Assembly (NCBI GenBank): GCA_003971905.1
Contig: RSEE01000053.1
Coordinates: 372,001-436,000, forward strand
Direction: 5' to 3'
DNA: 64,000 nt
Source: Moniliella sp. 'wahieum'
Lineage: Eukaryota
The notes under the pieces: generated by a model
Seen by the model: the letters and a program-made list of their open reading frames with translations, nothing else
Database searches by the model: none
What the model was told of the DNA's origin: nothing
In this document: in pieces, positions 1-64,000 of the stretch
How the letters are laid out: the number at the start of each line of letters is the position of its first letter
Position numbering within the stretch: position 1 is the stretch's first letter
Made by a program: the position numbers and the translations under genes

Positions 1-609
1 ACTATATAACTTGTGGGTTTGGGCGCAATGATCGTGGCCCCACATCTATATCGCGGGGTGGGAGGGTGGGTCCATGTAATAGAGTTGGCTGCGTGTCTAG
101 ATGGCCATGGCTATTCTACGAGGATCTGGGAAGAGGGTGGCGGTGCATTCTGGGCTGGTCCGTGCGGCGACTGGATGCTCGAAGGCGCGCCAGGCAATCG
201 TCCTCTCGTGACGCGTGATCACACCACTGCCTGTGCTGTGGGTTATGCCGCCCCCCGCCTGCCACACGCTGTCTCAGCTTCGCCGCCCACTTGCGTTTCA
301 AATGTCACTGTCACGTGTGGTAAGCGGCCGCGTGTCACATGTCATCGGTCAGAGCGTGTCCGCTTGGGCGTGACATGTGACATGCGACACGTGATGTGTG
401 ATGTAGCTGAACATTGAAAGTGGGAGCGCCACCCACTGAAATGTTCAGGAGGCTGGTCGCAACGTTGAATATCGATTGATGGCCGACGTCATCGATGTGG
501 GGCCGCGTCAGCTCGGCACCCGAACAGATGGACGACTCGTCCACATCTCAAGTCTCCATTCGGGTCTGCCTTGCCTCCCACCGTCCCAATCACCACCCTG
601 CCCACCCCC

Positions 610-1420
610 ATGTCCGAATCTGAAAGCCCCTCGCCCGTGGAGCTGTGGGTGTACGATCTGAGCGGCGGCATGGCGCGGCAGCTCAGCGCGTCATTCTTGG
701 GCACCCAACTCGATGCCATCTACCACACCTCGGTCGTCGTCTACGGCAAAGAACACTTTTTTGGCCAGGGCATCAGCATCACCACGCCAGGCATGAGCCA
801 TGTGCGTACAGATCTTCTCCCCTGTCCCTTTGTGCATCTCTGTCTGTGTCTGTGCTGACGCATGTGGTGCTTATACAGCACGGGGCGCCGTTGGAGCGGC
901 TCGATATGGGCCACACGGAGATTGACGAAGAAACGTTTGGGGAATTGTTAGAGGACTTGCGGGAGCGGTACACGGCCCAGTCGTACCATCTTCTCCAAAA
1001 CAACTGCAACCACTTTTCGAACGAGGTGGTGCAGCTGTTGACGGGAGAAGAGCGAGTGCCCAAAGACATTCTCGAATTGCCCAACCAGTTCCTCTCTACG
1101 CCTATGGGTCAGCTCATGGCAGGCCACATCAATGCCCTCTTCCCTCCTGGACCGGCCGCACCGCTTGTCCGCCTGCCCCAGCGAGTACCGCCGGCACGCA
1201 GGATCTACCACAGACGGCTAATTCTACCGCCCTGGGTGAGGACCAACCTACCCCTACTACACCAGCGGTGACGACGATCCAATCCGTCGTCGACGATGTT
1301 GCGCAGAAGGCGTATCCCACTGCGTCGGAGGGGCCCGATGCGGCGGGGTCACGGGATAAACCCGAACCAACACATAGCTGCCATCCACCCCCATCCCTGT
1401 CCCCGATAATAGACTCTTAA
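610..1420 (+). CDS. PPPDE/DeSI-family peptidase (desumoylating isopeptidase-like)
   Basis: Motifs [15 protein letters not shown] and [12 protein letters not shown]; intron 802-878 (GTGCGT..TACAG); a probable frameshift near 1170-1200 makes the 3' end approximate. Confidence 0.88.
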
Positions 1421-1450
1421 TTGCCTGCTTTCCGCATGATCCAGTTCAAA

Positions 1451-1665
1451 CACTTGTGGCGGTGACGGTCTAAGCCAACCCTCAACGCCTATTACCAGAG
1501 GAACACCAAGCAGCCACTCGACACCAGGGCTAAGCTGTGGAACAAGGAAAACAGGAGGAGGGGAAAACAACGTAACACCTATTAGGCCTGTGATGCATGA
1601 TGAGGAACTGAAGGGACGTTAGTCACAAAACACACGAGCCACCCGGCGGCTCAGCAAACGTCCGA
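1451..1665 (+). repeat. Dispersed repeat B, uninterrupted copy (probable degenerate LTR fragment)
   Basis: Aligns by eye to the reverse complement of 20372-20533 joined to 21314-21356 (shared ggtctaagccaacc, cagaggaac, gctaagctg, gaggaactgaagggac). Confidence 0.75.
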
Positions 1666-2419
1666 AGAGGGAAGAACTATGGTCCGTAGACGAAATGGGG
1701 CTGTTAGCCCCGCGGACATCTGCCGAGATGACATCGATGACAGGTATATTAGCTCGCTGGTTGTGATCAGCCGCGGAGCTGTGGAAAGAGAGAGGGCCTG
1801 TTGGACAGGCTGTATATGGAAACGTGTAGTCCGCGCCCGCCGTCGTGCGAGTACCCACTGCCACTCCTCTTATTTCCGCGGGGCTAGCTAGGCCGCCGGA
1901 AGGTGCGCTCGGCATGGTTGAAGAGGGACCCAGGCTGAGTCGAGATGCGCGGGTGTGGGGACATCGTATGCGATGGGGGGGTGGTGATGTCAATTAATGT
2001 CCGAGCCATGTCCGAGATAGAGCTGTTGAGGCTTTTAGGGCCTAAGACCGAGGGCCTACCTAAGGCTTTGGAGACGTACGGCCTAAGGCCTCATCAGGCC
2101 CACCAGGCGAGAGAGCATGGTCTGCGGCGGCCGCGCACGGATGAGAGGGAGAGGTCGGAGAGAGGTCGCCGGCGTTGGCGCGGAGGCAGTCGTGGCGGAG
2201 GTCTCTGTTCCCCGGGGGGGCAGGGGTTGCGCAGCGGCGCACGGCCAGTGTGGAAAGGATCAGCGGCGGGGGCGCAGTCTGGCTTGGCTGCTCGTTTAGC
2301 GTTTAATTACCGAACCAGCCACCCCCTCATATGCGAATCGCTGGTAGCTGCTGCTTCCTTCAGGCACACAGAACGCAGGTGCCCCACCACCACCACCACC
2401 ACCCGCATCCCCTGTTCCG

Positions 2420-3132
2420 ATGCTTCCCACGCGCTTTGCCCCGTTTGCCCTGCTCACCACTCGAGGAGCTGTATGGGCTGGCCTCAGCGGCGTGCGCATC
2501 GCCGCCTCCGTGCAGCGTCCCGCCCGCTCCCTCGCCCTCGGCATGGGGCCGGTGCACCTGCCCTCGCTTGTGCGCGGGTACCACGAAAAGGTGATTGACC
2601 ATGTACGTCTCTCGTCTCCGCACCGTGTTTCGAGCGAGAGTGGTGACCAGGACGCAGTATGAGAACCCACGCAACGTAGGCTCGTTCAACAAGAAGGATG
2701 CAGATGTGGGCATTGGGTTGGTTGGAGCGCCGGCGTGTGGGGACGTGATGAAGCTTTCGATCCGGGTGAATGAGCAGGGGGTTATTTCGGATGTACGGTT
2801 CAAGACGTTTGGATGTGGAAGTGCGATTGCTTCTTCGTCCTACATGACGGAGCGGGTCAAGGGCATGACACTCGAGCAGGCTGGCGCGATCCAGAATACC
2901 GAGATCGCAAAGGAACTGTGCTTGCCGCCGGTCAAGTTGCACTGCTCCATGTTGGCTGAAGACGCGATCAAGTCGGCCATACGCAACTACAAGCCAAACG
3001 CGACGCTTTGGGCGGTACCGCTACCACGCCGGACACATTGATGTTGAACAATCTGCCACTACGGGGGAGACAACAACGAGCGTCTATGTTGGTTCGGCGG
3101 CCAATAAGAACCCGGGTCAGGTGCATGTGTGA
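2420..3132 (+). CDS. ISU1: Mitochondrial Fe-S cluster scaffold, IscU/Isu family
   Basis: YHEKVIDH|YENPRNVG, GAPACGDVMKL, FKTFGCGSAIASSS and LPPVKLHCSMLAEDAI; intron 2603-2657; presequence-like N-terminus; C-terminal frameshift(s). Confidence 0.95.
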
Positions 3133-3439
3133 AGAGTAGTGCCTCCCCCCCCATTTTTTTCTTTTTCTACTAGTCCCCCTGCATCCACTCGCTCTTCTTT
3201 GACGATCCCTTGTGACGTACGATGCCCTGTCATCCTGATGTTCCACCAAGCGTAGCCAGTATCCTTATCTAGCAGAGGGCTCAGCTGACGCACTTCAACT
3301 CGATGGCTATGGTTGCTACCATATAGCCCCATGTCTCCACGTTGTGCAATATATATATAAGTCAAGAGGCTCAGGTTATCGGTCACGCAGAACATCTACC
3401 AGTTGTGCTCTTCTTTCGTAAGAACGAAATGAGCAAAAA

Positions 3440-3630
3440 TGTCACAGTCGGGGCTAAGGCGAGGGAGACCAGAATCGGACTAATAGGCCAAGGGGTTTAG
3501 CAATCGTTCGGGGAAGAAGCAAGAACAGAGGACATGGAGCGAAGTGGAAGAAAACAGGGAAAGAGCGAGACGCTCGAGACGAGACGAAGAAATTGGAAAT
3601 GGGAAGAGCGAGATCAGCCAAACTATGACA
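3440..3630 (+). repeat. Dispersed repeat A, LTR-like (starts TGTCACA)
   Basis: Collinear with the reverse complement of 41846-42026 over ~190 bp. Confidence 0.75.
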
Positions 3631-4411
3631 AAAACGCCAGCGATGGAAATATATACGGAAAACAGGAAGTGGGGGCGATCTCACTGAAAGGGAACGCCAG
3701 GATCACGGCGACGCCTGGAGAGGAGCGGTCTATGGCAGTGATACGAGCGAGAACACCGTAGATTGGCCCAAAAAACCATGACGCGGAGCAAGTGGTTTCA
3801 TAGGAAAACGCCAAATATCAGTTTCGCATTGGGTGCAGTCGACCTCTCGGAGTGACCTCCCACTGGGCCTGAAAACTTCGGCAACTTGCTCGAACACTGG
3901 ACGAACGTTGGACGAACGCTCGCTTCCTGAACGGAAAAGGAGAGGCGACCTCCTAACAACTACATGTCGAAATGCTTCAAGAGTTTGACCCCTTTCTATC
4001 GGCGCCCATCTTCATAGTTCATACCCTTCCGGACGGATTTTTGAGAAGCGGAAGCGTACGTTCTTGTCCAAAAGGCTGGGAGAGGGGATTTCCCGCGTCT
4101 CAGCTGGTTACAACAACTATTTCGAAACGCGTCTAGAGTTGGCGTCCTCTGCCGCTCTCTAGTTCCTTTCTTGGATGATAGGTGCCCCTCCCTTTCAGTG
4201 TACATAGCTGTCCCATATATCTGTGTACTCGACGCGTGTGCTGGCTTCCGCTGTTGTCAGACCGATGCTCCCTCGCAGTGGCCTAGTAGTGCCATTCGGG
4301 CTTTCGGCATGTGCCTCCGTGAGTATATAGGAAAGGCAAAGTTCTTTAGAGAGAAGGGGATTGTGGGATACAAGAGAAGGTAGGGTAGGAACCTGCTGTT
4401 CAAGTGAACGC

Positions 4412-6734
4412 TCAGATGCCCACCTTTACGTAGACGCTGTACGGGTCCGCGGTAATCCAAGCAACGGGGACAAACACTAACCCCGTTTCAGGATGCGACC
4501 AGGCCAACGGATAGGATTCGATCCGGGCCACGCGTTCAAACTGGTCCTCCACGGGCCCCGGGGAAACAACATTGGGTATCACCTTGGACGACGTCAAGGC
4601 TGCGAGCAATATGGTCCCCACGTAATCGAAGCAACAGAGATGGGTCATCCGGGGCACGAAGGAGGTCCATGCCAATCCCCCATTCTAGCTCAATCTTTGT
4701 CCCCTCCCAGTTCTCCTTGATGCCATTCTTGCCACGACGCACTACCACCTCTTGCACCGCTTGGTCGACGCAGCAGATTTGATTATTGACTCGCACATGG
4801 ACCGACTGTGCCCATTCCGGAACGCGGAGTCGGACCTGTACCTTGTCCAGGTGGGCAATCTGGATGCTGACTTTGTCAGGTGCAAAGTCGTTCGTAGCCA
4901 CATTCAACTCCATCTCGCTCGTTTGGACATTACAAGCAGCGTACTGCATAATATACAGTGACGTCGCGTCTTGGTAGAATGCACCTCGGCCCAACGGAAG
5001 TGTACCTCCAACCCTGTTCCATGGCAACAGGTATTATCCTTGCTCGTTTCGAACGTCTTGGTCGACCCTGCTGCTGTAGGGAAGAAATACGTACTCTTAT
5101 CGCCCTGCACTTCCATCCCCGTCCCCGGTACCACTTCCGTCCCACATTTCGCGTCGTAGCCGCTGCCAGGATCGACATCCATTGTTGCGAGGGCATGGTT
5201 GATCGCCGCCCTCTCGTAATAATGGCCAAACTGTGGGTCTGGGTCTAGCTCGGACAGCTGCGCAGCCAGCTTGAGCAAGTTGTACGTCGCACACGTCTCG
5301 GCTGTCTGCAGGCCCAGTTCCGACGCGATCACGTCCGGCGGATAAAACATCTCCCATTACCCTACCCCACCAACGGAGTACAAATGATGCTTGGTGGCGA
5401 TATCCCAGAACCGACGCGCACTCGCCAAGTAGGTAGCGATCCCTGTTTGCCTGTACACGGCCAAGGTACCAACGACCTGAGGTATGTGCGTGTTTGCATG
5501 CAACCCCATCAGTGCATCTACACCTTGTTGCAATGGGACCAAGAACAAGTCAGTATCGAACCACTGTGCGGCACGTAGGAACTCGGGTGCCTGGGTGTAC
5601 CGGTACAATATGGCGAGAGACTCGTTCATCCCGCCCGTCTCGCCCGAAGCATACAGCGACCACATTCGTTGGCGCTGCTCGACCGACGTTTTCTCCAGCC
5701 GATGCACAGCCCACTTGCCTAAGCGCCGTGCAACGCTCAATGCCAACGGGAGGTGCGTGTGCTAGTACGCGTCCAGCAGGCCCGCTAATACCTTGTGCAG
5801 GGTGTACCATGGAGCCCAAACCGCCGGAAAGGGCGTTAGGTCTTGTAGCGCATCAAATTGTGCCTCAGGGAATGCTCCGACATATCCTTTCTGCCCCACG
5901 GAAGCGGTTTGGCACTCATCTAGGCCGTGTACAAGGTACTGTACCTTGCGCTTCAACGCATCGGTGCCTGTAGCTGCGTACCCCAAAGCGTACGCGGATA
6001 AGTAATGTCCCGTGCTGTGGCCACTTAGGAGGCACTCCATTGCGTCCCATCCCTCCATAGGCGGAGCACCGCGCGTGTCCAGCCCGCAGGTTAGGCGAAA
6101 GGCGTACAATAGCTGGTCGTCTTCCACGCTCAGAAGGTACGCAGTACGTTTGCGCCGCGCCGTAGCGAGAAGACCGGTGCCGGTCAGTCGGACGGCCTTG
6201 ATACCTAACGACTTGCAGCGTGCCTTGGGCGTCACACCTTCCGTCTCGCTCTTGGTTGTAGCGGATACCGTAACTTCCACTGGCACCGGTGCCTCCTTCG
6301 CGTTGGACGAAATTTCTGCTGGAGTAGGATCGTCCTTGGCATTCGCTACCGGTAACAAGTGGCCCCTGTACACATGTTCACCCACCTCGGTCAGAGTATG
6401 TTCTGCGCCGTCATCCCACTCAATTTGACGGGCGACCGTTGCGCCCGTAACGAGCTGCACGGCTGTGCTGAGCGGGAGACAAAATGGGGTTCCGACATGC
6501 AGTGCAGTGGTGTGCAACGGCAGTGCTTTCTTCACGGGACCAGAGCGAGAAGTCCGGTTCCAATCGGCACAGGCGTTATGTAGATGGGCCAACTTCTCCT
6601 CTTCATCGCCCGTTGCAATGGTCAGTGCAGGGGCGGTCGTAGTCATTGTTGCTCCGTTCAAAGAAGGCTTGGAGGGTGCGTTGGGAGAGGGAGTCAAGAG
6701 ACAATACAGCTCGAGAGATGAGAAGCGGATCCAT
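4412..6734 (-). pseudogene. Beta-L-arabinofuranosidase-like glycoside hydrolase (DUF1680, GH127/GH146 type) with an N-terminal bacterial Ig-like segment; disrupted
   Basis: LSGHSTGHYLSA, WAPWYTLHKVLAGLLD, GETGGMNE, HANTHIPQVVG, ETCATYNLLKL and TCCHGTGLE; no introns; in-frame TAG 5762-5764 and TAA 5357-5359; about 3 frameshifts. Confidence 0.85.
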
Positions 6735-7021
6735 CTTTTGCAATAGACTCTCCGTTGGCAGCGATATGTTTGGTGTTTCGCACGGCGCTATAGTATGGAG
6801 ATGGCGTCCAGGCGAAGATGCCAATCAACGCGAATTGCCACCAACAGCGTAAGAGAATGAGCGTAATGAGCCGACAGCTAGGAACGATATGTTGGTGGCT
6901 TGGCGGTGATTTTTGACATGGCCCCGCACGTCCTTTTAGATGTAGACTCGGTCTTACATCGTAACCCAAAGGACGTTCAATACGTTCACCGCACGATTAA
7001 CGATTAACGTGTTGATTAACG

Positions 7022-7385
7022 TTTAACGTACGTGTTTAACCTTCGCCGCGGGCAACTTGGGACGACGATGCCCCCAGAGGGGCGTAGTGGCTACTATGTA
7101 AGGAAATAGGCGGCGGCGGAGCCTTGCACCTTTTCTGGGCGCAGCATCACGCATAAGCGCAGGGATCACATGTCACATGCATGTCACATCTGCTACTTGC
7201 CCATCTAACATTCAGGCTGCACGTACGTGCGCAATGATTATAGCCTTAGCACAGACTGTTTAATTGATAGGTCTTGAAGCTTGAAGCTTGAGCCTTGGCC
7301 TTACTAGATCCATTGCAAGCTACCGGCTAGCTACTCGCTGCTAGATACTGATTACCGCTTCCCGGGAACAGGTAACCCTTCACGC
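7022..7385. repeat. Left arm of a long imperfect inverted repeat in the divergent intergenic region
   Basis: Reverse complement of 8331-8749, e.g. ttttctgggcgcagcatcacgcataagcgc / gcgcttatgcgtgatgctgcgcccagaaaa and ggtaacccttcacgc / gcgtgaagggttacc. Confidence 0.9.
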
Positions 7386-8330
7386 CAAGGCCTCAGTAGG
7401 GCAGGAGGAGGGGTATATAATGCGATGCGCGACGGCAGGACGCGCAATCCGTGACCGTCCGCGGCACGGTCGGGTGCTGCCAGAATGCGGCTGTGTTCAA
7501 GATTCAAGCGTGAGCGTGACTTTCCAGGGGATCAATACGTAATACTTAATCGATAAGATAAGATGCGAAATCGGAGATCTGAGATCTGGGACCTGTGGAT
7601 CTGACATGTCTGACACATCTTATGGAATCCAGGGACAATCTACGCCTGATTGGCCGGGACCAAGCCACAAAACCCTGCGTGGACGATATCTGCTCCACTT
7701 GCCACAGCAGCCCAGCAGTGCCTAGTGCAGCTGTCCCACGCAGGCCATGCACGGTACACAGGTACCTCATCGTCACGCGTCATCGTGCATCGACATCCAT
7801 CATCGCCTCAGGCTTAGGTATTCCCTGGTATTCCCTGCTGGCATTTTCCTCAGGGATATAACTAGTTGGTTTAGTACCAGTGCTCAGTCTGCGCACTCAA
7901 CAGCTGAACAACGGTGCAAGGCTCCTTCGGCCTGCACACGGAGAGCGTGATGCGTGACGTTCGGGTATACAGAGGGGGCGGAGATGGAGTGAGCAGCGCG
8001 GGTGGGGGGAGGGTACAACAGGGCACACAGCTGCCCAGACGAGCGCCACGCGCCACTTGCAAACGAAGTGACTAGTAGTGAGCGCTGAGGGGCTCAGGGC
8101 TGAGCGCTCAGCTGAGCGCTGAGTCTCATCACAGAGCGCAGAGCGCGGGCAATCATTATAATCAACGTTTTTTGCGCAATGGGCGGGGGCGCGGGTAAAA
8201 CCCTGGGGAACCCCACAGCACCAGTCTCTGCGCCCTGCGATAATCTTGATCATGATCGAGTGGTCACCGGTTCAACGTTCAACGACAAGGATGGGTCCCT
8301 GCCAAGCCCATGTTTTAGTACCTCATTAAT

Positions 8331-8749
8331 GCGTGAAGGGTTACCGGGAATGGGGAACCGGCCATCGGGTCATCGATCATCAATATCTATAGTACCTAAT
8401 ACTAACAGGGGTTAAACATTAACGTTTAACGGTAGTTAACGTCTAGTACGATTAACCGGTAACTTGCAATAGATCTGGTAAGGCCAAGGTCCAAGGCCGA
8501 TCAATTAATCAGTTCGTGCGAAGGCTAACAAGCTTGCGCACGCACGTTCGACCTGAATGGTTGAATGTCGAATTTGAATGGACACGTAGCAGGTGTGAGC
8601 GTGAGCACTGAGCTTAGCGCTTATGCGTGATGCTGCGCCCAGAAAATGTGCAAAAAGGCTCCGCCGCCTGTTCCGTTCCTAGATAGTAGGCACTACGCCA
8701 CTCTGGGGGCATGGTCGTCCTAAGTTGCCCGCGGGCAGCGTACGTTAAA
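8331..8749. repeat. Right arm of the long imperfect inverted repeat
   Basis: Reverse complement of 7022-7385. Confidence 0.9.
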
Positions 8750-9237
8750 TCAAGCGTTTCAAGAGCTTCATCAGCGCCATCAGCTCCAATCTCACGTCTT
8801 GAGACGGAGCTTCAATCGCTTCAAGTTAGCCCGTCGGCCCTGAACACGGGTCTTTTGCGTGCAATGTCGATAATCGATAAGCGCTACAAGCCCGGGGGTA
8901 GTATGTGAAGCTTGAAGCTTGAGGAGATTGAGGCCTGAAGCTTGAAAAGCTTGAAGTGTGAAGGTCAGCAGCAGCACCAGAGGTCTGTCAGAGCAGATTA
9001 TACTCCGACTTTATCTCAGGGGTGTGGGGCGAGAAAAGCGCCCTTATCGCCTGGGAGACCAACAGTGTGTGGAGTCTCGAGACCTTGCCCATCATTTCGG
9101 TTGAGATGAGATGAGTACTTTAGCTTTAAGTGCTACTGCCCTGCCTTTGTGTATTCCGTTTACCCCCAGCATTCCCCGCCACTCGCCACGGTTTTCCTTT
9201 GTCGTGCTCGCATCTTCAGTCGCTCTCCACAACCACC

Positions 9238-10997
9238 ATGTCGGACCTGGAGAAAAGGTGATCGTAGAAGACACCGACTACACGCACTCTGATACCGATT
9301 CCGACTCTCCTTGGGCGCACGACTATGATGGACTGGGCTTGAAGCGTGGGATCAAGCCAAGCGGTCTGATCGCCGTTAGTATTGGGGGTGTCATTGGTAT
9401 GTGACCAGGCCGAGGCCAAGGGAGTGGTGATGGAGAATGCGGTGCTTCGTGACGTGACGCGTGGTGCTGACAGGACCTGGGACTGAACCTGCAACAGGAA
9501 CGGGCATCTTTATTGGCATTGCATCTTCGTACCAGAACGGGGTCCGCTGGGTCTGCTCATGGCCTACTGCTTGATGGCCTCGGCGGTGGTTTCGATCGTA
9601 TTTATGGTATCGTCCATGTGCGCCTACCTGCCCGTAAACGGCGGCCACATCCGTCTTGCCGGCCGCTTCGTCGACCCGGCACTGAGTGCAACCATGGGGT
9701 GGAACTACATTATCTCCACCATCCTTATAGCTGCGTCGGAACTTTCAGCGCAAGCTACGTTGTGGGGCTATTGGTGGGGCCCCGACAAGGTCAACCCGGC
9801 GGTATGGATTGCGATCGGGCAAGTGGTTTCCTTGCTTCTCAATGTCATCTCGGCTAGTTTCTATGGCTATGGCGAGATGTACTTCACCTCGCTCAAGGTG
9901 ATCCTCATGACCGGTCTGATCATTTGCAGTATCGTCATTTCAGCTGGCGGCGGGCCTACGGGTCACTCGATCGGTTTCCACTGGTGGCGCCACAGCGACT
10001 ATGGTCCGTTCCAACAGTACCTTGGGATCCCTGGAACGACCGGCCGGTTCTTGGGTTTCTTTGCCTGCACGATCCAAGCCACATTCAGTATGATTGGTGT
10101 GGAGCAACTGTGCTTGGCCTGCACCGAGTGTCGCAACCCACGTCGCGTTTTGATCGTTTGCCTCAAAACGGTGTGGATCCGGATTGTCTTGCTCTACATT
10201 CTCGGCGTCATCGCGATCGGGATCATTGTCAGTCCTAACAACCCTGCCCTGGGCCAGGACGGCACGGCAGCGTCCAGCCCCTACGTGATCGCCATCAAAG
10301 CGGCAGGGATCAAAGTTCTCCCCAGCATCGTCAATGCCGGTGTGATCACCAGTGCATGCAGCGCTGGGTTTACCTGCGTCTATTCGGGATCTCGGTCGCT
10401 GATCGCCTTGGCGCAGCGAGGTCACGCGCCTCGCGTGTTCCTCTACACGTGGTCCAACGGGATTCCATTGTGGCCGTTGTTACCGTCTGGCTCTTTAGCA
10501 GCATCTCTTACTTGTCCGTTAGCAAAGGTTCAGCCAAGGTGTTTGGGTACCTCACCAGTCTGTCCTCCCTTGGCGGTCTTATGACCTGGTTCTTTATCAC
10601 CATCACCTACTTACGCTTCCGCGCTGGTATGGCCCCAGAACATTCCCACCTCTGCGTTACCCTACCACCATCGGTTGATCAAACCAATGGCGTACTGGAC
10701 CTTGGGCGTGGTATTCTGCGTAGCTTTCTTCAGTGGCTGGACCGTTTTCCGTCCGGGCCATTGGGACTCAGGGACGTTCGTGTGCAACTACCTACCCATG
10801 GCGTATTGCGCTGTGGGCTACGTGGGATTCAAACTGCTGTGGCGTACGAAGATGGTGAAAGCGTCGGAGATGGATCTACACTCATGCCTGGCTGCGATCG
10901 AGGAGGATACGGCACGGTGGGATGCCGAGGACATGCTGCTCAAGGGGGAGAAAATCTCGATCGGGACTCGGATCAAGAACTTCTGGACGGAAACTAG
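9238..10997 (+). CDS. APC-superfamily (YAT-type) amino acid permease
   Basis: LKRGIKPSGLIAVSIGGVIG|TGIFIG, GRFVDPAL..TMGWNY, ASSPYVIA and LPSIVNA; intron ~9397-9498; several frameshifts. Confidence 0.92.
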
Positions 10998-12356
10998 GAT
11001 CCTTCATCTCCTTGCAAGCATCTTGTGGCAACGTGGCAAAACCCTCCCATTCTGTGCATATTCTCCAACCATCACTACCACGGATGTTGCTTTTCTCGCT
11101 CTTTTGGATCTTTATATATGGTGCTCACGTATCCTCGCTGTACCGGGACCACCCTCGCATCTCTGCTTGTGCCAATGTGAAATGTGATGACATGAACGCA
11201 CCACCCCCAGCTACTATACCAGGCACAGCGACTTGCGATTGAGAGCAGTGCTAGGAGACTTGCGGCTGATCACTCAATTCGTCTTCACACCCTGTCGGAA
11301 GGCTGTTCTCCCTCTGATCCCGCCGGATCGGACCGAGTGCTCCAATCCGCACTCTATAGCACAATAATTGTGCAGTCCAGTAGGGACGCCCACTGTTCGT
11401 CTCAAGGCGCGGCCAGGGCCGAACGTTCAGTTTAGTACCTTCGAAATAATCGACTCTGCCTCTTCCCTTTATTCCCCTCTTTGCCCCCGATCAGCTTTAC
11501 GCTGCACTTGCCGCGTGTCCTCACGCGCAAGAATCCCTGTTGCCAATATAGCGAGCCCCTCACTGCGAGGGGGCTATATTTACCAAGAAGACAGCAAAAG
11601 ACCTTGGCGTGGCCACTGATATGTTCACGTGATGGGTCCAAAGGATGGTGTGCTGGTGGGAGAAGCGAGCATGAGAGCACCAAGGAAGGCGCCGGGCGCG
11701 AGACAGGCCGGAGCCCTCGTGTCAGCACGCGACCAGAAGGACGCTACTCGAACCAATAGCAAGCCGATGCGGGATGGTCGATGGGCCGATCAGTGGCGAT
11801 GACGGAGCGGACCGTCGTGTCTGCTGCGGCACGCCACATCGCAGATGACTCACCCGAATAGCCAGCCGTGCAGTATCCAATTCCCACGCAAGCGCCACCA
11901 CCTGGTCTGGGATAGGCGAGGGGCGTCGCGTGCAACTGGACTGAATATTGGATCTGGCCCCCCATGTCGAGGGAAGCCTGAGAATTAAAGCAGGCGCGTG
12001 GCGCGTCGACGGCGGCGGGCGGCGTGGTGTGACATGCGACGTATACACTGCTGTGACGCTGCGGCGGAGGCGTGTCTGCCGCCGGGCCGCAATTAATGGC
12101 TGCATCATCCATCCGACCATCACGCGCCGCACACTGTGCCTGTGCCTGGGGTGTTACGTAATTCCTCGATGGAGCGGCGCGCGGAACACGGCCGAATGGC
12201 TTTCTTCCCGGGCTGCGCAGAGGGATCGGTGCAACGCAGGCGGGCGTGGCAACCGATTTTTTTTGTGCGACGCGGCGGGCGAAGAAGCTTCTTGGCCTAA
12301 AGAGCACGCCGCTGCTGCTGCCTCCTCCCCCCACCTCCCCTCCCCCTCCCTCCCCG

Positions 12357-14418
12357 ATGCTGAGTCCGAGTGTCCACCTGCGCGTCGCCCAGCGCCTCCC
12401 GGCACTCGCTGCCCTGCGCGGCCCGCGCCCTCGCGCTGCCCTCCGTTGCCCTCCGCGCCCGCCCGCCGCCCGCCCTGCCCGCCGCCGCCCTGCCCCGCCC
12501 GGCCTCGGCTCTGCTCCTCCTCCGTCTGCGTTCGCAACGACGACGGCAAGCCCTCCCGCCGCCGAGCCCACCAATTCGCCTCCCTCGAGGGCAAGATCGG
12601 CAAGAAGATGCTCCACGCGCTCACCGTCAAGCCGTTCGGGTACGAGAACATGAGCGACGTCCAACACGCCGTGCTCACCCTCCTGCCCCACGTTGCCGAT
12701 GCCGGTGGCGTAGAGCGTGGGCCCTTGTCCGATGGCCGCGGCCGCGACATGCTCGTCAAGGCCAAGACCGGTACGGGCAAGACGCTTGCCTTCCTCATCC
12801 CTGCCGTCCAGCGCCGGATCAACACTATCGGCCCCATTCGTGCCGGCGAAGTTTCGGAGCGTGTGAGCAAGTGCTGGGTGAAAGGCGGATGCCGAGGGCG
12901 TGCAGGCTGCGCGCTTGTACCGCAAGCAAGCCTTTGGTGCGCTCATCATCTCCCCCACCCGCGAGTTGGCCATGCAAATTTTCAAGGAAGTGCAAAAATT
13001 GACCGCGGGTACCGACCTGGGCTCTCACCTGCTCTGTGGTGGTGACGGCGCGACATGCAACTGCGTCACCTCATGACCGCCCCGCGCGATGTGGTTGTTG
13101 CCACCCCTGGCGCCTGCAAGACTTTTGGAGAACGAGCCGCAGATTGCCGCTGCGGCCAAGTACACCGAGACGTTGGTGTTGGACGAGTGCGACACGTTGC
13201 TCGACATGGGTTTCCGCGACGCATTGGAAACGATTGTGGACTTCCTTCCGGAATCGGAGGAACGGTTGAACCTGCTGTTTAGCGCGACCGTGTCGCGGGA
13301 GATCCGCAAGATGTCCAGCATCGCCTTGGCTGACGACCACCGCTTCATCGACTGTGTTCCCCCCGGCGAGGAGAACGTGCACAAGCACATTCCCCAGCGC
13401 GCGGTGGTTGTGGATGACCCAGCGGACGTGCTGCCGACCGTGGTGGCGCTGATTGCGCAAGACCAAACCGAGCACCCGAACAAGTCCAAGGTGATTGTCT
13501 TCTGCCAGTCGACCAAGATGGTGTCGATGATGAGCCAGTTGCTTCAAGATGTCAGCTCGCTCTTCCCTGTGCGTCGGACGGGGATGTACGAGTTGTCGAG
13601 TGCCAAGTCCAGGGCTCGCGCTCGCGCACCAGCGCCGCGTTCCGCGGCAGCCGCGGCAGCGCTGTCTTGGTCACCTCGGACGTCTCGGCGCGTGGTGGAC
13701 TACCCGGGTACGACGCGCGTGATCCAAGTGGGTGTGCCGCCGACTACGGACACGTACATTCACCGTATTGGCCGTACCGGCCGCGCTGGCGCGGCAGGCC
13801 GGGCCGACTTGGTCATTGCCGTTTGAGCAGCCGTTTGTCGACTGGCAAATCCAAGACCTGCCTGTGGAGACTGTCACGTCGGACGAGGTCATCGCCTCCT
13901 TCGAAGACACGGGCAGCGTGTCCGACTTGAAGGCGGCGTCTGCCGAGGCGATCGAACAAGTGCCCAGCGACACGCTGCAGTTGGTGATGGGTGCCCAGAG
14001 CGGCTTCTACCACATTCTTGCGCCGCTGCTCCAGACCCGCGGTAACGACGTGGTCAACAAGGTTTACTCGTGGTTCTGTGCGTTTGCCCCGTCGGTCGCC
14101 GACGAGCTCACCATGCCGTTCACTGCGTCGCGCTCGCGCGGTGGCAGCCGGGGTGGGTTTGGCGGGCGCAACAGCCGTGACAGCTTTGGCGGCTCTAGCC
14201 GTGGTGGGTTTGGCGGCAGCAGCCGTGGTGGGTTCGGTGGCAGCAGCCGTGGCGGATTTGGCGGCCCGAGCCGTGGTGGGTTCGGCGGCAGCAGCCGTGG
14301 CGGGTTTGGCGGTAGCAGCCGTGGTGGGTACGGTGGCCGCGACTCGGGCCGGGGCGGCTACGGCGGTCGGTCGTCGGGCCGTGGGCGTTTTGAGGCGGAA
14401 GACGACTTTGACTACTGA
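12357..14418 (+). CDS. DEAD-box RNA helicase, MSS116/CYT-19-like, with an RGG-rich C-terminal tail
   Basis: AKTGTGKT, SPTRELA, DECD (motif II), FSAT and YIHRIGRTGRAG; Arg/Ala-rich N-terminus; (GGSSRGGF)n tail; several frameshifts. Confidence 0.9.
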
Positions 14419-14821
14419 GCCTGCTCGCTCGTCCCACAAAAGCGCCGGCGTGCGCACGCAACCCTCGCCTCCCACCGTCCGCGCCGTCTGCTCTGCTTCG
14501 ATCCAGAGTTGCTGCCGTCGCGTAGAAAAAGTCGCGATGCTCGGGTGGGCGGCGATGGTTGTCCCCCCTCCGCTCCGCTCCCCTCTTCCCATCCTGCCCT
14601 CCTTTGTTTGACACCGCTCATCTAAGCCCCCTCCCTCCTATGCATCTGGCGCCTCACATGCACCTTATCTGTCGTGCCCATACAGTAGCCAGTAGCTAGT
14701 ACCTAGTAACTCCCAGCCTACCATAAATACCTCTCCCGACGCCGAGAGAGCCAGGTGAAGCAGTCGGCCAGACTTTTGTGGCAATGGCGTGTGCCCCTGG
14801 AAGCAAAAAGTAGTTGAAAAA

Positions 14822-14908
14822 GGGGTCCGCCCGGGATCGAACCGAGGACCACCTCTACGAGCGAGTCAAGCACCCTAAAGAGGCATGATACCACTACACC
14901 ACGAACCC
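14822..14908 (-). tRNA. tRNA-Pro(AGG) with a 15-nt intron
   Basis: GGGTTCG..CGGACCC acceptor stem; CCTCT-TTAGGG-intron-T-AGAGG anticodon arm; GGTTCGATCC T-loop. Confidence 0.93.
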
Positions 14909-15352
14909 CAATTGGCTGCAAGTGTGATTGGTAATTCCTTATGCAGGAGATTATGGTTCTGGCACCGACATGCACGCAGTTTCCCCAAACGCCCTTTCTC
15001 TCCTAGGTGCAAATGTGGACAGCAACAAGAACCGGTTTCAGTCAAGCAAGGTAACCTCCGACGAAGTTGAGTAACCCCCACTACCGTACGTCCCATCCCA
15101 TCGTCTGACTCGCAAACAATATATGGTCAGCTAGTGGTATAGCGCAAGCGCGAGCAGGAAATAGGTTGTTCCACTCAGTCACCTTTCATCATTCCCTATT
15201 GTGCTTGTCTCTTTCCTATGGGCCAGTTTCCATAGTTAAACCCTGCATTGTTTGCATCCATGTCTTGTCCAGAGCCTAAGGCGGGGACAGAAAGGGTCCT
15301 GCACCTAACCGGTCTACGCATCCGTCGTGCGCTGCTGCTTGGTGCCACCCAA

Positions 15353-17000
15353 TTAGGACATCAGTGAAGTCGCCAGCAGATCAGGACCCTTTGGTGCCCG
15401 CCATTCGAGTCCACACCGCATGTAGCGTACGTGGATACGAATGAGCGTCACTGGCAGTCCCGTGAGCGAGGAAGCATCTTCAAGGTGACACATCATCAGA
15501 TAATTCCTTCCCGTGCTCAAGCATCTTGCTCTCCGTCTTGGAGTGTGTCCCTGGTACAAGGCGTTCTTCTCGCATTCCGCTCGCTCCAACAGCCGAAGGG
15601 TTCCTTCCCCCATTGTTCTAACGATGTTGCGCTTCTGTCGTGTACCTTGCTGCACGCAACCATCGCGTCCCTTGTGTCCGAGTCCCATAAAGTGTCAAGT
15701 GCGGTCCACCTCCTTCCTGATCCTCCGAATACTCCAGGTCCCATCGCTCGGTAGTCCATATGCCATGCCTTTCTTGCACGTCTCGTCTGCTGCTGCTCCA
15801 GTCGGCGCGTTGGGAATGTGGGTGTCGGGGAGGGGACGAGAGCGAGAATCGGGTCCCGGGTGCCACAGGTCCCACACAGCCTACCAAACTGGAGACTGGG
15901 GATGGGATTGGGTATGGGTGCAAGCCAAGATGAACCCTAGCGAGGCAATCAGACCAACACTTGCACGTGCTGCCTAACCAACGACACAGCGTACGGAGCG
16001 GGAGATGAATCTGAGCCTGTGTGTCGGTGAGCTCGGAGCGCTTGGGCTGGATTGGGAGGAAAGCCAAGTGGAGCTGAACGGATTGCTGTGCGGAACCGCA
16101 TGGCGCCCTTTGGCGCGTTGAGCTTCTACAGTGGCTCCTGCTGGCTCTTGGCCTTCATCTTCTAGCAATGCTTGCGCGCGTCGGAAATGCGTTCGCCGCG
16201 TATGCGGCCGAGGGGGCCAGAACCCAATGCGGTACTAAAATAGTCGTTGACCTCGTTGACCGCAAAACACGTGCGTGGGACGTAATGCACGAGGAGAGCG
16301 GGCAGCCCCTTGCACTCATCCGAAGAGGCAGGCTCATAAACATGGCAAGGTAATCGACGTTTCTACCTGGAGCGTAACTCGTCCCCTCGGATCCGTGGAA
16401 ACTCGGCACAGATGAAAGCATCAAGCTCGGATAGCGCATCGTCCAGCTCACCCTCCATCTGCGTGGTATGGAACAAGTGACGCAGCTTCGTCTGAGTATC
16501 GTACCGCCACAGTAAGACGCGTCCCTGAAGGGTAATGTAATGCCATCCAACGCGGGCATGTCGCCTCAGGCTGTTCAGCAGGTGCCGGTGGGACGTCGGC
16601 AACAATTCTCTCCTCAGACGGTAAGCGCCCAGGACCATGACCCCATCCTCCCGAATCTGGTCACGGCCCCGTTCGACGCACTTGCGCAGGTTGAGTGCGA
16701 GGCCTAACGGCAGTAATACCAGTCGCAGTTCTCGTTCCCTTCCGGAGCAATCCAGCGTTGAGAGGGGGTATCATGTAACATAGATCCACCGGCCCAAAGC
16801 AAGGAGATGAGGGGTATACCAGAGGAGCGTGTTGGCGAGTGTGCGACAGCGCACAGTGTTGAAAACGTTGGTGAAATCGAACATGGTGACGTGGTTAAAT
16901 GTGCCCAGTTCCGGGCCCTCCTCCCCCCTTGCGCGATGCTACCACTGAGCAGGGAGGAGCGAGCGGGTGGGAACGCTCGCACGGACGATGCCGTTGGCAC
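15353..17000 (-). pseudogene. Fragmented orphan reading frame of unknown function
   Basis: Consecutive minus-strand protein-like segments (GLALNLRKCVERGRDQIREDGVMVLGAYRLRRELL, LAFLPIQPKRSELTDTQAQIHLPLRTLCRWLG); no recognised motif. Confidence 0.35.
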
Positions 17001-17691
17001 ACAGCCGGCAAATTCGTTCCCCGCAGGCGATGGGTCGTAAGGCGGGATGCCAACAGGATCCCATGGCCCGGAGCCGGAGCAGTCCCGTGGGATGCCACCG
17101 GCGAGGGCGGTTAAAGCGGCATGGGTCTGAGTGTGCTGATCAAAGCGGGGAAACCAATCTCGGCCGAGCCCATCTTAAACGCTTCCCCTGTCGGTCGGAT
17201 TGGAAAAGGGGGTGCCCGGCACAGTGCCACGCAGCCTGTGGTGCGGCTCGCATGAGTGCGGCGTGGTGCTGCCAAATGCTGGGCCCGAGCCGAGGTTGAA
17301 GAGATCCGCCTCGCCCGCGGAATGGAGCGTGTCGAAGCCTGCCGACGTCTGTGAGGCGAGGCGCAATGGAGAGTTCGCAGGTGAGAATGGCGTCGCGCTA
17401 ATAAAACGCGTCGATCGCGTTGCTTCACCCCAGTGCTGATATAATAGCACGTGCAGTGCACAAATCCGGCCCCAACAGCGATGGACAGTGGAACGGTGGG
17501 CGGTGGAACGATAGCCCATCTGGGGTTGGCGCGCGTACGGAGGGTCAGCCTACGGCACCCACGCCTGGTCTTCGACTGTATGGTATGTTGTCCATTGCTG
17601 CATGCGCCTGTACGCAACCTCACCTCTTCTCCCTCGCGATATGCAAGCTCTCAGATCGGATAGCCCAAACAAACCCAAGCAAAAGAAAAAG

Positions 17692-17791
17692 TGACTGCCC
17701 CCAGAATCGAACTGAGAATAACAGAGCTCAGAATGAGCCGTATGATCGCGCATCGCCACAATCTGTCGTGATACCTTTTCACCAGGCAATC
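17692..17791 (-). tRNA. tRNA-His(GTG) with a 29-nt intron (17727-17755)
   Basis: GATTGCC/GGCAGTC acceptor stem; GTGA/TCAC D-stem; ACAGA-TTGTGG-intron-C-TCTGT anticodon arm; CTCAG-TTCGATT-CTGGG T-arm; T-rich terminator follows. Confidence 0.92.
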
Positions 17792-18664
17792 CTTGGTGGG
17801 GCATTCCAGCTTGTTGAATCAAACTTAAGCCTCCATCTTCTCTCGCCAATTGAAACCACACATGAAAACCAGATTCTTTGCCCTTGCTTCTCGTTCCCCT
17901 CATCAATCACACCGGTTATTCTTCATGCCCCTTGTTGGGGTAGACCCAGCGCACAAAAGGCACGCTAAAAGAACTCCACTCGCCTGGGTCTCGCTGTAGT
18001 GATACCACCCAAAGTAAACCCCCACTGTCACGGGCGGGCACCGCCAGGGGGCCCGCCGGGGGGGAGGTTGGGGATACAAAATCCCTTGGAGGTCATCTCC
18101 AATGAAGGCCGACGCACGGTCGTTCCGCGTGCTTGGGCTGATTGGTGCGTCCCAGCGAGGTGAGGGACAAGGAGTGGCCTCTCAGCCTGTAGCAGAGGCG
18201 GCTGCAGGTGTAGGCTGCGTAGGACCAGCTTGGGCAGCAGTAGCGTGTGTGAAGCCTTCGGGCTCAGGGACGGGAAGTAGTAGACATATAGCAATAACGG
18301 GGGCTTGTTTGGCACGGGCGCAACAGATAAAGATCGAGGTAAAGCGGGGGCGTGGCGACAATATTGTTGTCGCAAGAATACCAACGACTCCCTTGGTGCG
18401 TCCCGACTTCAACTTGAGCACAAAGCGACTTATCTGGGCGCAGTGCAGTGGGTAGAGCAGGAAGGCCTTAGTTAGCTCGAATGACCATCTCTGATCCGAC
18501 GGCACCTAACACGAAGGGGGGCTGCTGTGCGCACCCTCCAACTCATCATTCTTTGTCTCCCTGCTCTTCTCATCAAACCTCATTGCCACTCTGGAAGACT
18601 TGCATCTCACCACCTAGATTCCGCCTGAAGGATGGGACGCTTTCTCATTCGAGCACGAACACAA

Positions 18665-18762
18665 GGCAATGTGCCCGAGCGGTTAAGGGGATTGATTAGA
18701 ACTCTCATATTCTAACCATCAATTAGGCTCTGCCTGCACAGGTTCGAATCCTGTCATTGTCG
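18665..18762 (+). tRNA. tRNA-Ser(AGA) with a 16-nt intron
   Basis: GGCAATG/CATTGTC acceptor stem; ATTGA-TTAGAA-intron-A-TCAAT; long variable arm AGGCTCTGCCT; GGTTCGAATCC. Confidence 0.95.
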
Positions 18763-19589
18763 TCTTTTTATTCATCGGGTTTACCTGCTTTTTTTTATTA
18801 GCGTATATACATTCGTGCACGAAGGAGAGACTATGGTTGTTGTGCCAACCGAAAGGTAGTACATGAGGGAAAACCGCAACACCGGGGGAGCCCTGAGTAA
18901 GAAGAAGTTGCTTCTGCCGTATTGGGTTACGCCTGGGGTAGAGAGTAGACTGGGACGGGGCAGAGTGAGTTGCGGCAGCGGCAATAACTTTTTGGCTTTT
19001 GCAACACAGGGCCGACCCCAGTTGGGACTTGGACAGTGCAGAGTGAGCAGCGGCGAGGCGGCGAGCTTGTATCCATGCTTCTTGGATTTGCTCACTAAAT
19101 CTTCGTCTCCTTTCGAGACGAAGGCTCCGCGTCCGTGTTATTATCTTCAGAAATGTCTCTACCATCTCGGTCTCAGCATCTGCGCGTCGGGTGGTGGTCG
19201 TCTCTCCACCCGCGGCTCAAATGTGCCAACACGCTGGTGTTTTGCATCCGCAGGCGCATACTTTATTGATGGGACACATTCTTTCTTCAAAGGGCGATAC
19301 TGGTTTCCCTTTTCTGTGAATGCAGGAACACCCTGGCCTTCCGTGACGCGTGAACCGAAACTGAGGCCGGTCAACCCGTCGAGAATGGCTTCCCAATGCT
19401 CACCCCATGGGCGCGAGCGTACTTACATCAACATAGGGTACTCGGAACGGTTTCGAATCATCTGCAAGATCCAGATGAGCGATGAAGGGCGGCAATGAAG
19501 ACTTTCGGCCAAAACGTGAGGACAGGGGAAGACCAACGATGCTGCTTTCGCAACAGTTCCTCCGCCTCTTGACAGCCCCCGCAAAAAGT

Positions 19590-19661
19590 TGCCTCCTAGC
19601 CGAATCGAACGACTAATCTTCGCATTACGAGTGCGACGCCTTACCATTGAGCCAAAGAGGC
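19590..19661 (-). tRNA. tRNA-Thr(CGT), intronless
   Basis: GCCTCTT/AGGAGGC acceptor stem; TCGCA-CTCGTAA-TGCGA anticodon arm; GTTCGATTC T-loop. Confidence 0.92.
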
Positions 19662-20371
19662 ATCGGGTTCTCTTTAGTGATTGTTAGAGTCACAAGCGTA
19701 CCATCAGTTGCAGTTGCAAGGTTCTTCGTTCCCCCTCGAAATACATCCCGTCGGCACCGTTTTGCTATATGGGATCAAGTCACAAGCCGGTCTCTGGCTT
19801 GGTGAAGTCGGCATGTCTGTTTTGCCTTCTTCATGAGGCTTCCTTTTCATTCACGGCCGGCTTTATCCTTTACCTGATGTGTCTTCGCTCTCTCCTTTTC
19901 GCCTCCGGTTTGGTAGTTTATAAATGTAGGCATCACTTCTTTCATTGGAGAACTGCGGGCTTCACTGACAACGTTCCACGACTGTATGATTGCCATCAGC
20001 GAAGATGATGAATAACACTTAAGAACTGCGCAACAGCCCTTACAGTCCTAAGTCCCTTTTCTCACCGGCTGCTGAGGCGATGGAAGAGAAGCGTTGAGCC
20101 TGTTGAGAGCCATGGGGGGCGCTTTGGATTCTATGTCTTCGTCGTGCCTTATATTATTCTTGGATCATACAGAAGACGGGCCGATGAATTAATGAGACTA
20201 GGCTAATATGCTTGAAAGCAGTATCTTCCACTCCACCCCCTCTCTTTTTTGGCTTCGAAATGAGTGAGACGTGTGTGTCATCATGCATCAACAGCCACAG
20301 TTCGATTCATCCCTGCACGATGAGAGATATACACATTCCAAAGACCCTCTCTCCCTTCAGGCAGATAGGCG

Positions 20372-20533
20372 CTGGACCACTTGTTGAACCATCGGGTGGC
20401 CCGTGCTTTGGCCAATGTCCCTTCAGTTCCTCCTCAAGCCTGGGAGTTCCATTGTTTTCTCTCCGTCTTTTGTTTTCCCTGTTCCGCAGCTTAGCCCCTG
20501 GTGGCGACTCGCTGCTTGTTGTTCCTCTGTAGG
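20372..20533 (-). repeat. Dispersed repeat B, interrupted copy (continues at 21314-21356)
   Basis: Homologous to 1451-1665 once the solo LTR at 20534-21313 is removed. Confidence 0.75.
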
Positions 20534-21313
20534 TGTCACGGGGCGACATCTGAGCCACCTTGCACAGCCGCCTCCACTTCCTTATCGTCGCTATCGCTTC
20601 TCGGCTTCTTTCCCTATCTCGTCTATCTCGACTCGTTTTCTCTCTCTTTCGCTATCTTGACTGGGATCGTCTTCCTATCAACTAAAACCCACAACTATCT
20701 TGGTTTCTCCGCTCGCGCTCGTCTAAAATCCAAAACACAACACATGGTTTCTCGACTCGGTTTCTCGACTCGTTTCTCGTCTCGGGTCCATTTTGCCCTT
20801 GACCCTCGTCTCGCCTCGCCTCGTCCCTCTCGCGCTTGGTCCTCTTTCCTTCCCTTTGACTCGTTTCCCCTTTTACTCTGTAGACCTCTTGGTCTTGCCT
20901 TGTTCCTTTTCTCTTCTATAAAACCTGCCTGTTCTTAGATCCAATGATGATGGCCCAAGCCGCCGACCATTCTTTCCCCTTTCCCCTTCACCCTTCTTCT
21001 AGGCTCTCCACTTCTAGAAGGAACACCTCGCTCAGCTCGCTCGCCCTCCCTCGCCCATCGGAGCACACCGCTTTTGCGCCAGCCCCTACACACGCAACCT
21101 CTGCTCGCAGACCGCTGCACCTTTCGCAACCTCTGCTTGCAGACCGCTGCTCAGGCTCTGCTCGACGCACCGCAAAGCACCACTCACGACCTTCCTTCGT
21201 TCACGCCAGTGAGCCTTGGACTTTGGATCTGAAACGCGTTCAGTCCTCCGTGAGTACCGTCTCCGATGGGCACAGGGAAGGTCTCCGACTGGGAAGCCAG
21301 CCACCCCATCACA
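20534..21313. mobile_element. Solo LTR (780 bp) with 5-bp TSD GTAGG
   Basis: Starts TGTCAC and ends TCACA; GTAGG at 20529-20533 and 21314-21318; the flanks rejoin into repeat B; internal TATAAAA near 20917. Confidence 0.82.
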
Positions 21314-21520
21314 GTAGGCGTTGCTGGTTGGCTTAGACCACCACCACCACCAGTGCGATTGTATCACCCTCGAGTACCATCAGGACTCCAGGTCTCATGG
21401 CCACTTGGACCAGCTCTACCCTTTTGCGCGAATTGCTCCACTCTGTGTTATAAAAGTTGGCGACAGGATATCTTTCCCCAAACAAATATTTAAAAAAAAA
21501 CATTTAAAAAACAGACAAAA

Positions 21521-21618
21521 CGACAATGACAGGATTCGAACCTGTGCAGGCAGAGCCTAATTGATGGTTAGAATGTTGGAGTTCTAATCAATCCCCTTAA
21601 CCGCTCGGGCACATTGCC
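21521..21618 (-). tRNA. tRNA-Ser(AGA) with a 16-nt intron, second copy
   Basis: Exons identical to 18665-18762; the intron differs at 3 positions. Confidence 0.95.
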
Positions 21619-24600
21619 TTTGGAGCTACGAATTTCGGGTTGGAGCCACGGGAGGGGCGGCTGCAACTTGAACACTCGCCATTTAACTCTGATGCTTCTA
21701 TTGCTTCGTGGGAAAGTCAAATCAATCGTTTCTGCTGGCTCCATGGCCTCTCCACAGTAGCGTGGTGGCACCGTCTTATTTTTGTCCATCTCCAAACAGA
21801 CCACCGCCTGCCAGATGGACGCCCCGCAATGCGGCGTATGAGACACTCCGGCGGTTTCCCGATTCCTCTATAAACACTGTCGGCGGATCTGGACGGAACC
21901 ACACACAGAATAAAGGCGAGGCTCATGTGACTTAAGGCGAGCTTTAGGCTATAGCTTGGCAACGGTGCGTATATGCGCCGGCCCTGGTAAGACTACTAAT
22001 GTGCCAGGATGACAGAGTCGCCAAAGAAGAAAAAGAATTCGCATCTCAGGAGAAAAGCAGGGGCCCAAAACGCACCCAGGGCACGGGTCATCTCGGCTTA
22101 AGAAACTAAGGGGGTGGTGTGGGGGCGGTTGAAGGTAACATGTTCTGTTTACAAACAAAGGAGTACATGTGTTGTTCCTCCACCTGTCTCGATAGAGATC
22201 CGAGTCAATATAAACATAACCCACTGAAAGGCAAAAGCAAAAAAGGGGGAGTGCTGTCTCTCCCCTACGCCATCCCCGATGGCATCAAGCACAGGTGCCA
22301 AGTAACGCCCCCACACGAGCCGACCCCGTTTACCTTACCCGTTTCTCCTGTGCGATCCTCCAGTGCTTCTCCATTACGGATTGCAGCATTACTACGATCA
22401 TATCTGAGAGAGGGGTCGATCGTCGATCATCACCACGGCCTTGGGGGGTTTGTTTGGTAATTTTCTGATCGGGAGATCGGGAACCAAAATCCGGCCGAGC
22501 CTTGACTCAGGCTGATTGATAACGTGTTACACCGATCGAAGTCATCTAGTAATGATCTAGTAATAATCGAGTGAGTAGCGTCGATCGTACACTGATCAGG
22601 TCGATCAGGGTCAACCAATCGATCAAAGTGATCGAGGACCTGTCAAGGTGTCAACGTGTCAACGTTCAACGTCCAACGTTTTCAACCGTCAATCGCGTCA
22701 ATATCAACCGAGAAAGTGGGTAAATGCTCCGGGGATAGCAGTGAGACCTACGGTATTCAGAACATTTGCAAAACGTGGGGGGGGCACATATGAGGCACTT
22801 CTTCATCTATCCGACTAACACCCGGCTTTTGTGTTATCAGCTCACGCCTACCCAAAGAGCCAAGTGTTTTGGCAGCAGTTCAGGTCACTCTGCGGCACCT
22901 GCCGTTCATTTCCTTGACTCGATGCATAGATAAATAGGAGAGCGTATGCCGTACATGATACTCAAGAGATCTAGGCTACTTCCACAAAGTTCATAGTCAG
23001 GACGATGGCTTACTGGTTACGTTTACCGTTTGTCGAAAAAGCAGTGCCTGTATCGTCCCCCTTCTTACACTGTTTTATTCAATCTTCGCCGCTTGTGCAT
23101 GTTATGATGCCATTTCGGAAGTATGAGGGATCTATAACAAGGCCTAAAGACGTTTGCCACTGCAGTCTCAGCAGACCTCCTTTTGGCACCGTGGCCATGC
23201 ATTAATAATGACTACATCTCTGGGGAACTTGGATCTGCTAGGTTGGATACTATGCTGAGTATTGGCCAGTCACTAGTATCTAGTTATACCTCTAATAGTG
23301 GTGACTAGCTACTCAGTTAGTGACTGCAGTTATTAACTTCTTTTGAGCTGCCGCAGCGGGCTGCAACACATGTGTGGGTACATAAAACTTCTTTTCTACG
23401 GAGTATGATGCTGCTACAAGCTACATCCACCGTTTGGGATCCGTTCCGATAAATTATAGCGCTATACACATCCGAGATCTGATTGTGCGTGCGGAAGCCT
23501 CGCAAGGCCTCAGGCCTCACCGGCCTCACCACGTTCAACGAACTGAACAGGGAGAGTCCCTCTGCTCGCACACATGTAGGACTTTATTGCGATGAAACAT
23601 GTCTAGTCACTAGTCACTAGTCACTAGTCAACAATGTAATAATCAAGCTTCAAGCTTCAAGCTTCAAGCTTCATGACATTCATGACAAGTGGGGAAAATG
23701 TCGACCAAAACCGATATAGTGCATCACGCACCAACGTTCAACGTACATTCAACGACCAACATTGTCCTAGCTCTCTCCTGCTTCCTTTGTACCGGTGTGT
23801 TGATTGTTGTAACATGTAACCTTTTATATAATAGAGCCTTGCTCGTCAAGCTTCAAGCTTCAAGTCGGTCAGACCGGTCAGGCCTCAGGACCCTTTGGCA
23901 CCCCTGCCATTCACCAGATGTGGCGCGAGTAGTGGATACTTGTGTGAGCGCTCAGCTGAGCGTGCTGGTATACACGCGAGAGCACGCGTTACGTATACGT
24001 TACGTATACGTTACGCGTCCGTGCCCCCGTTAGTCTGGCATTATAGTGACCAGCATGCACTACTCATTGCAAGCAGTGCTAGTAGTAGTTACCAACTGAC
24101 TAGAGAGAACACTGTATAATAGACTTTTCAGAGAGAAAACTGTGTTGTGACTGGGACTAGTGTCAGGTACTCGTTACTAGTTGGGGTTGCTATGGACGCC
24201 TTGAAGCTTGATGGTCGATGATCGATGACATGCAATGACACATGGTGGATACCCCATTGGTCTCTGTTTTGTCTAGAGTGTAGTCATTACCCGAAAGTGC
24301 ACACTTCTGCCAAGGTTATTGATGACCGCAATGATGAGCCCTATGGGCCTTCTATACATACACGTGCATGGTACACTGCTCGGGGCCCATCAATCAGGGC
24401 CAACAGCCTGGCCCAGTATATTATAGCCTACAACATTTAGCCGTTGAGTGGTGCCCACTGTACATGTGTTGTGCCTCCCGCGCCACAGGCACATGCATTG
24501 TGCCTCCGAATTTTCTGGAACGGTTTATTTTGAACCAAAAGTATATATATTACTCTCTTTCACCCTCCCCGACATGGGGATGGTATTGATGGAGCTCACG

Positions 24601-25142
24601 GCATTGTCTGCAGATGTCCTTCACCGGAACACTATAGCCATCAAGAGTCGCAAAAACTCGGATCCATTGCAATAAGGCGCACTCTATACTTCTTGTACGA
24701 GGTATTCCATCCAATCTCGTATCTCAACATCTTCCACTACGGTGGAACAGGGTGATACTGTAATCCTGAGCGCCCAGGAAACTCCGCCCCGCATGTGCTA
24801 CTTGAACATTTCCTGTCCGGACCTCTGTAGAGCTGGAGGGTATCTTCACTGAGTGTGGAGTCATTAACATTCGGTATCCATTTGACTCCTTGGCACCTCA
24901 TACACGTTTGTCTCTCCTGCTTCTTGATAACTCACGTGCACGGTGCACCTTTCTCACTACCAACCACCACTATCATTCAACGTTCAACGTTCACATGTCA
25001 CCCGTTCATCATCTCTCTGTTCCCATGCAATCAACTGAGATTCCACCTGGTAGGGATACCCCGTCTTCGTTCCAGCAACTTGACTCTATCCCACCATATT
25101 CCCTCTCCACAAAGCCCAACATCAGGCACGTTCGGTACAAGC

Positions 25143-27246
25143 ATGACGCGCAACGATCAACTCCACCCCAACCCGGGGTCCACTCCCCCCTTGGTATCTT
25201 CGGGCTCGGGCTCCACCTCAAGCTTGAGTTCCCACGTGAGCAATCTGACGACGGGGCAAGCCACCTCATCAACAACAGGCTCAAGTAGTCCCAACTCACT
25301 TCCTACGTACCGGGTACGAATGTCTCTTTGGTGAGAGAGTACCTACTTGCCTACCCTTAAACCCTTACCTGACCATCTGTTTCTAGCACCATACAGGTCC
25401 AGCGGGCATCAAGTCGCTTCCCCCCGTCCAAAGTACGTTCGGTGGCAACGAGCTCTTCGAGCGAGTCACTGCCCACCCACAATGGGGGAACCATATGGGA
25501 ATTCCTCGTCGTCCGGACATGCACAGGGAGAATGGATGCACGCAGAAACTCACAAGACCCGGCACCGGTTGGGGGACAAGGCACCATCCTTGATCCTTCC
25601 TTCCTCGGGGGGCAAGTCGAATGGGGGGCGCCCCACCTGGAACCGGGGGAAATTCTCAGGTTCTCAGCGCACACTAGCGCTCCGCACGGGAACGAAGTAT
25701 TTGTCACCGCTAGGGATGAGCCCTGATGCTGGCTGGGAGCCAGAGGGCGTGTTGAGCAACAAGATGGCAGGGCACAAGTTGCCGGATTCGTCCAGCGAGA
25801 GGAAGAGCGAAGAAGAGGATGAAGCTGAGTCCGCTCGCTCCACGTCCGAGGAACAAGATATGCAGGTGGCCGCGGCGAAGCGGAAACCGTTGAGAACGGT
25901 CAAGGAGACAGGCAGGCCCTTTATCCCCACCCCGCCAGGACCTCCGTTGCTCGTGATGGCCGACCTAGTTAGTCGGGCCCAAATGTCCCAGATCAACTTT
26001 GTCCGTCGTACATTCAAACAGGCCACGCCCACCGAACGGAGTGATCATGTGCTGTGGATAGGCAACATACCAAGGGAGACTACCGAGCCCGATGTGATAC
26101 GCTTCTTCCAGGAGAACATGCTGCTTCCTGCCGAGACCATTGTGAACCACCCCCATGGAATTGTGAGCATCTTTGTCATCCCGCGGTCCAAGTGCGCGTT
26201 TGTCAACTGGGAGTCAGAGCTGTTACTCAAGCATGTACTCGAATGGTTCTCCCACCTATCCAACAAGGAAAAGAAGCTCAATCCAACTGACCGAGCACCA
26301 CTAACCATGCAAGCACGGTCCAAAGCTTCGGAGCAGCAAGCGGGTGTTAGAGGACAGCACGGGCATGGTCTGCATGTTCGGTATGTGCATGAATACCAAA
26401 AACGCGCGGAAAATATGACGAAAAGGAGATGAGGAGCCCCCAAGTTGCTGAAAGTGCCGTGCCAGAGAAGAAACGACACGTGGCTTCTCGATCCATGGAC
26501 AAAGCGAAGGAGACGAAGTCGACGGACGAATCACGTCAGAGTCAAGAAGAAGAAGGCGAGGTGTCCACCGAGTCGCTTCAAGAGACTACCTCAAGTCTGC
26601 TTCGTCATCCCGCGTTACGCTATCGCTTTTTTATCCTCAAGTCGAATCATCTCAGTACGCTCAAACATGCTGTGCGCACCAAGATGTGGTCAACGTTATT
26701 GCACAACGAGTCCATCTTGGACCAGGCCTATCGTAACTCGGAAACGGTCTATCTGTTCATGTCGGCCATTACGTCCGGTGGGTTCTTTGGCGTCGCACGT
26801 ATGGCCGGGCCCATTCATCCCCGCGAAGAAGGCGAAGCAACGGGTCGGACAGAGAAGCAAGAACCGCCTGCCGATCCGATCGTAGCGCCCACCTCCTTGT
26901 CGTTGTTGGGATCCAATCTTCGTGGTGTTGAAGGGTCGAGTTCAGATGGTCGCGACAACGCATCCTCGCCATCGACGCCTTCTACCAACACGTCACTTCC
27001 AGGGGACCCATCGGGAACCATCTTGGTGGGACAATCGTCGGACGCGTCTTCGGGTGCGTCCACCCGACCCCGACCCCATTCCCCATCGAGTGGGTTGCAG
27101 TGATGGATGTTCCATTTACGCGCACCAACGGCATTCGCAACCCGTGGCGATCCAACCGTCCCGTTAAAGTGTCGCGCGATGGGACCGAGGTCGAGCCCAA
27201 CGCTGGGTGGGAACTTATGAAGCTATTCACGGCACCGTATCATTGA
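25143..27246 (+). CDS. RRM + YTH domain RNA-binding protein
   Basis: RRM: LWIGNIP...CAFVNW; YTH: RFFILKS, MWST..NE..LDQAY, GFFGVARMAG and FPIEW..DVPF..NPW...VKVSRDGTEVEP; probable intron ~25306-25390; frameshifts near 26430 and 27075. Confidence 0.88.
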
Positions 27247-27747
27247 TGTGTTTGTCTCCTTCTCCCAGTTGCGTCCGTCATTCACGCCATTCCCTGGCGC
27301 ATTCAATCAATATCGAGCCCGAAGAGGCGAAATCAATTTCGTATGTACTTGCGGCGTTTCCTTTCCCCATTTAAAGTTACCGTGACCGCGTGAGCCGGCG
27401 AATGGAATTGGGCCACGGTAGGGACGGCTCCTGTAAAAACCTGCTGCTGCATAGCTTCACATATGGGCAACCCCGCTGGGTGTGCGATTAGCTGGCAACT
27501 GACGTACAGCTCCCAATAGGCAATCCCCTCAACGTAAACCTACTACCCTTGACTGCAGCAACACACTCACATGATCCGCCGAGGGTTCTCGCCGCGGGTG
27601 ACAACAAGGCGTTTGCCATCCTACTCAACTACTGCAGCATGGCAAACAAAGATATGAAAAGCCCTAGTCGGTGAGCGTATCAAGAGACAAGCATGACACA
27701 GCCCAAAACGTTTTCAGAGAGAGAACATACAGCGGCTGGCAGCAAAC

Positions 27748-28637
27748 TTAAAGCTTCTGCATGGCAGCAATGTCGGTCGACTGGACGTAGTCCTCGCCCT
27801 GGGTCTCGATGGCCTCCTGGAGGTCTTCCAGCGAGACCTTGTCGTCCTCGACGACAAGGGTGATCTGCAGCTTGCTGACACCGTAGCCGACGGGGACAAG
27901 CTTGGACGAGCCCCAGACAAGGCCCTCCATCTCAATCGAGCGCACCGTCTTCTCGAGCTCGGGCATGGGCGTCTCGTCGTCCCACGGCTTGACCTCGAGG
28001 GTAACGACCGACTTGGCAGGGCCCTTGGGGCCCTTGGCAGCCTTCTTCTTCTCGTACTCGGCAACACGCTCCGCCTTGACGCGGGCAGCCTCGGCGTCCT
28101 CCTCCTCGTCGTCCGAGCCAAAGAGGTCAACGTCGTCGTCGTCCTCCTCCTCAGCGGCGGCGGCAGGGGCAGCAGCAGCAGCGCCACCGGCAACGCCCGC
28201 AGCGGCCAGAGCCTTGGCAGCAGCAGCCTTGTCGCCCTTCAGGGCCGGGTGCTCAGCCTCGTACGAAGCGACGTGGGCGAACCAGCGGGCAACGTGGGGG
28301 TACTGGGCAAAGACACCGGCGGCGACAGCGTCGTAGGTGGCAACATCGGCCTGGGTGGGCTCAGCGCTGGCAACACAGAGGAAGGTCAGTATGGGGAAGG
28401 GGAGGGGCAAGGCAAGGGAGGATGGGAAGGGTCAGAGTGCCATAGAAGTGGTTGTCTTCACAGCAAAAAGTCGCGGGGTCTTACGCCGCTGGGCTTGGAA
28501 ACACGGACCATAGCGTTATGATCATCAGGCAGAGGGGGGGGGAGGGGGGCGACATACCCAGCGATGTAGGACTTGTCGGCGAGGAACTTCTCGAGGCCAG
28601 CGAGGGCGGCGGCGTTGCTGAAGTCGGGGAGGGACAT
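27748..28637 (-). CDS. EFB1: Translation elongation factor 1-beta
   Basis: [44 protein letters not shown] and [11 protein letters not shown]; intron 28367-28557. Confidence 0.98.
28430..28530 (-). ncRNA. SNR18: Box C/D snoRNA U18/snR18 in the EF-1beta intron
   Basis: Box C TGATGA (28527-28522); guide TGGTCCGTGTTTC, antisense to LSU rRNA GAAACACGGACCA; C'-like GTGAAGA; box D CTGA (28435-28432); same host intron as yeast snR18. Confidence 0.85.
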
Positions 28638-30857
28638 GGCGGCGAGGGAGGCAAGCAGAGGGGGCGGTGGTGGAGAAGAGAAAAGGCAGGGGCGAACGCA
28701 GCGGCGGGAAGGAAGAGGACACACTGGCGCGGTGCGCCGGAATAAATTTTTGCGTGCTTACCTCAGCGCCTCCACGCGCTTCGTTTCCGCGCTGCGGCGG
28801 GGGGCAGTGAGGGGGGGGAGTGGGCTGCCTCTGAATCTGATCGGCCTGACTTTGGCCTCAGGGCCAGCGCCTGCGGCCCCAGAAGATCCGCTGGTTCTTC
28901 GCAGGCCACATGTCGCCTGGGCCACGTGGCCCAGCGGCCACCCCTGCACGTGACTGCCTGCTCCCGTGACCCCTGACCACGTGACCCCATCATTCATCGT
29001 TCCAGCTCAACGACTTGAGAGCAAACATACCCACACGCTCCCTTTGGCCCCAGGATGCCGAAGCGTGCCTTGGCGCGTGTCCCATCTCAGATCTCATCCA
29101 CAGCACCACGTCTTCCACGCAAGCCGCGCACAAAAGAGCGTGGTGGGCTGGGTGGCCTAGCATCCAACTGGGGTTCGTGCCCACAGCAGGGCGTCCACCT
29201 GGCTCAACGCTCAACAGCCAGCTCGGCCAGCGTCAGGTTGCGGGGACGGTGTGGGCGTACATCTCCAAGCAAGCGGGAGACAGGATGCGTTCCCACAATG
29301 CCTCCGATGGGAGGCTGGGATCTCAGAGCAAGTTACGTTCCACGTACACACACCTTCCTCCTCGCTCGTCCCCGTCGACGCTCTGTCCAGGATCAAGCTC
29401 ACGGTCTAAGATCTAACGCGGTATCGCACAATGGGCAACGTCTTCTGCCCCACCCCCACTGTCCTGTTTCCCCGTAGTCCGGCCACGCTGATGCACTCAG
29501 TACTCAGTTCAGTATTCATGAGTACTCAACGTACTCACATGCACATGACTCTGTACTCAGTACTCAGTACGTTAAGTACTAAGTTCTAAGTACTCATGAC
29601 TAGACTAGTGACTCAGGGACTTTAGGCACATGACTGACCCCGCTGATTGCATCCATGCACCATATCAATGGCTGCGACGGGGGTGGGACCGGGTGGGTCG
29701 GGGTGGGGCCCCATTGGCATGCTTCTGTTGCCATGCCACGGCTCCCTGGGTCCCATCACATGTCACATGAGCGCGTGCACATCCACGCTGTAGTCACCTA
29801 AGGCGTCAGGCCTAACGCCTAACGCCTATGACGCCTAACGCCTAACGCCTAACGCAGCTTCCTGCTTCCTAGTTTCCTTTCTTGGGCCTGCTGGCCTTAT
29901 CGATTATCGAGTATCGAGTACCGAGTGCCGGTTATTAGTGCTCCTGCTACCCCATCAAGCTTATCAGAGAGCGTAGGCCTTAGGTGCATGCGGAAGGAGT
30001 GACTACTTGTAGTGAGATCGATGGGGATAAAAGTATACCCGCCTCCGCAACCCGGCTGCAACACTCCCTCAATCGCCAACGCACGAATGGATATGCATGT
30101 GGTGACTCGGATGAGCAACTGAGTACTGAGTCGCTGCCAAGAGATGCCTCTCTCGGATAGGTTCTTCTTTATCGGCTCACCATCGTAAACCAAAGGCGCT
30201 TTGTGTTGAACTTCAACGCTTTGCACTCACTGAACGCTGAACGTTAGAACGATGAGATCTGAGATCCTGGATGGGATCAAATCCCAGTTCCCCACTCCAA
30301 TTCACTCGCTCTCGAGGAGGCCCCTGTGGACCTGTGTGGGCAGTGCCTCTCCGTCCTCCTGAGAAGTGGCAGGGCGCGCATCAGGCGCGCGTGCTCATCT
30401 GTTGCAGCAGCTGGGCCTTAGGAAAACAGGATGCCTTCATGTTCCTACGGGTGAGGGGGTGCCTCTGAACAATTTAATGGACAAGCGACAGAGAGAACAA
30501 AGCACATCGGATAGGAAATGCAAGTCTAAGGATATGGGAGGGATCTGGATATGGAAGGAATCTGGAGTAGGGCCCATTTCATTTCACTTTCAGCGGGTAC
30601 AAATCGTCGAATTACGTCTATGGTTCTGTACCGAGGGTAGCCCGTACGACGGGACGTAAGCCAGGTAGATTCGTGACAGATAGTAGAATGTACAAAAAAA
30701 TACAAGGAGTGGCGGCAACCGGGGCCAGTATGTGAGATGGTGGGGAGGGGGATGATGAGGAATGAAAAGAGATGAGGAGGAGGAGGAAGGAGAGAGGCAG
30801 AGGCTCAAAAGGTGCCTCTCCCCCCGGGGGGACGGGGGGGGGGGGGCAAGCCTCACA

Positions 30858-32056
30858 TCACAACTCGAGGGAGCAATCGACCCAAACCAAGCCGAGCGAC
30901 CGATCCAATTTCCAAGGAGCTAATACGCTTTCTGCCGAGCTGCCCGAGCCGGCCGACGAGGGTGGGCTGGGTCGTCGGCCGCGCACCAAGTCCACCTTGA
31001 TGGCATATTGCACGGTGACTGCGCCGCAGCGGAAACTGGGTACAGCAAAGGGGATGGGGAGGTAGCCTCCGCCCTTGGAGGGTTCAGCAAGGGAGAGGAC
31101 GGTCTGGCGCGGGACAGGGTGGCTGCCCACCTGCTCCACCTGCACCAACGTCACGCACGCCTTTTCGTGCGACAGCAGAAAGGGCAAGCGCGTGCCACAG
31201 CGCAGGGCAGTGGTGGGCAAGTGCAGGGTAACGTGTCCCCGCGCAAAGCGGGGTTTGCCACGGTACATTGACCATCCGGCTGGTGGTACGGGAGGAAGTA
31301 AAGGGAGAAAAGGAGGGGGAGGCGAAGTGCCCTCCTCACCTTGAAAAATGAGCGGCACTTCCACGTGCGCTTGAGGGGAAGAGATGGAAAGCACATACCA
31401 CACGCCTTGGGGCGCTCGGCTCTTGCGCCCGCGTTGCGGAACCTCGTACGACGGGGGTAAGGGCGCCAGCATCACCTCGCCCCGCGTGTTGGCCACCACG
31501 CCCCGGGGGAAAGGCACGGAAAAGGGCACATCCACCACGCGCCGTGGCGCTTTCGGGGGTAACAGGTCCATCTCCCGCTCCGTCCAGGGGATAAACTCAT
31601 GCGAGGTGTACGTCTCCTCGGCGGAAAAGACAAGGGTGCGGCCTTGGGCGGTGGAGGCCCAGGCGGTAATCTGGGGGGAGTGGGCAAGAGCGGGTCAGGA
31701 TGAGTAACTGCGCAGAGCAGAGGCGGGGGCAGAGGCAGGGCAGAGGTAGGGGTAGGGGCGTGCTCGGGCGAGGGCGACCCATGTTCCCGCGTGGGAGCAG
31801 GAGAGCGACGTACGGCAATGTGAACAGCGTCGACGCCGTGGGGATCAAAGGAGACGTGGCCCTGGACCTCGGGGCTGGTGCCGCGGTAGACGGGGAAGCG
31901 GTCGGCAAAGCCCTGGGAGGGGGCATAGACCACAACGCTGGCGCCGTCGGTGCTGGGGCCGGTGAGGTCGCGCGCCAAGCCGTACCTGCGAGTGGAGCGG
32001 GGGGCGCGCACTCGCTGGGCATATGCCTGCGCCTCGGTAGCGCAGACGACGGACAT
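30858..32056 (-). CDS. Hypothetical protein, arrestin-N-like beta-sandwich
   Basis: Intron 31671-31813; VPFSVPFP...LPPSY and VQYAIKV patterns typical of arrestin-like folds. Confidence 0.55.
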
Positions 32057-34766
32057 GGCGAGGGGAGGCAGAGGGAGGGCAGAGGATGGGAAGGACGAGG
32101 GAGCGGTGGCGGGGGACGGCGGCGGGCACGGCGGCGGCGCGTGTCTGATGGTGGTGGCGGGTCTAATAGCGGACGGGTGAGGCCGAGGGAGGGGCGCTGG
32201 GCAGCTGGCTGCGCTGGGCATCAGGAACGGAACGCAGGGCCCAGGCACAGCGGGCACCTGCCTGCTGGTACGCAAGCCAGGTACGCGCTACGCCCCAGCG
32301 GGTGCCCGGTGCGCCGTCCCCGGTCCACCGACACCGCTCAGCCTGAGCTCAGCCTGGGCGCTCCGCCAGGAACACAGCCGCGTGCCTGAAAATGCCGACA
32401 CTGCGCCCGTGCGGACCGCTTTCAGCCATCGCAGGCCACCGCACCCGCCAGCAGCCGCACCGCGCCCTGGCGCACCCGTCACCTGTCGCCTATGGCACAG
32501 TACTCAGAGCCTGTGATTTCTCACGCCCCCGCGCTGGACGGGGGCAGTGTGCCACGACCTCGGCCGAGGGGAGAGTGGGCAGCGCTGGGGGTTATTGATT
32601 CTTGGTTCCTGGTTCGGTGCCTTAAGTTTCGCAGTTGGCGTTTGGCGTTTGGCGTGTCTTAGCACGTCCTGAGTGCTTCAGCTCCTCCTCCATCCACAAT
32701 CGACTGCGTACGTGTCTCCACTCATGAGCAGCAGGCCGCGGGAGTCGCTCTTCACCCCCTGTGGCTCGGTCATGCCCAGGGCACAACGTGTGGAGGGGAA
32801 GGGGTTGGTCTGTGGGACTTGAAGCTTGAAGCTTGATGTGGATCCGTGTCTCCTGTGGAGGCGGCTTCCGAGGCGGAGCGTTAAGTCACTGATAGTGACT
32901 AGTGACTAGTGACTACTAGTCAGCGCGCTCTCGCTCTGTGCTGAGCCCCAGCCCTGAACATTTCAGCCCTCGGCCTCAATGTTCAATGGCAGCGGACTAT
33001 GCCGTCAACTCCCAGGCCGTGCGTGCACCTTGTCAAAGCTCTGCAAGCGGCCAACAGCTTCCACACACGTTCAAGAGGGCCAACAATTTCAACATGGCTT
33101 CGTGCACTACTGGCTAGCCAGCCACGCCGGCTTACCTGGCTCAGCGCTTTGGCCTCAAGCTCAGAACACTCAGTTGAGTACTCACAGTACTCCTCATACT
33201 CGTAATCATTAATCGATAATCATTAATCACATGTCACAGTGCTAATAGACGTACCATCAGTGGCGTACCACCATCGTAAAACGCGAAATCCATACTCGAC
33301 AACTGATCATCGATCAGACTAGCTACTTGGTAGACTAGCTACTTAATTGGTTAAGTGACTGTGCGCACTATAGCACCCACTCACGTGCACCCTCGCCTCC
33401 CCCATAGTGCAGATTGTGATGGCCTCCCACTTCACCGACCACTCTGGCTACACGCCTCTTCTCATTCTCGTGACGCGTGACGCGTGAATCAAGAATCTGT
33501 ACCAGTTAATCAGTCCTGAGCGCGTCATCCATGGCATGCATGTCACCGGTCACCGGTCACCGGCAAAGATGCTGATGTGCAAAAGTGGTGCAAAAGACCG
33601 GTCGGTGCCTGGGTGTGCCTGGGTTTTCCCTGTCTTCAGCTTCTTCGGCACACTTCGGCAGGCCTCGGCACTAGTTTCAGCGCCGGGCTTTGGCGTAGCA
33701 TCCAATGCGTAAATGTATGGCGAGGCCCTGAGGCTCAGCCTGAGGCCGCCGCAGCCCGTGACAGAAGGTGCCGGGGGGCCCAAAAGATGATCTAAGAGGA
33801 TTTACATATTTACTTCTTAGCTCCCTCGATCCCGGCTCATACTATAGGTGGTACTGCTCCATGCCGGGTACCCGGTACCCGCTGCCCGGCGTGTCTCTGC
33901 CAGTCTCTGGCCCTTTTGGTTTCAGACCTCTCAGAATACTGAAGCTCTGAAGCTCTGAGATCTGAAGCTTGAAGCAGACCGAACCTGCAAACCCTTTTGA
34001 TCGAGATCTCAGATCTGTGAGATCCCAGATCTTCTCCAGCCACAAGTGCAGCCACTCGCAACTCGCAACTGTTGGTTATTGGCGAAACCTCCGAAGAAAT
34101 TCGCTCGCACATGAATGTTTCAGCATTCCCCCCCGCAATGTTCTTCCTTATGCGTTACGCGTTACGGGGTTTGCAACCGTCCGCACTTCCAAAACCAAAC
34201 TTTATCCATCCCACGGGCACAGGCTGGCACAGGCTGGCCGTAGGCCCTGCCAGCCAAGCCTAAGCCACGTACGGTACGTACGTCCCTTGCGTGCGCCCTG
34301 CGAACACAGGCTTTCATTGAATATTGAGCGAGCCTGGTAGACGTTAGATGTACCGAGGCGTAGCCGCGGCGTAGCGTTTCTTGGTTCCTGTTCCATGGTT
34401 TGCCAAGGCCACGAATCTCAATCCAGCAGCGATATACGATGGCAGCTATTGCAGACCATTACAGTTCCTGGTCTCGCGGTGCTGAACGATACCCTGCCGA
34501 TGGGTGCCGAACAGCGCTGTATACTTCAGTAGGAGTTACTGTTAGTTACTCTTCCTGTTGTTACTATAGTCACGTGTTACATGTTACGCCGGATTGGCCG
34601 GTGGCTGACTAGACTGCTCTGGATTCTTTGTATTCTCTTGCGGATCGACGCGCTATCAGATCTCTGATCTCCAATGTCAGATGTCAGACAGTGTGTAGAA
34701 CCTGCCGCTGCATCTATCGACTATCGCACTCGACTGAGACTCTAACTCGGCACGCACAGTACTCAC

Positions 34767-34977
34767 TGTTGACCACCAGTGGTCTAGAGCCCATCGGCCT
34801 TCAGTGACACGTGGCCCGATCCACACAGTGCACCGGGGCAGTGAGTTCCGACCCTTCCACGGGTCTCCACTGGCCTCCAGGCCAGGAGCCTATCAAGGCC
34901 CATAGCTCTAGCTCTCCTTAGCTCTTGAATGCCATCTCCATCGACCATCGCCAGCATCGCTAGCTAGGCCTGTGACA
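34767..34977 (+). repeat. 5' LTR of the copia element
   Basis: TGTTGACC...GCCTGTGACA, direct repeat of 39813-40023. Confidence 0.98.
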
Positions 34978-34990
34978 GAGCTACAATCTG
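34978..34990 (+). promoter_or_regulatory. Primer-binding site complementary to a tRNA anticodon arm (best match: spliced tRNA-His(GUG))
   Basis: GAGCTACAATCTG abuts the LTR, lacks TGG, and pairs with CAGAUUGUGGCUC with one G-U. Confidence 0.75.
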
Positions 34991-35123
34991 AAGCACCCCA
35001 CTGGCGCAAAGGATCAATACTCAGCACCACCATCGGCGCCCACCGTCACCACCACCACCAACGCCACCATCGGCACCACACACCAACCAATTCAAAAAAA
35101 AAACAAAGGAAAAATCAGCCACC

Positions 35124-36355
35124 ATGCCCCCCGAACTGGAAGAAAACACCCCTCCTCCCGAAGTCTCTGTCATCGAAGAGGCGCAGGACATCGACGAACC
35201 GACCACCACCCTGTCTCCGACCCGACCTGGCAACAGGCCCTCACCGCCGTCAGAGACAACCTCCTCGCAAGCACCCGCGCGTTCAAGCCCACCAGCGCTG
35301 ACAATCTCCGCTCCACATGCCGCTCGTTCGCTACGGATGCACACACGGCGGCGTATGGACCGAAGAGCAAGAAAACACCGGGCGGAAAGGAAAATTGGAT
35401 CTACACGCTCACCCTCGCGTTGGAGAAATATGTATTGGCCGTTGAATTCACGAAGCCGCAAAACACCCGTGAGGCCCTTGCATCCGCGAGTGAGGACATG
35501 GCCGAGCTTCGCCACGCTGAGAAACGCGCGTCAAAAGAGATCGAGCGTACCAACGCGACGCGCAAGGACGCCTTCCGCGACCCCACCGAATATGTGCTCT
35601 GGGAGCCCTCCATCCTCAACATCCTGGACCGCATCCACCCCGCCGCGAAGGACATCGTTCGCTCCGGTCCATCGTCACCACACTACGACTCGTCCCTCGA
35701 TCTACGCCTCCAGAACCTTCTGTGGTCCCACCTCCCGAACGACGTTCAATCTGCCATTATTGCACAGGACAACGTTGACACGTCAGCTGACTTGCTCCGT
35801 GCCCTGCGAAACAAATACGGTACGGTCGACTGCAAGACGTATCATGAATTGTCCAGTCGCTTTCACCACTGCTACCAAAACCGGCGCAGCGGGAGCGCGT
35901 TCCTATCTGAAATGGGGACGCTCCGCAACCGGATCAGCGCAACCACACCGATGTCGGACGAGCAATTCCGCCGTATCCTCGTCGGGGCCCTCCGCGACCC
36001 TGGTGACCGTCGCCGCCTAGAGCACATGACTCTGGCGGAGACAATGCAAGACGTGGAGAGAATCCCAGCGGACCCAGAGTACAGAATTCCGTACCGGGGC
36101 CGTCACCCCCGGACCGCCAACTCGGGCGCTGGCAAACACGACAGCGCGGGATCCCAGCAGCATAGCGGGGGTCCTCCTGCCGGTGCATCTCCCCGTAGCG
36201 GGGGTGCTCTTGCGAGAAAGCCGTCCGGCCACACCGGGGTTCCTTCGAACAACAAATGGCACCGCAACAGCTCCGCGCGAGCGCACATTGCCACCGAAGA
36301 CGACGTCTCCGAAGGGGAGACCCTGTCTGTGGACCTTGCCCTATCTGACAAATAG
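35124..36355 (+). CDS. Copia Gag
   Basis: Helical capsid-like region (LLWSHLPNDVQSAII..SADLLRALRNKYG); ends at TAG 36353-36355; N-terminal frameshift(s). Confidence 0.8.
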
Positions 36356-39300
36356 GAACTCGCGGGCAACCAGGACATCCAGTCTCGTCACGACTCGGGC
36401 GCGGATCCTAGCATCTGGAAGGATCTCAGGGTATTCAAAACCCTCAAGCCCAGCAACCGCTCAATCGAAATCGCTGATGGAAAACATATTAAAGCCAGTG
36501 GACGCGGAACATGTAGCATCGGTATCAAGTGTACCGACGGCAAATGTATCCATGTAGACCTACCCGGCAGTCTATACGTCCCCGGCATAGCAAGCAATCT
36601 CACGAGCGTAGCGCAAATAAGTGACGCAGGCCACGCATCCTGGTTCGCCCCCCACCGAAAAGGTATCTGGTTAAATGACAAGCATGGCAAATATCACCAA
36701 ATCGCGGATTCCTCATACAAGCTGAACATCGTCCCGAAACCGACCCACAAACGAACACGCGGCCAAAGCTGCCGTCGCCACCCAACACACCGCAGCCAAC
36801 ACCATCGAGCACGTCATGTACGTTCACCAACAGTACAACCACGCCGCGCTAGACCTACTCCCGACACTAACCGCCAACGCGCGAGCGAGCCTCCGCGTCA
36901 GCCCTGCCCAAATCCGACGCATCCGCCCCTTCTGGCATTGTCCCACCTGCACAAAAGCTCTGGCCAAAGCGCCCAGCCCCTTCGCGCCACGGCCGCCGCA
37001 TTTCGGAACGTCCTTTCGAAGTACTGCACGCCGACGTAGTCGACCTCCCTCGCATCACTGGCATGGGACATGGATACGCCCTGGTCGCGGTTGATGACTG
37101 GAGCCGTTACACCTTCGCTGTTCCCCTAAAGACGAAAGGACAAGCCACGGCGGAGCTGAAAAAACTCATCACCCGCGAGCAACGCATCGGAAAGGACCGT
37201 CTGCTTCGCATCTTGAAGACAGACAATGCCCCCGAGCTCACCAGCGCACCGTCCGTTCCTTGAATCCGAAGGTATCACGACGGAAACCACCATACCAGGC
37301 CAAAGTCAATCAAATGGGGTGGCCGAGCGAGCCATCCAGGCAATCACCACACGCGCGCGCCAACTCATCATCGCCTCGGGCCTCCCGACATCAAACTGGT
37401 GGCAGGATGCCTTGCTGGCAGGGTGCTGGACGCACAACCTCATGCCACCGACATCTCCACGCCAGGGCACACAATCTCGGGCTGAGCTGTACAAGGGGTC
37501 ACCCCCACCGCTGCCAATGCACGCCTTCGGATCCTTGGCGTACCTTCACCTGGCCCAGGACCAACGTGACCATAAGCTCAGTCCGCGGGCTGTCGAAGCC
37601 ATGCTCGTCGGGTACGACGCAGGTCGAGGTACAAAGGGTTGGCGCTGGGCTGTGTACGACCCGTCCATGGGCACGTTCCGATCCCAATGGGCAAAACCAT
37701 ACAAGTGGACCAGCGCCAATACCACGAGGTTTTCCCCGACCGCTTTCCGCCTGACGTATCTCGCTTCCCGCTCAACCCCTGCCTGACAGAACTATGACTG
37801 ACACTGAAACCAAAAGGGAGAAGAAAAAATGAACAAAATTGAAGTTGCAAATCCCAACACACCACCGAGAATCAACACTGATACTGACGCGACCATCGCA
37901 AGACAAAACGACACCCATCCAACCACCCCCACCACCAGACGGTACCCGCCCGGACCCACCAGCGCCGTTTTGACCTTGACTGGGCACAGCTCCCCGTAGC
38001 GGACGACCCTCATGATGGTGACTTCCACGCACACGCTGCCGCGCTGCCTCCGGTTCCCCTCCCTGACGGTAGTCGTAGTCCTGCGATCGGCCTACGCTTC
38101 CCACTGCCCGACACTGCCCTGCCGCGTACAGCGACGGTCTCCATCCGCCTGAATACAAGGCGATGATCGCCCTTAGCGAGCCAGGGCCGCACGAGCGCAT
38201 CCAGCTCACCAAGGACGGAGTACCTGTTGCACCCAAGACAATGAAGGGCCTCCAATCACACCCCTCATTCGAACCAGTGCTGGAGGCGATGCGCACGGAA
38301 ATCGACACCCTAGCCCGCTACGGCACATTCGAAGTCGTCACGCCCCCTCCAGACGCGCAGCTGCTGATTGGTCTATGGCGCATCAACACCAAAACGGACG
38401 CGGACGGAAATTTCCTACGCTACCGAGCCCGTCTCGTTGGGGGGCCACCAGCAGGATGCTGACACATGGGGACAAACATTCGCCCCTGCCGTGCGCACTC
38501 CTGCCATCCTCAGCCTTATCGCCCTTGCTGGAAAGTTCGGCCTCCACCTCTTCACTGCTGATGTGCACTCTGCCTATTTGAACGCTCCCCTCACGGAAAA
38601 AGTGTACCTCCGCCCACCCCCATTCTTTCCCGAGGAAAAAGGCAAGGTCTGCGTCTCCGGAAAAGCCTATATGGCCTCCACCAATCCGGCGCAAACTGGG
38701 CGGTATTCATCCGTGACTTGCTCCGCGGAGACATGGGTTTTGTACAATCTCTGGCTGAGCCGTGTTGTTCATCCGACCCCGTAAAGGCGACACGGTCCTC
38801 CTTGCCGTGCACACCGACGATCTTCTCATCGCTGCACGTCTCACGCACGCTACGATTCCTTCCTCACTGAGATCAACACCCATATCGAGGTGCGGGGAAA
38901 CGGCCCCCTACACTACCATCTTGGCTGCCAGTACGACACCATAAACGGGAAACTGTACCTTAGCCAGCCAAAATTCATTGAGGAATCCATTGCCAAACAT
39001 GAGGTTCCGCCACCCCTGGTTATGGGCCTCCCCCACCCCAGCAAGATGATCCCCGCGCGCACCGACCCCGAACCGCCCGCACTGCCCGCCGAGAGACGCG
39101 ACTATCAAGCCCAAAAGTAGGATCTGGGCTGTGGGCTGCCCGCATGTGCCGCCCTGATGCGCTGTTCGGCATCTCAGCTCTAAGCCGAGCAACTGCCGAT
39201 CCCTCCAAGGCCCACCGCGCTGCGGCAACAAACTTCCTCCGCTACCTCTACGGTACCAAGGGCTACGGTCTCCGACTAACACCCGAGCCTGACGCACCCG

Positions 39301-39818
39301 CTCTCGCGCTATACACGGATGCCGACCTGGCTGGAGACCCTGACCAATGGCGTTCCACGTCGGGATGCCTGCTTTTCGTCTACGGGGTTCCAGTGTCCTG
39401 GAGGAGCGTGCGTCAACCCAAGAGCGTCACCAACACTGCTGCGGCCGAATATACGGCGGGATATGAGGGCCTCATTGATGCGAACTACGTTAAAAACATC
39501 TTACTGGAGCTCGGTGCCATCACCTCAGACGAGCCCATACACTGGTACTGCGACAACATGGCGGCACTTGCCTTGGCCGAAAAAGTGGGCAGCACGGGCA
39601 AACTACGTGAGCTGAACATCCGGTACCACAACGTACGCCAGCATGTCGACTCGGGCGAAGTCAAAATCGCGCACATTGCTGGAAACGAGAACCCGGCCGA
39701 CATCCTCACCAAACCAGCCACTAAGGTCTCACTCCTGGCCAACTTGCCTCGCCTCAAGCTTGAGGACGTTACAACCTTCCATCGTGCCACTGAGACCTCT
39801 GGCCAGCGGGGGTGTTGA
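36356..39818 (+). CDS. Copia Pol (protease, integrase, RT, RNase H); starts in frame with Gag after the TAG
   Basis: PR DSGA at 36392; IN H..H..CPTC, DDWSRY, TDNAPE and SNGVAER; RT YRARLV, DVHSAYLNA and HTDD; RH YTDADLAGD, CDN and ENPADILTK; multiple frameshifts. Confidence 0.93.
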
Positions 39819-40023
39819 CCACCAGTGGTCTAGAGCCCATCGGCCTTCAGTGACACGTGGCCCGATCCACACAGTGCACCGGGGCAGTGAGTTCCGACCC
39901 TTCCACGGGTTTCCACTGGCCTCCAGGCCAGGAGCCTATCAAGGCCCATAGCTCTAGCTCTCCTTAGCTCTTGAATGCCATCTCCATCGACCATCGCCAG
40001 CATCGCTAGCTAGGCCTGTGACA
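39813..40023 (+). repeat. 3' LTR of the copia element
   Basis: Identical to the 5' LTR except gggtTtccac vs gggtCtccac. Confidence 0.98.
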
Positions 40024-41845
40024 CTCACTGTACTCACTCTCAATGTTAGGTCCAACTGTGTGTTGCATTGCGTAGTGGGTTCCTGCGTTCCTGGTCTGTA
40101 TACTTTAGGCAAAAGAGGATGAAGCATGAAGCATGATGCATGATGCATGATGGGTTACTAGCTTTACTAGTTGCTGGGTATGGAGATTCCCTCTGACTAG
40201 CTGTTTCCTCTTGGACTGAGAGGGGACGTTCCCGGTGGGTGCTACCCTGGGCTGCGACACTGCCACAACACCTCCCTCAGCCACCGGTTTCACCTGCCCC
40301 ACCACCTACACGCCCTAGTACAACTATTAAACGTCCATCAACCGTTCTAACAGTTCCAACCCTTCTAACCCTTCCAACCGTTCTAACCTTCCAACCGTTC
40401 CAACTGTTGACCTCTGGTCATTTATGGCCAAGGTCACTTCCGAGTGACATCATGTGTGATGCGCGTGTGATGTTTTCTGACGTGGCGTTTCCGACTCCAT
40501 GATGACTTGGATTCGCCACCGCCTTAGCAATTTGGCCTCATATCGACCACCATTCCCATTTGCTGCTCTTTGAGCTCTTCCTGGGCGTTAATAACCTTCC
40601 AACCGTTCCAACAGCCCACTGGAACGGATTCCTCTGGCTCCTCTTTTTAATCCTAGAGACAACAGCAACGCAACAGAGACACTTCGAGCACACATGTCTG
40701 TCGCATAAGTCACCTACTGTCATCCGTTTGGTTTGCACCGCCTCTCCCCGTCCCAGATGGGCGAGAGATAGTCCAGCGCTCATCGATTATCTCCCTCACG
40801 GAGCGAGAGGGGACAACAAGTCCGTTGAGATGTTACTAGTAGAGGAGACATCAACAGGCTCTACTAGCGATTCGTGCTCTCACCCGCGGGCAAATGAAAA
40901 CAACGCAATTATAGTTATATCCCTTGGAGATCGGAAAGGTGTCCCTCCACGTGCCGCAGGTCTCGTCCGACATGGGTGGTCTTTCGGCGGTATATGGTGC
41001 TGCGTACAAGGTACCTCGGGCTTTTGCGCAGTTATGACGATGTGAAGCCGTGCGGACACGGGTACCAGTCGGGTCGAGATTAAACGAGGGAGAGCAAGGT
41101 CCTGTCAGAGGCGGGGGGGAAGGCAAAAGTTCGTTCATGGAAGGAAACAGAAGGCATCGGGCAGAGAACAGAGAACAGAGAACAAAAGCAAAAGGAAGGG
41201 ATGAGCGAGAGACGTGGGGATGGCGGGAGGGGGAGGGGGAGTGAAGGCCAAACCCTTTCAGGACTGTAAGACTAATAATAGGCGACCAGGAGATGCGATA
41301 ATTGGAGCTGATGGGGAGGAAGAGAAGCTGACTTGACGCTTGCACCGAGAGTGGGAGTGGGAGCGGGAGTTGGGACACCTGTATATTGGGTGCTGGAAGA
41401 TGAGCAGCGAATGAGAGATCCACGGTGCCTGGTTTGGTCCATTGGCGAGAAAGGAGAAAAGACCGCCAAAAGGACCGGGAAGGGGCGCGGCACTGGTCGA
41501 GCCAGAGGGGGACGAAATCGGGGCGGAGAGTGTGCGCGCAAAAAATAAGGCAGCTCGCACGTGGCCTATATACGTCGGACTAGTCGGTCCCACCGTGATG
41601 GCACGCATCTTTTGACCAAGTAAATTCTCACGCCTGAAAAAGGAACGACTTCCTTCCAACCCCCCCCACCTCGCCCCCTTTTGGGGGGTAGCTTTGAGGG
41701 GCGGAAAGGAAGGAGGAACACGGGCGCTTCTCCGTGTGCGCACAAATGTCTCCATTTGACCAGGAGAAAAACCGTTGCACGATGCGGCATGCATTGTCCT
41801 CCTCTGTTCGTTGGGCATATACGGACTGAAAGCCAAAAGAAGATG

Positions 41846-42026
41846 TCATGGTTTGGCTGATCTCGCTCCCATTTCCAATCTTCGTCTCGAGCGTCCGTCT
41901 CGCTCTTTCCCTGTTTTTTCCACTTCGCACTATGTCCTCTGTTCTGCTTCTTCCCCACGAACGATTGCTACATTCCTTGATCTAGTCTCGACTCGGGTCT
42001 CCCTTGCCTTAGTCCCGACTGTGACA
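41846..42026 (-). repeat. Dispersed repeat A, second copy (LTR-like)
   Basis: Reverse complement of 3440-3630; terminus TGTGACA at 42020-42026. Confidence 0.75.
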
Positions 42027-42066
42027 CAACCGAAGCCAAAGCCAAAAAAGCCAGAAAAAAAGAAGA

Positions 42067-42170
42067 GCAAAAGCAAAAGCAAAAGCAAAAGCAAAAGCAA
42101 AGCAAAAGCAAAAGCAAAAGCAAAAGCAAAAGCAAAAGCAAAAGCAAAAGCAAAAGCAAAAGCAAAAGCA
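42067..42170. repeat. (AAAAGC)n microsatellite
   Basis: About 17 tandem units directly downstream of the tRNA-Gln fragment. Confidence 0.95.
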
Positions 42171-42172
42171 AC

Positions 42173-42239
42173 AGGTCCCACTGAGATTCGAACCCAGGTT
42201 TCAGGAAGCCGAGACCAGCAATCAGGTATCAGAATCCTA
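42173..42239 (-). pseudogene. tRNA-Gln(CTG) 3' part with intron; 5' acceptor strand and D-arm missing or displaced
   Basis: TAGGA-TTCTGA-intron-T-TCCTG, CTGGG-TTCGAAT-CTCAG and TGGGACCT; no GGTCCCA upstream. Confidence 0.75.
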
Positions 42240-42900
42240 CTCATCGCGTATGGCATGTGTTTGTGCCTGCTGCCTCGACGAGTGGGCCGCGTCATGCGAT
42301 GCTTCATGCGTGACCGTGGACACTGAATCCAACGTACTAACTAGCACCTAGCTGCGACGGCCCAGCACCTACTTTTTTTTTTTGTTGAGGCCGGTTGGAC
42401 CGCCTCGGCCGCAAGCAGCATGCGTCGTCCGTCCGCCCACGTGGCTACACTACACCACTACATTACACTCCACTCCACTACACTACGTTACACGACATTC
42501 CACTGCTACATACAAAAGACAACGTGCAATGGCGTGGCACCGAGCGGGTAGGACACAACTAGGACGATAGCACGCGCGATACGAGCAACGAGCAACGAGC
42601 AACGAGCAACGAGCAGGGCCAAGGCCAAGGCCAAGGCCAAGGAAAACGCAAGGCAAAGGTAAAGGTAAAGGTAAAAGGCAGGACCAACGTTCAACGGCAA
42701 GAGAGCAGGGCAGAAGAAAAGGAGGCAGGTGGGGAAGTGCAGGGGAAGGGGAAAGGGGGTGGAAGAGAAATAGGGGGGGAGACAGGGAGGGAGAGAGGCA
42801 GAGAGGGAAGGAAGGAGGGAGGGAAGGGGAGTCCAAGCCACCTAGCCTATGCGCAGGCAAGTCCAGTACACAATCTTGTCCGTCCGTCCGTCCTGCTAGC

Positions 42901-44883
42901 CTAGTACTCCCAAGCATTCGACCTGCCACAATCGTCGCGTGTGGAACTGGCACCGGTACGGGCAGTCCGGCGGTCCGATCCACGCTCGCGCTCCCGCTCG
43001 GCACGACGGGAAGAACGCGTACGCGCACGGTCCCATTCCCGTTGGGCATCCCATTGAGCTTCCCGTTGAGCTTCCCGCTGAGCTTCCCACTGTGCTTCCC
43101 GTTGGGCATCCCGTTGAGCTGCCCGCTGCGCGTCCCTTTGGGCATCGCGTTGCGCATCCTTTTGCGCTTGGCGCCGCGCGTCTCGCTTCGCATCTCTCCG
43201 CGCGTCCCGGCGCGCATCCGACTCTTGTCGTTCTCGCCGCGCATCGCGGTGCCGACTGTGACTGCGAGCGTCGCGCGAGTCGGGTGGGATCCTCCTGTCG
43301 CGCTCGCGGTCCCGGCGGGACAAGCGCTCGTCTGTCGCCGAGGGCGGTTGGTACTCGTAGTAGGTATCCGTGTACCGGTCCCTTGGTTGGTACGGATACG
43401 TGGAAGCAGCTTGGGCGGCGTAGGTGCCAACGCCGGCATACGTCTCCGTCGCTTGGCTCGAGGACAGGTAGGCGTCGTCGTGCCCGTCTGCATAGGGTGC
43501 TGGGGCGTGCTCGGCCGTGGTGCCCGACAAGTAATCCGTGTAGCCGTGCTCCGTGCCTGGGTCCGGGTAGGCACCGCCATAGGACAACGTCGGTTCCAGA
43601 ATGTAGTCGACGCTTTGTTGCCCGACCCGGGCTTGCGGTAGGACGCAACCTCGGTAGAGCGCGAGGAGGACTTGGCTTCTTTATTGGAATCGTACGGCAC
43701 GAGTAAATCGCGCGTCTTCTTTTCGCCATACGGATCGTCAGTGTACTTTTTCCTCCGCGCATCCGAGACCAAGGTAGTCGTCGTCGCTGACGCCAAGCCG
43801 GGCTGGTAGCTGGCCGTTGTGCTGCGCCACGGACCCACATAACCATCGTCGTACGGGTGCTCGGTCAATTGCGCCGCCGCACTGGCCGCTGCATAGGACG
43901 GGTGGGCCATGTCGTACCCGTACTCGCCGGCTGCTGGGTCGAGTAGTACTCTGTCTCCTTAAAGAAGGGCTCGCCAAACGATTTGCTCGCCTTGACGCCG
44001 GCCGGACGCTTGGTGGTCGGGAACCCGGCCGCACCCAGGTCGTGCTTCGCCGGCCAAAAGTCGTAAATGTACAACGCCAGGTACGGCACCAGCAGGAACG
44101 CGATCGTCCACTCGCACCCGGCCGCGGCAGCAATGTGGCGCTGGCACTGCGGCACGTTGGCCCAGTACTTAAAGTTGCTGCAGGAGAGGTAGAGACAGCC
44201 AAAGGCGATCGCGACGCCAATGGCGACAATGAGGATCATGAGTTTGATGGTGGCAGGCCAGAGGAGCTGCTTGAAGGAGCCGCTCCAGGCGGCATGGGCA
44301 TTGGCCAGGTCGTACAACACCAGCGTCTGGAACAGTACCGAGACCAGCGCGCCAGCGGAGAGGCAGTCATGCTCCAGTGGAAGGAGCCGTGCTTAAAGGT
44401 GTTGAAGATGCTGAGGAGGACGAGACCAAAGGAGCCGGCGACGGCGGCGACAAGGGAGCACATATCGAGGATGGTGGTGCGCTTGCGCAGACTGCCGGGG
44501 ATGTAGCGCTGGTGGCGCAGGTAGCGCTCGAGCAGGACGGTGGTGATGTAGCCGATGGCGGTCAGGACGCAGAAGGCGATGAAGAAGTGCTGGTGCTCGG
44601 CGCTGGGGGGGATGGGGGGGTCAGGATACGGCAAGACGGGGAGACGGGGAGACGGGAGACAGGGAGACAAAAAGACAGAGAGACAGAGAGACGGGACATA
44701 CCCAATGTCGGAGATAAAGACGGAGGACGCATATTTCTTTTGGACCTGGCCGCCGATGATGGAGGAGCCGACGTAGTGGTCCTTGCCCGTGGCGGCCCAG
44801 AGGGCGGCGCAGCCGACGAGGGCGATGGTCCAGGAGAGGGCAGCGCCGAAGGGCGCGAGCCAGTACCACGCGCGGAAGCGCAT
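42901..44883 (-). CDS. Frag1/DRAM/Sfk1-family membrane protein with a long low-complexity C-terminal tail
   Basis: VFISDIG|A, ERYLRH..YIP, LVLLSIFNT..H...HW and AAGCEWTIAF; intron 44603-44701; frameshifts. Confidence 0.85.
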
Positions 44884-45555
44884 TGTGGTGGCGGTGGTGG
44901 CGGTGGTGGTGGTGTAGATCGAGGCGGTTGGGGCGGGGCGGCGGGGCGGCAGGCGGCGGGGAGGCGGGGCGGGGAGGCGGGGAGAAGCTGTGTTGAGTGC
45001 GGCGGCCGAGACACCCGCAGAGAGGGTGAGTGTGCCGGTGAGCTCAGCGCCCGACGCGTGAGAGGAGGGGAAATCCCACTGGCACTGCGCCAGTTGGTCT
45101 GGGCGCAGGCACAGCGCCAGTGGCAGGCGGGCTGCCCCAGCGCGTGGCCGAGGCTGGCCGGGCGGGGCGGCACACCACCCGCGGATCGGAGCGCAGGGGC
45201 ACTGGCGCGTGCCTGCCTGCGCATTGCGTTTGGCCGGCGTGCCGAAGGGGTGGCTGCAGTGGGCCTCTTTCCGCCTGGTTCCGCCCAAGGAGTGCCCCGC
45301 GCCGCCTGCCCCGCGCAGGTGTGGATGATGTCATGCCTGCGCCCCACACGACCGGCGAAGCCTAACCTTGCATTCACGCCTCCCGCCCCGCGGAAGCACC
45401 GGGCGGAATGGGCGCGCGGCAACGGGGTACTGACGGCTGACGTCAGCCCCGCCTGCGCCGCCAGCCGGGGTCACGTGCGCCCCACCAGCTCCGTGCCCCT
45501 CCCGATTGCGCATCCGCCCGCCGTCGCCCTTTCCCCCGGCCGCCTGCCTCGCACG

Positions 45556-48500
45556 ATGGCCACTCGTCTGCGGCGCAACGTCTCTGGCCGCACCCCCAGC
45601 AGCCTCACCACGCCCCCCGACACCGCCCCCGCCGCCGTCGCCGCCGCCGCCTCCCCCTCCGCCCCCACCAGCCCCACCGCTCCCGCCCCCCCCCGTCTCC
45701 GCCGCGGCAGCATGGCCAGCCTCGCCCTGCCCGCGCCCCCCCCGCCCCCCCCCCCAGGCCGAGTCCGGCCAGCGGGTGAGCGAGACCCTGACCTCGTTCA
45801 AGCTCCTCGACGCCCTCCGCACCGGCCACGGCCTCCAGCCCTTCTTCGTCCCCACCCAGCCCGTCCTCGAGCTCACCTCGCCCCTCCACCTCGCCATGCG
45901 CTGCGCCGAGCAGAGCACCATTGCCTACCTTCTCCTCCACGCCCTCGGCCCTGGCCAGCTCGACCTCAACGCCCGAGAGGTCCAGCATGGCAACACCCCG
46001 CTCCACCTCGCCTCCCAGTGTGGCCGCGAAGAGGTGGTGCGCATGCTGCTCCAGCAGCACGGCATTGACGACATGGTGCGCAACTATGACAACAAGGAGC
46101 CCATGGAGCTCGCCGCCTTGCCCGCCATCGCATCTCTGTTCCAAGGTACGTCCCTCGCATGCACCTCTTCACCCCGCCTCCCACTTGCGTTGCCCGTGCT
46201 GATCCGCATCTTCAGCCTCGCGCGCCGAACTCAACAGTGGCTATCTCCGCGCCTTGGCCGCGTACGAAGCCGACCCGCACGCCAGCGAGGCCGTCCGGTC
46301 CTTTCTCCTCCTGCCGCGCTACCGGGCTGGACCTCAATGCCCAGTCGGCTTCGGGGATGACGCTGCTGCACACGGCGGTGCAGTACAAGGACACGAGCAT
46401 GATTGAGCTCGCTGCGTCGCGGGGCGCCAACGTGTTTGCCAACGATGCGCGCGGGCGGCAAGTGATGGATGCGACGCGGGACGAGCGGCTGAAGGCATTG
46501 CTGCGCCAGCTGGGCAACAAAGATTCCAATCTGATTGACGGCATTCAGCAGATTCCGTCCTACAAGGGCTGGCTCGGCAAGTGGACCAACATGGCTGGCC
46601 GGTACAAGCCCCGGTGGTTTGTCCTGGACCAGGGTGTGGTGTCCTACTACCATTCCCCGCTCGAGGAAGGACGCCAAGTGCACGGCTCGGTGCATCTCAA
46701 GTACGCCACGATCAAAGCCGATCCAACGGACAATCTCCGGTTCGAGATTATCTCTGACCCTTCCAAGCGCGGCAAACTCTTCCTTCGTGCTGCCCATCCG
46801 GCCGAGCGAGCACGCTGGGTTCAGCTCCTGCACCAAACCCAAACTTTTCTCGAGAACGACCCGAGTGCACTCGGGCTCGAGGAGCACAAGTCCGAAACCG
46901 ATTTGGGATCGGTGTCCATGGCCCCCTCCCGCTTGGGAAGGGTGGTCAAGTCGTTCCGGAGAAAAGAGCGAGCTCCCAGTCCCGCGCCCTCTGGCGCAGG
47001 CGCAGGCGCAGGTGCAGGCGCAGGTGCAGGCTATGGCTATGGCGAGGGTGAGGGTGATGGCGAGGGTGATGGCGAGGGCGAGGGCGATGAGGTGTCGGTG
47101 GAGCTAGAGGATTCCGCTTCGCTGGCCCCGACGATCCCCGAGGGGGAATACACACTTCTTTCCAATGCTTTGACCACGCGTCTCGAGTTGGCCAAGGAGT
47201 TGAGTGAGGCGCTGCTCAACCACGTACCCACCGACGAAGAGAAGAAGCGATGCATGCCGATCTGAGTGTGGCGATTGATATTCTGGCCCAGCTGGGCTCG
47301 GTGGTGGAGCGAAGGGAAGCGTTTTTGGAGCGTCGGTACCGGTCGGAGATTGCGGCCAAGTTGCTGTGGGAAGAAAACTTGCGTACCTTGGCAGGACAGT
47401 ACGAGGACCAAGCCAAACAGCTCCAACAGCTGCATGACTCGGACGATGAATTTTACGATGCGGTGGAGCGCGGGCTGGAGCATGCGCAAGAAGAGAAAGA
47501 GTTGACCGAGCCGCCGCAGGTCGGACGGAAATCGCTCGACGTGCATGCCAAGGAGATGGGGATTGCGCCATACGAGCACCTACGAAGCACATTGCCGATT
47601 GGGAACGATGTTCGCCCGTCGGTGTCGTTGTGGGCGGTGCTGAAGAACAACATTGGCAAGGACTTGACCAAGATCTCGTTCCCCGTCTCCTTTAACGAGC
47701 CTACCTCGATGCTGCAGCGTATGGCCGAAGACATGGAGTTCAGCGAATGCCTCGATGCCGCATCCAAGTCCGCCGACGCGGTCAAACGGATTGCCTATGT
47801 GGCTGCGTTTGCCATGTCCAACTACTCGTCCACCATCGGTCGGATCGCCAAACCGTTCAACCCGCTGCTGGGAGAAACGTTTGAGTACGTTTCGCTCCAA
47901 AAGGAGTATCGGTACCTGAGCGAACAAGTCTCCCACCACCCGCCCATCTCGGCCTGCTTTGCCGAGAGCGCAGGCTGGGAGTACTTTGGCTGCGTCGATG
48001 CCAAGTCCAAATTCCTCGGACGCACCTTTGAAATCCGCCCGACGGGCGTCGCGCATGCCAACCTCAAAGTTCCTCGGGCCTGGGTCGGGGAGCCATCCAA
48101 GGCACCGGACGACAAGGCGGAGGCGAAGGAGGGGGCGCAGAAAGAGGAAGAGGAGGAGATGGTGTGGGAACACTATACCTGGAACAAGGTCACAACGTCC
48201 GTTTCGGGCTTCCTCTATGGCTCTCCTACCATTGACCATTATGGCGAGATGAAAGTGACCAACCAGCGGAGTGGGGAGACGTGCGTGCTGACTTTCCACC
48301 CGCGCGGCTGGCGGGCCAAGGACGCATACGGGATCTCAGGCACGGTGTATGCGCCGAACGGGGAAACGGCAGGGGAGATTGTAGGTCGGTGGGACTCGAA
48401 ACTGGTGCTGACGCCAATGGGCGGACGGGAAGGTGTGGTGTTGTGGAAGAACTCGGTGAAACCACCCATGCCATTCAACTTGACCCCGTTCGGGGTGACG

Positions 48501-48866
48501 CTCAACGACCTCCCATCGGGGTTGCGCGCCTTCCTCCCCCCGACCGACTGCCGACTACGTCCGGACCTACGCGCGTTCGAACAGGGCGCATTTGACCAGG
48601 CCAACGCGCTCAAGATGGGTCTGGAGGAAGTCCAGCGCGCAACGCGCAAGCGCCGCGAAGAAGGTACGATGCCCCCGCACCGCCCACGCTGGTTCCGCAA
48701 AACCATCGACCCCGATTCCCGCGACACCCTCTGGGCCCCGCTCCAACAGGATCGCCTCCCTGCCTACTGGACTACGCGCACCCTCGTCGGCCAACAGCGC
48801 GTCGAGGGCCAGCCAGCAGAATGGCCCGACGTCGAACATATCTTTGGCCAGTACGAGGTGCATTGA
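45556..48866 (+). CDS. Oxysterol-binding protein, Osh1/Osh2 type (ankyrin-PH-FFAT-ORD)
   Basis: Ankyrin GNTPLHLA; PH YKGWLGKWTN..PRWFVL; FFAT DEFYDAVE; ORD KPFNPLLGETFE, EQVSHHPP and PTDCRLRPD; intron 46147-46215. Confidence 0.95.
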
Positions 48867-49121
48867 AGTGTGCGCACTCGCACTGCGGGCCCGTGCCCGG
48901 GCACCCAGTACCCAGTACCAGAGACCAAGTACCAGGGAGCGAGTAGGCAGACCGAGTACGCAGACCCGAGCCCCTGGCCGTCGGATCTGGTTCTGGTGAC
49001 GACCGAGGCGAGTGAGGCGCACAGGTCGAAGCACGAAGGACGGAAGAGCAGCAACTGTTGTGGATACACAGGGTACGTATATGTAATACGATGCACGAGT
49101 GAGTCATGAGTGATGGGGTGG

Positions 49122-49223
49122 GAGGAAGAGGAAAGAGGAAAGAGGAAAGAGGAAAGAGGAAAGAGGAAGAGGAAGAGGAAAGAGGAAAGAGGAAGAGGAA
49201 AGAGGAAAGAGGAAAGAGGAAAG
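49122..49223. repeat. (GAGGAAA)n purine tract
   Basis: Tandem 6-7 bp units between the OSH 3' end and tRNA-Lys. Confidence 0.9.
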
Positions 49224-49255
49224 ATTGGACTGACCCAACCAAAATTCCAAAAAAG

Positions 49256-49341
49256 CGCCCCACGTGGGACTCGAACCCACAACCGTGAGATGGACCTCTT
49301 GTAGTAAGAGTCTCAAATTCTACCGATTGAAATAGCGAGGC
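49256..49341 (-). tRNA. tRNA-Lys(CTT) with a 13-nt intron
   Basis: GCCTCGC/GTGGGGC acceptor stem; TGAGA-CTCTTA-intron-A-TCTCA; GTGGG-TTCGAGT-CCCAC. Confidence 0.9.
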
Positions 49342-49981
49342 AGTTGCTCTTTTCCCTGTCTCTCGGGTCAGCTCATACCGTATGCTGTGAAGCTACCGAC
49401 CCTGGCACAATTCTCCCACGTGCATTCTTCATTTTCATTCCGACGGCCTTCTGTCCTTCACAGTGAGGTTTCGCCAGTCTTCCACAGCTAGTATCTCGTA
49501 GTCCGAATCGGAACGAAGCTTAGTAAATATTGAAGGCATATTGCTAATCAGAATAGAGACTGAACAAGAGGCTCTGTTCGTCCATCCTCATTGTCCGATG
49601 GATCTCCACAGGTCTCCGCCTCTCGGGCAGCAAGGGAACGCGGTTACCTCGATTCCATGTCTCCAAAGGCAAGGAGGCGTGGACTGGAGCAAGAAGCAGA
49701 CGGTCTGTCGTGTCTGACCCACTCACTCTTGGGGGACGGATAGAACCCAGAAGAATGGCGAATGACCATGTCCGATGCTTGATTGTTGATTCATGATTGG
49801 TTCGATTGAAAGTTGGATGGCATCCGATGAGTGCTGTGAGTCAATAGTCACTACACATTTCACTAGAACGACAGGACTACTAGCCTCACAAGCGGACTTA
49901 AGATATGCGCGCGCAGGCCAGCGCCTTCGTCTGGCGAGCCAAGTCGCCCGCCACCATCGGCTTGGAAGCTTGATCTGTGCC

Positions 49982-51646
49982 ATGCTCGCTACCCAGACCG
50001 CCACGCCCATCGGCTACTTGCGCGACGATGCCAACCTTCTAGCGACGATTGGCGGCCGCACTGCCTCGCGGCCTGTGGGCTTGCTCCGGTGCCAGGTTGA
50101 TCCGCTGCAACAGACGATGGACACGACGCTTGTCGACGCGCGTCTGGCTCCCCAGCTGCCCTTCAAGCCTGGCAAGAAGGGCAAGGCTTCCGCCCCCCCG
50201 AGAAGCCTAAGCAGGAGGATGATGCAGCCACCTACCACGTTCTTTTGGCCGATACCGTTCTGTTCCCCGAGGGTGGGGGACAGCCATCGGACCGCGGCAC
50301 GCTGCGGATCGGGGAACATCAATGGCCCGTCGTAGATGCCGTTCGCCTTGGCCTGGACGCGATCCATGTTGTGCGTGTGCCGAAGGGAGAGGAGGTCTAC
50401 CTCACCAAGGGTGCCCAGGTGCAGCTCACCGTCGACTGGGACCGGCGAACGGACCATATGGACCAGCATACGGGCCAACACCTCCTCTCGGATCTGTTGG
50501 AGCAACTGCCGACGCCCATCCCTACGCTCGCGTGGTCATTGACCACGTACCCTCAGCCATGCTATGTCGAGTTGCCTCGCGCCCCGACCGAGGCGGAGCT
50601 AGCGCTGGTCTCGGAGCGTATCAGGCAGAGTATCAGTGGCAACCGATCGGTCCAAGTGGAGGTGGCGGCGATGCACGCCGTGCCGCGTCCCGAAAAGTTG
50701 CCAGAAGATTATGCTGGTACCCATCTGAACGAGGAAGGCGTCGTGCGCACCGTCACGCTCGAAGGCTTAGCCCCCAACCCATGCTGTGGAACCCATTGGC
50801 CGTCCCTGGCGCCTCTGCGCTTGATTCACATCCTGCCCACCACCACCAAGGTACGCGGGACCAATGTGCGTCTCTACTTTGCGGTGGGAGAGCGGGCGGT
50901 GCAGAACCTGGTTCCTGCCTTCAACACAGCTACGGAACTCGCAAGGATGCTGGATGCCTCGCGCACCGAAGCGCCCGCGCGGCTCGAAGCATTGTTGCAG
51001 CGTGAACGGGCGCTGCGGAAACGTGAAGCTCGGTTGCGCGAAGAAGTAGCAGTGGACTTGGCCGAACAAATCCTTTCCCATCTCTCGCTCCCTCCCCTCC
51101 CTCCCGTGCCCCCCTCGGAGGTGATTCTGACTACTTTGCTACTCGCAAAGCCGCGCTCGACGGCGCCGCCAGCATCGCTTGCTTCCGTGGGCCTTCAGCT
51201 GTAGCGATCGAAGTGTACCGTTCCGATGCGGATGCTGAGCTGCTGGCGGCGGTAGGGAAAGAAGTAAGTGCGGCGTACGAACAAGGCGGGGCGTTGCCTC
51301 CGCTCCTCCTTGCCCTTCGAAGCGGCCCCACCGCGCCACACCTTCCCCTGGCCCAATCCAACGCAAGTGCCACCCTGGTCCTGATGGGTCTGTCTCCTCT
51401 CTCTCCTTCGAGCGCCGAGGATGGGAAGGGCAAAAAGACCAAGATGCCCACCGCCGGGGAAAGTCTGGTGGCTGCCGCTGCGGACCGGCTGCGTGCTTCG
51501 GAGCTGGGCAAGCGGGTTAAGGGCGGGGGGAAGGGACGGTGGCAGGGCAAACTGGTTGCTGCGGCGGCAGGGGAGGCGGCGCGGTGGGAGCCCGAGGAGG
51601 CTCACGTGTTGACCAGCTGCTGCGCGCGACGGTGGGGGCCGAGTAA
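49982..51646 (+). CDS. Free-standing alanyl-tRNA editing protein (AlaX/AARSD1-like)
   Basis: DTVLFPEGGGQPSD, RRTDHMDQHTGQHLLS, NPCCGTH and C-terminal KGGGKGRWQGK; frameshifts. Confidence 0.9.
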
Positions 51647-52321
51647 GACTGCGACTAAGAACCAAGACGGACGGACAAAGACAGTACAACTGGGGTTTCG
51701 GATTCGGATTTCGCGTGGTGGGTGGGCTGGAGCCAAACAACATTGGCCCTTGGCCCAGGTTGTATGATTGCCATGGCTGGGGACGCGGCGCGAAGCATCT
51801 GCCCCATCCTATACACCAATCCCAGCGATCCCATTTGGAGCAGATGATAGAACCACATTGCACAACTGGGCGGTCAGGTCGATGCCCTCAAGGAAAGGGA
51901 ATCCAGTTCGTCCAGTCGTTGCGATGGGGGACCCCGTGGGACACAGGAAGGAGTTGGGCGTGCAGACGACGGGATGGGGGCTGGCCCCTGGATAGATCGT
52001 GTAGCGAAGTGCTTGATCGACTTGTAATTGAGCGGCAGCCGGGCGGCTTGCGCGCTTAGCGCGCTCAGCTGGGCCTGAAGCAGTGGCGAGCCAAGTCATC
52101 GATCATCGGTCGATTGTCCTGATTAATGAGCCAGACTATCGAATGTCGATTGCGATGATCCATCGCTGATCGACCCTGGCGAATGAATCCCGTTCGTTTA
52201 TCTAGGTTTGATTGGGCGCTTTTGGACAATACGTTAAGCCAACCCGGCGGGGTTCCTTCTCGGTCCAAAAGATCAATCCGCGCCCTCCCTCCCTCCATCC
52301 ATCTACCACCACGGCACGAAC

Positions 52322-53990
52322 ATGACGATGGCCACGCTGGGAGCCAACGGCAGGGTGGCTGCGACGGCAACGCGGTGCTGGACATGTGGGAGGCATGCAA
52401 CAAGACTGATACGCTCTTTGTCATGTTCTGCGCTGGTACGTCCCCTGGCTACTTTTCGCGTCTGCGTGCGCTTGCGCTTGTGCAGCGCCTCGCGAGCGTG
52501 TGGATGGCTGCCACGGACCCTGACTGCTGAATCTGTGATCAGCGACCTGCTGGCTCGTTATCCCAGCCATCGGCATGGCCTACAGCGGCTATTCTGTCCG
52601 CCGCAACGGCCTGGCCAGCTATCTTCCTTCCTTGATCGCACTCGCCCTCACCTCGCTGCAATGTACGTCCCTGGTGTTACCTTGTCCCCAACACTGACAC
52701 TGCGCCTCTGAAGGGTGGGGATGGGGCTACTCCCTTGCCTTTTCTGAGGGCAACGCGCTGATCGGCGACTTGAAGTACCTGTTTCATCGCGGGGTACTCT
52801 CCGAGCCCGTTGGTACCATCCCCGCTGTGCTCTTTTCTTTTTTCCAGCTCCTGTTCTGTGCCACGGTGGCTGCGATGAGCATGGGGGGCGGGACGGAACG
52901 GATCCGGCTGATTGCCCTCGTGCCCCTCGTGCTGCTCTGGACCACGTTCGTCTACTGCCCCTTGGCGCACATGGTGTGGACCGAGCAAGGCCTGCTCGCT
53001 CGGTTGGGCGTGTACGATTTTGCGGGGGGTACCGTGGTGCACATTCTATCCGGAGCCAGTGCGACTGCCATCTCAGTGTATCTGTCCCATCCGATCGGAC
53101 GGAGCAAGAAAAGCTCCACCCGTACCCCAGCCCACCTCCAGCTGCACAAGCCCCACAACATCCAATGGATGCTGCTTGGCATGATCCTTATCTGGTCCTG
53201 CTGGCTGCCCTTTGAATCGGGCACCGCACTCGCACTCAACTTCAAAGCGGTCATGGCCTTTGTTGTGACCAACTTTGCCGCTGCCTCAGGGAGCGTGACA
53301 TGGGCACTGTGGACTTGTATGTTCTCCCCTCCCCCTCTCAACCTACCATCACCGTTCGGCGGGACACCGAAGTGAGAGGCTCGAACAAGAAAGACTGACG
53401 CATGCGTGACAGACATGGAGGAGAAACGCTGGTCGCTGGACGCGGCGATGCTGGGGATGATGTCTGGTTTGGTGATGATCACGCCGGCGGGAGGGTTTGT
53501 GGGGGTGACGGATGCGGTCCTGTTGGGGGTGCTGGGAACGTGTTTGATCCGCCAAATGCTTCGGTACAAGTTCTCGGGGCATGCGCAGTCGGTGCGATGG
53601 GTGGACCCGGCGGATGTGTTTGCGACACATGCGTTTGGCGGCGTGGTAGCCACCTTGTTGACGGGTGTATTTGCCAGCAAGGAGGTGGCCAGTTGGGATG
53701 GCGAGACAGTGATCCCGGGCGGGGTGCTGTACGATGGTCACACTGTCCAACTCGTCATCCAATTCGTTGAGGCATGCGTCGGAGCCACCTGGGCATTTGG
53801 CGCGACGTACTTGTTTATGGTGCTGATTGACCAGGTGCCCGGCCTGGAGGTGCTGGCGACCGATGAGGACCTCAAAGTCGGCATGGACGCTGCACAGCTT
53901 TTGGAGTCTCTTTCGGGTGACCACGCGCAAGACGAGGCGGACTACCACCGCATGGCCACCTCGAGGGTCAAGTTGCACTGTGACATGTGA
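52322..53990 (+). CDS. Ammonium transporter (Amt/Mep family)
   Basis: GYSLAF, FFQLLF, YCPLAHMVW, DFAGGTVVH, GLVMITPAGG and DVFATHAFGG; introns ~52437-52542, ~52663-52713 and ~53318-53413; start uncertain. Confidence 0.93.
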
Positions 53991-56665
53991 GTGATAAGAT
54001 AATCATCTCTCCGTTCAGTGTCACGGGGGGGCGAGAGCCGGCGTGGGCGTGGGCATAACCAAAAGTCCATGTCATCCAGGATCGCCGTAGGGCACTCTAT
54101 TACAGGCTCAACGTGCTCAACGCTTCTCCAGAGCCCAAACCGTCTTCAATGCTGCAAAACAGAAAGACATATGCTTGCTCTGTGTCATGGTATGGCGTAT
54201 ACTATAAGACCTAAGGCCCAAAGCCAGAAGCTGCCCCCGCCAGGAACTAGAGACTAAAGTAACGATAGTTGCAGGTTGGGTTAGCTACCCCAGGATGAGA
54301 TCGATGGCTGTGGCGTCCTCGCGCTCTCTTTGAGCCAAGAGGGGGTGGGGTAGCGGGAAATCGCATTCGCTCCAGGCGAGTCTTCGGAGACTTAAAGCTT
54401 AACATGTGACAGGGGACCAGAGACTGAGTCGTGAGCAGCACCCACGTGCCACATCTCTGTCCCAGTATTAGGGAGGAGAGGAGGACCACATGTTTTCAGT
54501 CAGTACTCAGTCTGAGTACTCAGTCCGCATGGGAAGCGTTCCGTAACGCGCGCTCTTTCGTGGCCTCCGTCAAGCCCATTTCCTCTCAGTTTTTGTTACT
54601 CTTACTTGCCGAGCTACACCTCTCTGCTTTCGCCCCAGCTCGGCCTGCTCTCTCCCTTCCAAGTGTTCTCGGTGTTGTGCTTGCATACTGAGACCAGGGC
54701 TGCCAGCGGACTTGTTTCGAGGGATTCGGCCAGGGTCACAACCGTGGCAGTCGCCAGCCTCGGACCTCAGCGCGTTCGTTCAGATCTCAGAGGTTGAGAG
54801 GGGTAATGCGGTAAAATGTCTAATGCTTGACTTGCGATGCTGAGTGCTCGCTGGCGCTCCTAGACTGAGGTCTCAGGTCCTCAGGCAGACTGAACATGTC
54901 CCAGACCACATACAGCCGGCCTCTGTCTCCGCGGAGGTGTGGTATGCACTGAAATCCGTGCGGTATGCCGCCTCTTCGTTGGTAGTGTGTGCCCTTGAGG
55001 TGTGGAAAAATGTGCCTCCCTTTTGTCTATGATCCGCATGCTTCATAGGACTGCACCACCTTCCCCGTGAGTATCCGCGTGACCCTAAGCGGCAAGCCCC
55101 GTCTGCTGTGATGGTCTCTGCAGTCCCGGTCACCGGTTACCGGGTACCGACAACCGATAATCGGATCCATAATCGGATTGATAACCGATTTAATGACAGG
55201 TCGTCACCGGCTCACCGACAATTGATCGACCTAGGCGCTCCCCTTGCCACGTGCAGCAGCAAGACGGGTGTCACGTGGTGCAGGCTCAGCGCTCAGTGTA
55301 AGCTGAGGACGTTGGAAGTTCCATGTAGGAACAGCACAAACGAGTACATGTGGCTCCAAGCTCCAAGCTTCAGGCTTTGCTTCATCAACCATTCATGTCC
55401 ACATCCATCATCCATCGTTGCCACAAGGGTTGTCTCCAGCCCGTGAAAGGGACTCGTCTGAGTACTTACTCAGTACTGACGTACATACTGACGTCCTCGC
55501 ACCCACTCAAGCACAACTCGCCTATGCAGATGATCAACGATTAACGATTAACATTCTTTCGACGTACTTCAAGCTTCAAGCTTCAAGCTTAACGTACTGG
55601 CGAATGTCCCCCCATGCTTCTCGCGAGTCGCTGCTAGCCAATCGCGTGGAAGGCGCTCGAGGAAGCCTGAGGTGGATCAGATCATCGATCAGGTGGCTCC
55701 TTTGCCTGTATCTGGGGCTTTGAGTGTCGGTGCCCGTTCCGACGCGGAAGACGAAAACAGTCTCTGCGTGCGTTCATCGTTGAACGTTAAACGTCAAGTA
55801 CGTTAAGCGGACACGTCGAACGCTGATCGTCAAACGTCTCCATCAGGCATCGCATCCATCATCAGATCTCAGATTGCGTTACCATCTTCAGCTACCCGCG
55901 CTACGTTCAGCTGAGCGTTGTTCAGCGGTTCGGCAGTGTACCATGCACCAACGTACTCATCGTACTCGCCCTACCGATCCTTTACGCCCACGCGCCCTCG
56001 GTTAAAGACGTTAAACGTTAAACGCTAAGGCGCTAAGGTCGAATAAGGCCCTGGGGGCGGGGGGGGGCTGACTCAGGCTCACAGGCCCCAGGGGCATCAA
56101 GCGATCACAGCCTTCAAGTGAAGCCTCATTTGAAGCTCCAAGGTCGTCAGGGTCTTCCCTATTACCTTTCTTGGCGTATATACGCACTGCAGTGGCTCGT
56201 CGGCATCGATAATCATATCATCGTACTGCGTCGCCCCCACGACATGCACGTCACGCGTCATGCATGCCACATTGATGCCAACACCAGAGGACAGCTTGGT
56301 GTACACACAAAACATATGTACACCAGTAGCGAATGGCCGCGGAGGGACAAGTATCATCCTATCGCGAGACCCTGACGATGTCCTAGTAGCTCTGCGGAAC
56401 CACGCGGTATAGTAGCCATGCAATATGCCCCGTCGCAGCATCCCATTTGCATCCTCGTCTTCGTCTTTCTCTTGATGCTCATCCTCACCCTCATCCATCC
56501 CACCATCGACACAGCCGCTTTCGCGCCCCAACTGTCCCCCTCCTATCGCCTTTTCGCAGCAGCCCCTGGCCGTTTGCCCTCACTACATCTTCACTCTCCA
56601 TCACTCTCTTCCACCGCGTCATCTTTCCGTTTCTCCCACCCCCAACCCCTACTTTGTTTGCCAAC

Positions 56666-58118
56666 ATGCCCCCGCACGCGCTGGGCGCGGCGTTTGCTGC
56701 CTCAGCTTCCTCCTCCTCCGCCGGTTCCACCTCAACACTCAATCCCTCCTTCCATGAGCAGGATGTCTTCTCTCGAATCTTCCGCCGCGCTCGCGGTCTC
56801 CCTTGTTCTTTCGTACGTCTCGTCCTCTCCTTGCTCTGTGCTCATCATTGTTAGCACATATATATCCGTTTCATCTTGCCTGGTGGAGAGGAGAGCTAAA
56901 ACTGACCCCTCCAGCGCAGAGGCGTGATCCTGTGGGAATGAGTTGTCAGTCTTCCAGGCGACATTAAATACGTCTTTTACCCCGAGACGATCCGTGTGCT
57001 TGGCCCGTTTCTTCCCAATGGGCGCAAGCGGCACCGTGCCCCTGCCCTGGTTAGTGTCCTGCTCCTGGTGATTCGACTGCTGGCGCTTCCCATTGTAGGG
57101 CTCATGCTTGCATCCTATTACACCTCTACTCGATGCCAAGCGTACTCCCGCGCCTACACCATCATGATGGGCGTCTGCTCCGTTGCCTGCCAAAGCCTGT
57201 TTGGGGTCCGCAGTCTCTCGTGCATTTCTATTCCAAACTACCGCACTGCCCTTGCGTACATTTGGAGCATCTCCCTCTTCTGTCTCTTGGGTGCTTGGAT
57301 CGCATTTGGTGCATTGGTACATCAGGAAGAGTACGTATCCTAACCCCTCTCCACCCCGACCATGCCTCCATGGTCAACGCTGATTGTGGCATCTTTGCAG
57401 GTTGCCCATGCGCTGGCCCGACAATTATTCGATTGGGTTTCAATGTGCGGCCCCCAATGCCAACGTTCCTCTCGGCATTGTCACGTACGCAGGGACGTTT
57501 GTGCTGGACATGAGTTTTTTGGTGACAACCATCATTGCGTTTACCGAGCGAGCGCAGCCCAACCTCGCTCCTGCTTCGCCCCGCGCCCAAACCAAGCCTG
57601 TGAAATGGGCTGGATTTCGGATCCGTGCCCTGTCGGCCGTCACGCGGCAGTTCCTTACCGACCAATGGATCTTCTTCCTGGTCGCCATCATCCTTGAGGT
57701 ATTCAACATTATCTACTCGGCGTATATGACGCTGCATGAGAACAACTCAGTTTTGGGTTCCATCTTCCCCATTCACGCCGCTCTTTCGCTCTGCTTGGGC
57801 CCACGGACGGTCGTGTCGCTGAAACGTGTGTCGCAAGTGAAGGTTTCCCAAGGTTCTTCTGACCCCTTGAAAAGTCACCCTCAGTTCCCCGTCATCACCA
57901 CGGTCCATCGTTCCATGTACGACGATATGGAAATGGAAGTGCAGGCACCAGTACGGGAAAAAACCGAAAAGGCCGACGACCCCGAACTCGCCGTCGTCTG
58001 CCAAACCACTGTGGAAGTATGGTCCGATCAACCTACTTCCAGTACCCGAGCCGCCCCCTCATTCGACTCTCACTCGACCCCTCATGTTGTTACTCAACAG
58101 GTACCACGAAACATCTGA
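56666..58118 (+). CDS. Multi-pass membrane protein of unknown function
   Basis: Several hydrophobic segments followed by a polar tail; GTACGT-initiated introns near 56813 and 57331. Confidence 0.6.
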
Positions 58119-58875
58119 TACCCCCCCTCCCTCTCCCCTCCTCTCCGCTTAGCGCACGACCTCTGCGTCAGCGCGCAGGCCCGCCCTCCCTCGTTGTCCC
58201 CGAGCGCATGATCGGGAATGTAGTACCATATAATGTGGATATATGATCGTTTTGTTGCCCTCTTCTCTCGATCTCCGCTGCGTGGTTTGGTGCTGGGGTG
58301 AAACCTTGTGCGGGGGTTTGACCCTTGTGATGTTTCCATCCCTTTTGCCTGCTCCACCTGACGACTGCCGTGTCTCTCCGTGCTGCAGCTGCACACCCTC
58401 GGCCCCCTGCCCCCATATACACATCGAGTACCGAAGGCAGAGTGCATGAAAGGGGCATAGAATGGCTCGCTTATCATTTTTGCTGACGTTGACCATGTGG
58501 CCCTGCACCTGCTCTGGGACCTGGTCCACGTGGTTGTGGATGAACGTGTGCACCCCTACCTCGTTGCATGAAAGGCTGGATGGATGGATGGAGGGGGGAT
58601 GGGCACGGCACGAGAAGGCAAGGCAGACAGGGCAGGGCACGGAGTGGCGTGTGGGTGCTGAAGCCAAGGCGGCGCTTCAACAGCTCCAACAGGGGTAGAT
58701 GGGGTGGAAGGACAGCGGGGTAAACGGGAAGTGCTCCACGTCAAGTTTTGTTCACGCGTCACGCGTCACGCGCTCGCTCGCTTGCGTTCCGTTCCGCCCT
58801 GCCAAACTTTTTGCCTCTTCGCTGGGCTTGGTCTGGAAATGGAGATTGGACGGGACGCCGAGGCAGCCGAGGAAG

Positions 58876-60611
58876 ATGGCGCGGCCACTTGAGCTCAAGA
58901 CTGCGCCCACCGAGCCCGGAGCACCGAAACGATCGCAGGCTGCAGCCCCCGCAAATGGGTAGGTCGGCTTCCGCGCCCGGCCCCCGTCTCCTGGTGGGGG
59001 CTCGTTCGGGCTCCTTTTTTCCTTCCCCCGCGTGTCTGCTGTCTGGGCCACTGACATTCGCACCGCAGGCAAGAGGAAAGCCCCGCCGACGAGCGGCAGC
59101 AATGCCAAGGCCAGCTCCAAGCGTGCGTGCTTTCCGTCGCTGGTTGGGCGACCCGGAATCTACTACACTGCTCCGAGGGGCAAGGAAGCACGGGCGGGAC
59201 AGGACCTGCTCCAGATCTTGCAACACGTACGTCGCGTCTTCCTTTCTTCCTCCCTTCCTCCCTTCCCCTTTGCCTCCATGCCTGCACGCCCTATACTCGA
59301 CGCGGGTGCACACCCAGGTACCCCGAACCAGAGGATCTAACAATGGGATGGTGGGTTGAAACAGGCCATTGAGCATGTGTATCCTTCCTCGTCGGCCCCG
59401 GCCCCGAAGCAGAACGAAAAGTCCACCCAAAAAGGAGACGAGGCCGACGAGCTGGAACGCGAGTTGGCCCAGCTCCGTGCAGAGCGGGGAACCAAATCGG
59501 TACCAAACCCAAACCCAAACCCAACGGTCTCGAACTCTTACCTTTGAGCAACATCGATTGCGGTATGTTCCCCATCTATCTGTTCTTAGCCCCCCCCCCT
59601 CCGCTTCCATGAGCCTTCTGTGGCCCTGCTACGATGCAACGATGCAACGATGCAACGATGCAACGATGCAACGATGCAACGATGCAACGATGCAACGATG
59701 CAACGATGCAACGATGTAACGATGCGATGTTGGATGGCACTGACGCACGCATGACCCAGTGGGCTTCATCGCCACGCCGCCCGAGTACGATCCGCGTCGG
59801 CTGGCCAAGCACGTGCTCCACACGGCACTGCAAGAGGGCAAGACATATTCGCGCTTTGTCCTGCGTCTCACGCCTGTGGTGGGCACGGTACGTGCCGAAC
59901 CCGAGGCCGTGCGCGGCTTGGCGGCCGAAGCGTGCCGAGGGGTTACTCCCGTTCGCTCTTCCGCCCTTTCTGGCTCCTCTGTCAATCCCCGCGCTTCCCC
60001 AGCCCCCGTCCCAGCACCCGATGCAGCGCCCGATGCAGCGCCCGATCACGATGCAGCCCATGAGGAGGCACCAGGGCAGGCGAACCACCCCATGAGCGCC
60101 GACGTGATCACGTTTAAGATTGAGCCGCGGGTCCGCAGCTCGGCGCCGTTGGAGCGGGAGGAACTGATTCGTTTGGTGGGCGCATCGGTACCGAGCGGAT
60201 GGAAGGCGCAGTTGGCCCAGCCTGATGTCTGGTTGCTCGTCGAGACGGCCCGGGTACGTTGCGTTATCTCGTGTTGTGTTGTGTTGTGTTGTGTTGTGTT
60301 GTGTTATCTTGGGGGAGAGGGGGGGAGGGGCGTTGTTGGTCCCCGTTCCTCCCTCGTCCATGTGACATGCTACACGCTACCTCCGGTGCCCTGAGCCATG
60401 GGCGGTGTGTTGTCTGAGTCTGGAACTGACGCTGTGCATGTTTACTTTCAGGCCTACGTCTCCATTGGCGTCCTGGACGAGTTTGATCGGCTGGGCAAAT
60501 ACAATCTGCAAACCTGTGCCGAATGGGGGCGCAAGAGGTCGGCTGCAAACACCGAGTAAAGGGGGGCACGGGGGCACCAACGGCATTGCCGAGACAACGA
60601 CAAACGAATAG
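58876..60611 (+). CDS. TAN1: THUMP-domain tRNA acetylation cofactor
   Basis: PGIYYTAPRGKEARA, ELERELAQLR, YSRFVLRLTPV, FKIEPRVR and AQLAQPDVWLLVE; four apparent introns. Confidence 0.85.
59630..59725. repeat. (ACGATGCA)n octamer repeat inside a TAN1 intron
   Basis: About 11 units within intron 59563-59759. Confidence 0.95.
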
Positions 60612-60902
60612 GCCGCACAGACACGGCGTCCACATGGGCACCCAGCGCAGTGCGGCCACAGCCCCAAGCAGCGCGACCAGGTCAACAATCCTACGCCTCG
60701 ACGCCGCACGGCCAGCAAGGGCGACGATGGCGTGGGTTATTGGCGGCCACCGCAGCAGCCGTCCCGCTTGGTATCAAACACGTCAACCGCGTTCCTTTTT
60801 GGCACAGTACCCACGTCGCCATAGCCCCCCCCCCCCCCTGTGTAGAGGTTCTGTTTGTACAAGCGCTGTAGTTCTTGGAGGTGCCAACCTTTGTTCTCCC
60901 AT

Positions 60903-61132
60903 CCATCTCCATCTCCGTCTCCATCTCCATCTCCATCTCCATCTCCATCTCCATCTCCATCTCCATCTCCATCTCCATCTCCATCTCCATCTCCATCTCC
61001 ATCTCCATCTCCATCTCCATCTCCATCTCCATCTCCATCTCCATCTCCATCTCCATCTCCATCTCCATCTCCATCTCCATCTCCATCTCCATCTCCTCCA
61101 TCTCCATCTCCATCTCCATCTCCATCTCCATC
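60903..61132. repeat. (CATCTC)n microsatellite
   Basis: About 38 units between convergent gene ends. Confidence 0.97.
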
Positions 61133-61172
61133 CCCCCCATCTCTCTGTACATGGTGCGAGGCAGTGGATAGA

Positions 61173-63299
61173 TTACAGAAGCTGTTTGGCTGCTGTGCCC
61201 ATCTCGACCGCGTGGCGGAGGACAGGACGGGCGTTGTTCTCGAGCGCATCCGCTTGTTGCGCCAGCGTCCGTGCCCCCGTTTTGTTTGGCGCATACACCT
61301 CTTGCACCACAGCCACACTTGTTTCCTCCCTTCCTTCTCTAGGAGCACGAGGTGAGCCGCGCAGTTGGTCCAAAAGTGGCGCTTGGCCTTGGCCCATTTG
61401 GACTGCATCCGCCGTGCCAGCACGGCCAAGACCAATGCCCTCCGGCCGCGGCGACCGACGGCGTCAGGGCCAAGCTGCCCAGTAGCTCCGATCACTCTGC
61501 ACGCTTTCGGCGCCCAGTTGGACCACCGCGTGGCTCACCTGTTCCGCAATCAACGCCGTGTGCGACGCAATGGGCTCCACCACCGCCACGTCCATTGGCG
61601 GTGCAGGCACCGCAATCTGGGCCGGGGGGACGGCCAGGGTGGAAGCTGCCAGCACGGTCGTACTCAACGCCAAGACGGCGGAAGAAGCAGCGGTGCGTTG
61701 GCCTTCGCGCGCCAGTTGGTCCGCCGGTCCGCCGGGCGCAGTGAGCGCTTGTCGCGCCTTGTGCACAGGGTGGGACAGCTGCGCCGTATCCACCTTGACC
61801 GACGCAGATGACAGCGTGGAAAGGTCCACGTGCGCCGAGGCGGACGCGAGGGATTGGACGACGGTGTGGAGGTGGGCGTGTTCCGCGCTGCTCACCTCGT
61901 CCAGTCGTCCTGCCGCCCTAGCCAGGGCAAGCGCCGTGCCTTGCGCAAAGGAGCGCTGTAGCGGCGCGCGGACCGTACTGGCAATCGTATCGGAGCGATA
62001 GAGCAACGTCCACCATGGCATGCCTTCCAACAAGGACGATAGCTCCGCTTGCGTGTCCGACGCTAGGTCCCACACGCTCGATCCGCTGTCACCGGCCCCG
62101 ACACTTTTCTTGTCTCCTACCGGGTTGGCCTTCCGCACCTCCTCCATCACCCGAGCCGCTTGGCGCGGGACCAGCGAGGCAAACCGCGCGTCCAAGGAAG
62201 ATGCTGCACCACGCAGGTTGGATGCGGTGGCGACCTCTTCGCCTGCCTGCGCACTCAGCGCAGCCGACGCATGCAGCACCGTCATGTACCTCCTCTCGTT
62301 CTCCCCCGCGTCGGCTGGCTCAGCAGCGTACGTACCTGGCCCAGGCGCGAAGCGGTATAGAGCGCGGCAAAGCTCGACCAAGTGGCCGAAGAGGAAGCGG
62401 AGGAAGAAGGCGATCGTAACGCTTCTTTGAGCGCCTCGGTCGCCCGCAAGGCCAAGCCCGAGGAAACGGTGGCAATCGCCACCGATGTGTCGCCGACCAC
62501 GTTGCGCAGCGCAGCACGAATGGCCTGCTCAGACGTAAGGCCCGAGGGAAACGTGACTACTGCGTCCGAGTGGAGCGGCGGCAGAGCCAGGTCCGCTTCG
62601 CCTTCGCCTTGCTCCTGGCCCGAGGTGGGAGGGGCGGGAGGAAGAGGTGCAGGGTAGTTGACCACCACCAGCGCGGACGCGGGGTGAATCTCACGCAGCA
62701 GGGCAAGCGTGGGGTCGAGGCCGGCCGAAAGACTAAACGGATCCGTCACATACACAATCCGGTCCGCGCCGTACAAGGCCGACAGCAGCGCTTGCTTTGC
62801 CTCGGGCGACAGGGACTGGGTCGACGGGAGGAGACGCCGAGTGAGCTGGACGTTGGGCAGCCAGCGAGGCGCAGGCAGGCTCAGGACCAGGTCCTTGTCG
62901 CTGTCGGCAGCCAGCAGCGCGGGGGGGGCACGCCCTGGTCGCCCGGCCGCGCCTCGAGCGGCTCATCGACCAACGCACGCACCAGCGGCGCGGTCTCGGC
63001 GCGGTCCGAGCCGATGACTGGCAGGCGAACAAAAGGGCGAGCGCGTTAGCCAGGCGCTACGGCCCACCGCGAGAGGGAGGGGGAGACGCACCAAGCACAT
63101 TGGGTGGCGCGGGCTGCTGGGCGGCGGCGAGGCGGGCGCGCCAGACGCTGGTGCTGGGGCCGCCCCAGGCGGCCCAGGCGGCGTCGCAGTCGGCGAGGAG
63201 GCTGGCGGCGCGCGTGGACGCGGCGCGGAGCAGCGCCGGGCGCGGGCGGAGGCGGGCGGCGCGCGGGAAGGACGCGTGGGCGGCGCGCAGAAGCAACAT
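61173..63299 (-). CDS. Mmc1-like mitochondrial protein
   Basis: Presequence-like MLLLRAAHASFPRAARLR; PWWTLLYRSD and QSKWAKAKRHF resemble the Mmc1 C-terminal domain; intron near 63030-63090; frameshifts. Confidence 0.6.
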
Positions 63300-63675
63300 G
63301 CTGCGCGTGGCCGGCGGTGGTGGTTGCGCGCTGGGCGCGCCTATGAATATGAGTATGAGTATGAATCTTCTGCCGCAGCTGGGCGTCTGGCCGTGGTCAC
63401 TAATGGCCGCCTGCCGCTGGAATGAAATTACGACGCTGCGGAAAACTGCCGTTCGCCCGCCATTCCCCCAAGTCGGAAAGCCCGACGGGCGAGTTTCGGT
63501 TGGAGGGAAGGAGAAGCCCTCACCCGCTACCCAAGCACACCCGCGCAGATGGAGCATCAAATAGGGGGCGGCATCCACGATGCACCCTGCAGGTGAATCC
63601 AGAACGAGATATACGCAGAGGGAGCAAGAAGAAGAAGAAGAAAAAAAAAAAAAAAAAACAGCAGCTCGACTGTGT

Positions 63676-64000
63676 TTACTTGTCGGCCTGGAGCGCAGCC
63701 AGCCGGTCAATGCTCGCCTGCTCCGCCTCAGGCTCGGCCGGAGGCAAGGCGTCGCCGCCCTTGGTGAGGTGGCCGGTGGCCACCTGCCGGAACAAGGCGT
63801 AGGCGCGGTCCAGGTCGTCGTTGACCACCGTCATCGTGCTTGCCCTCGCGCGCAAACCGCAGCTCTTGCGCGGCCATGGCAAGCCGCTTGGTGATGCTCT
63901 CCTCCGTCTCGGAACCGCGGCCTTCGAGCCGCTCCTTGAGCGCAGAGAACGACGGAGGCGCGAGGAAGACGTAGAGCGGGTCCAGGTGCGGGTGGCGCGC
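63676..64000 (-). CDS. GUK1: Guanylate kinase, C-terminal part (5' end outside the window)
   Basis: LYVFLAPPSFSALKERLEGRGSETEESITKRLA and VVNDDLDRAY. Confidence 0.92.
   Translation of the reverse strand, partial: RATRTWTRSTSSSRLRRSLRSRSGSKAAVPRRRRASPSGLPWPRKSCGLRARASTMTVVNDDLDRAYALFRQVATGHLTKGGDALPPAEPEAEQASIDRLAALQADK

Follow-up and report, generated by a model that had tools for sequence, protein, structure and literature searches.

A probable internal tRNA primer site at the LTR edge of a Ty1/copia element, with spliced tRNA-His(GUG) and tRNA-Tyr(GUA) as candidate primers

For half-tRNA priming by Ty5 and copia, the cited reference is Ke et al. 1999. In Drosophila copia and in yeast Ty5, one half of the initiator tRNA-Met serves as the primer of reverse transcription, and the end of this primer arises through cleavage inside the tRNA (PMC5371799). 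Candida families possess primer sites that match internal regions of tRNA-Arg(UCU) and of tRNA-iMet (PMC4139406), and elements of the fungal copia clade FunCo1 carry behind the LTR a site that can pair with an internal stretch of tRNA-Lys (PMC5445492). Among plant elements, a 1/2 tRNA-Met is assigned to Osser, Bryco and part of Gymco-II and a 1/2 tRNA-Ile to Bianca; those parts of the plant survey that we draw upon list no half-tRNA of the His or Tyr type, and tRNA-His appears in them as a full-length primer only, in 15% of the gypsy TatIII elements (PMC6317226). In the portions of these four sources used here, priming by half a tRNA is already published for iMet, Arg, Ile, and Lys (PMC5371799, PMC4139406, PMC6317226, PMC5445492). 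The half-tRNA mechanism itself is known; a His or Tyr half as primer would be new, would widen this list, and would suggest that the choice of the tRNA is free. Among the papers listed in our literature searches, none describes a His or Tyr half as primer; supplements and further papers may contain such a description. The 13-nt primer site described below and its His and Tyr forms occurred in no relevant paper, the sole match being a paper on a bacterial ICE, and the site was absent from those supplements of PMC5445492 that were examined.

The element considered here resides in a stretch of 64,000 nucleotides with a G+C content of 58%, the whole of which was analysed and is referred to as the window. 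It is the sole LTR retrotransposon described in the window and spans positions 34767-40023 on the forward strand. Its 5' LTR (34767-34977; 211 bp, with TG...CA ends) is directly repeated as the 3' LTR (39813-40023), and a BLAST comparison of the pair yielded one mismatch in 211 bp, at 34865/39911. The five bases CTCAC flank the element on either side as a target-site duplication (34762-34766 and 40024-40028, read from the sequence). The boundary of the LTR is exact, the contexts of the 5' and 3' copies diverging at the first base past ...ACA. Because the two LTRs are near-identical and the duplication is intact, the window copy, its primer site included, was probably reverse transcribed and inserted only recently. 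The eight bases AGCGGGGG (39805-39812, forward strand) form a purine-rich tract directly 5' of the 3' LTR, and this position makes them a likely candidate for the plus-strand primer site.

The Gag region (35124-36352, forward strand) starts with an ATG at 35124 and shifts frame after about position 35208 in the window copy; its match to the family of Ty5 Gag N-terminal domains (PF17241) is weak and below the cut-off (E 0.031). The Pol region (36356-39815, forward strand) encodes protease, integrase, reverse transcriptase and RNase H and changes frame several times in the window copy; Pfam matches along it comprise Pol_BBD (36356-37036), rve (36871-37260), SH3_retrovirus (37217-37783), and RVT_2 (38368-38781 and 38562-38867). 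We assign the element to Ty1/copia because its Pol domains follow the order protease, integrase, RVT_2, an arrangement found here together with direct TG...CA repeats and a 5-bp duplication. An in-frame TAG (36353-36355) separates the gag and protease frames; it could serve for read-through or have arisen by mutation in the defective copy. The coding region of the window copy is broken, its domains sitting in different frames. An intact relative of 1004 amino acids, P0001, is encoded on a public contig of 5089 nt, carries rve, RVT_2, and SH3 domains, and is 96% identical to the window element over the RNase H part. When P0001 was compared with the window element by tblastn, it aligned only as seven pieces in three frames; hence, pol is defective in the window copy, and intact members exist elsewhere in the family. 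The window copy may have been mobilised in trans, or some of its frame breaks may be assembly errors.

Among named proteins, the closest Pol relative of the element is only 37% identical. The family is an isolated one, and its host is a poorly sampled fungus of Ustilaginomycotina-like type. This placement of the host is suggested by the C-terminal exon of an elongation factor 1-beta gene at 27748-28431 on the reverse strand, whose best named relatives come from Tilletia, Jaminaea, Parajaminaea, and Sympodiomycopsis (67-70% identity; 81-84% for public contigs) and point to a Ustilaginomycotina-like basidiomycete. Searches with blastn and tblastx revealed no further copy of the element in the 64-kb window. 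Metagenome contigs searched with the gag protein gave 127 pattern matches, and viral contigs searched with a piece of the integrase gave three; none in either set was confirmed.

A tRNA gene at 17692-17791 on the reverse strand, found by ARAGORN in its intron mode (c[17691,17791]) and delimited by reading the sequence, is of particular relevance for the primer site. It encodes a full cloverleaf and consists of a 5' exon (17756-17791), a 29-nt intron (17727-17755) and a 3' exon (17692-17726) when the intron is placed at the canonical position 37/38. Splicing at 37/38 leaves a 7-nt loop, U32 U33 G34 U35 G36 G37 C38, with the anticodon GUG; ARAGORN puts the 29-nt intron after position 35 and labels the gene Tyr(gta), although an intron of this length can be accommodated just as well at 37/38. 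The known eukaryotic nuclear tRNA introns all lie at 37/38, and the three introns in the window that are unambiguous, those of two Ser(AGA) genes and of Lys(CUU), conform to this position. For this reason we read the gene as tRNA-His(GUG) and not as tRNA-Tyr. The same reading is favored because ARAGORN likewise misplaces the intron of the gene at 14821-14909, which reads Pro(AGG) when spliced canonically; because the acceptor stem has G1-C72 and A73, whereas eight of eight true tRNA-Tyr genes from metagenome contigs have C1-G72; and because a T-run terminator follows the gene on its own strand. Free folding of the pre-tRNA-His did not discriminate between splice registers. A search with the Rfam model RF00005 (E up to 10) reported the Thr and the two Ser genes and not the tRNA-His gene, a miss for which the 29-nt intron is the likely cause.

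ARAGORN run with introns recognizes six tRNA genes in the window as compared to two in its default setting, which misses the His gene. They form a cluster at 14821-21618, continued at 49255-49341, and comprise Pro(AGG), His, two Ser(AGA), Thr(CGU), and, further on, Lys(CUU). Five of the six carry introns, two of which are misplaced by ARAGORN with the consequence that the respective genes are mislabelled; the Pro(AGG) gene, for example, is called Glu or 'Stop'. Off-site intron placement by this program can thus lead to the misidentification of a tRNA.

The 5' LTR ends with ...CTGTGACA at 34977 and is followed by GAGCTACAATCTGAAGC at 34978-34994, a sequence without TGG. The core of the primer-binding site comprises the 13 nt GAGCTACAATCTG (34978-34990, forward strand); its first base adjoins the LTR, it begins with GAG, and it offers no TGG to the CCA end of a tRNA. 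When the tRNA-His transcript is spliced in silico, this core forms 13 contiguous base pairs with tRNA positions 40 to 28 (linear 27-39), among them a single G-U wobble in which T34982 faces G36. The complementarity covers the anticodon stem-loop and ends on the 3' strand of its stem. Since the unspliced gene pairs over 11 bases only (34980-34990), the last two pairs depend on splicing. The predicted energy of the duplex is -19.8 kcal/mol with the wobble and -20.1 kcal/mol for a perfect complement, a difference of about 0.3 that renders the wobble nearly free in annealing. Judged from these features, 34978-34990 is very probably the internal primer site of some tRNA, a site of the half-tRNA kind and not of the CCA-end type. 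That the primer is the host's spliced tRNA-His(GUG) is an evenly balanced proposition.

Most of this had been proposed in an earlier note on this DNA. It had described a primer site adjoining the CA of the LTR and lacking TGG, which the 34977/34978 boundary bears out, and had read the spliced product of 17692-17791 as tRNA-His(GUG), in agreement with the 29-nt intron at 37/38 and the G1-C72 pair. Splicing in silico reproduced its 13-bp duplex with positions 28-40 and one G36-U pair, and its statement that splicing is needed to create the last two pairs agrees with the 13 pairs counted for the spliced and the 11 counted for the unspliced form. A further match to a tRNA carrying GCUU at positions 24-27, which would have extended the duplex into AAGC (34991-34994, forward strand), found no support: none of the eight metagenomic tRNA-Tyr genes carries this extension, and only one of the four bases pairs with positions 24-27 of tRNA-His. 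The note had not recorded that pairing continues in the other direction, into the end of the LTR. There, the last six bases of U5 (34972-34977, forward strand) pair with positions 41-46 of tRNA-His through four Watson-Crick and two G-U pairs, making use of the variable loop of the tRNA, so that 19 contiguous pairs, three of them G-U, bridge the LTR junction at 34972-34990.

The spliced tRNA-His was used to scan the window on both strands. Apart from the self matches to the two exons of the tRNA-His gene, the 19-nt duplex is the longest match in the 64 kb. It is followed by seven duplexes of 13-14 nt that contain up to three G-U pairs, or in two cases no more than one; none of the seven reaches 15 nt. 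A 13-mer somewhere in the window (128 kb when both strands are counted) is not rare; one that abuts the LTR is, with a chance of about 7e-6 for tRNA-His at this fixed place if base frequencies are uniform. The other five tRNAs of the window form at most eight pairs within 34970-35040. Pairing beyond the 3' end of a primer has no known role, and that of positions 43-46 could have arisen by chance (about 0.02-0.05). The leader (34991-35123) was also compared with tRNA-His for additional boxes of the Ty1 type; the best match of 6 nt lies below that of typical shuffled sequences. A run of 13 bases at 37269-37281 (forward strand), inside the integrase coding region, is identical to linear positions 15-27 of tRNA-His, which immediately precede the segment complementary to the primer site; this identity is probably due to chance, about 0.1 such perfect 13-mers being expected per window.

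Four public sequencing runs hold parts of the element, and a contig spanning the primer site is present in one of them, run X1. Conservation of the site consequently refers to one extra copy, as the contigs of runs X2, X3, and X4 break at the LTR edge; the region of the tRNA-His gene has zero cover in all four runs. The X1 contig (5089 nt, about 96% identical to the window, spanning 34815-37500) has a depth of 30, a value that is not a copy number, and is evidently the contig encoding P0001. Unique DNA of the window is matched by two short contigs of this run with zero and one difference, respectively, at a depth of 2-3; run X1 therefore seems to hold the same or a very close organism, in which the element is apparently repeated. 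Among the changes listed between X1 and the window, a G>A substitution at 34974 is followed by none until 35087, and T34982 is kept. The substitution at 34974 converts the G-U pair with position 44 of tRNA-His into an A-U pair, and pairing is thus maintained. The 112 nt from 34975 to 35086 are, again among the changes listed, the longest run free of substitutions in 34815-35536, a segment with about 5% divergence around this run; on this basis, the probability of such a run is about 0.05 anywhere in the segment and about 0.002 at the site.

X1 has insertions of one to two bases relative to the window at 35208 (one base), 36742, 36977, and 37248. These coincide with frame changes of the window copy, for which reason it is the window copy that appears damaged. 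RIP-like mutation was considered as the source of T34982 and was rejected, the X1 comparison showing no excess of the expected changes (22 C>T and 12 G>A vs. 19 T>C and 20 A>G).

The main alternative to tRNA-His, and already named as such in the earlier note, is that the element is primed by a half of the host's spliced tRNA-Tyr(GUA), positions 28-40 of which would complement 34978-34990 without exception. In that event, the close match to tRNA-His would be due to two anticodon arms that happen to be identical except for position 36, and the U in the site could accept both tRNAs. We regard this as a genuine possibility, though one that we hold tentatively. The site is an imperfect complement of tRNA-His, with T34982 against G36, and pairs with such a tRNA-Tyr at 13 of 13 positions without any wobble. 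In Ty1 and in retroviruses, the primer serves as the template for the plus strand of its binding site, so that any base not matching the genuine primer ought to be lost after a few rounds of replication; the T34982 that is stable in both copies would accordingly fit a primer with A36, that is, tRNA-Tyr. Arms of this kind exist in nature: among 52 metagenome loci with the Tyr-arm pattern, eight are tRNA-Tyr genes with C1-G72, A73, and an arm that pairs perfectly with the 13-mer, two of them intronless (L141, L165) and six intron-bearing (L139, L143, L152, L170, L184, L181). They come from contigs with 23-50% G+C as against 58% for the window, and the flanks of L139 do not look fungal; such an arm is thereby shown to be possible, but not for this host. 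For the six intron-bearing genes, moreover, the perfect match presupposes splicing at 37/38, since the register chosen by ARAGORN puts A38 into those of the L139 type and reduces the match to 12 of 13. In five of these loci (L139, L143, L152, L170, L184), the tRNA-Tyr gene lies beside a tRNA gene with an AT-rich intron, identified by ARAGORN as Asn in four cases and as Pyl in L184, and the Tyr introns of the L139 group are placed one base off the canonical site by this program. With the gene at 17692-17791 read as His, the six tRNA genes that ARAGORN recognizes in the 64-kb window include no tRNA-Tyr; the window does carry the matching tRNA-His with its 13 pairs in the site and 19 across the junction, and the additional pairing in U5 fits the variable loop of tRNA-His. 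With a Tyr primer, the host's tRNA-His would have to share the remaining 12 positions with it fortuitously, for which we estimate a probability of about 0.005-0.02. The tRNA-Tyr of ascomycete yeasts carries A37, whereas the site requires G37. The arm was found in 132 viral and prokaryotic loci, 109 with G36 and 23 with A36; 79 of the former are located in tRNA-His genes, and none of the latter in any tRNA. From the half-tRNA-His primer of the earlier note, the internal anticodon-arm site at the LTR edge stands, with His somewhat ahead of Tyr as the candidate primer. As to the distribution of the arm, at least 79 tRNA-His genes of bacteria and phages in this set (L001-L132) have the CAGA/UCUG stem with a His loop, and many of them belong to Bacilli and Mycoplasma-like MAGs.

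Three other explanations are less probable. It is quite unlikely that neither of them primes, that the His match is a relic or a chance event, and that the 3' end of another tRNA binds downstream or a different primer is used. A TGG at 35003-35005, followed by eight bases to which the 3' end of a tRNA might pair, provides a place for such a primer, and the occurrence of 13-nt duplexes with tRNA-His elsewhere in the window, of which two have no more than one G-U, shows how a match could be fortuitous; yet this TGG is 25 nt away from the LTR, the six tRNAs of the window with CCA added pair there over no more than 7-8 nt, and the His/Tyr-type match begins at the first base behind the LTR and runs for 19 nt where the others reach 14 at most. 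The substitution-free stretch from 34975 to 35086 in the changes listed, with the probabilities given above, likewise speaks against it. Very improbable is a variant in which the His gene itself furnishes the perfect complement, its transcript being spliced two bases upstream at both sites to yield the anticodon GUA. The last two bases of the intron, AG before C38, do permit this register of the same length, and it is the one chosen by ARAGORN; however, the eukaryotic tRNA splicing endonuclease cuts after position 37, at a fixed distance from the body of the tRNA, the three unambiguous introns in the window lie at 37/38, and a tRNA of this kind would misread Tyr codons. Least probable of all is self-priming in the manner of Tf1, in which the 5' end of the transcript folds back onto the site behind the LTR and a cut creates the primer. 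The check for it that the earlier note had envisaged was run and gave no signal: the best pairing of 34978-35010 with the whole 5' LTR amounts to 7 nt, and 285 of 500 shuffled sequences reach 7 nt or more.

If tRNA-His is the primer, the events at this locus might proceed as follows. The tRNA-His(GUG) with its 29-nt intron would be transcribed and spliced at 37/38, its anticodon arm would open and anneal to the element RNA, and a presumed enzyme would cleave the 3' strand of the anticodon stem at the C40-U41 bond, leaving a 5' piece of about 40 nt. The 3' OH of this piece would lie opposite G34978, and reverse transcriptase could extend it into U5. The end of the LTR at exactly 34977 would follow from a primer whose 3' OH faces G34978. 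Both the cut site and the cutting enzyme are postulated in this scheme, as is the choice of His over Tyr. In tRNA-His, position 37 is normally occupied by the methylated form m1G. This modification would weaken pairing beside the wobble and block copying, and it would hamper priming by tRNA-His and tRNA-Tyr alike; a freshly spliced, still unmethylated tRNA might sidestep the problem.

A more specific, and in our view unlikely, version of priming by tRNA-His is that the whole spliced tRNA anneals across the junction of U5 and the primer site, forming 19 bp with positions 28-46, and is cut at 40/41 only then, within or at the edge of this duplex. Should it be true, the element would guide the making of its own primer, its mobility would depend on tRNA splicing, and the freshly spliced tRNA with an unmethylated G37 would be the form used. 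This version would also account for the choice of an intron-bearing tRNA and for the persistence of the G36-U wobble.

A match that depends on splicing ties the start of retrotransposon replication to the tRNA splicing pathway and lends itself to a simple genetic test. It also has a practical side: annotation pipelines that consider only the 3' ends of tRNAs, or only unspliced tRNA genes, will report elements of this type as having no primer site.

HERV-H is primed by the 3' end of tRNA-His. The window element resembles HERV-H and the plant TatIII elements in having possibly recruited tRNA-His as primer; theirs is bound by its CCA end at a site that starts with TGG, whereas positions 28-40 are matched here. 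With its TAG at 36353, the element has an in-frame stop between gag and pol, as reportedly does Tca2. It differs from Tca2 in the tRNA concerned and in the phylum of the host. In its primer site it resembles this gamma LTR of Candida albicans, whose site is described as having homology to an internal part of the elongator tRNA-Arg(UCU) (PMC4139406). FunCo1 provides a precedent for a fungal copia element with a site for an internal tRNA region behind the LTR; the tRNA is a different one, and FunCo1 was not detected in Basidiomycota in the portion of that study considered here (PMC5445492). Bianca, like Osser and Bryco, is a copia lineage with a half-tRNA site; the site of Bianca faces a non-standard anticodon pair, involving inosine 34, according to the relevant part of the plant survey (PMC6317226). 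There is also a likeness in kind to copia and Ty5, as far as they are described in the source used here: in these Ty1/copia elements, too, a site without TGG follows the LTR directly and is complementary to the stem-loop of a tRNA anticodon (PMC5371799), and the window element shares with Ty5, in addition, the weak match of its Gag region to the Ty5 type. It is set apart from copia and Ty5 by a candidate primer that is tRNA-His or tRNA-Tyr and not iMet, by the origin of the matching tRNA from an intron-containing gene with the spliced form as the pairing partner, and by the 6-nt pairing in U5.

Follow-up and report, generated by a model that had tools for sequence, protein, structure and literature searches.

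A single in-frame UAG separates gag from pol in a Ty1/copia LTR retrotransposon, and this layout appears to be common to a second lineage, known from its proteins, in which both ORFs are otherwise intact. We give about even weight to the reading that this codon serves to terminate gag in a Ty1/copia family whose gag and pol lie in a single frame with only this UAG between them. The element is probably a stop-bypass element like Tca2; that bypass occurs, how often, and by what mechanism are all things we infer. Fungal LTR retrotransposons are already described as using in-frame gag/pol stops (PMC10085805, PMC2194720), and the layout reported here is an expected variant of that established strategy.

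Structure of the element

The element spans positions 34767-40023 of the window (the whole 64-kb stretch of DNA that was analyzed) and is flanked by a 5-bp target duplication (Table 1). Its direct TG...CA LTRs, the 5-bp duplication, and the domain order protease, integrase, RT, and RNase H, with integrase preceding RT, identify it as Ty1/copia; Pfam matched Pol_BBD, rve, SH3_retrovirus, and RVT_2 in that order on 5 of 13 ORF pieces. Within the integrase, SH3_retrovirus was matched and the rve score (32.1 bits) was slightly below the cut-off of 32.6; gag of the window copy matched no Pfam family at E ≤0.01. The LTRs are identical at 210 of 211 positions (99.526% over 211 nt by blastn, one mismatch), a near-identity that marks the window copy as recently inserted. 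The pol stop is a TGA inside the 3' LTR: alignment with Pol of the closest relative (P0048, described below) reaches the final residue of that protein at 39815, and the C-terminal ADILTK fits an ADxxTK motif reported earlier (PMC5445492).

Table 1. Features of the retrotransposon, numbered by position in the window
Feature	Positions	Strand	Basis
Target-site duplication CTCAC, left copy	34762..34766	+	Direct reading of sequence
5' LTR, 211 nt, ends TG...CA	34767..34977	+	Direct repeat search
Candidate primer-binding site, 2 nt past 5' LTR	34980..34990	+	tRNA-like match
gag, ATG to TAG	35124..36355	+	Alignment to P0002 (410 aa)
UAG ending gag, in frame	36353..36355	+	Translation; P0002 ends with residue of 36350-36352
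Protease, retropepsin-like, in gag frame	36356..36735	+	Pfam Pol_BBD, AlphaFold2 model
Integrase (zinc-binding region, rve core, SH3-like domain)	36726..37790	+	Pfam, P0048 alignment
Reverse transcriptase and RNase H	38079..39818	+	RVT_2 (Pfam) on two ORF pieces; P0048 alignment
Polypurine-like tract AGCGGGGG adjoining 3' LTR	39805..39812	+	Assigned by position only
3' LTR	39813..40023	+	Direct repeat, blastn
Target-site duplication CTCAC, right copy	40024..40028	+	Direct reading

In the candidate primer-binding site, 10 of 11 bases complement the anticodon arm of a tRNA-like candidate (17691-17791, minus strand) called by ARAGORN alone, run with option -i. This candidate matched no Rfam tRNA model at E ≤10, and the candidate primer site itself matched no Rfam family. 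The His half-primer of the sequence-only reading depends on this match and is thus a putative one, as is internal tRNA priming of the Tca2 kind. We found no further copies of the element elsewhere in the window, and two scans of bacterial and archaeal genome contigs yielded no DNA of other copies.

The window copy carries at least 14 small frameshifts, or about one indel per 340 nt, and no in-frame stop besides the TAG at the end of gag. Frameshift-aware alignment with the relative placed one frameshift in gag (near 35208) and 12 in pol, with an extra one between protease and integrase, near 36730; those in the integrase lie near 36730, 36978, 37249, 37712, and 37771, and those in RT/RNase H at 38125, 38439, 38650, 38766, 38831, and 39112. 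No stop was aligned to a residue, which bears out the observation, made when the DNA had been read by sequence alone, that the other lesions traced in pol are indels. The frameshifts may be either real decay or assembly indel errors. Two host genes in the window also have in-frame stops: a GH127 gene with a TAG and a TAA, colinear with the Pfam model, and a helicase-like gene with a TGA. Since neighboring host genes bear nonsense codons and frameshifts, lesions are common in the region. An inferred host intron (53317-53412) has the signals GTATGT...CTGAC...CAG.

The gag/protease junction

The junction reads GAC AAA TAG GAA CTC GCG GGC, with the TAG at 36353-36355; under the standard code its frame gives LSVDLALSDK, the stop, ELAGNQDIQSRHDSGADPS, and, farther on, GSLYVPG. 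The sequence-only reading had described an in-frame UAG at the Gag/PR boundary, followed 12 codons later by DSGA and then by LYVPG, with no ATG before the active site; translation confirmed all of this and showed one frame through gag and protease. The catalytic Asp of the DSGA motif is the GAC at 36392-36394, LYVPG is encoded at 36572-36586 in the same frame as gag, and Pol_BBD covers residues 13-92 downstream of the stop (E = 3e-12). Met is absent from the protease frame from the stop through the frame end at 37036, and from the integrase frame between 36726 and the ATG at 36816; the first AUG available for independent translation of pol is 153 codons past the stop.

AlphaFold2 predicted the protease confidently from ~2 residues past the stop (10-residue block means of 80-97), and in the monomer model the 47 residues preceding the protease fold were predicted to be disordered. 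Because the fold starts just past the stop and the residues before it are disordered, the stop appears to sit in a linker suited to a gag/pol boundary. We rejected the idea that the N-terminal strand of the protease is encoded upstream of the stop: the pre-stop segment TLSVDLALSDK is unstructured in the AlphaFold2 monomer (pLDDT <50). MAFFT aligned this segment with a hydrophobic segment of single-ORF relatives. Compared with the PDB, the protease model best matched the folds of retroviral and Ddi1 proteases, and these matches were weak (best E = 3.9e-3).

A relative with intact ORFs ends Gag at the same residue

The only close relative in the protein libraries is known from protein sequences alone, P0002 (Gag) and P0048 (Pol), both from a 5089-nt contig. 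P0002 (410 aa) is 94% identical to Gag of the window copy, has the same ATG start, and ends at the residue just before the TAG; 384 of 409 aligned residues are identical, with one frameshift and no stops. P0048 is uninterrupted over 1004 aa, 96% identical, and has as its start the earliest ATG in the pol frame; Pfam matched rve (65-164), SH3_retrovirus (236-285), and RVT_2 (506-735) in P0048 and, below threshold only, Retrotrans_gag in P0002 (E = 0.084). P0002 was the sole close relative among 46 matches at E ≤1e-10 and the only match among 7999 scored candidates; apart from it, none of the 46 exceeded 43% identity.

Since Gag of an independent copy stops at the identical residue, the position of the stop is more than chance. 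It is also the only "defect" of the lineage, because P0048 is uninterrupted and no Met occurs between the stop and its ATG. Because Gag ends identically in the relative, the stop is probably a trait of a lineage whose ORFs are otherwise intact and did not arise as a lesion in the window copy alone; its conservation, with Gag ending at one residue, is based on two copies, the second seen as protein only. The two copies differ at 60 amino acids, 25 of 409 in gag and 35 of 993 in pol. Pol is more conserved than Gag (Fisher P = 0.04), a difference that selection during the divergence of the two lineages would produce. Across the aligned gag (409 residues) and pol (993 residues), neither copy has a stop other than the shared TAG; ~2.6 nonsense changes would be expected without selection, and the Poisson probability of the observed zero is 0.07.

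Search for local readthrough signals

The stop context, AAA-UAG-G, fits known readthrough preferences both upstream (AA) and downstream (G): AA directly 5' of UAG is reported to raise readthrough in yeast, and type III viral signals begin with UAG-G (PMC4615788, PMC10085805). The sequence-only reading had named gammaretroviruses, with UAG followed by G plus a downstream structure, as a precedent. Of the type III (MuLV-like) signal we found only UAG-G, at 36353-36356. The spacer, GAACUCGC, has four purines in eight positions, which does not amount to the purine-rich ~8-nt spacer with a pseudoknot that completes a type III signal. Nor is there a type I signal (UAG-CAAUYA), because the 3' hexamer is GAACUC, and no other motif listed in PMC4615788 was matched. 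The 98 nt from the UAG are no more stably folded than expected (z = -0.16; 93 of 200 shuffled sequences matched or exceeded their stability), seven further fold windows at the junction showed no excess stability (z from +1.59 to -0.77), and a crude scan for H-type pseudoknots (two stems of ≥5 bp, starting ≤14 nt from the stop) found none. These scans covered local nested structure and H-type pseudoknots, as distinct from noncanonical or long-range structures.

A stop shared with an ORF-intact second copy is consistent with a UAG that ends gag by design and is bypassed to express pol, the scheme proposed for Tca2. Most ribosomes would halt at the UAG and release Gag (410 aa long in the relative), and a small fraction would continue past it to produce a Gag-Pol fusion, to be cut into protease, integrase, and RT/RNase H. 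Readthrough, to which we give about even odds, would be the most economical mechanism for such a bypass: a near-cognate tRNA may decode the UAG, with no more help than the adjoining bases could give (AA before, G after). The earlier proposal of Tca2-like readthrough is therefore left with a shared stop in an ORF-intact relative in its favor and no stimulatory RNA structure found to go with it. It is doubtful, though worth considering, that the UAG is bypassed with no recognizable local stimulator, through distant or element-encoded stimulators or host conditions that lower termination; in MuLV, a Pol product acting on release factor has been described (PMC2194720). If this were true, fungal copia elements would use a noncanonical bypass, as is suspected for Tca2, and the family would be a second independent system in which to study it.

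Alternative explanations

The most serious alternative, which we consider unlikely, is that the TAG is an inherited inactivating mutation, both copies deriving from a master that had already lost Gag-Pol continuity and being moved in trans by single-ORF relatives. The frameshifts of the window copy, the nonsense codons in nearby host genes, and the failure of the fold and pseudoknot scans to detect a readthrough signal would all suit a dead sublineage, as would the continuity of distant relatives at this point: 24 of 44 matches with a BLAST alignment have at least 45 unbroken residues ahead of the catalytic Asp. However, an inactivating mutation would have had to fall exactly in the predicted disordered linker preceding the protease fold, in a lineage whose gag and pol are otherwise intact in the relative; neither copy has acquired a second nonsense change, and Pol is more conserved than Gag. 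The single-ORF relatives that would have supplied proteins in trans are also not apparent, as no close relative of this kind was scored among 299 long candidates, and no protein-search match spanning the junction exceeded 36% identity.

It is improbable that pol is translated apart from gag, by a non-AUG start, internal ribosome entry, or a transcript started at the junction. The folded protease starts past the stop and its model needs no pre-stop residues, and Tca2 is reported to have a minor promoter at its junction; in the same account, though, Tca2 Pol proteins tracked the LTR promoter and not the junction promoter (PMC2194720). Here, the 153 codons without AUG after the stop and the lack of any sequence sign of an entry site argue against independent translation.

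Splicing that removes the stop is slightly less probable still. The TAG would be the YAG of a 3' splice site, and a branch-point-like CTGAC (36346-36350) does lie a few bases ahead of TAG|G, as it does ahead of the CAG in the inferred host intron. A GT at 36305 would create a 51-nt in-frame intron (36305-36355), but we rejected this candidate: its donor, GTCTCC, is nonconsensus, P0002 keeps the 17 residues that would be removed, and the relative has Ile where a Val codon supplies the GT in the window copy, so the donor is not conserved. Among eight donor-like sites upstream, only the GTGAGT at 34841 in the 5' LTR is canonical; a splice from that site, though conceivable, would remove gag entirely and provide pol with no AUG.

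There is only a slim chance that the in-frame layout is an artifact of small indels, pol of the family being truly in another frame and reached by ribosomal frameshifting. Indels are frequent in the window copy and no stop interrupts the +1 frame between 36030 and 36554, but the protease is modeled confidently in the gag frame; with the fold starting ~2 residues past the stop, ~15 nt remain in which an indel could hide, and roughly 0.05 would be expected there. The +1-frame junction peptide is not protease-like, and AAA-UAG-G should give no re-pairing into the protease frame; we rejected frameshifting at this site because the other frames are not protease-like.

We give almost no credence to decoding of UAG by the host, whether its code has been reassigned or it has a suppressor tRNA, which would make the element a single-ORF copia: ARAGORN called a "tRNA-Stop (tta)" at 14821-14909 and the GH127 gene stays colinear with its Pfam model through a TAG and a TAA, but the tRNA candidate has no Rfam tRNA match at E ≤10 and becomes tRNA-Glu once introns are allowed, the in-frame stops of host genes are of all three kinds (TAG, TAA, and TGA, one each), and not one TAG occurs among the aligned codons of pol (993) and gag (409).

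Comparison with known systems

How retroelements set the ratio of Gag to Gag-Pol is a classic recoding question. Ty1 of Saccharomyces cerevisiae, also of the copia superfamily, uses recoding to give Gag in excess over Gag-Pol; its pol is in the +1 frame, whereas pol here is in the 0 frame.

The nearest counterpart is Tca2 of Candida albicans, a Ty1/copia element in which gag and pol likewise share one frame with a single stop between them, pol has no AUG start, and the bypass mechanism is, as here, unsettled (PMC2194720). Both are copia-type elements of fungi, probably so in our case, where a fungal host is suggested by intron signals. The stop of Tca2 is a UGA, and downstream of it lie a purine-rich spacer of 8 nt and a potential pseudoknot that is conserved (PMC2194720); here it is a UAG, half of the spacer is purine, and our scans found no structure. 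The proteins are probably not close to those of Tca2, given that no match besides P0002 was more than 43% identical. Readthrough, which the sequence-only reading took to be known for Tca2, is not proven there, since the sequences flanking its stop are reported to have driven none in S. cerevisiae (PMC2194720), and how copia elements of this layout get past the stop is still an unsolved question. A second, presumably unrelated copia family with UAG in place of UGA and no apparent downstream structure would be a useful comparison for weighing local context against other means of bypass.

The element resembles MuLV and its type III signal in the UAG-G sequence, in the common frame of gag and pol, and in the placement of protease right behind the stop; gammaretroviral (XMRV) proteases are also the best, if weak, fold matches to the protease model. 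However, MuLV is a retrovirus and this is a copia element, and MuLV is reported to need a purine-rich spacer and a pseudoknot (PMC2194720, PMC4615788), neither of which was detectable here.

In-frame gag/pol stops preceded by adenines are also described for Tj1, Tcry1, and Tosmo1-3 of fission yeasts, and in Tj1 the stop is reported to be essential for transposition; these are Ty3/gypsy elements with TGA in a strictly conserved 8-bp GAA-TGA-CT (PMC10085805), in contrast to the AAA-TAG-GA found here. Drosophila copia and plant Ty1/copia elements belong to the same superfamily as ours and share its domain order (PR-IN-RT-RH), but they are described as having a single ORF and setting Gag:Pol by splicing a gag-only RNA (PMC2194720, PMC5580714), where the element reported here has a stop codon instead.

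The gag/pol junction

The window contains one Ty1/copia LTR retrotransposon. Its LTRs are 211 nt long with TG...CA termini, and a single mismatch separates the pair (blastn, 99.526% over 211 nt); a 5-bp duplication, CTCAC, lies on both flanks. A blastn comparison of the element with the whole window gave no match beyond the self-match and that between the LTRs; the window thus holds no second copy. Five of 13 stop-to-stop ORF pieces have Pfam matches, and these follow the copia order: Pol_BBD (copia protease), rve, SH3_retrovirus, RVT_2, and RVT_2. No Pfam match of Gag reached threshold, inspection by eye revealed no zinc knuckle (CX2CX4HX4C) in it, and a single relative of Gag turned up among 1.84 billion representative proteins; antisense ORFs across the gag/pol junction matched no family.

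Gag ends at a TAG within GAC AAA TAG GAA CTC GCG GGC, and with the standard code the junction frame reads ...LSVDLALSDK-stop-ELAGNQDIQSRHDSGADPS...GSLYVPG.... The catalytic Asp lies 12 codons from the stop, Pol_BBD begins 13 residues past it (Pfam, E 3e-12), and the gag/protease frame downstream contains no Met. The sequence-only reading had described the TAG, its frame, the protease, LYVPG, and the absent ATG, and every element proved correct on re-reading.

Coordinates of features in the window (alignment results for gag and pol are those of the window copy)
Feature	Position (strand)	Details
GH127 beta-L-arabinofuranosidase gene	4907-6787 (−)	in-frame TAG 5762-5764, TAA 5357-5359
Amino-acid permease gene	9487-11184 (+)	frame changes near 10467 and ~10600-10650
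DEAD-box-like helicase gene	12737-13823 (+)	in-frame TGA 13074-13076
ARAGORN tRNA-Stop(tta) candidate	14821-14909 (−)	
ARAGORN intron-mode candidate	17691-17791 (−)	labelled tRNA-Tyr
tRNA-Ser(AGA) gene	18665-18762 (+)	98 nt
tRNA-Thr(CGT) gene	19588-19662	
tRNA-Ser(AGA) gene	21521-21618 (−)	98 nt
Retrotransposon	34767-40023 (+)	
GTGAGT in 5' LTR	34841	
gag	35124-36352	vs P0002: 384/409 identical; 1 frameshift (near 35208); 0 stops aligned to a residue
GT of 51-nt intron	36305	donor GTCTCC
CTGAC before the stop	36346-36350	
TAG	36353-36355	
Catalytic Asp	36392-36394	
LYVPG	36572-36586	
Frameshift between protease and integrase	near 36730	
pol, aligned part	36816-39815	vs P0048: 958/993 identical; 0 stops aligned to a residue; 12 frameshifts: 36978, 37249, 37712, 37771, 37812, 37949, 38125, 38439, 38650, 38766, 38831, 39112
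ORF containing 12-nt repeat	42483-43958 (−)	491 codons
12-nt repeat	43024-43203	
Inferred host intron	53317-53412	GTATGT...CTGAC...CAG

A relative with the same Gag end

We searched 1.84 billion representative proteins with a 506-aa query (Gag + X + protease, the stop read as X) and found 46 matches at E≤0.001, only one of which reached E≤1e-10. This protein, P0002, is the 410-aa Gag of a close relative and is 94% identical, with query residues 1-377 corresponding to its residues 34-410; its start (MPPELEE...) is that encoded at the gag ATG, and its end (...LSVDLALSDK) is the residue preceding TAG. P0002 was again the sole match in a word-indexed search of 5.8 billion proteins, and comes from a 5089-nt contig. 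Using the RNase H end as query, we found P0048, a 1004-aa Pol, 96% identical and likewise from a 5089-nt contig: it is unbroken, carries rve, SH3_retrovirus, and RVT_2, and its start (MYVHQQ) corresponds to the pol frame's first ATG in the window (36816). Of 299 candidate proteins of >887 aa, none scored against the junction or the protease, and the bacterial and archaeal DNA collection gave no match. Because P0002 ends at the same residue and P0048 is uninterrupted, there is a lineage with otherwise intact gag and pol whose Gag ends at the same place; this relative is known as protein only, through its Gag and the part of Pol from MYVHQQ onward. The in-frame TAG is real, and the observation is strengthened by this second lineage.

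Condition of the window copy

Frameshift-aware alignment of gag with P0002 and of pol with P0048 (see table), together with the frameshift between protease and integrase, gives a total of at least 14 indels; the claim that the other lesions in pol are indels holds. Each of the 13 mapped frameshifts (35208-39112) changes the length by 1-2 nt; most fall in short single-base runs, and, judging by their contexts in the alignment, only the last does not look like a loss. For natural decay, it would be odd to find at least 14 indels beside LTRs identical at 210 of 211 positions and not one nonsense substitution; indel errors of the assembly, concentrated in the repeat, explain the pattern at least as well.

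The window's gene content is eukaryotic (GH127, amino-acid permease, ammonium transporter, Ank-PH-oxysterol-binding protein, and YTH protein); together with introns in tRNA genes and the signals of the inferred host intron, it fits a fungus. Several genes are interrupted. In the permease gene the frame changes twice without space for an intron, first where the Pfam model continues in another frame at position 331; the gene is either a pseudogene or, as in the retrotransposon, bears assembly indels. Across both GH127 stops the gene stays colinear with the Pfam catalytic-domain model (positions 138 to 142 and 270 to 274), so that an intron would not fit at either. It is probably a pseudogene; ~1900 nt of it show no frameshift. 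The helicase-like gene, in which DECD replaces DEAD, has its stop inside the helicase core, and its motif region looks degenerate. Separately, a tandem array of ~15 units of 12 nt, head to tail, lies inside an ORF without a Pfam family; it was detected as 11 overlapping 60-nt copies spaced 12 nt apart, with 67-82% identity to the reference copy.

Lesion or feature

The main rival to a functional stop holds that TAG is a lesion inherited within a lineage that is mobilised in trans. Distant relatives lend this some weight, being continuous at the stop position: among the 44 for which BLAST gave a match, the D[ST][GA][AC] motif is in place in 30, of which 24 have at least 45 unbroken residues before it. 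This is the layout usual for single-ORF copia elements. Other points speak for a feature. Given the element's codon make-up, the 60 amino-acid differences between the copies should be accompanied by ~2.6 nonsense changes if unselected, and none was seen (P(0) = 0.07); moreover, Gag is more divergent than Pol (25/409 versus 35/993 differences; Fisher p = 0.04), as expected under selection. The modelled fold also stands against a lesion. When the 47 C-terminal Gag residues, X, and the protease were modelled with AlphaFold2 (44-row alignment, mean pLDDT 78.3), residues before the stop came out disordered (10-residue block means 47-55), and confidence rises (80-97) from ~2 residues past it, with the stop at residue 48 and the first strand at 56-61. 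The best PDB fold matches of the modelled protease were XMRV, Ddi1, and HIV proteases, all weak (best E 3.9e-3, none at E≤0.001). Since predicted disorder gives way to a confident fold just after the stop, the model places the stop in a linker, exactly where the gag/pol boundary belongs. Together these points, each one modest, favor a feature, and we consider an inherited lesion unlikely.

Possible routes past the stop

Readthrough would be the simplest route from gag into pol because gag and protease share one frame and the next 153 codons lack an AUG. It has partial support from the context: AA directly 5' of UAG raises readthrough in yeast, and the type III viral signal begins with UAG-G (PMC4615788, PMC10085805). 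The sequence-only reading had invoked UAG-G plus a downstream structure; UAG-G is present, but folding and a pseudoknot scan found no structure. The 98 nt from UAG are no more stable than shuffles (z −0.16), nor was excess stability found in seven other windows of 60-203 nt (z +1.59 to −0.77), and no H-type pseudoknot (two stems, each ≥5 bp, starting ≤14 nt past the stop) emerged from a crude scan, in which shuffles averaged a score of 7.0. CAAUYA does not follow the stop, the hexamer being GAACUC, and the 8-nt spacer has purines at four of eight positions. Programmed readthrough is the best mechanism, albeit unproven, and we give it roughly an even chance.

Splicing was considered in two forms. 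CTGAC, the branch-point motif of an inferred host intron, precedes TAG. An in-frame 51-nt intron would use a non-consensus donor; the relative has Ile where the window's Val codon supplies GT, and P0002 includes those 17 residues. Among eight donor-like sites upstream of the junction, the only canonical one is GTGAGT in the 5' LTR (chance expectation ~0.4 in a 1515-nt stretch), which with the acceptor-like CTGAC...TAG|G could bound a 1515-nt intron; such splicing would delete gag and leave pol without an AUG. An ARAGORN tRNA-Stop(tta), which could have hinted at a suppressor tRNA, does not match the tRNA model of Rfam at E≤10, and with introns allowed ARAGORN calls it tRNA-Glu(ctc), interrupted by 15 nt of intron; the gene is doubtful and does not speak for a suppressor. 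A reassigned code is not indicated, the in-frame stops of host genes being one each of TAG, TAA, and TGA, with none in aligned gag or pol. Frameshifting is dismissed, the other two frames across the junction not being protease-like.

Candidate primer site and tRNA genes

Beginning 2 nt past the 5' LTR, 10 of 11 bases match the complement of CAGATTGTGGC, which contains a GTG triplet and would form the anticodon arm in the ARAGORN intron-mode candidate. The candidate's acceptor stem is plausible and its TTGTGGC loop (His-like GTG) precedes a 29-nt insert, but its D arm is odd; it was found only by ARAGORN with introns allowed and was not recognised by the Rfam tRNA model at E≤10, and the putative primer site itself matched no tRNA family in Rfam. 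The proposed His half-primer is thus a candidate only, a lead and not a finding. Elsewhere in the window, two near-identical tRNA-Ser(AGA) genes are inverted around tRNA-Thr(CGT), their differences confined to 16-nt introns.

Comparison with known systems

In-frame gag/pol stops are established in fungal LTR retrotransposons (PMC2194720, PMC10085805). In Tca2, the Candida albicans copia element, the LTR-driven gag-pol RNA must bypass a UGA, and 300 nt of its junction reportedly did not direct readthrough in Saccharomyces cerevisiae (PMC2194720); in the gypsy elements Tj1, Tcry1, and Tosmo1-3, TGA lies in a conserved GAA-TGA-CT context, and Tj1 needs the stop in order to transpose (PMC10085805). 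The UAG paradigm is murine leukaemia virus (PMC2194720, PMC4615788). Our element is copia, like Tca2, but uses UAG rather than UGA, and among the papers listed by searches of the open-access literature none reported a fungal copia element with UAG between gag and pol. The layout is thus of a known kind; what this element adds is a UAG without a visible stimulator.
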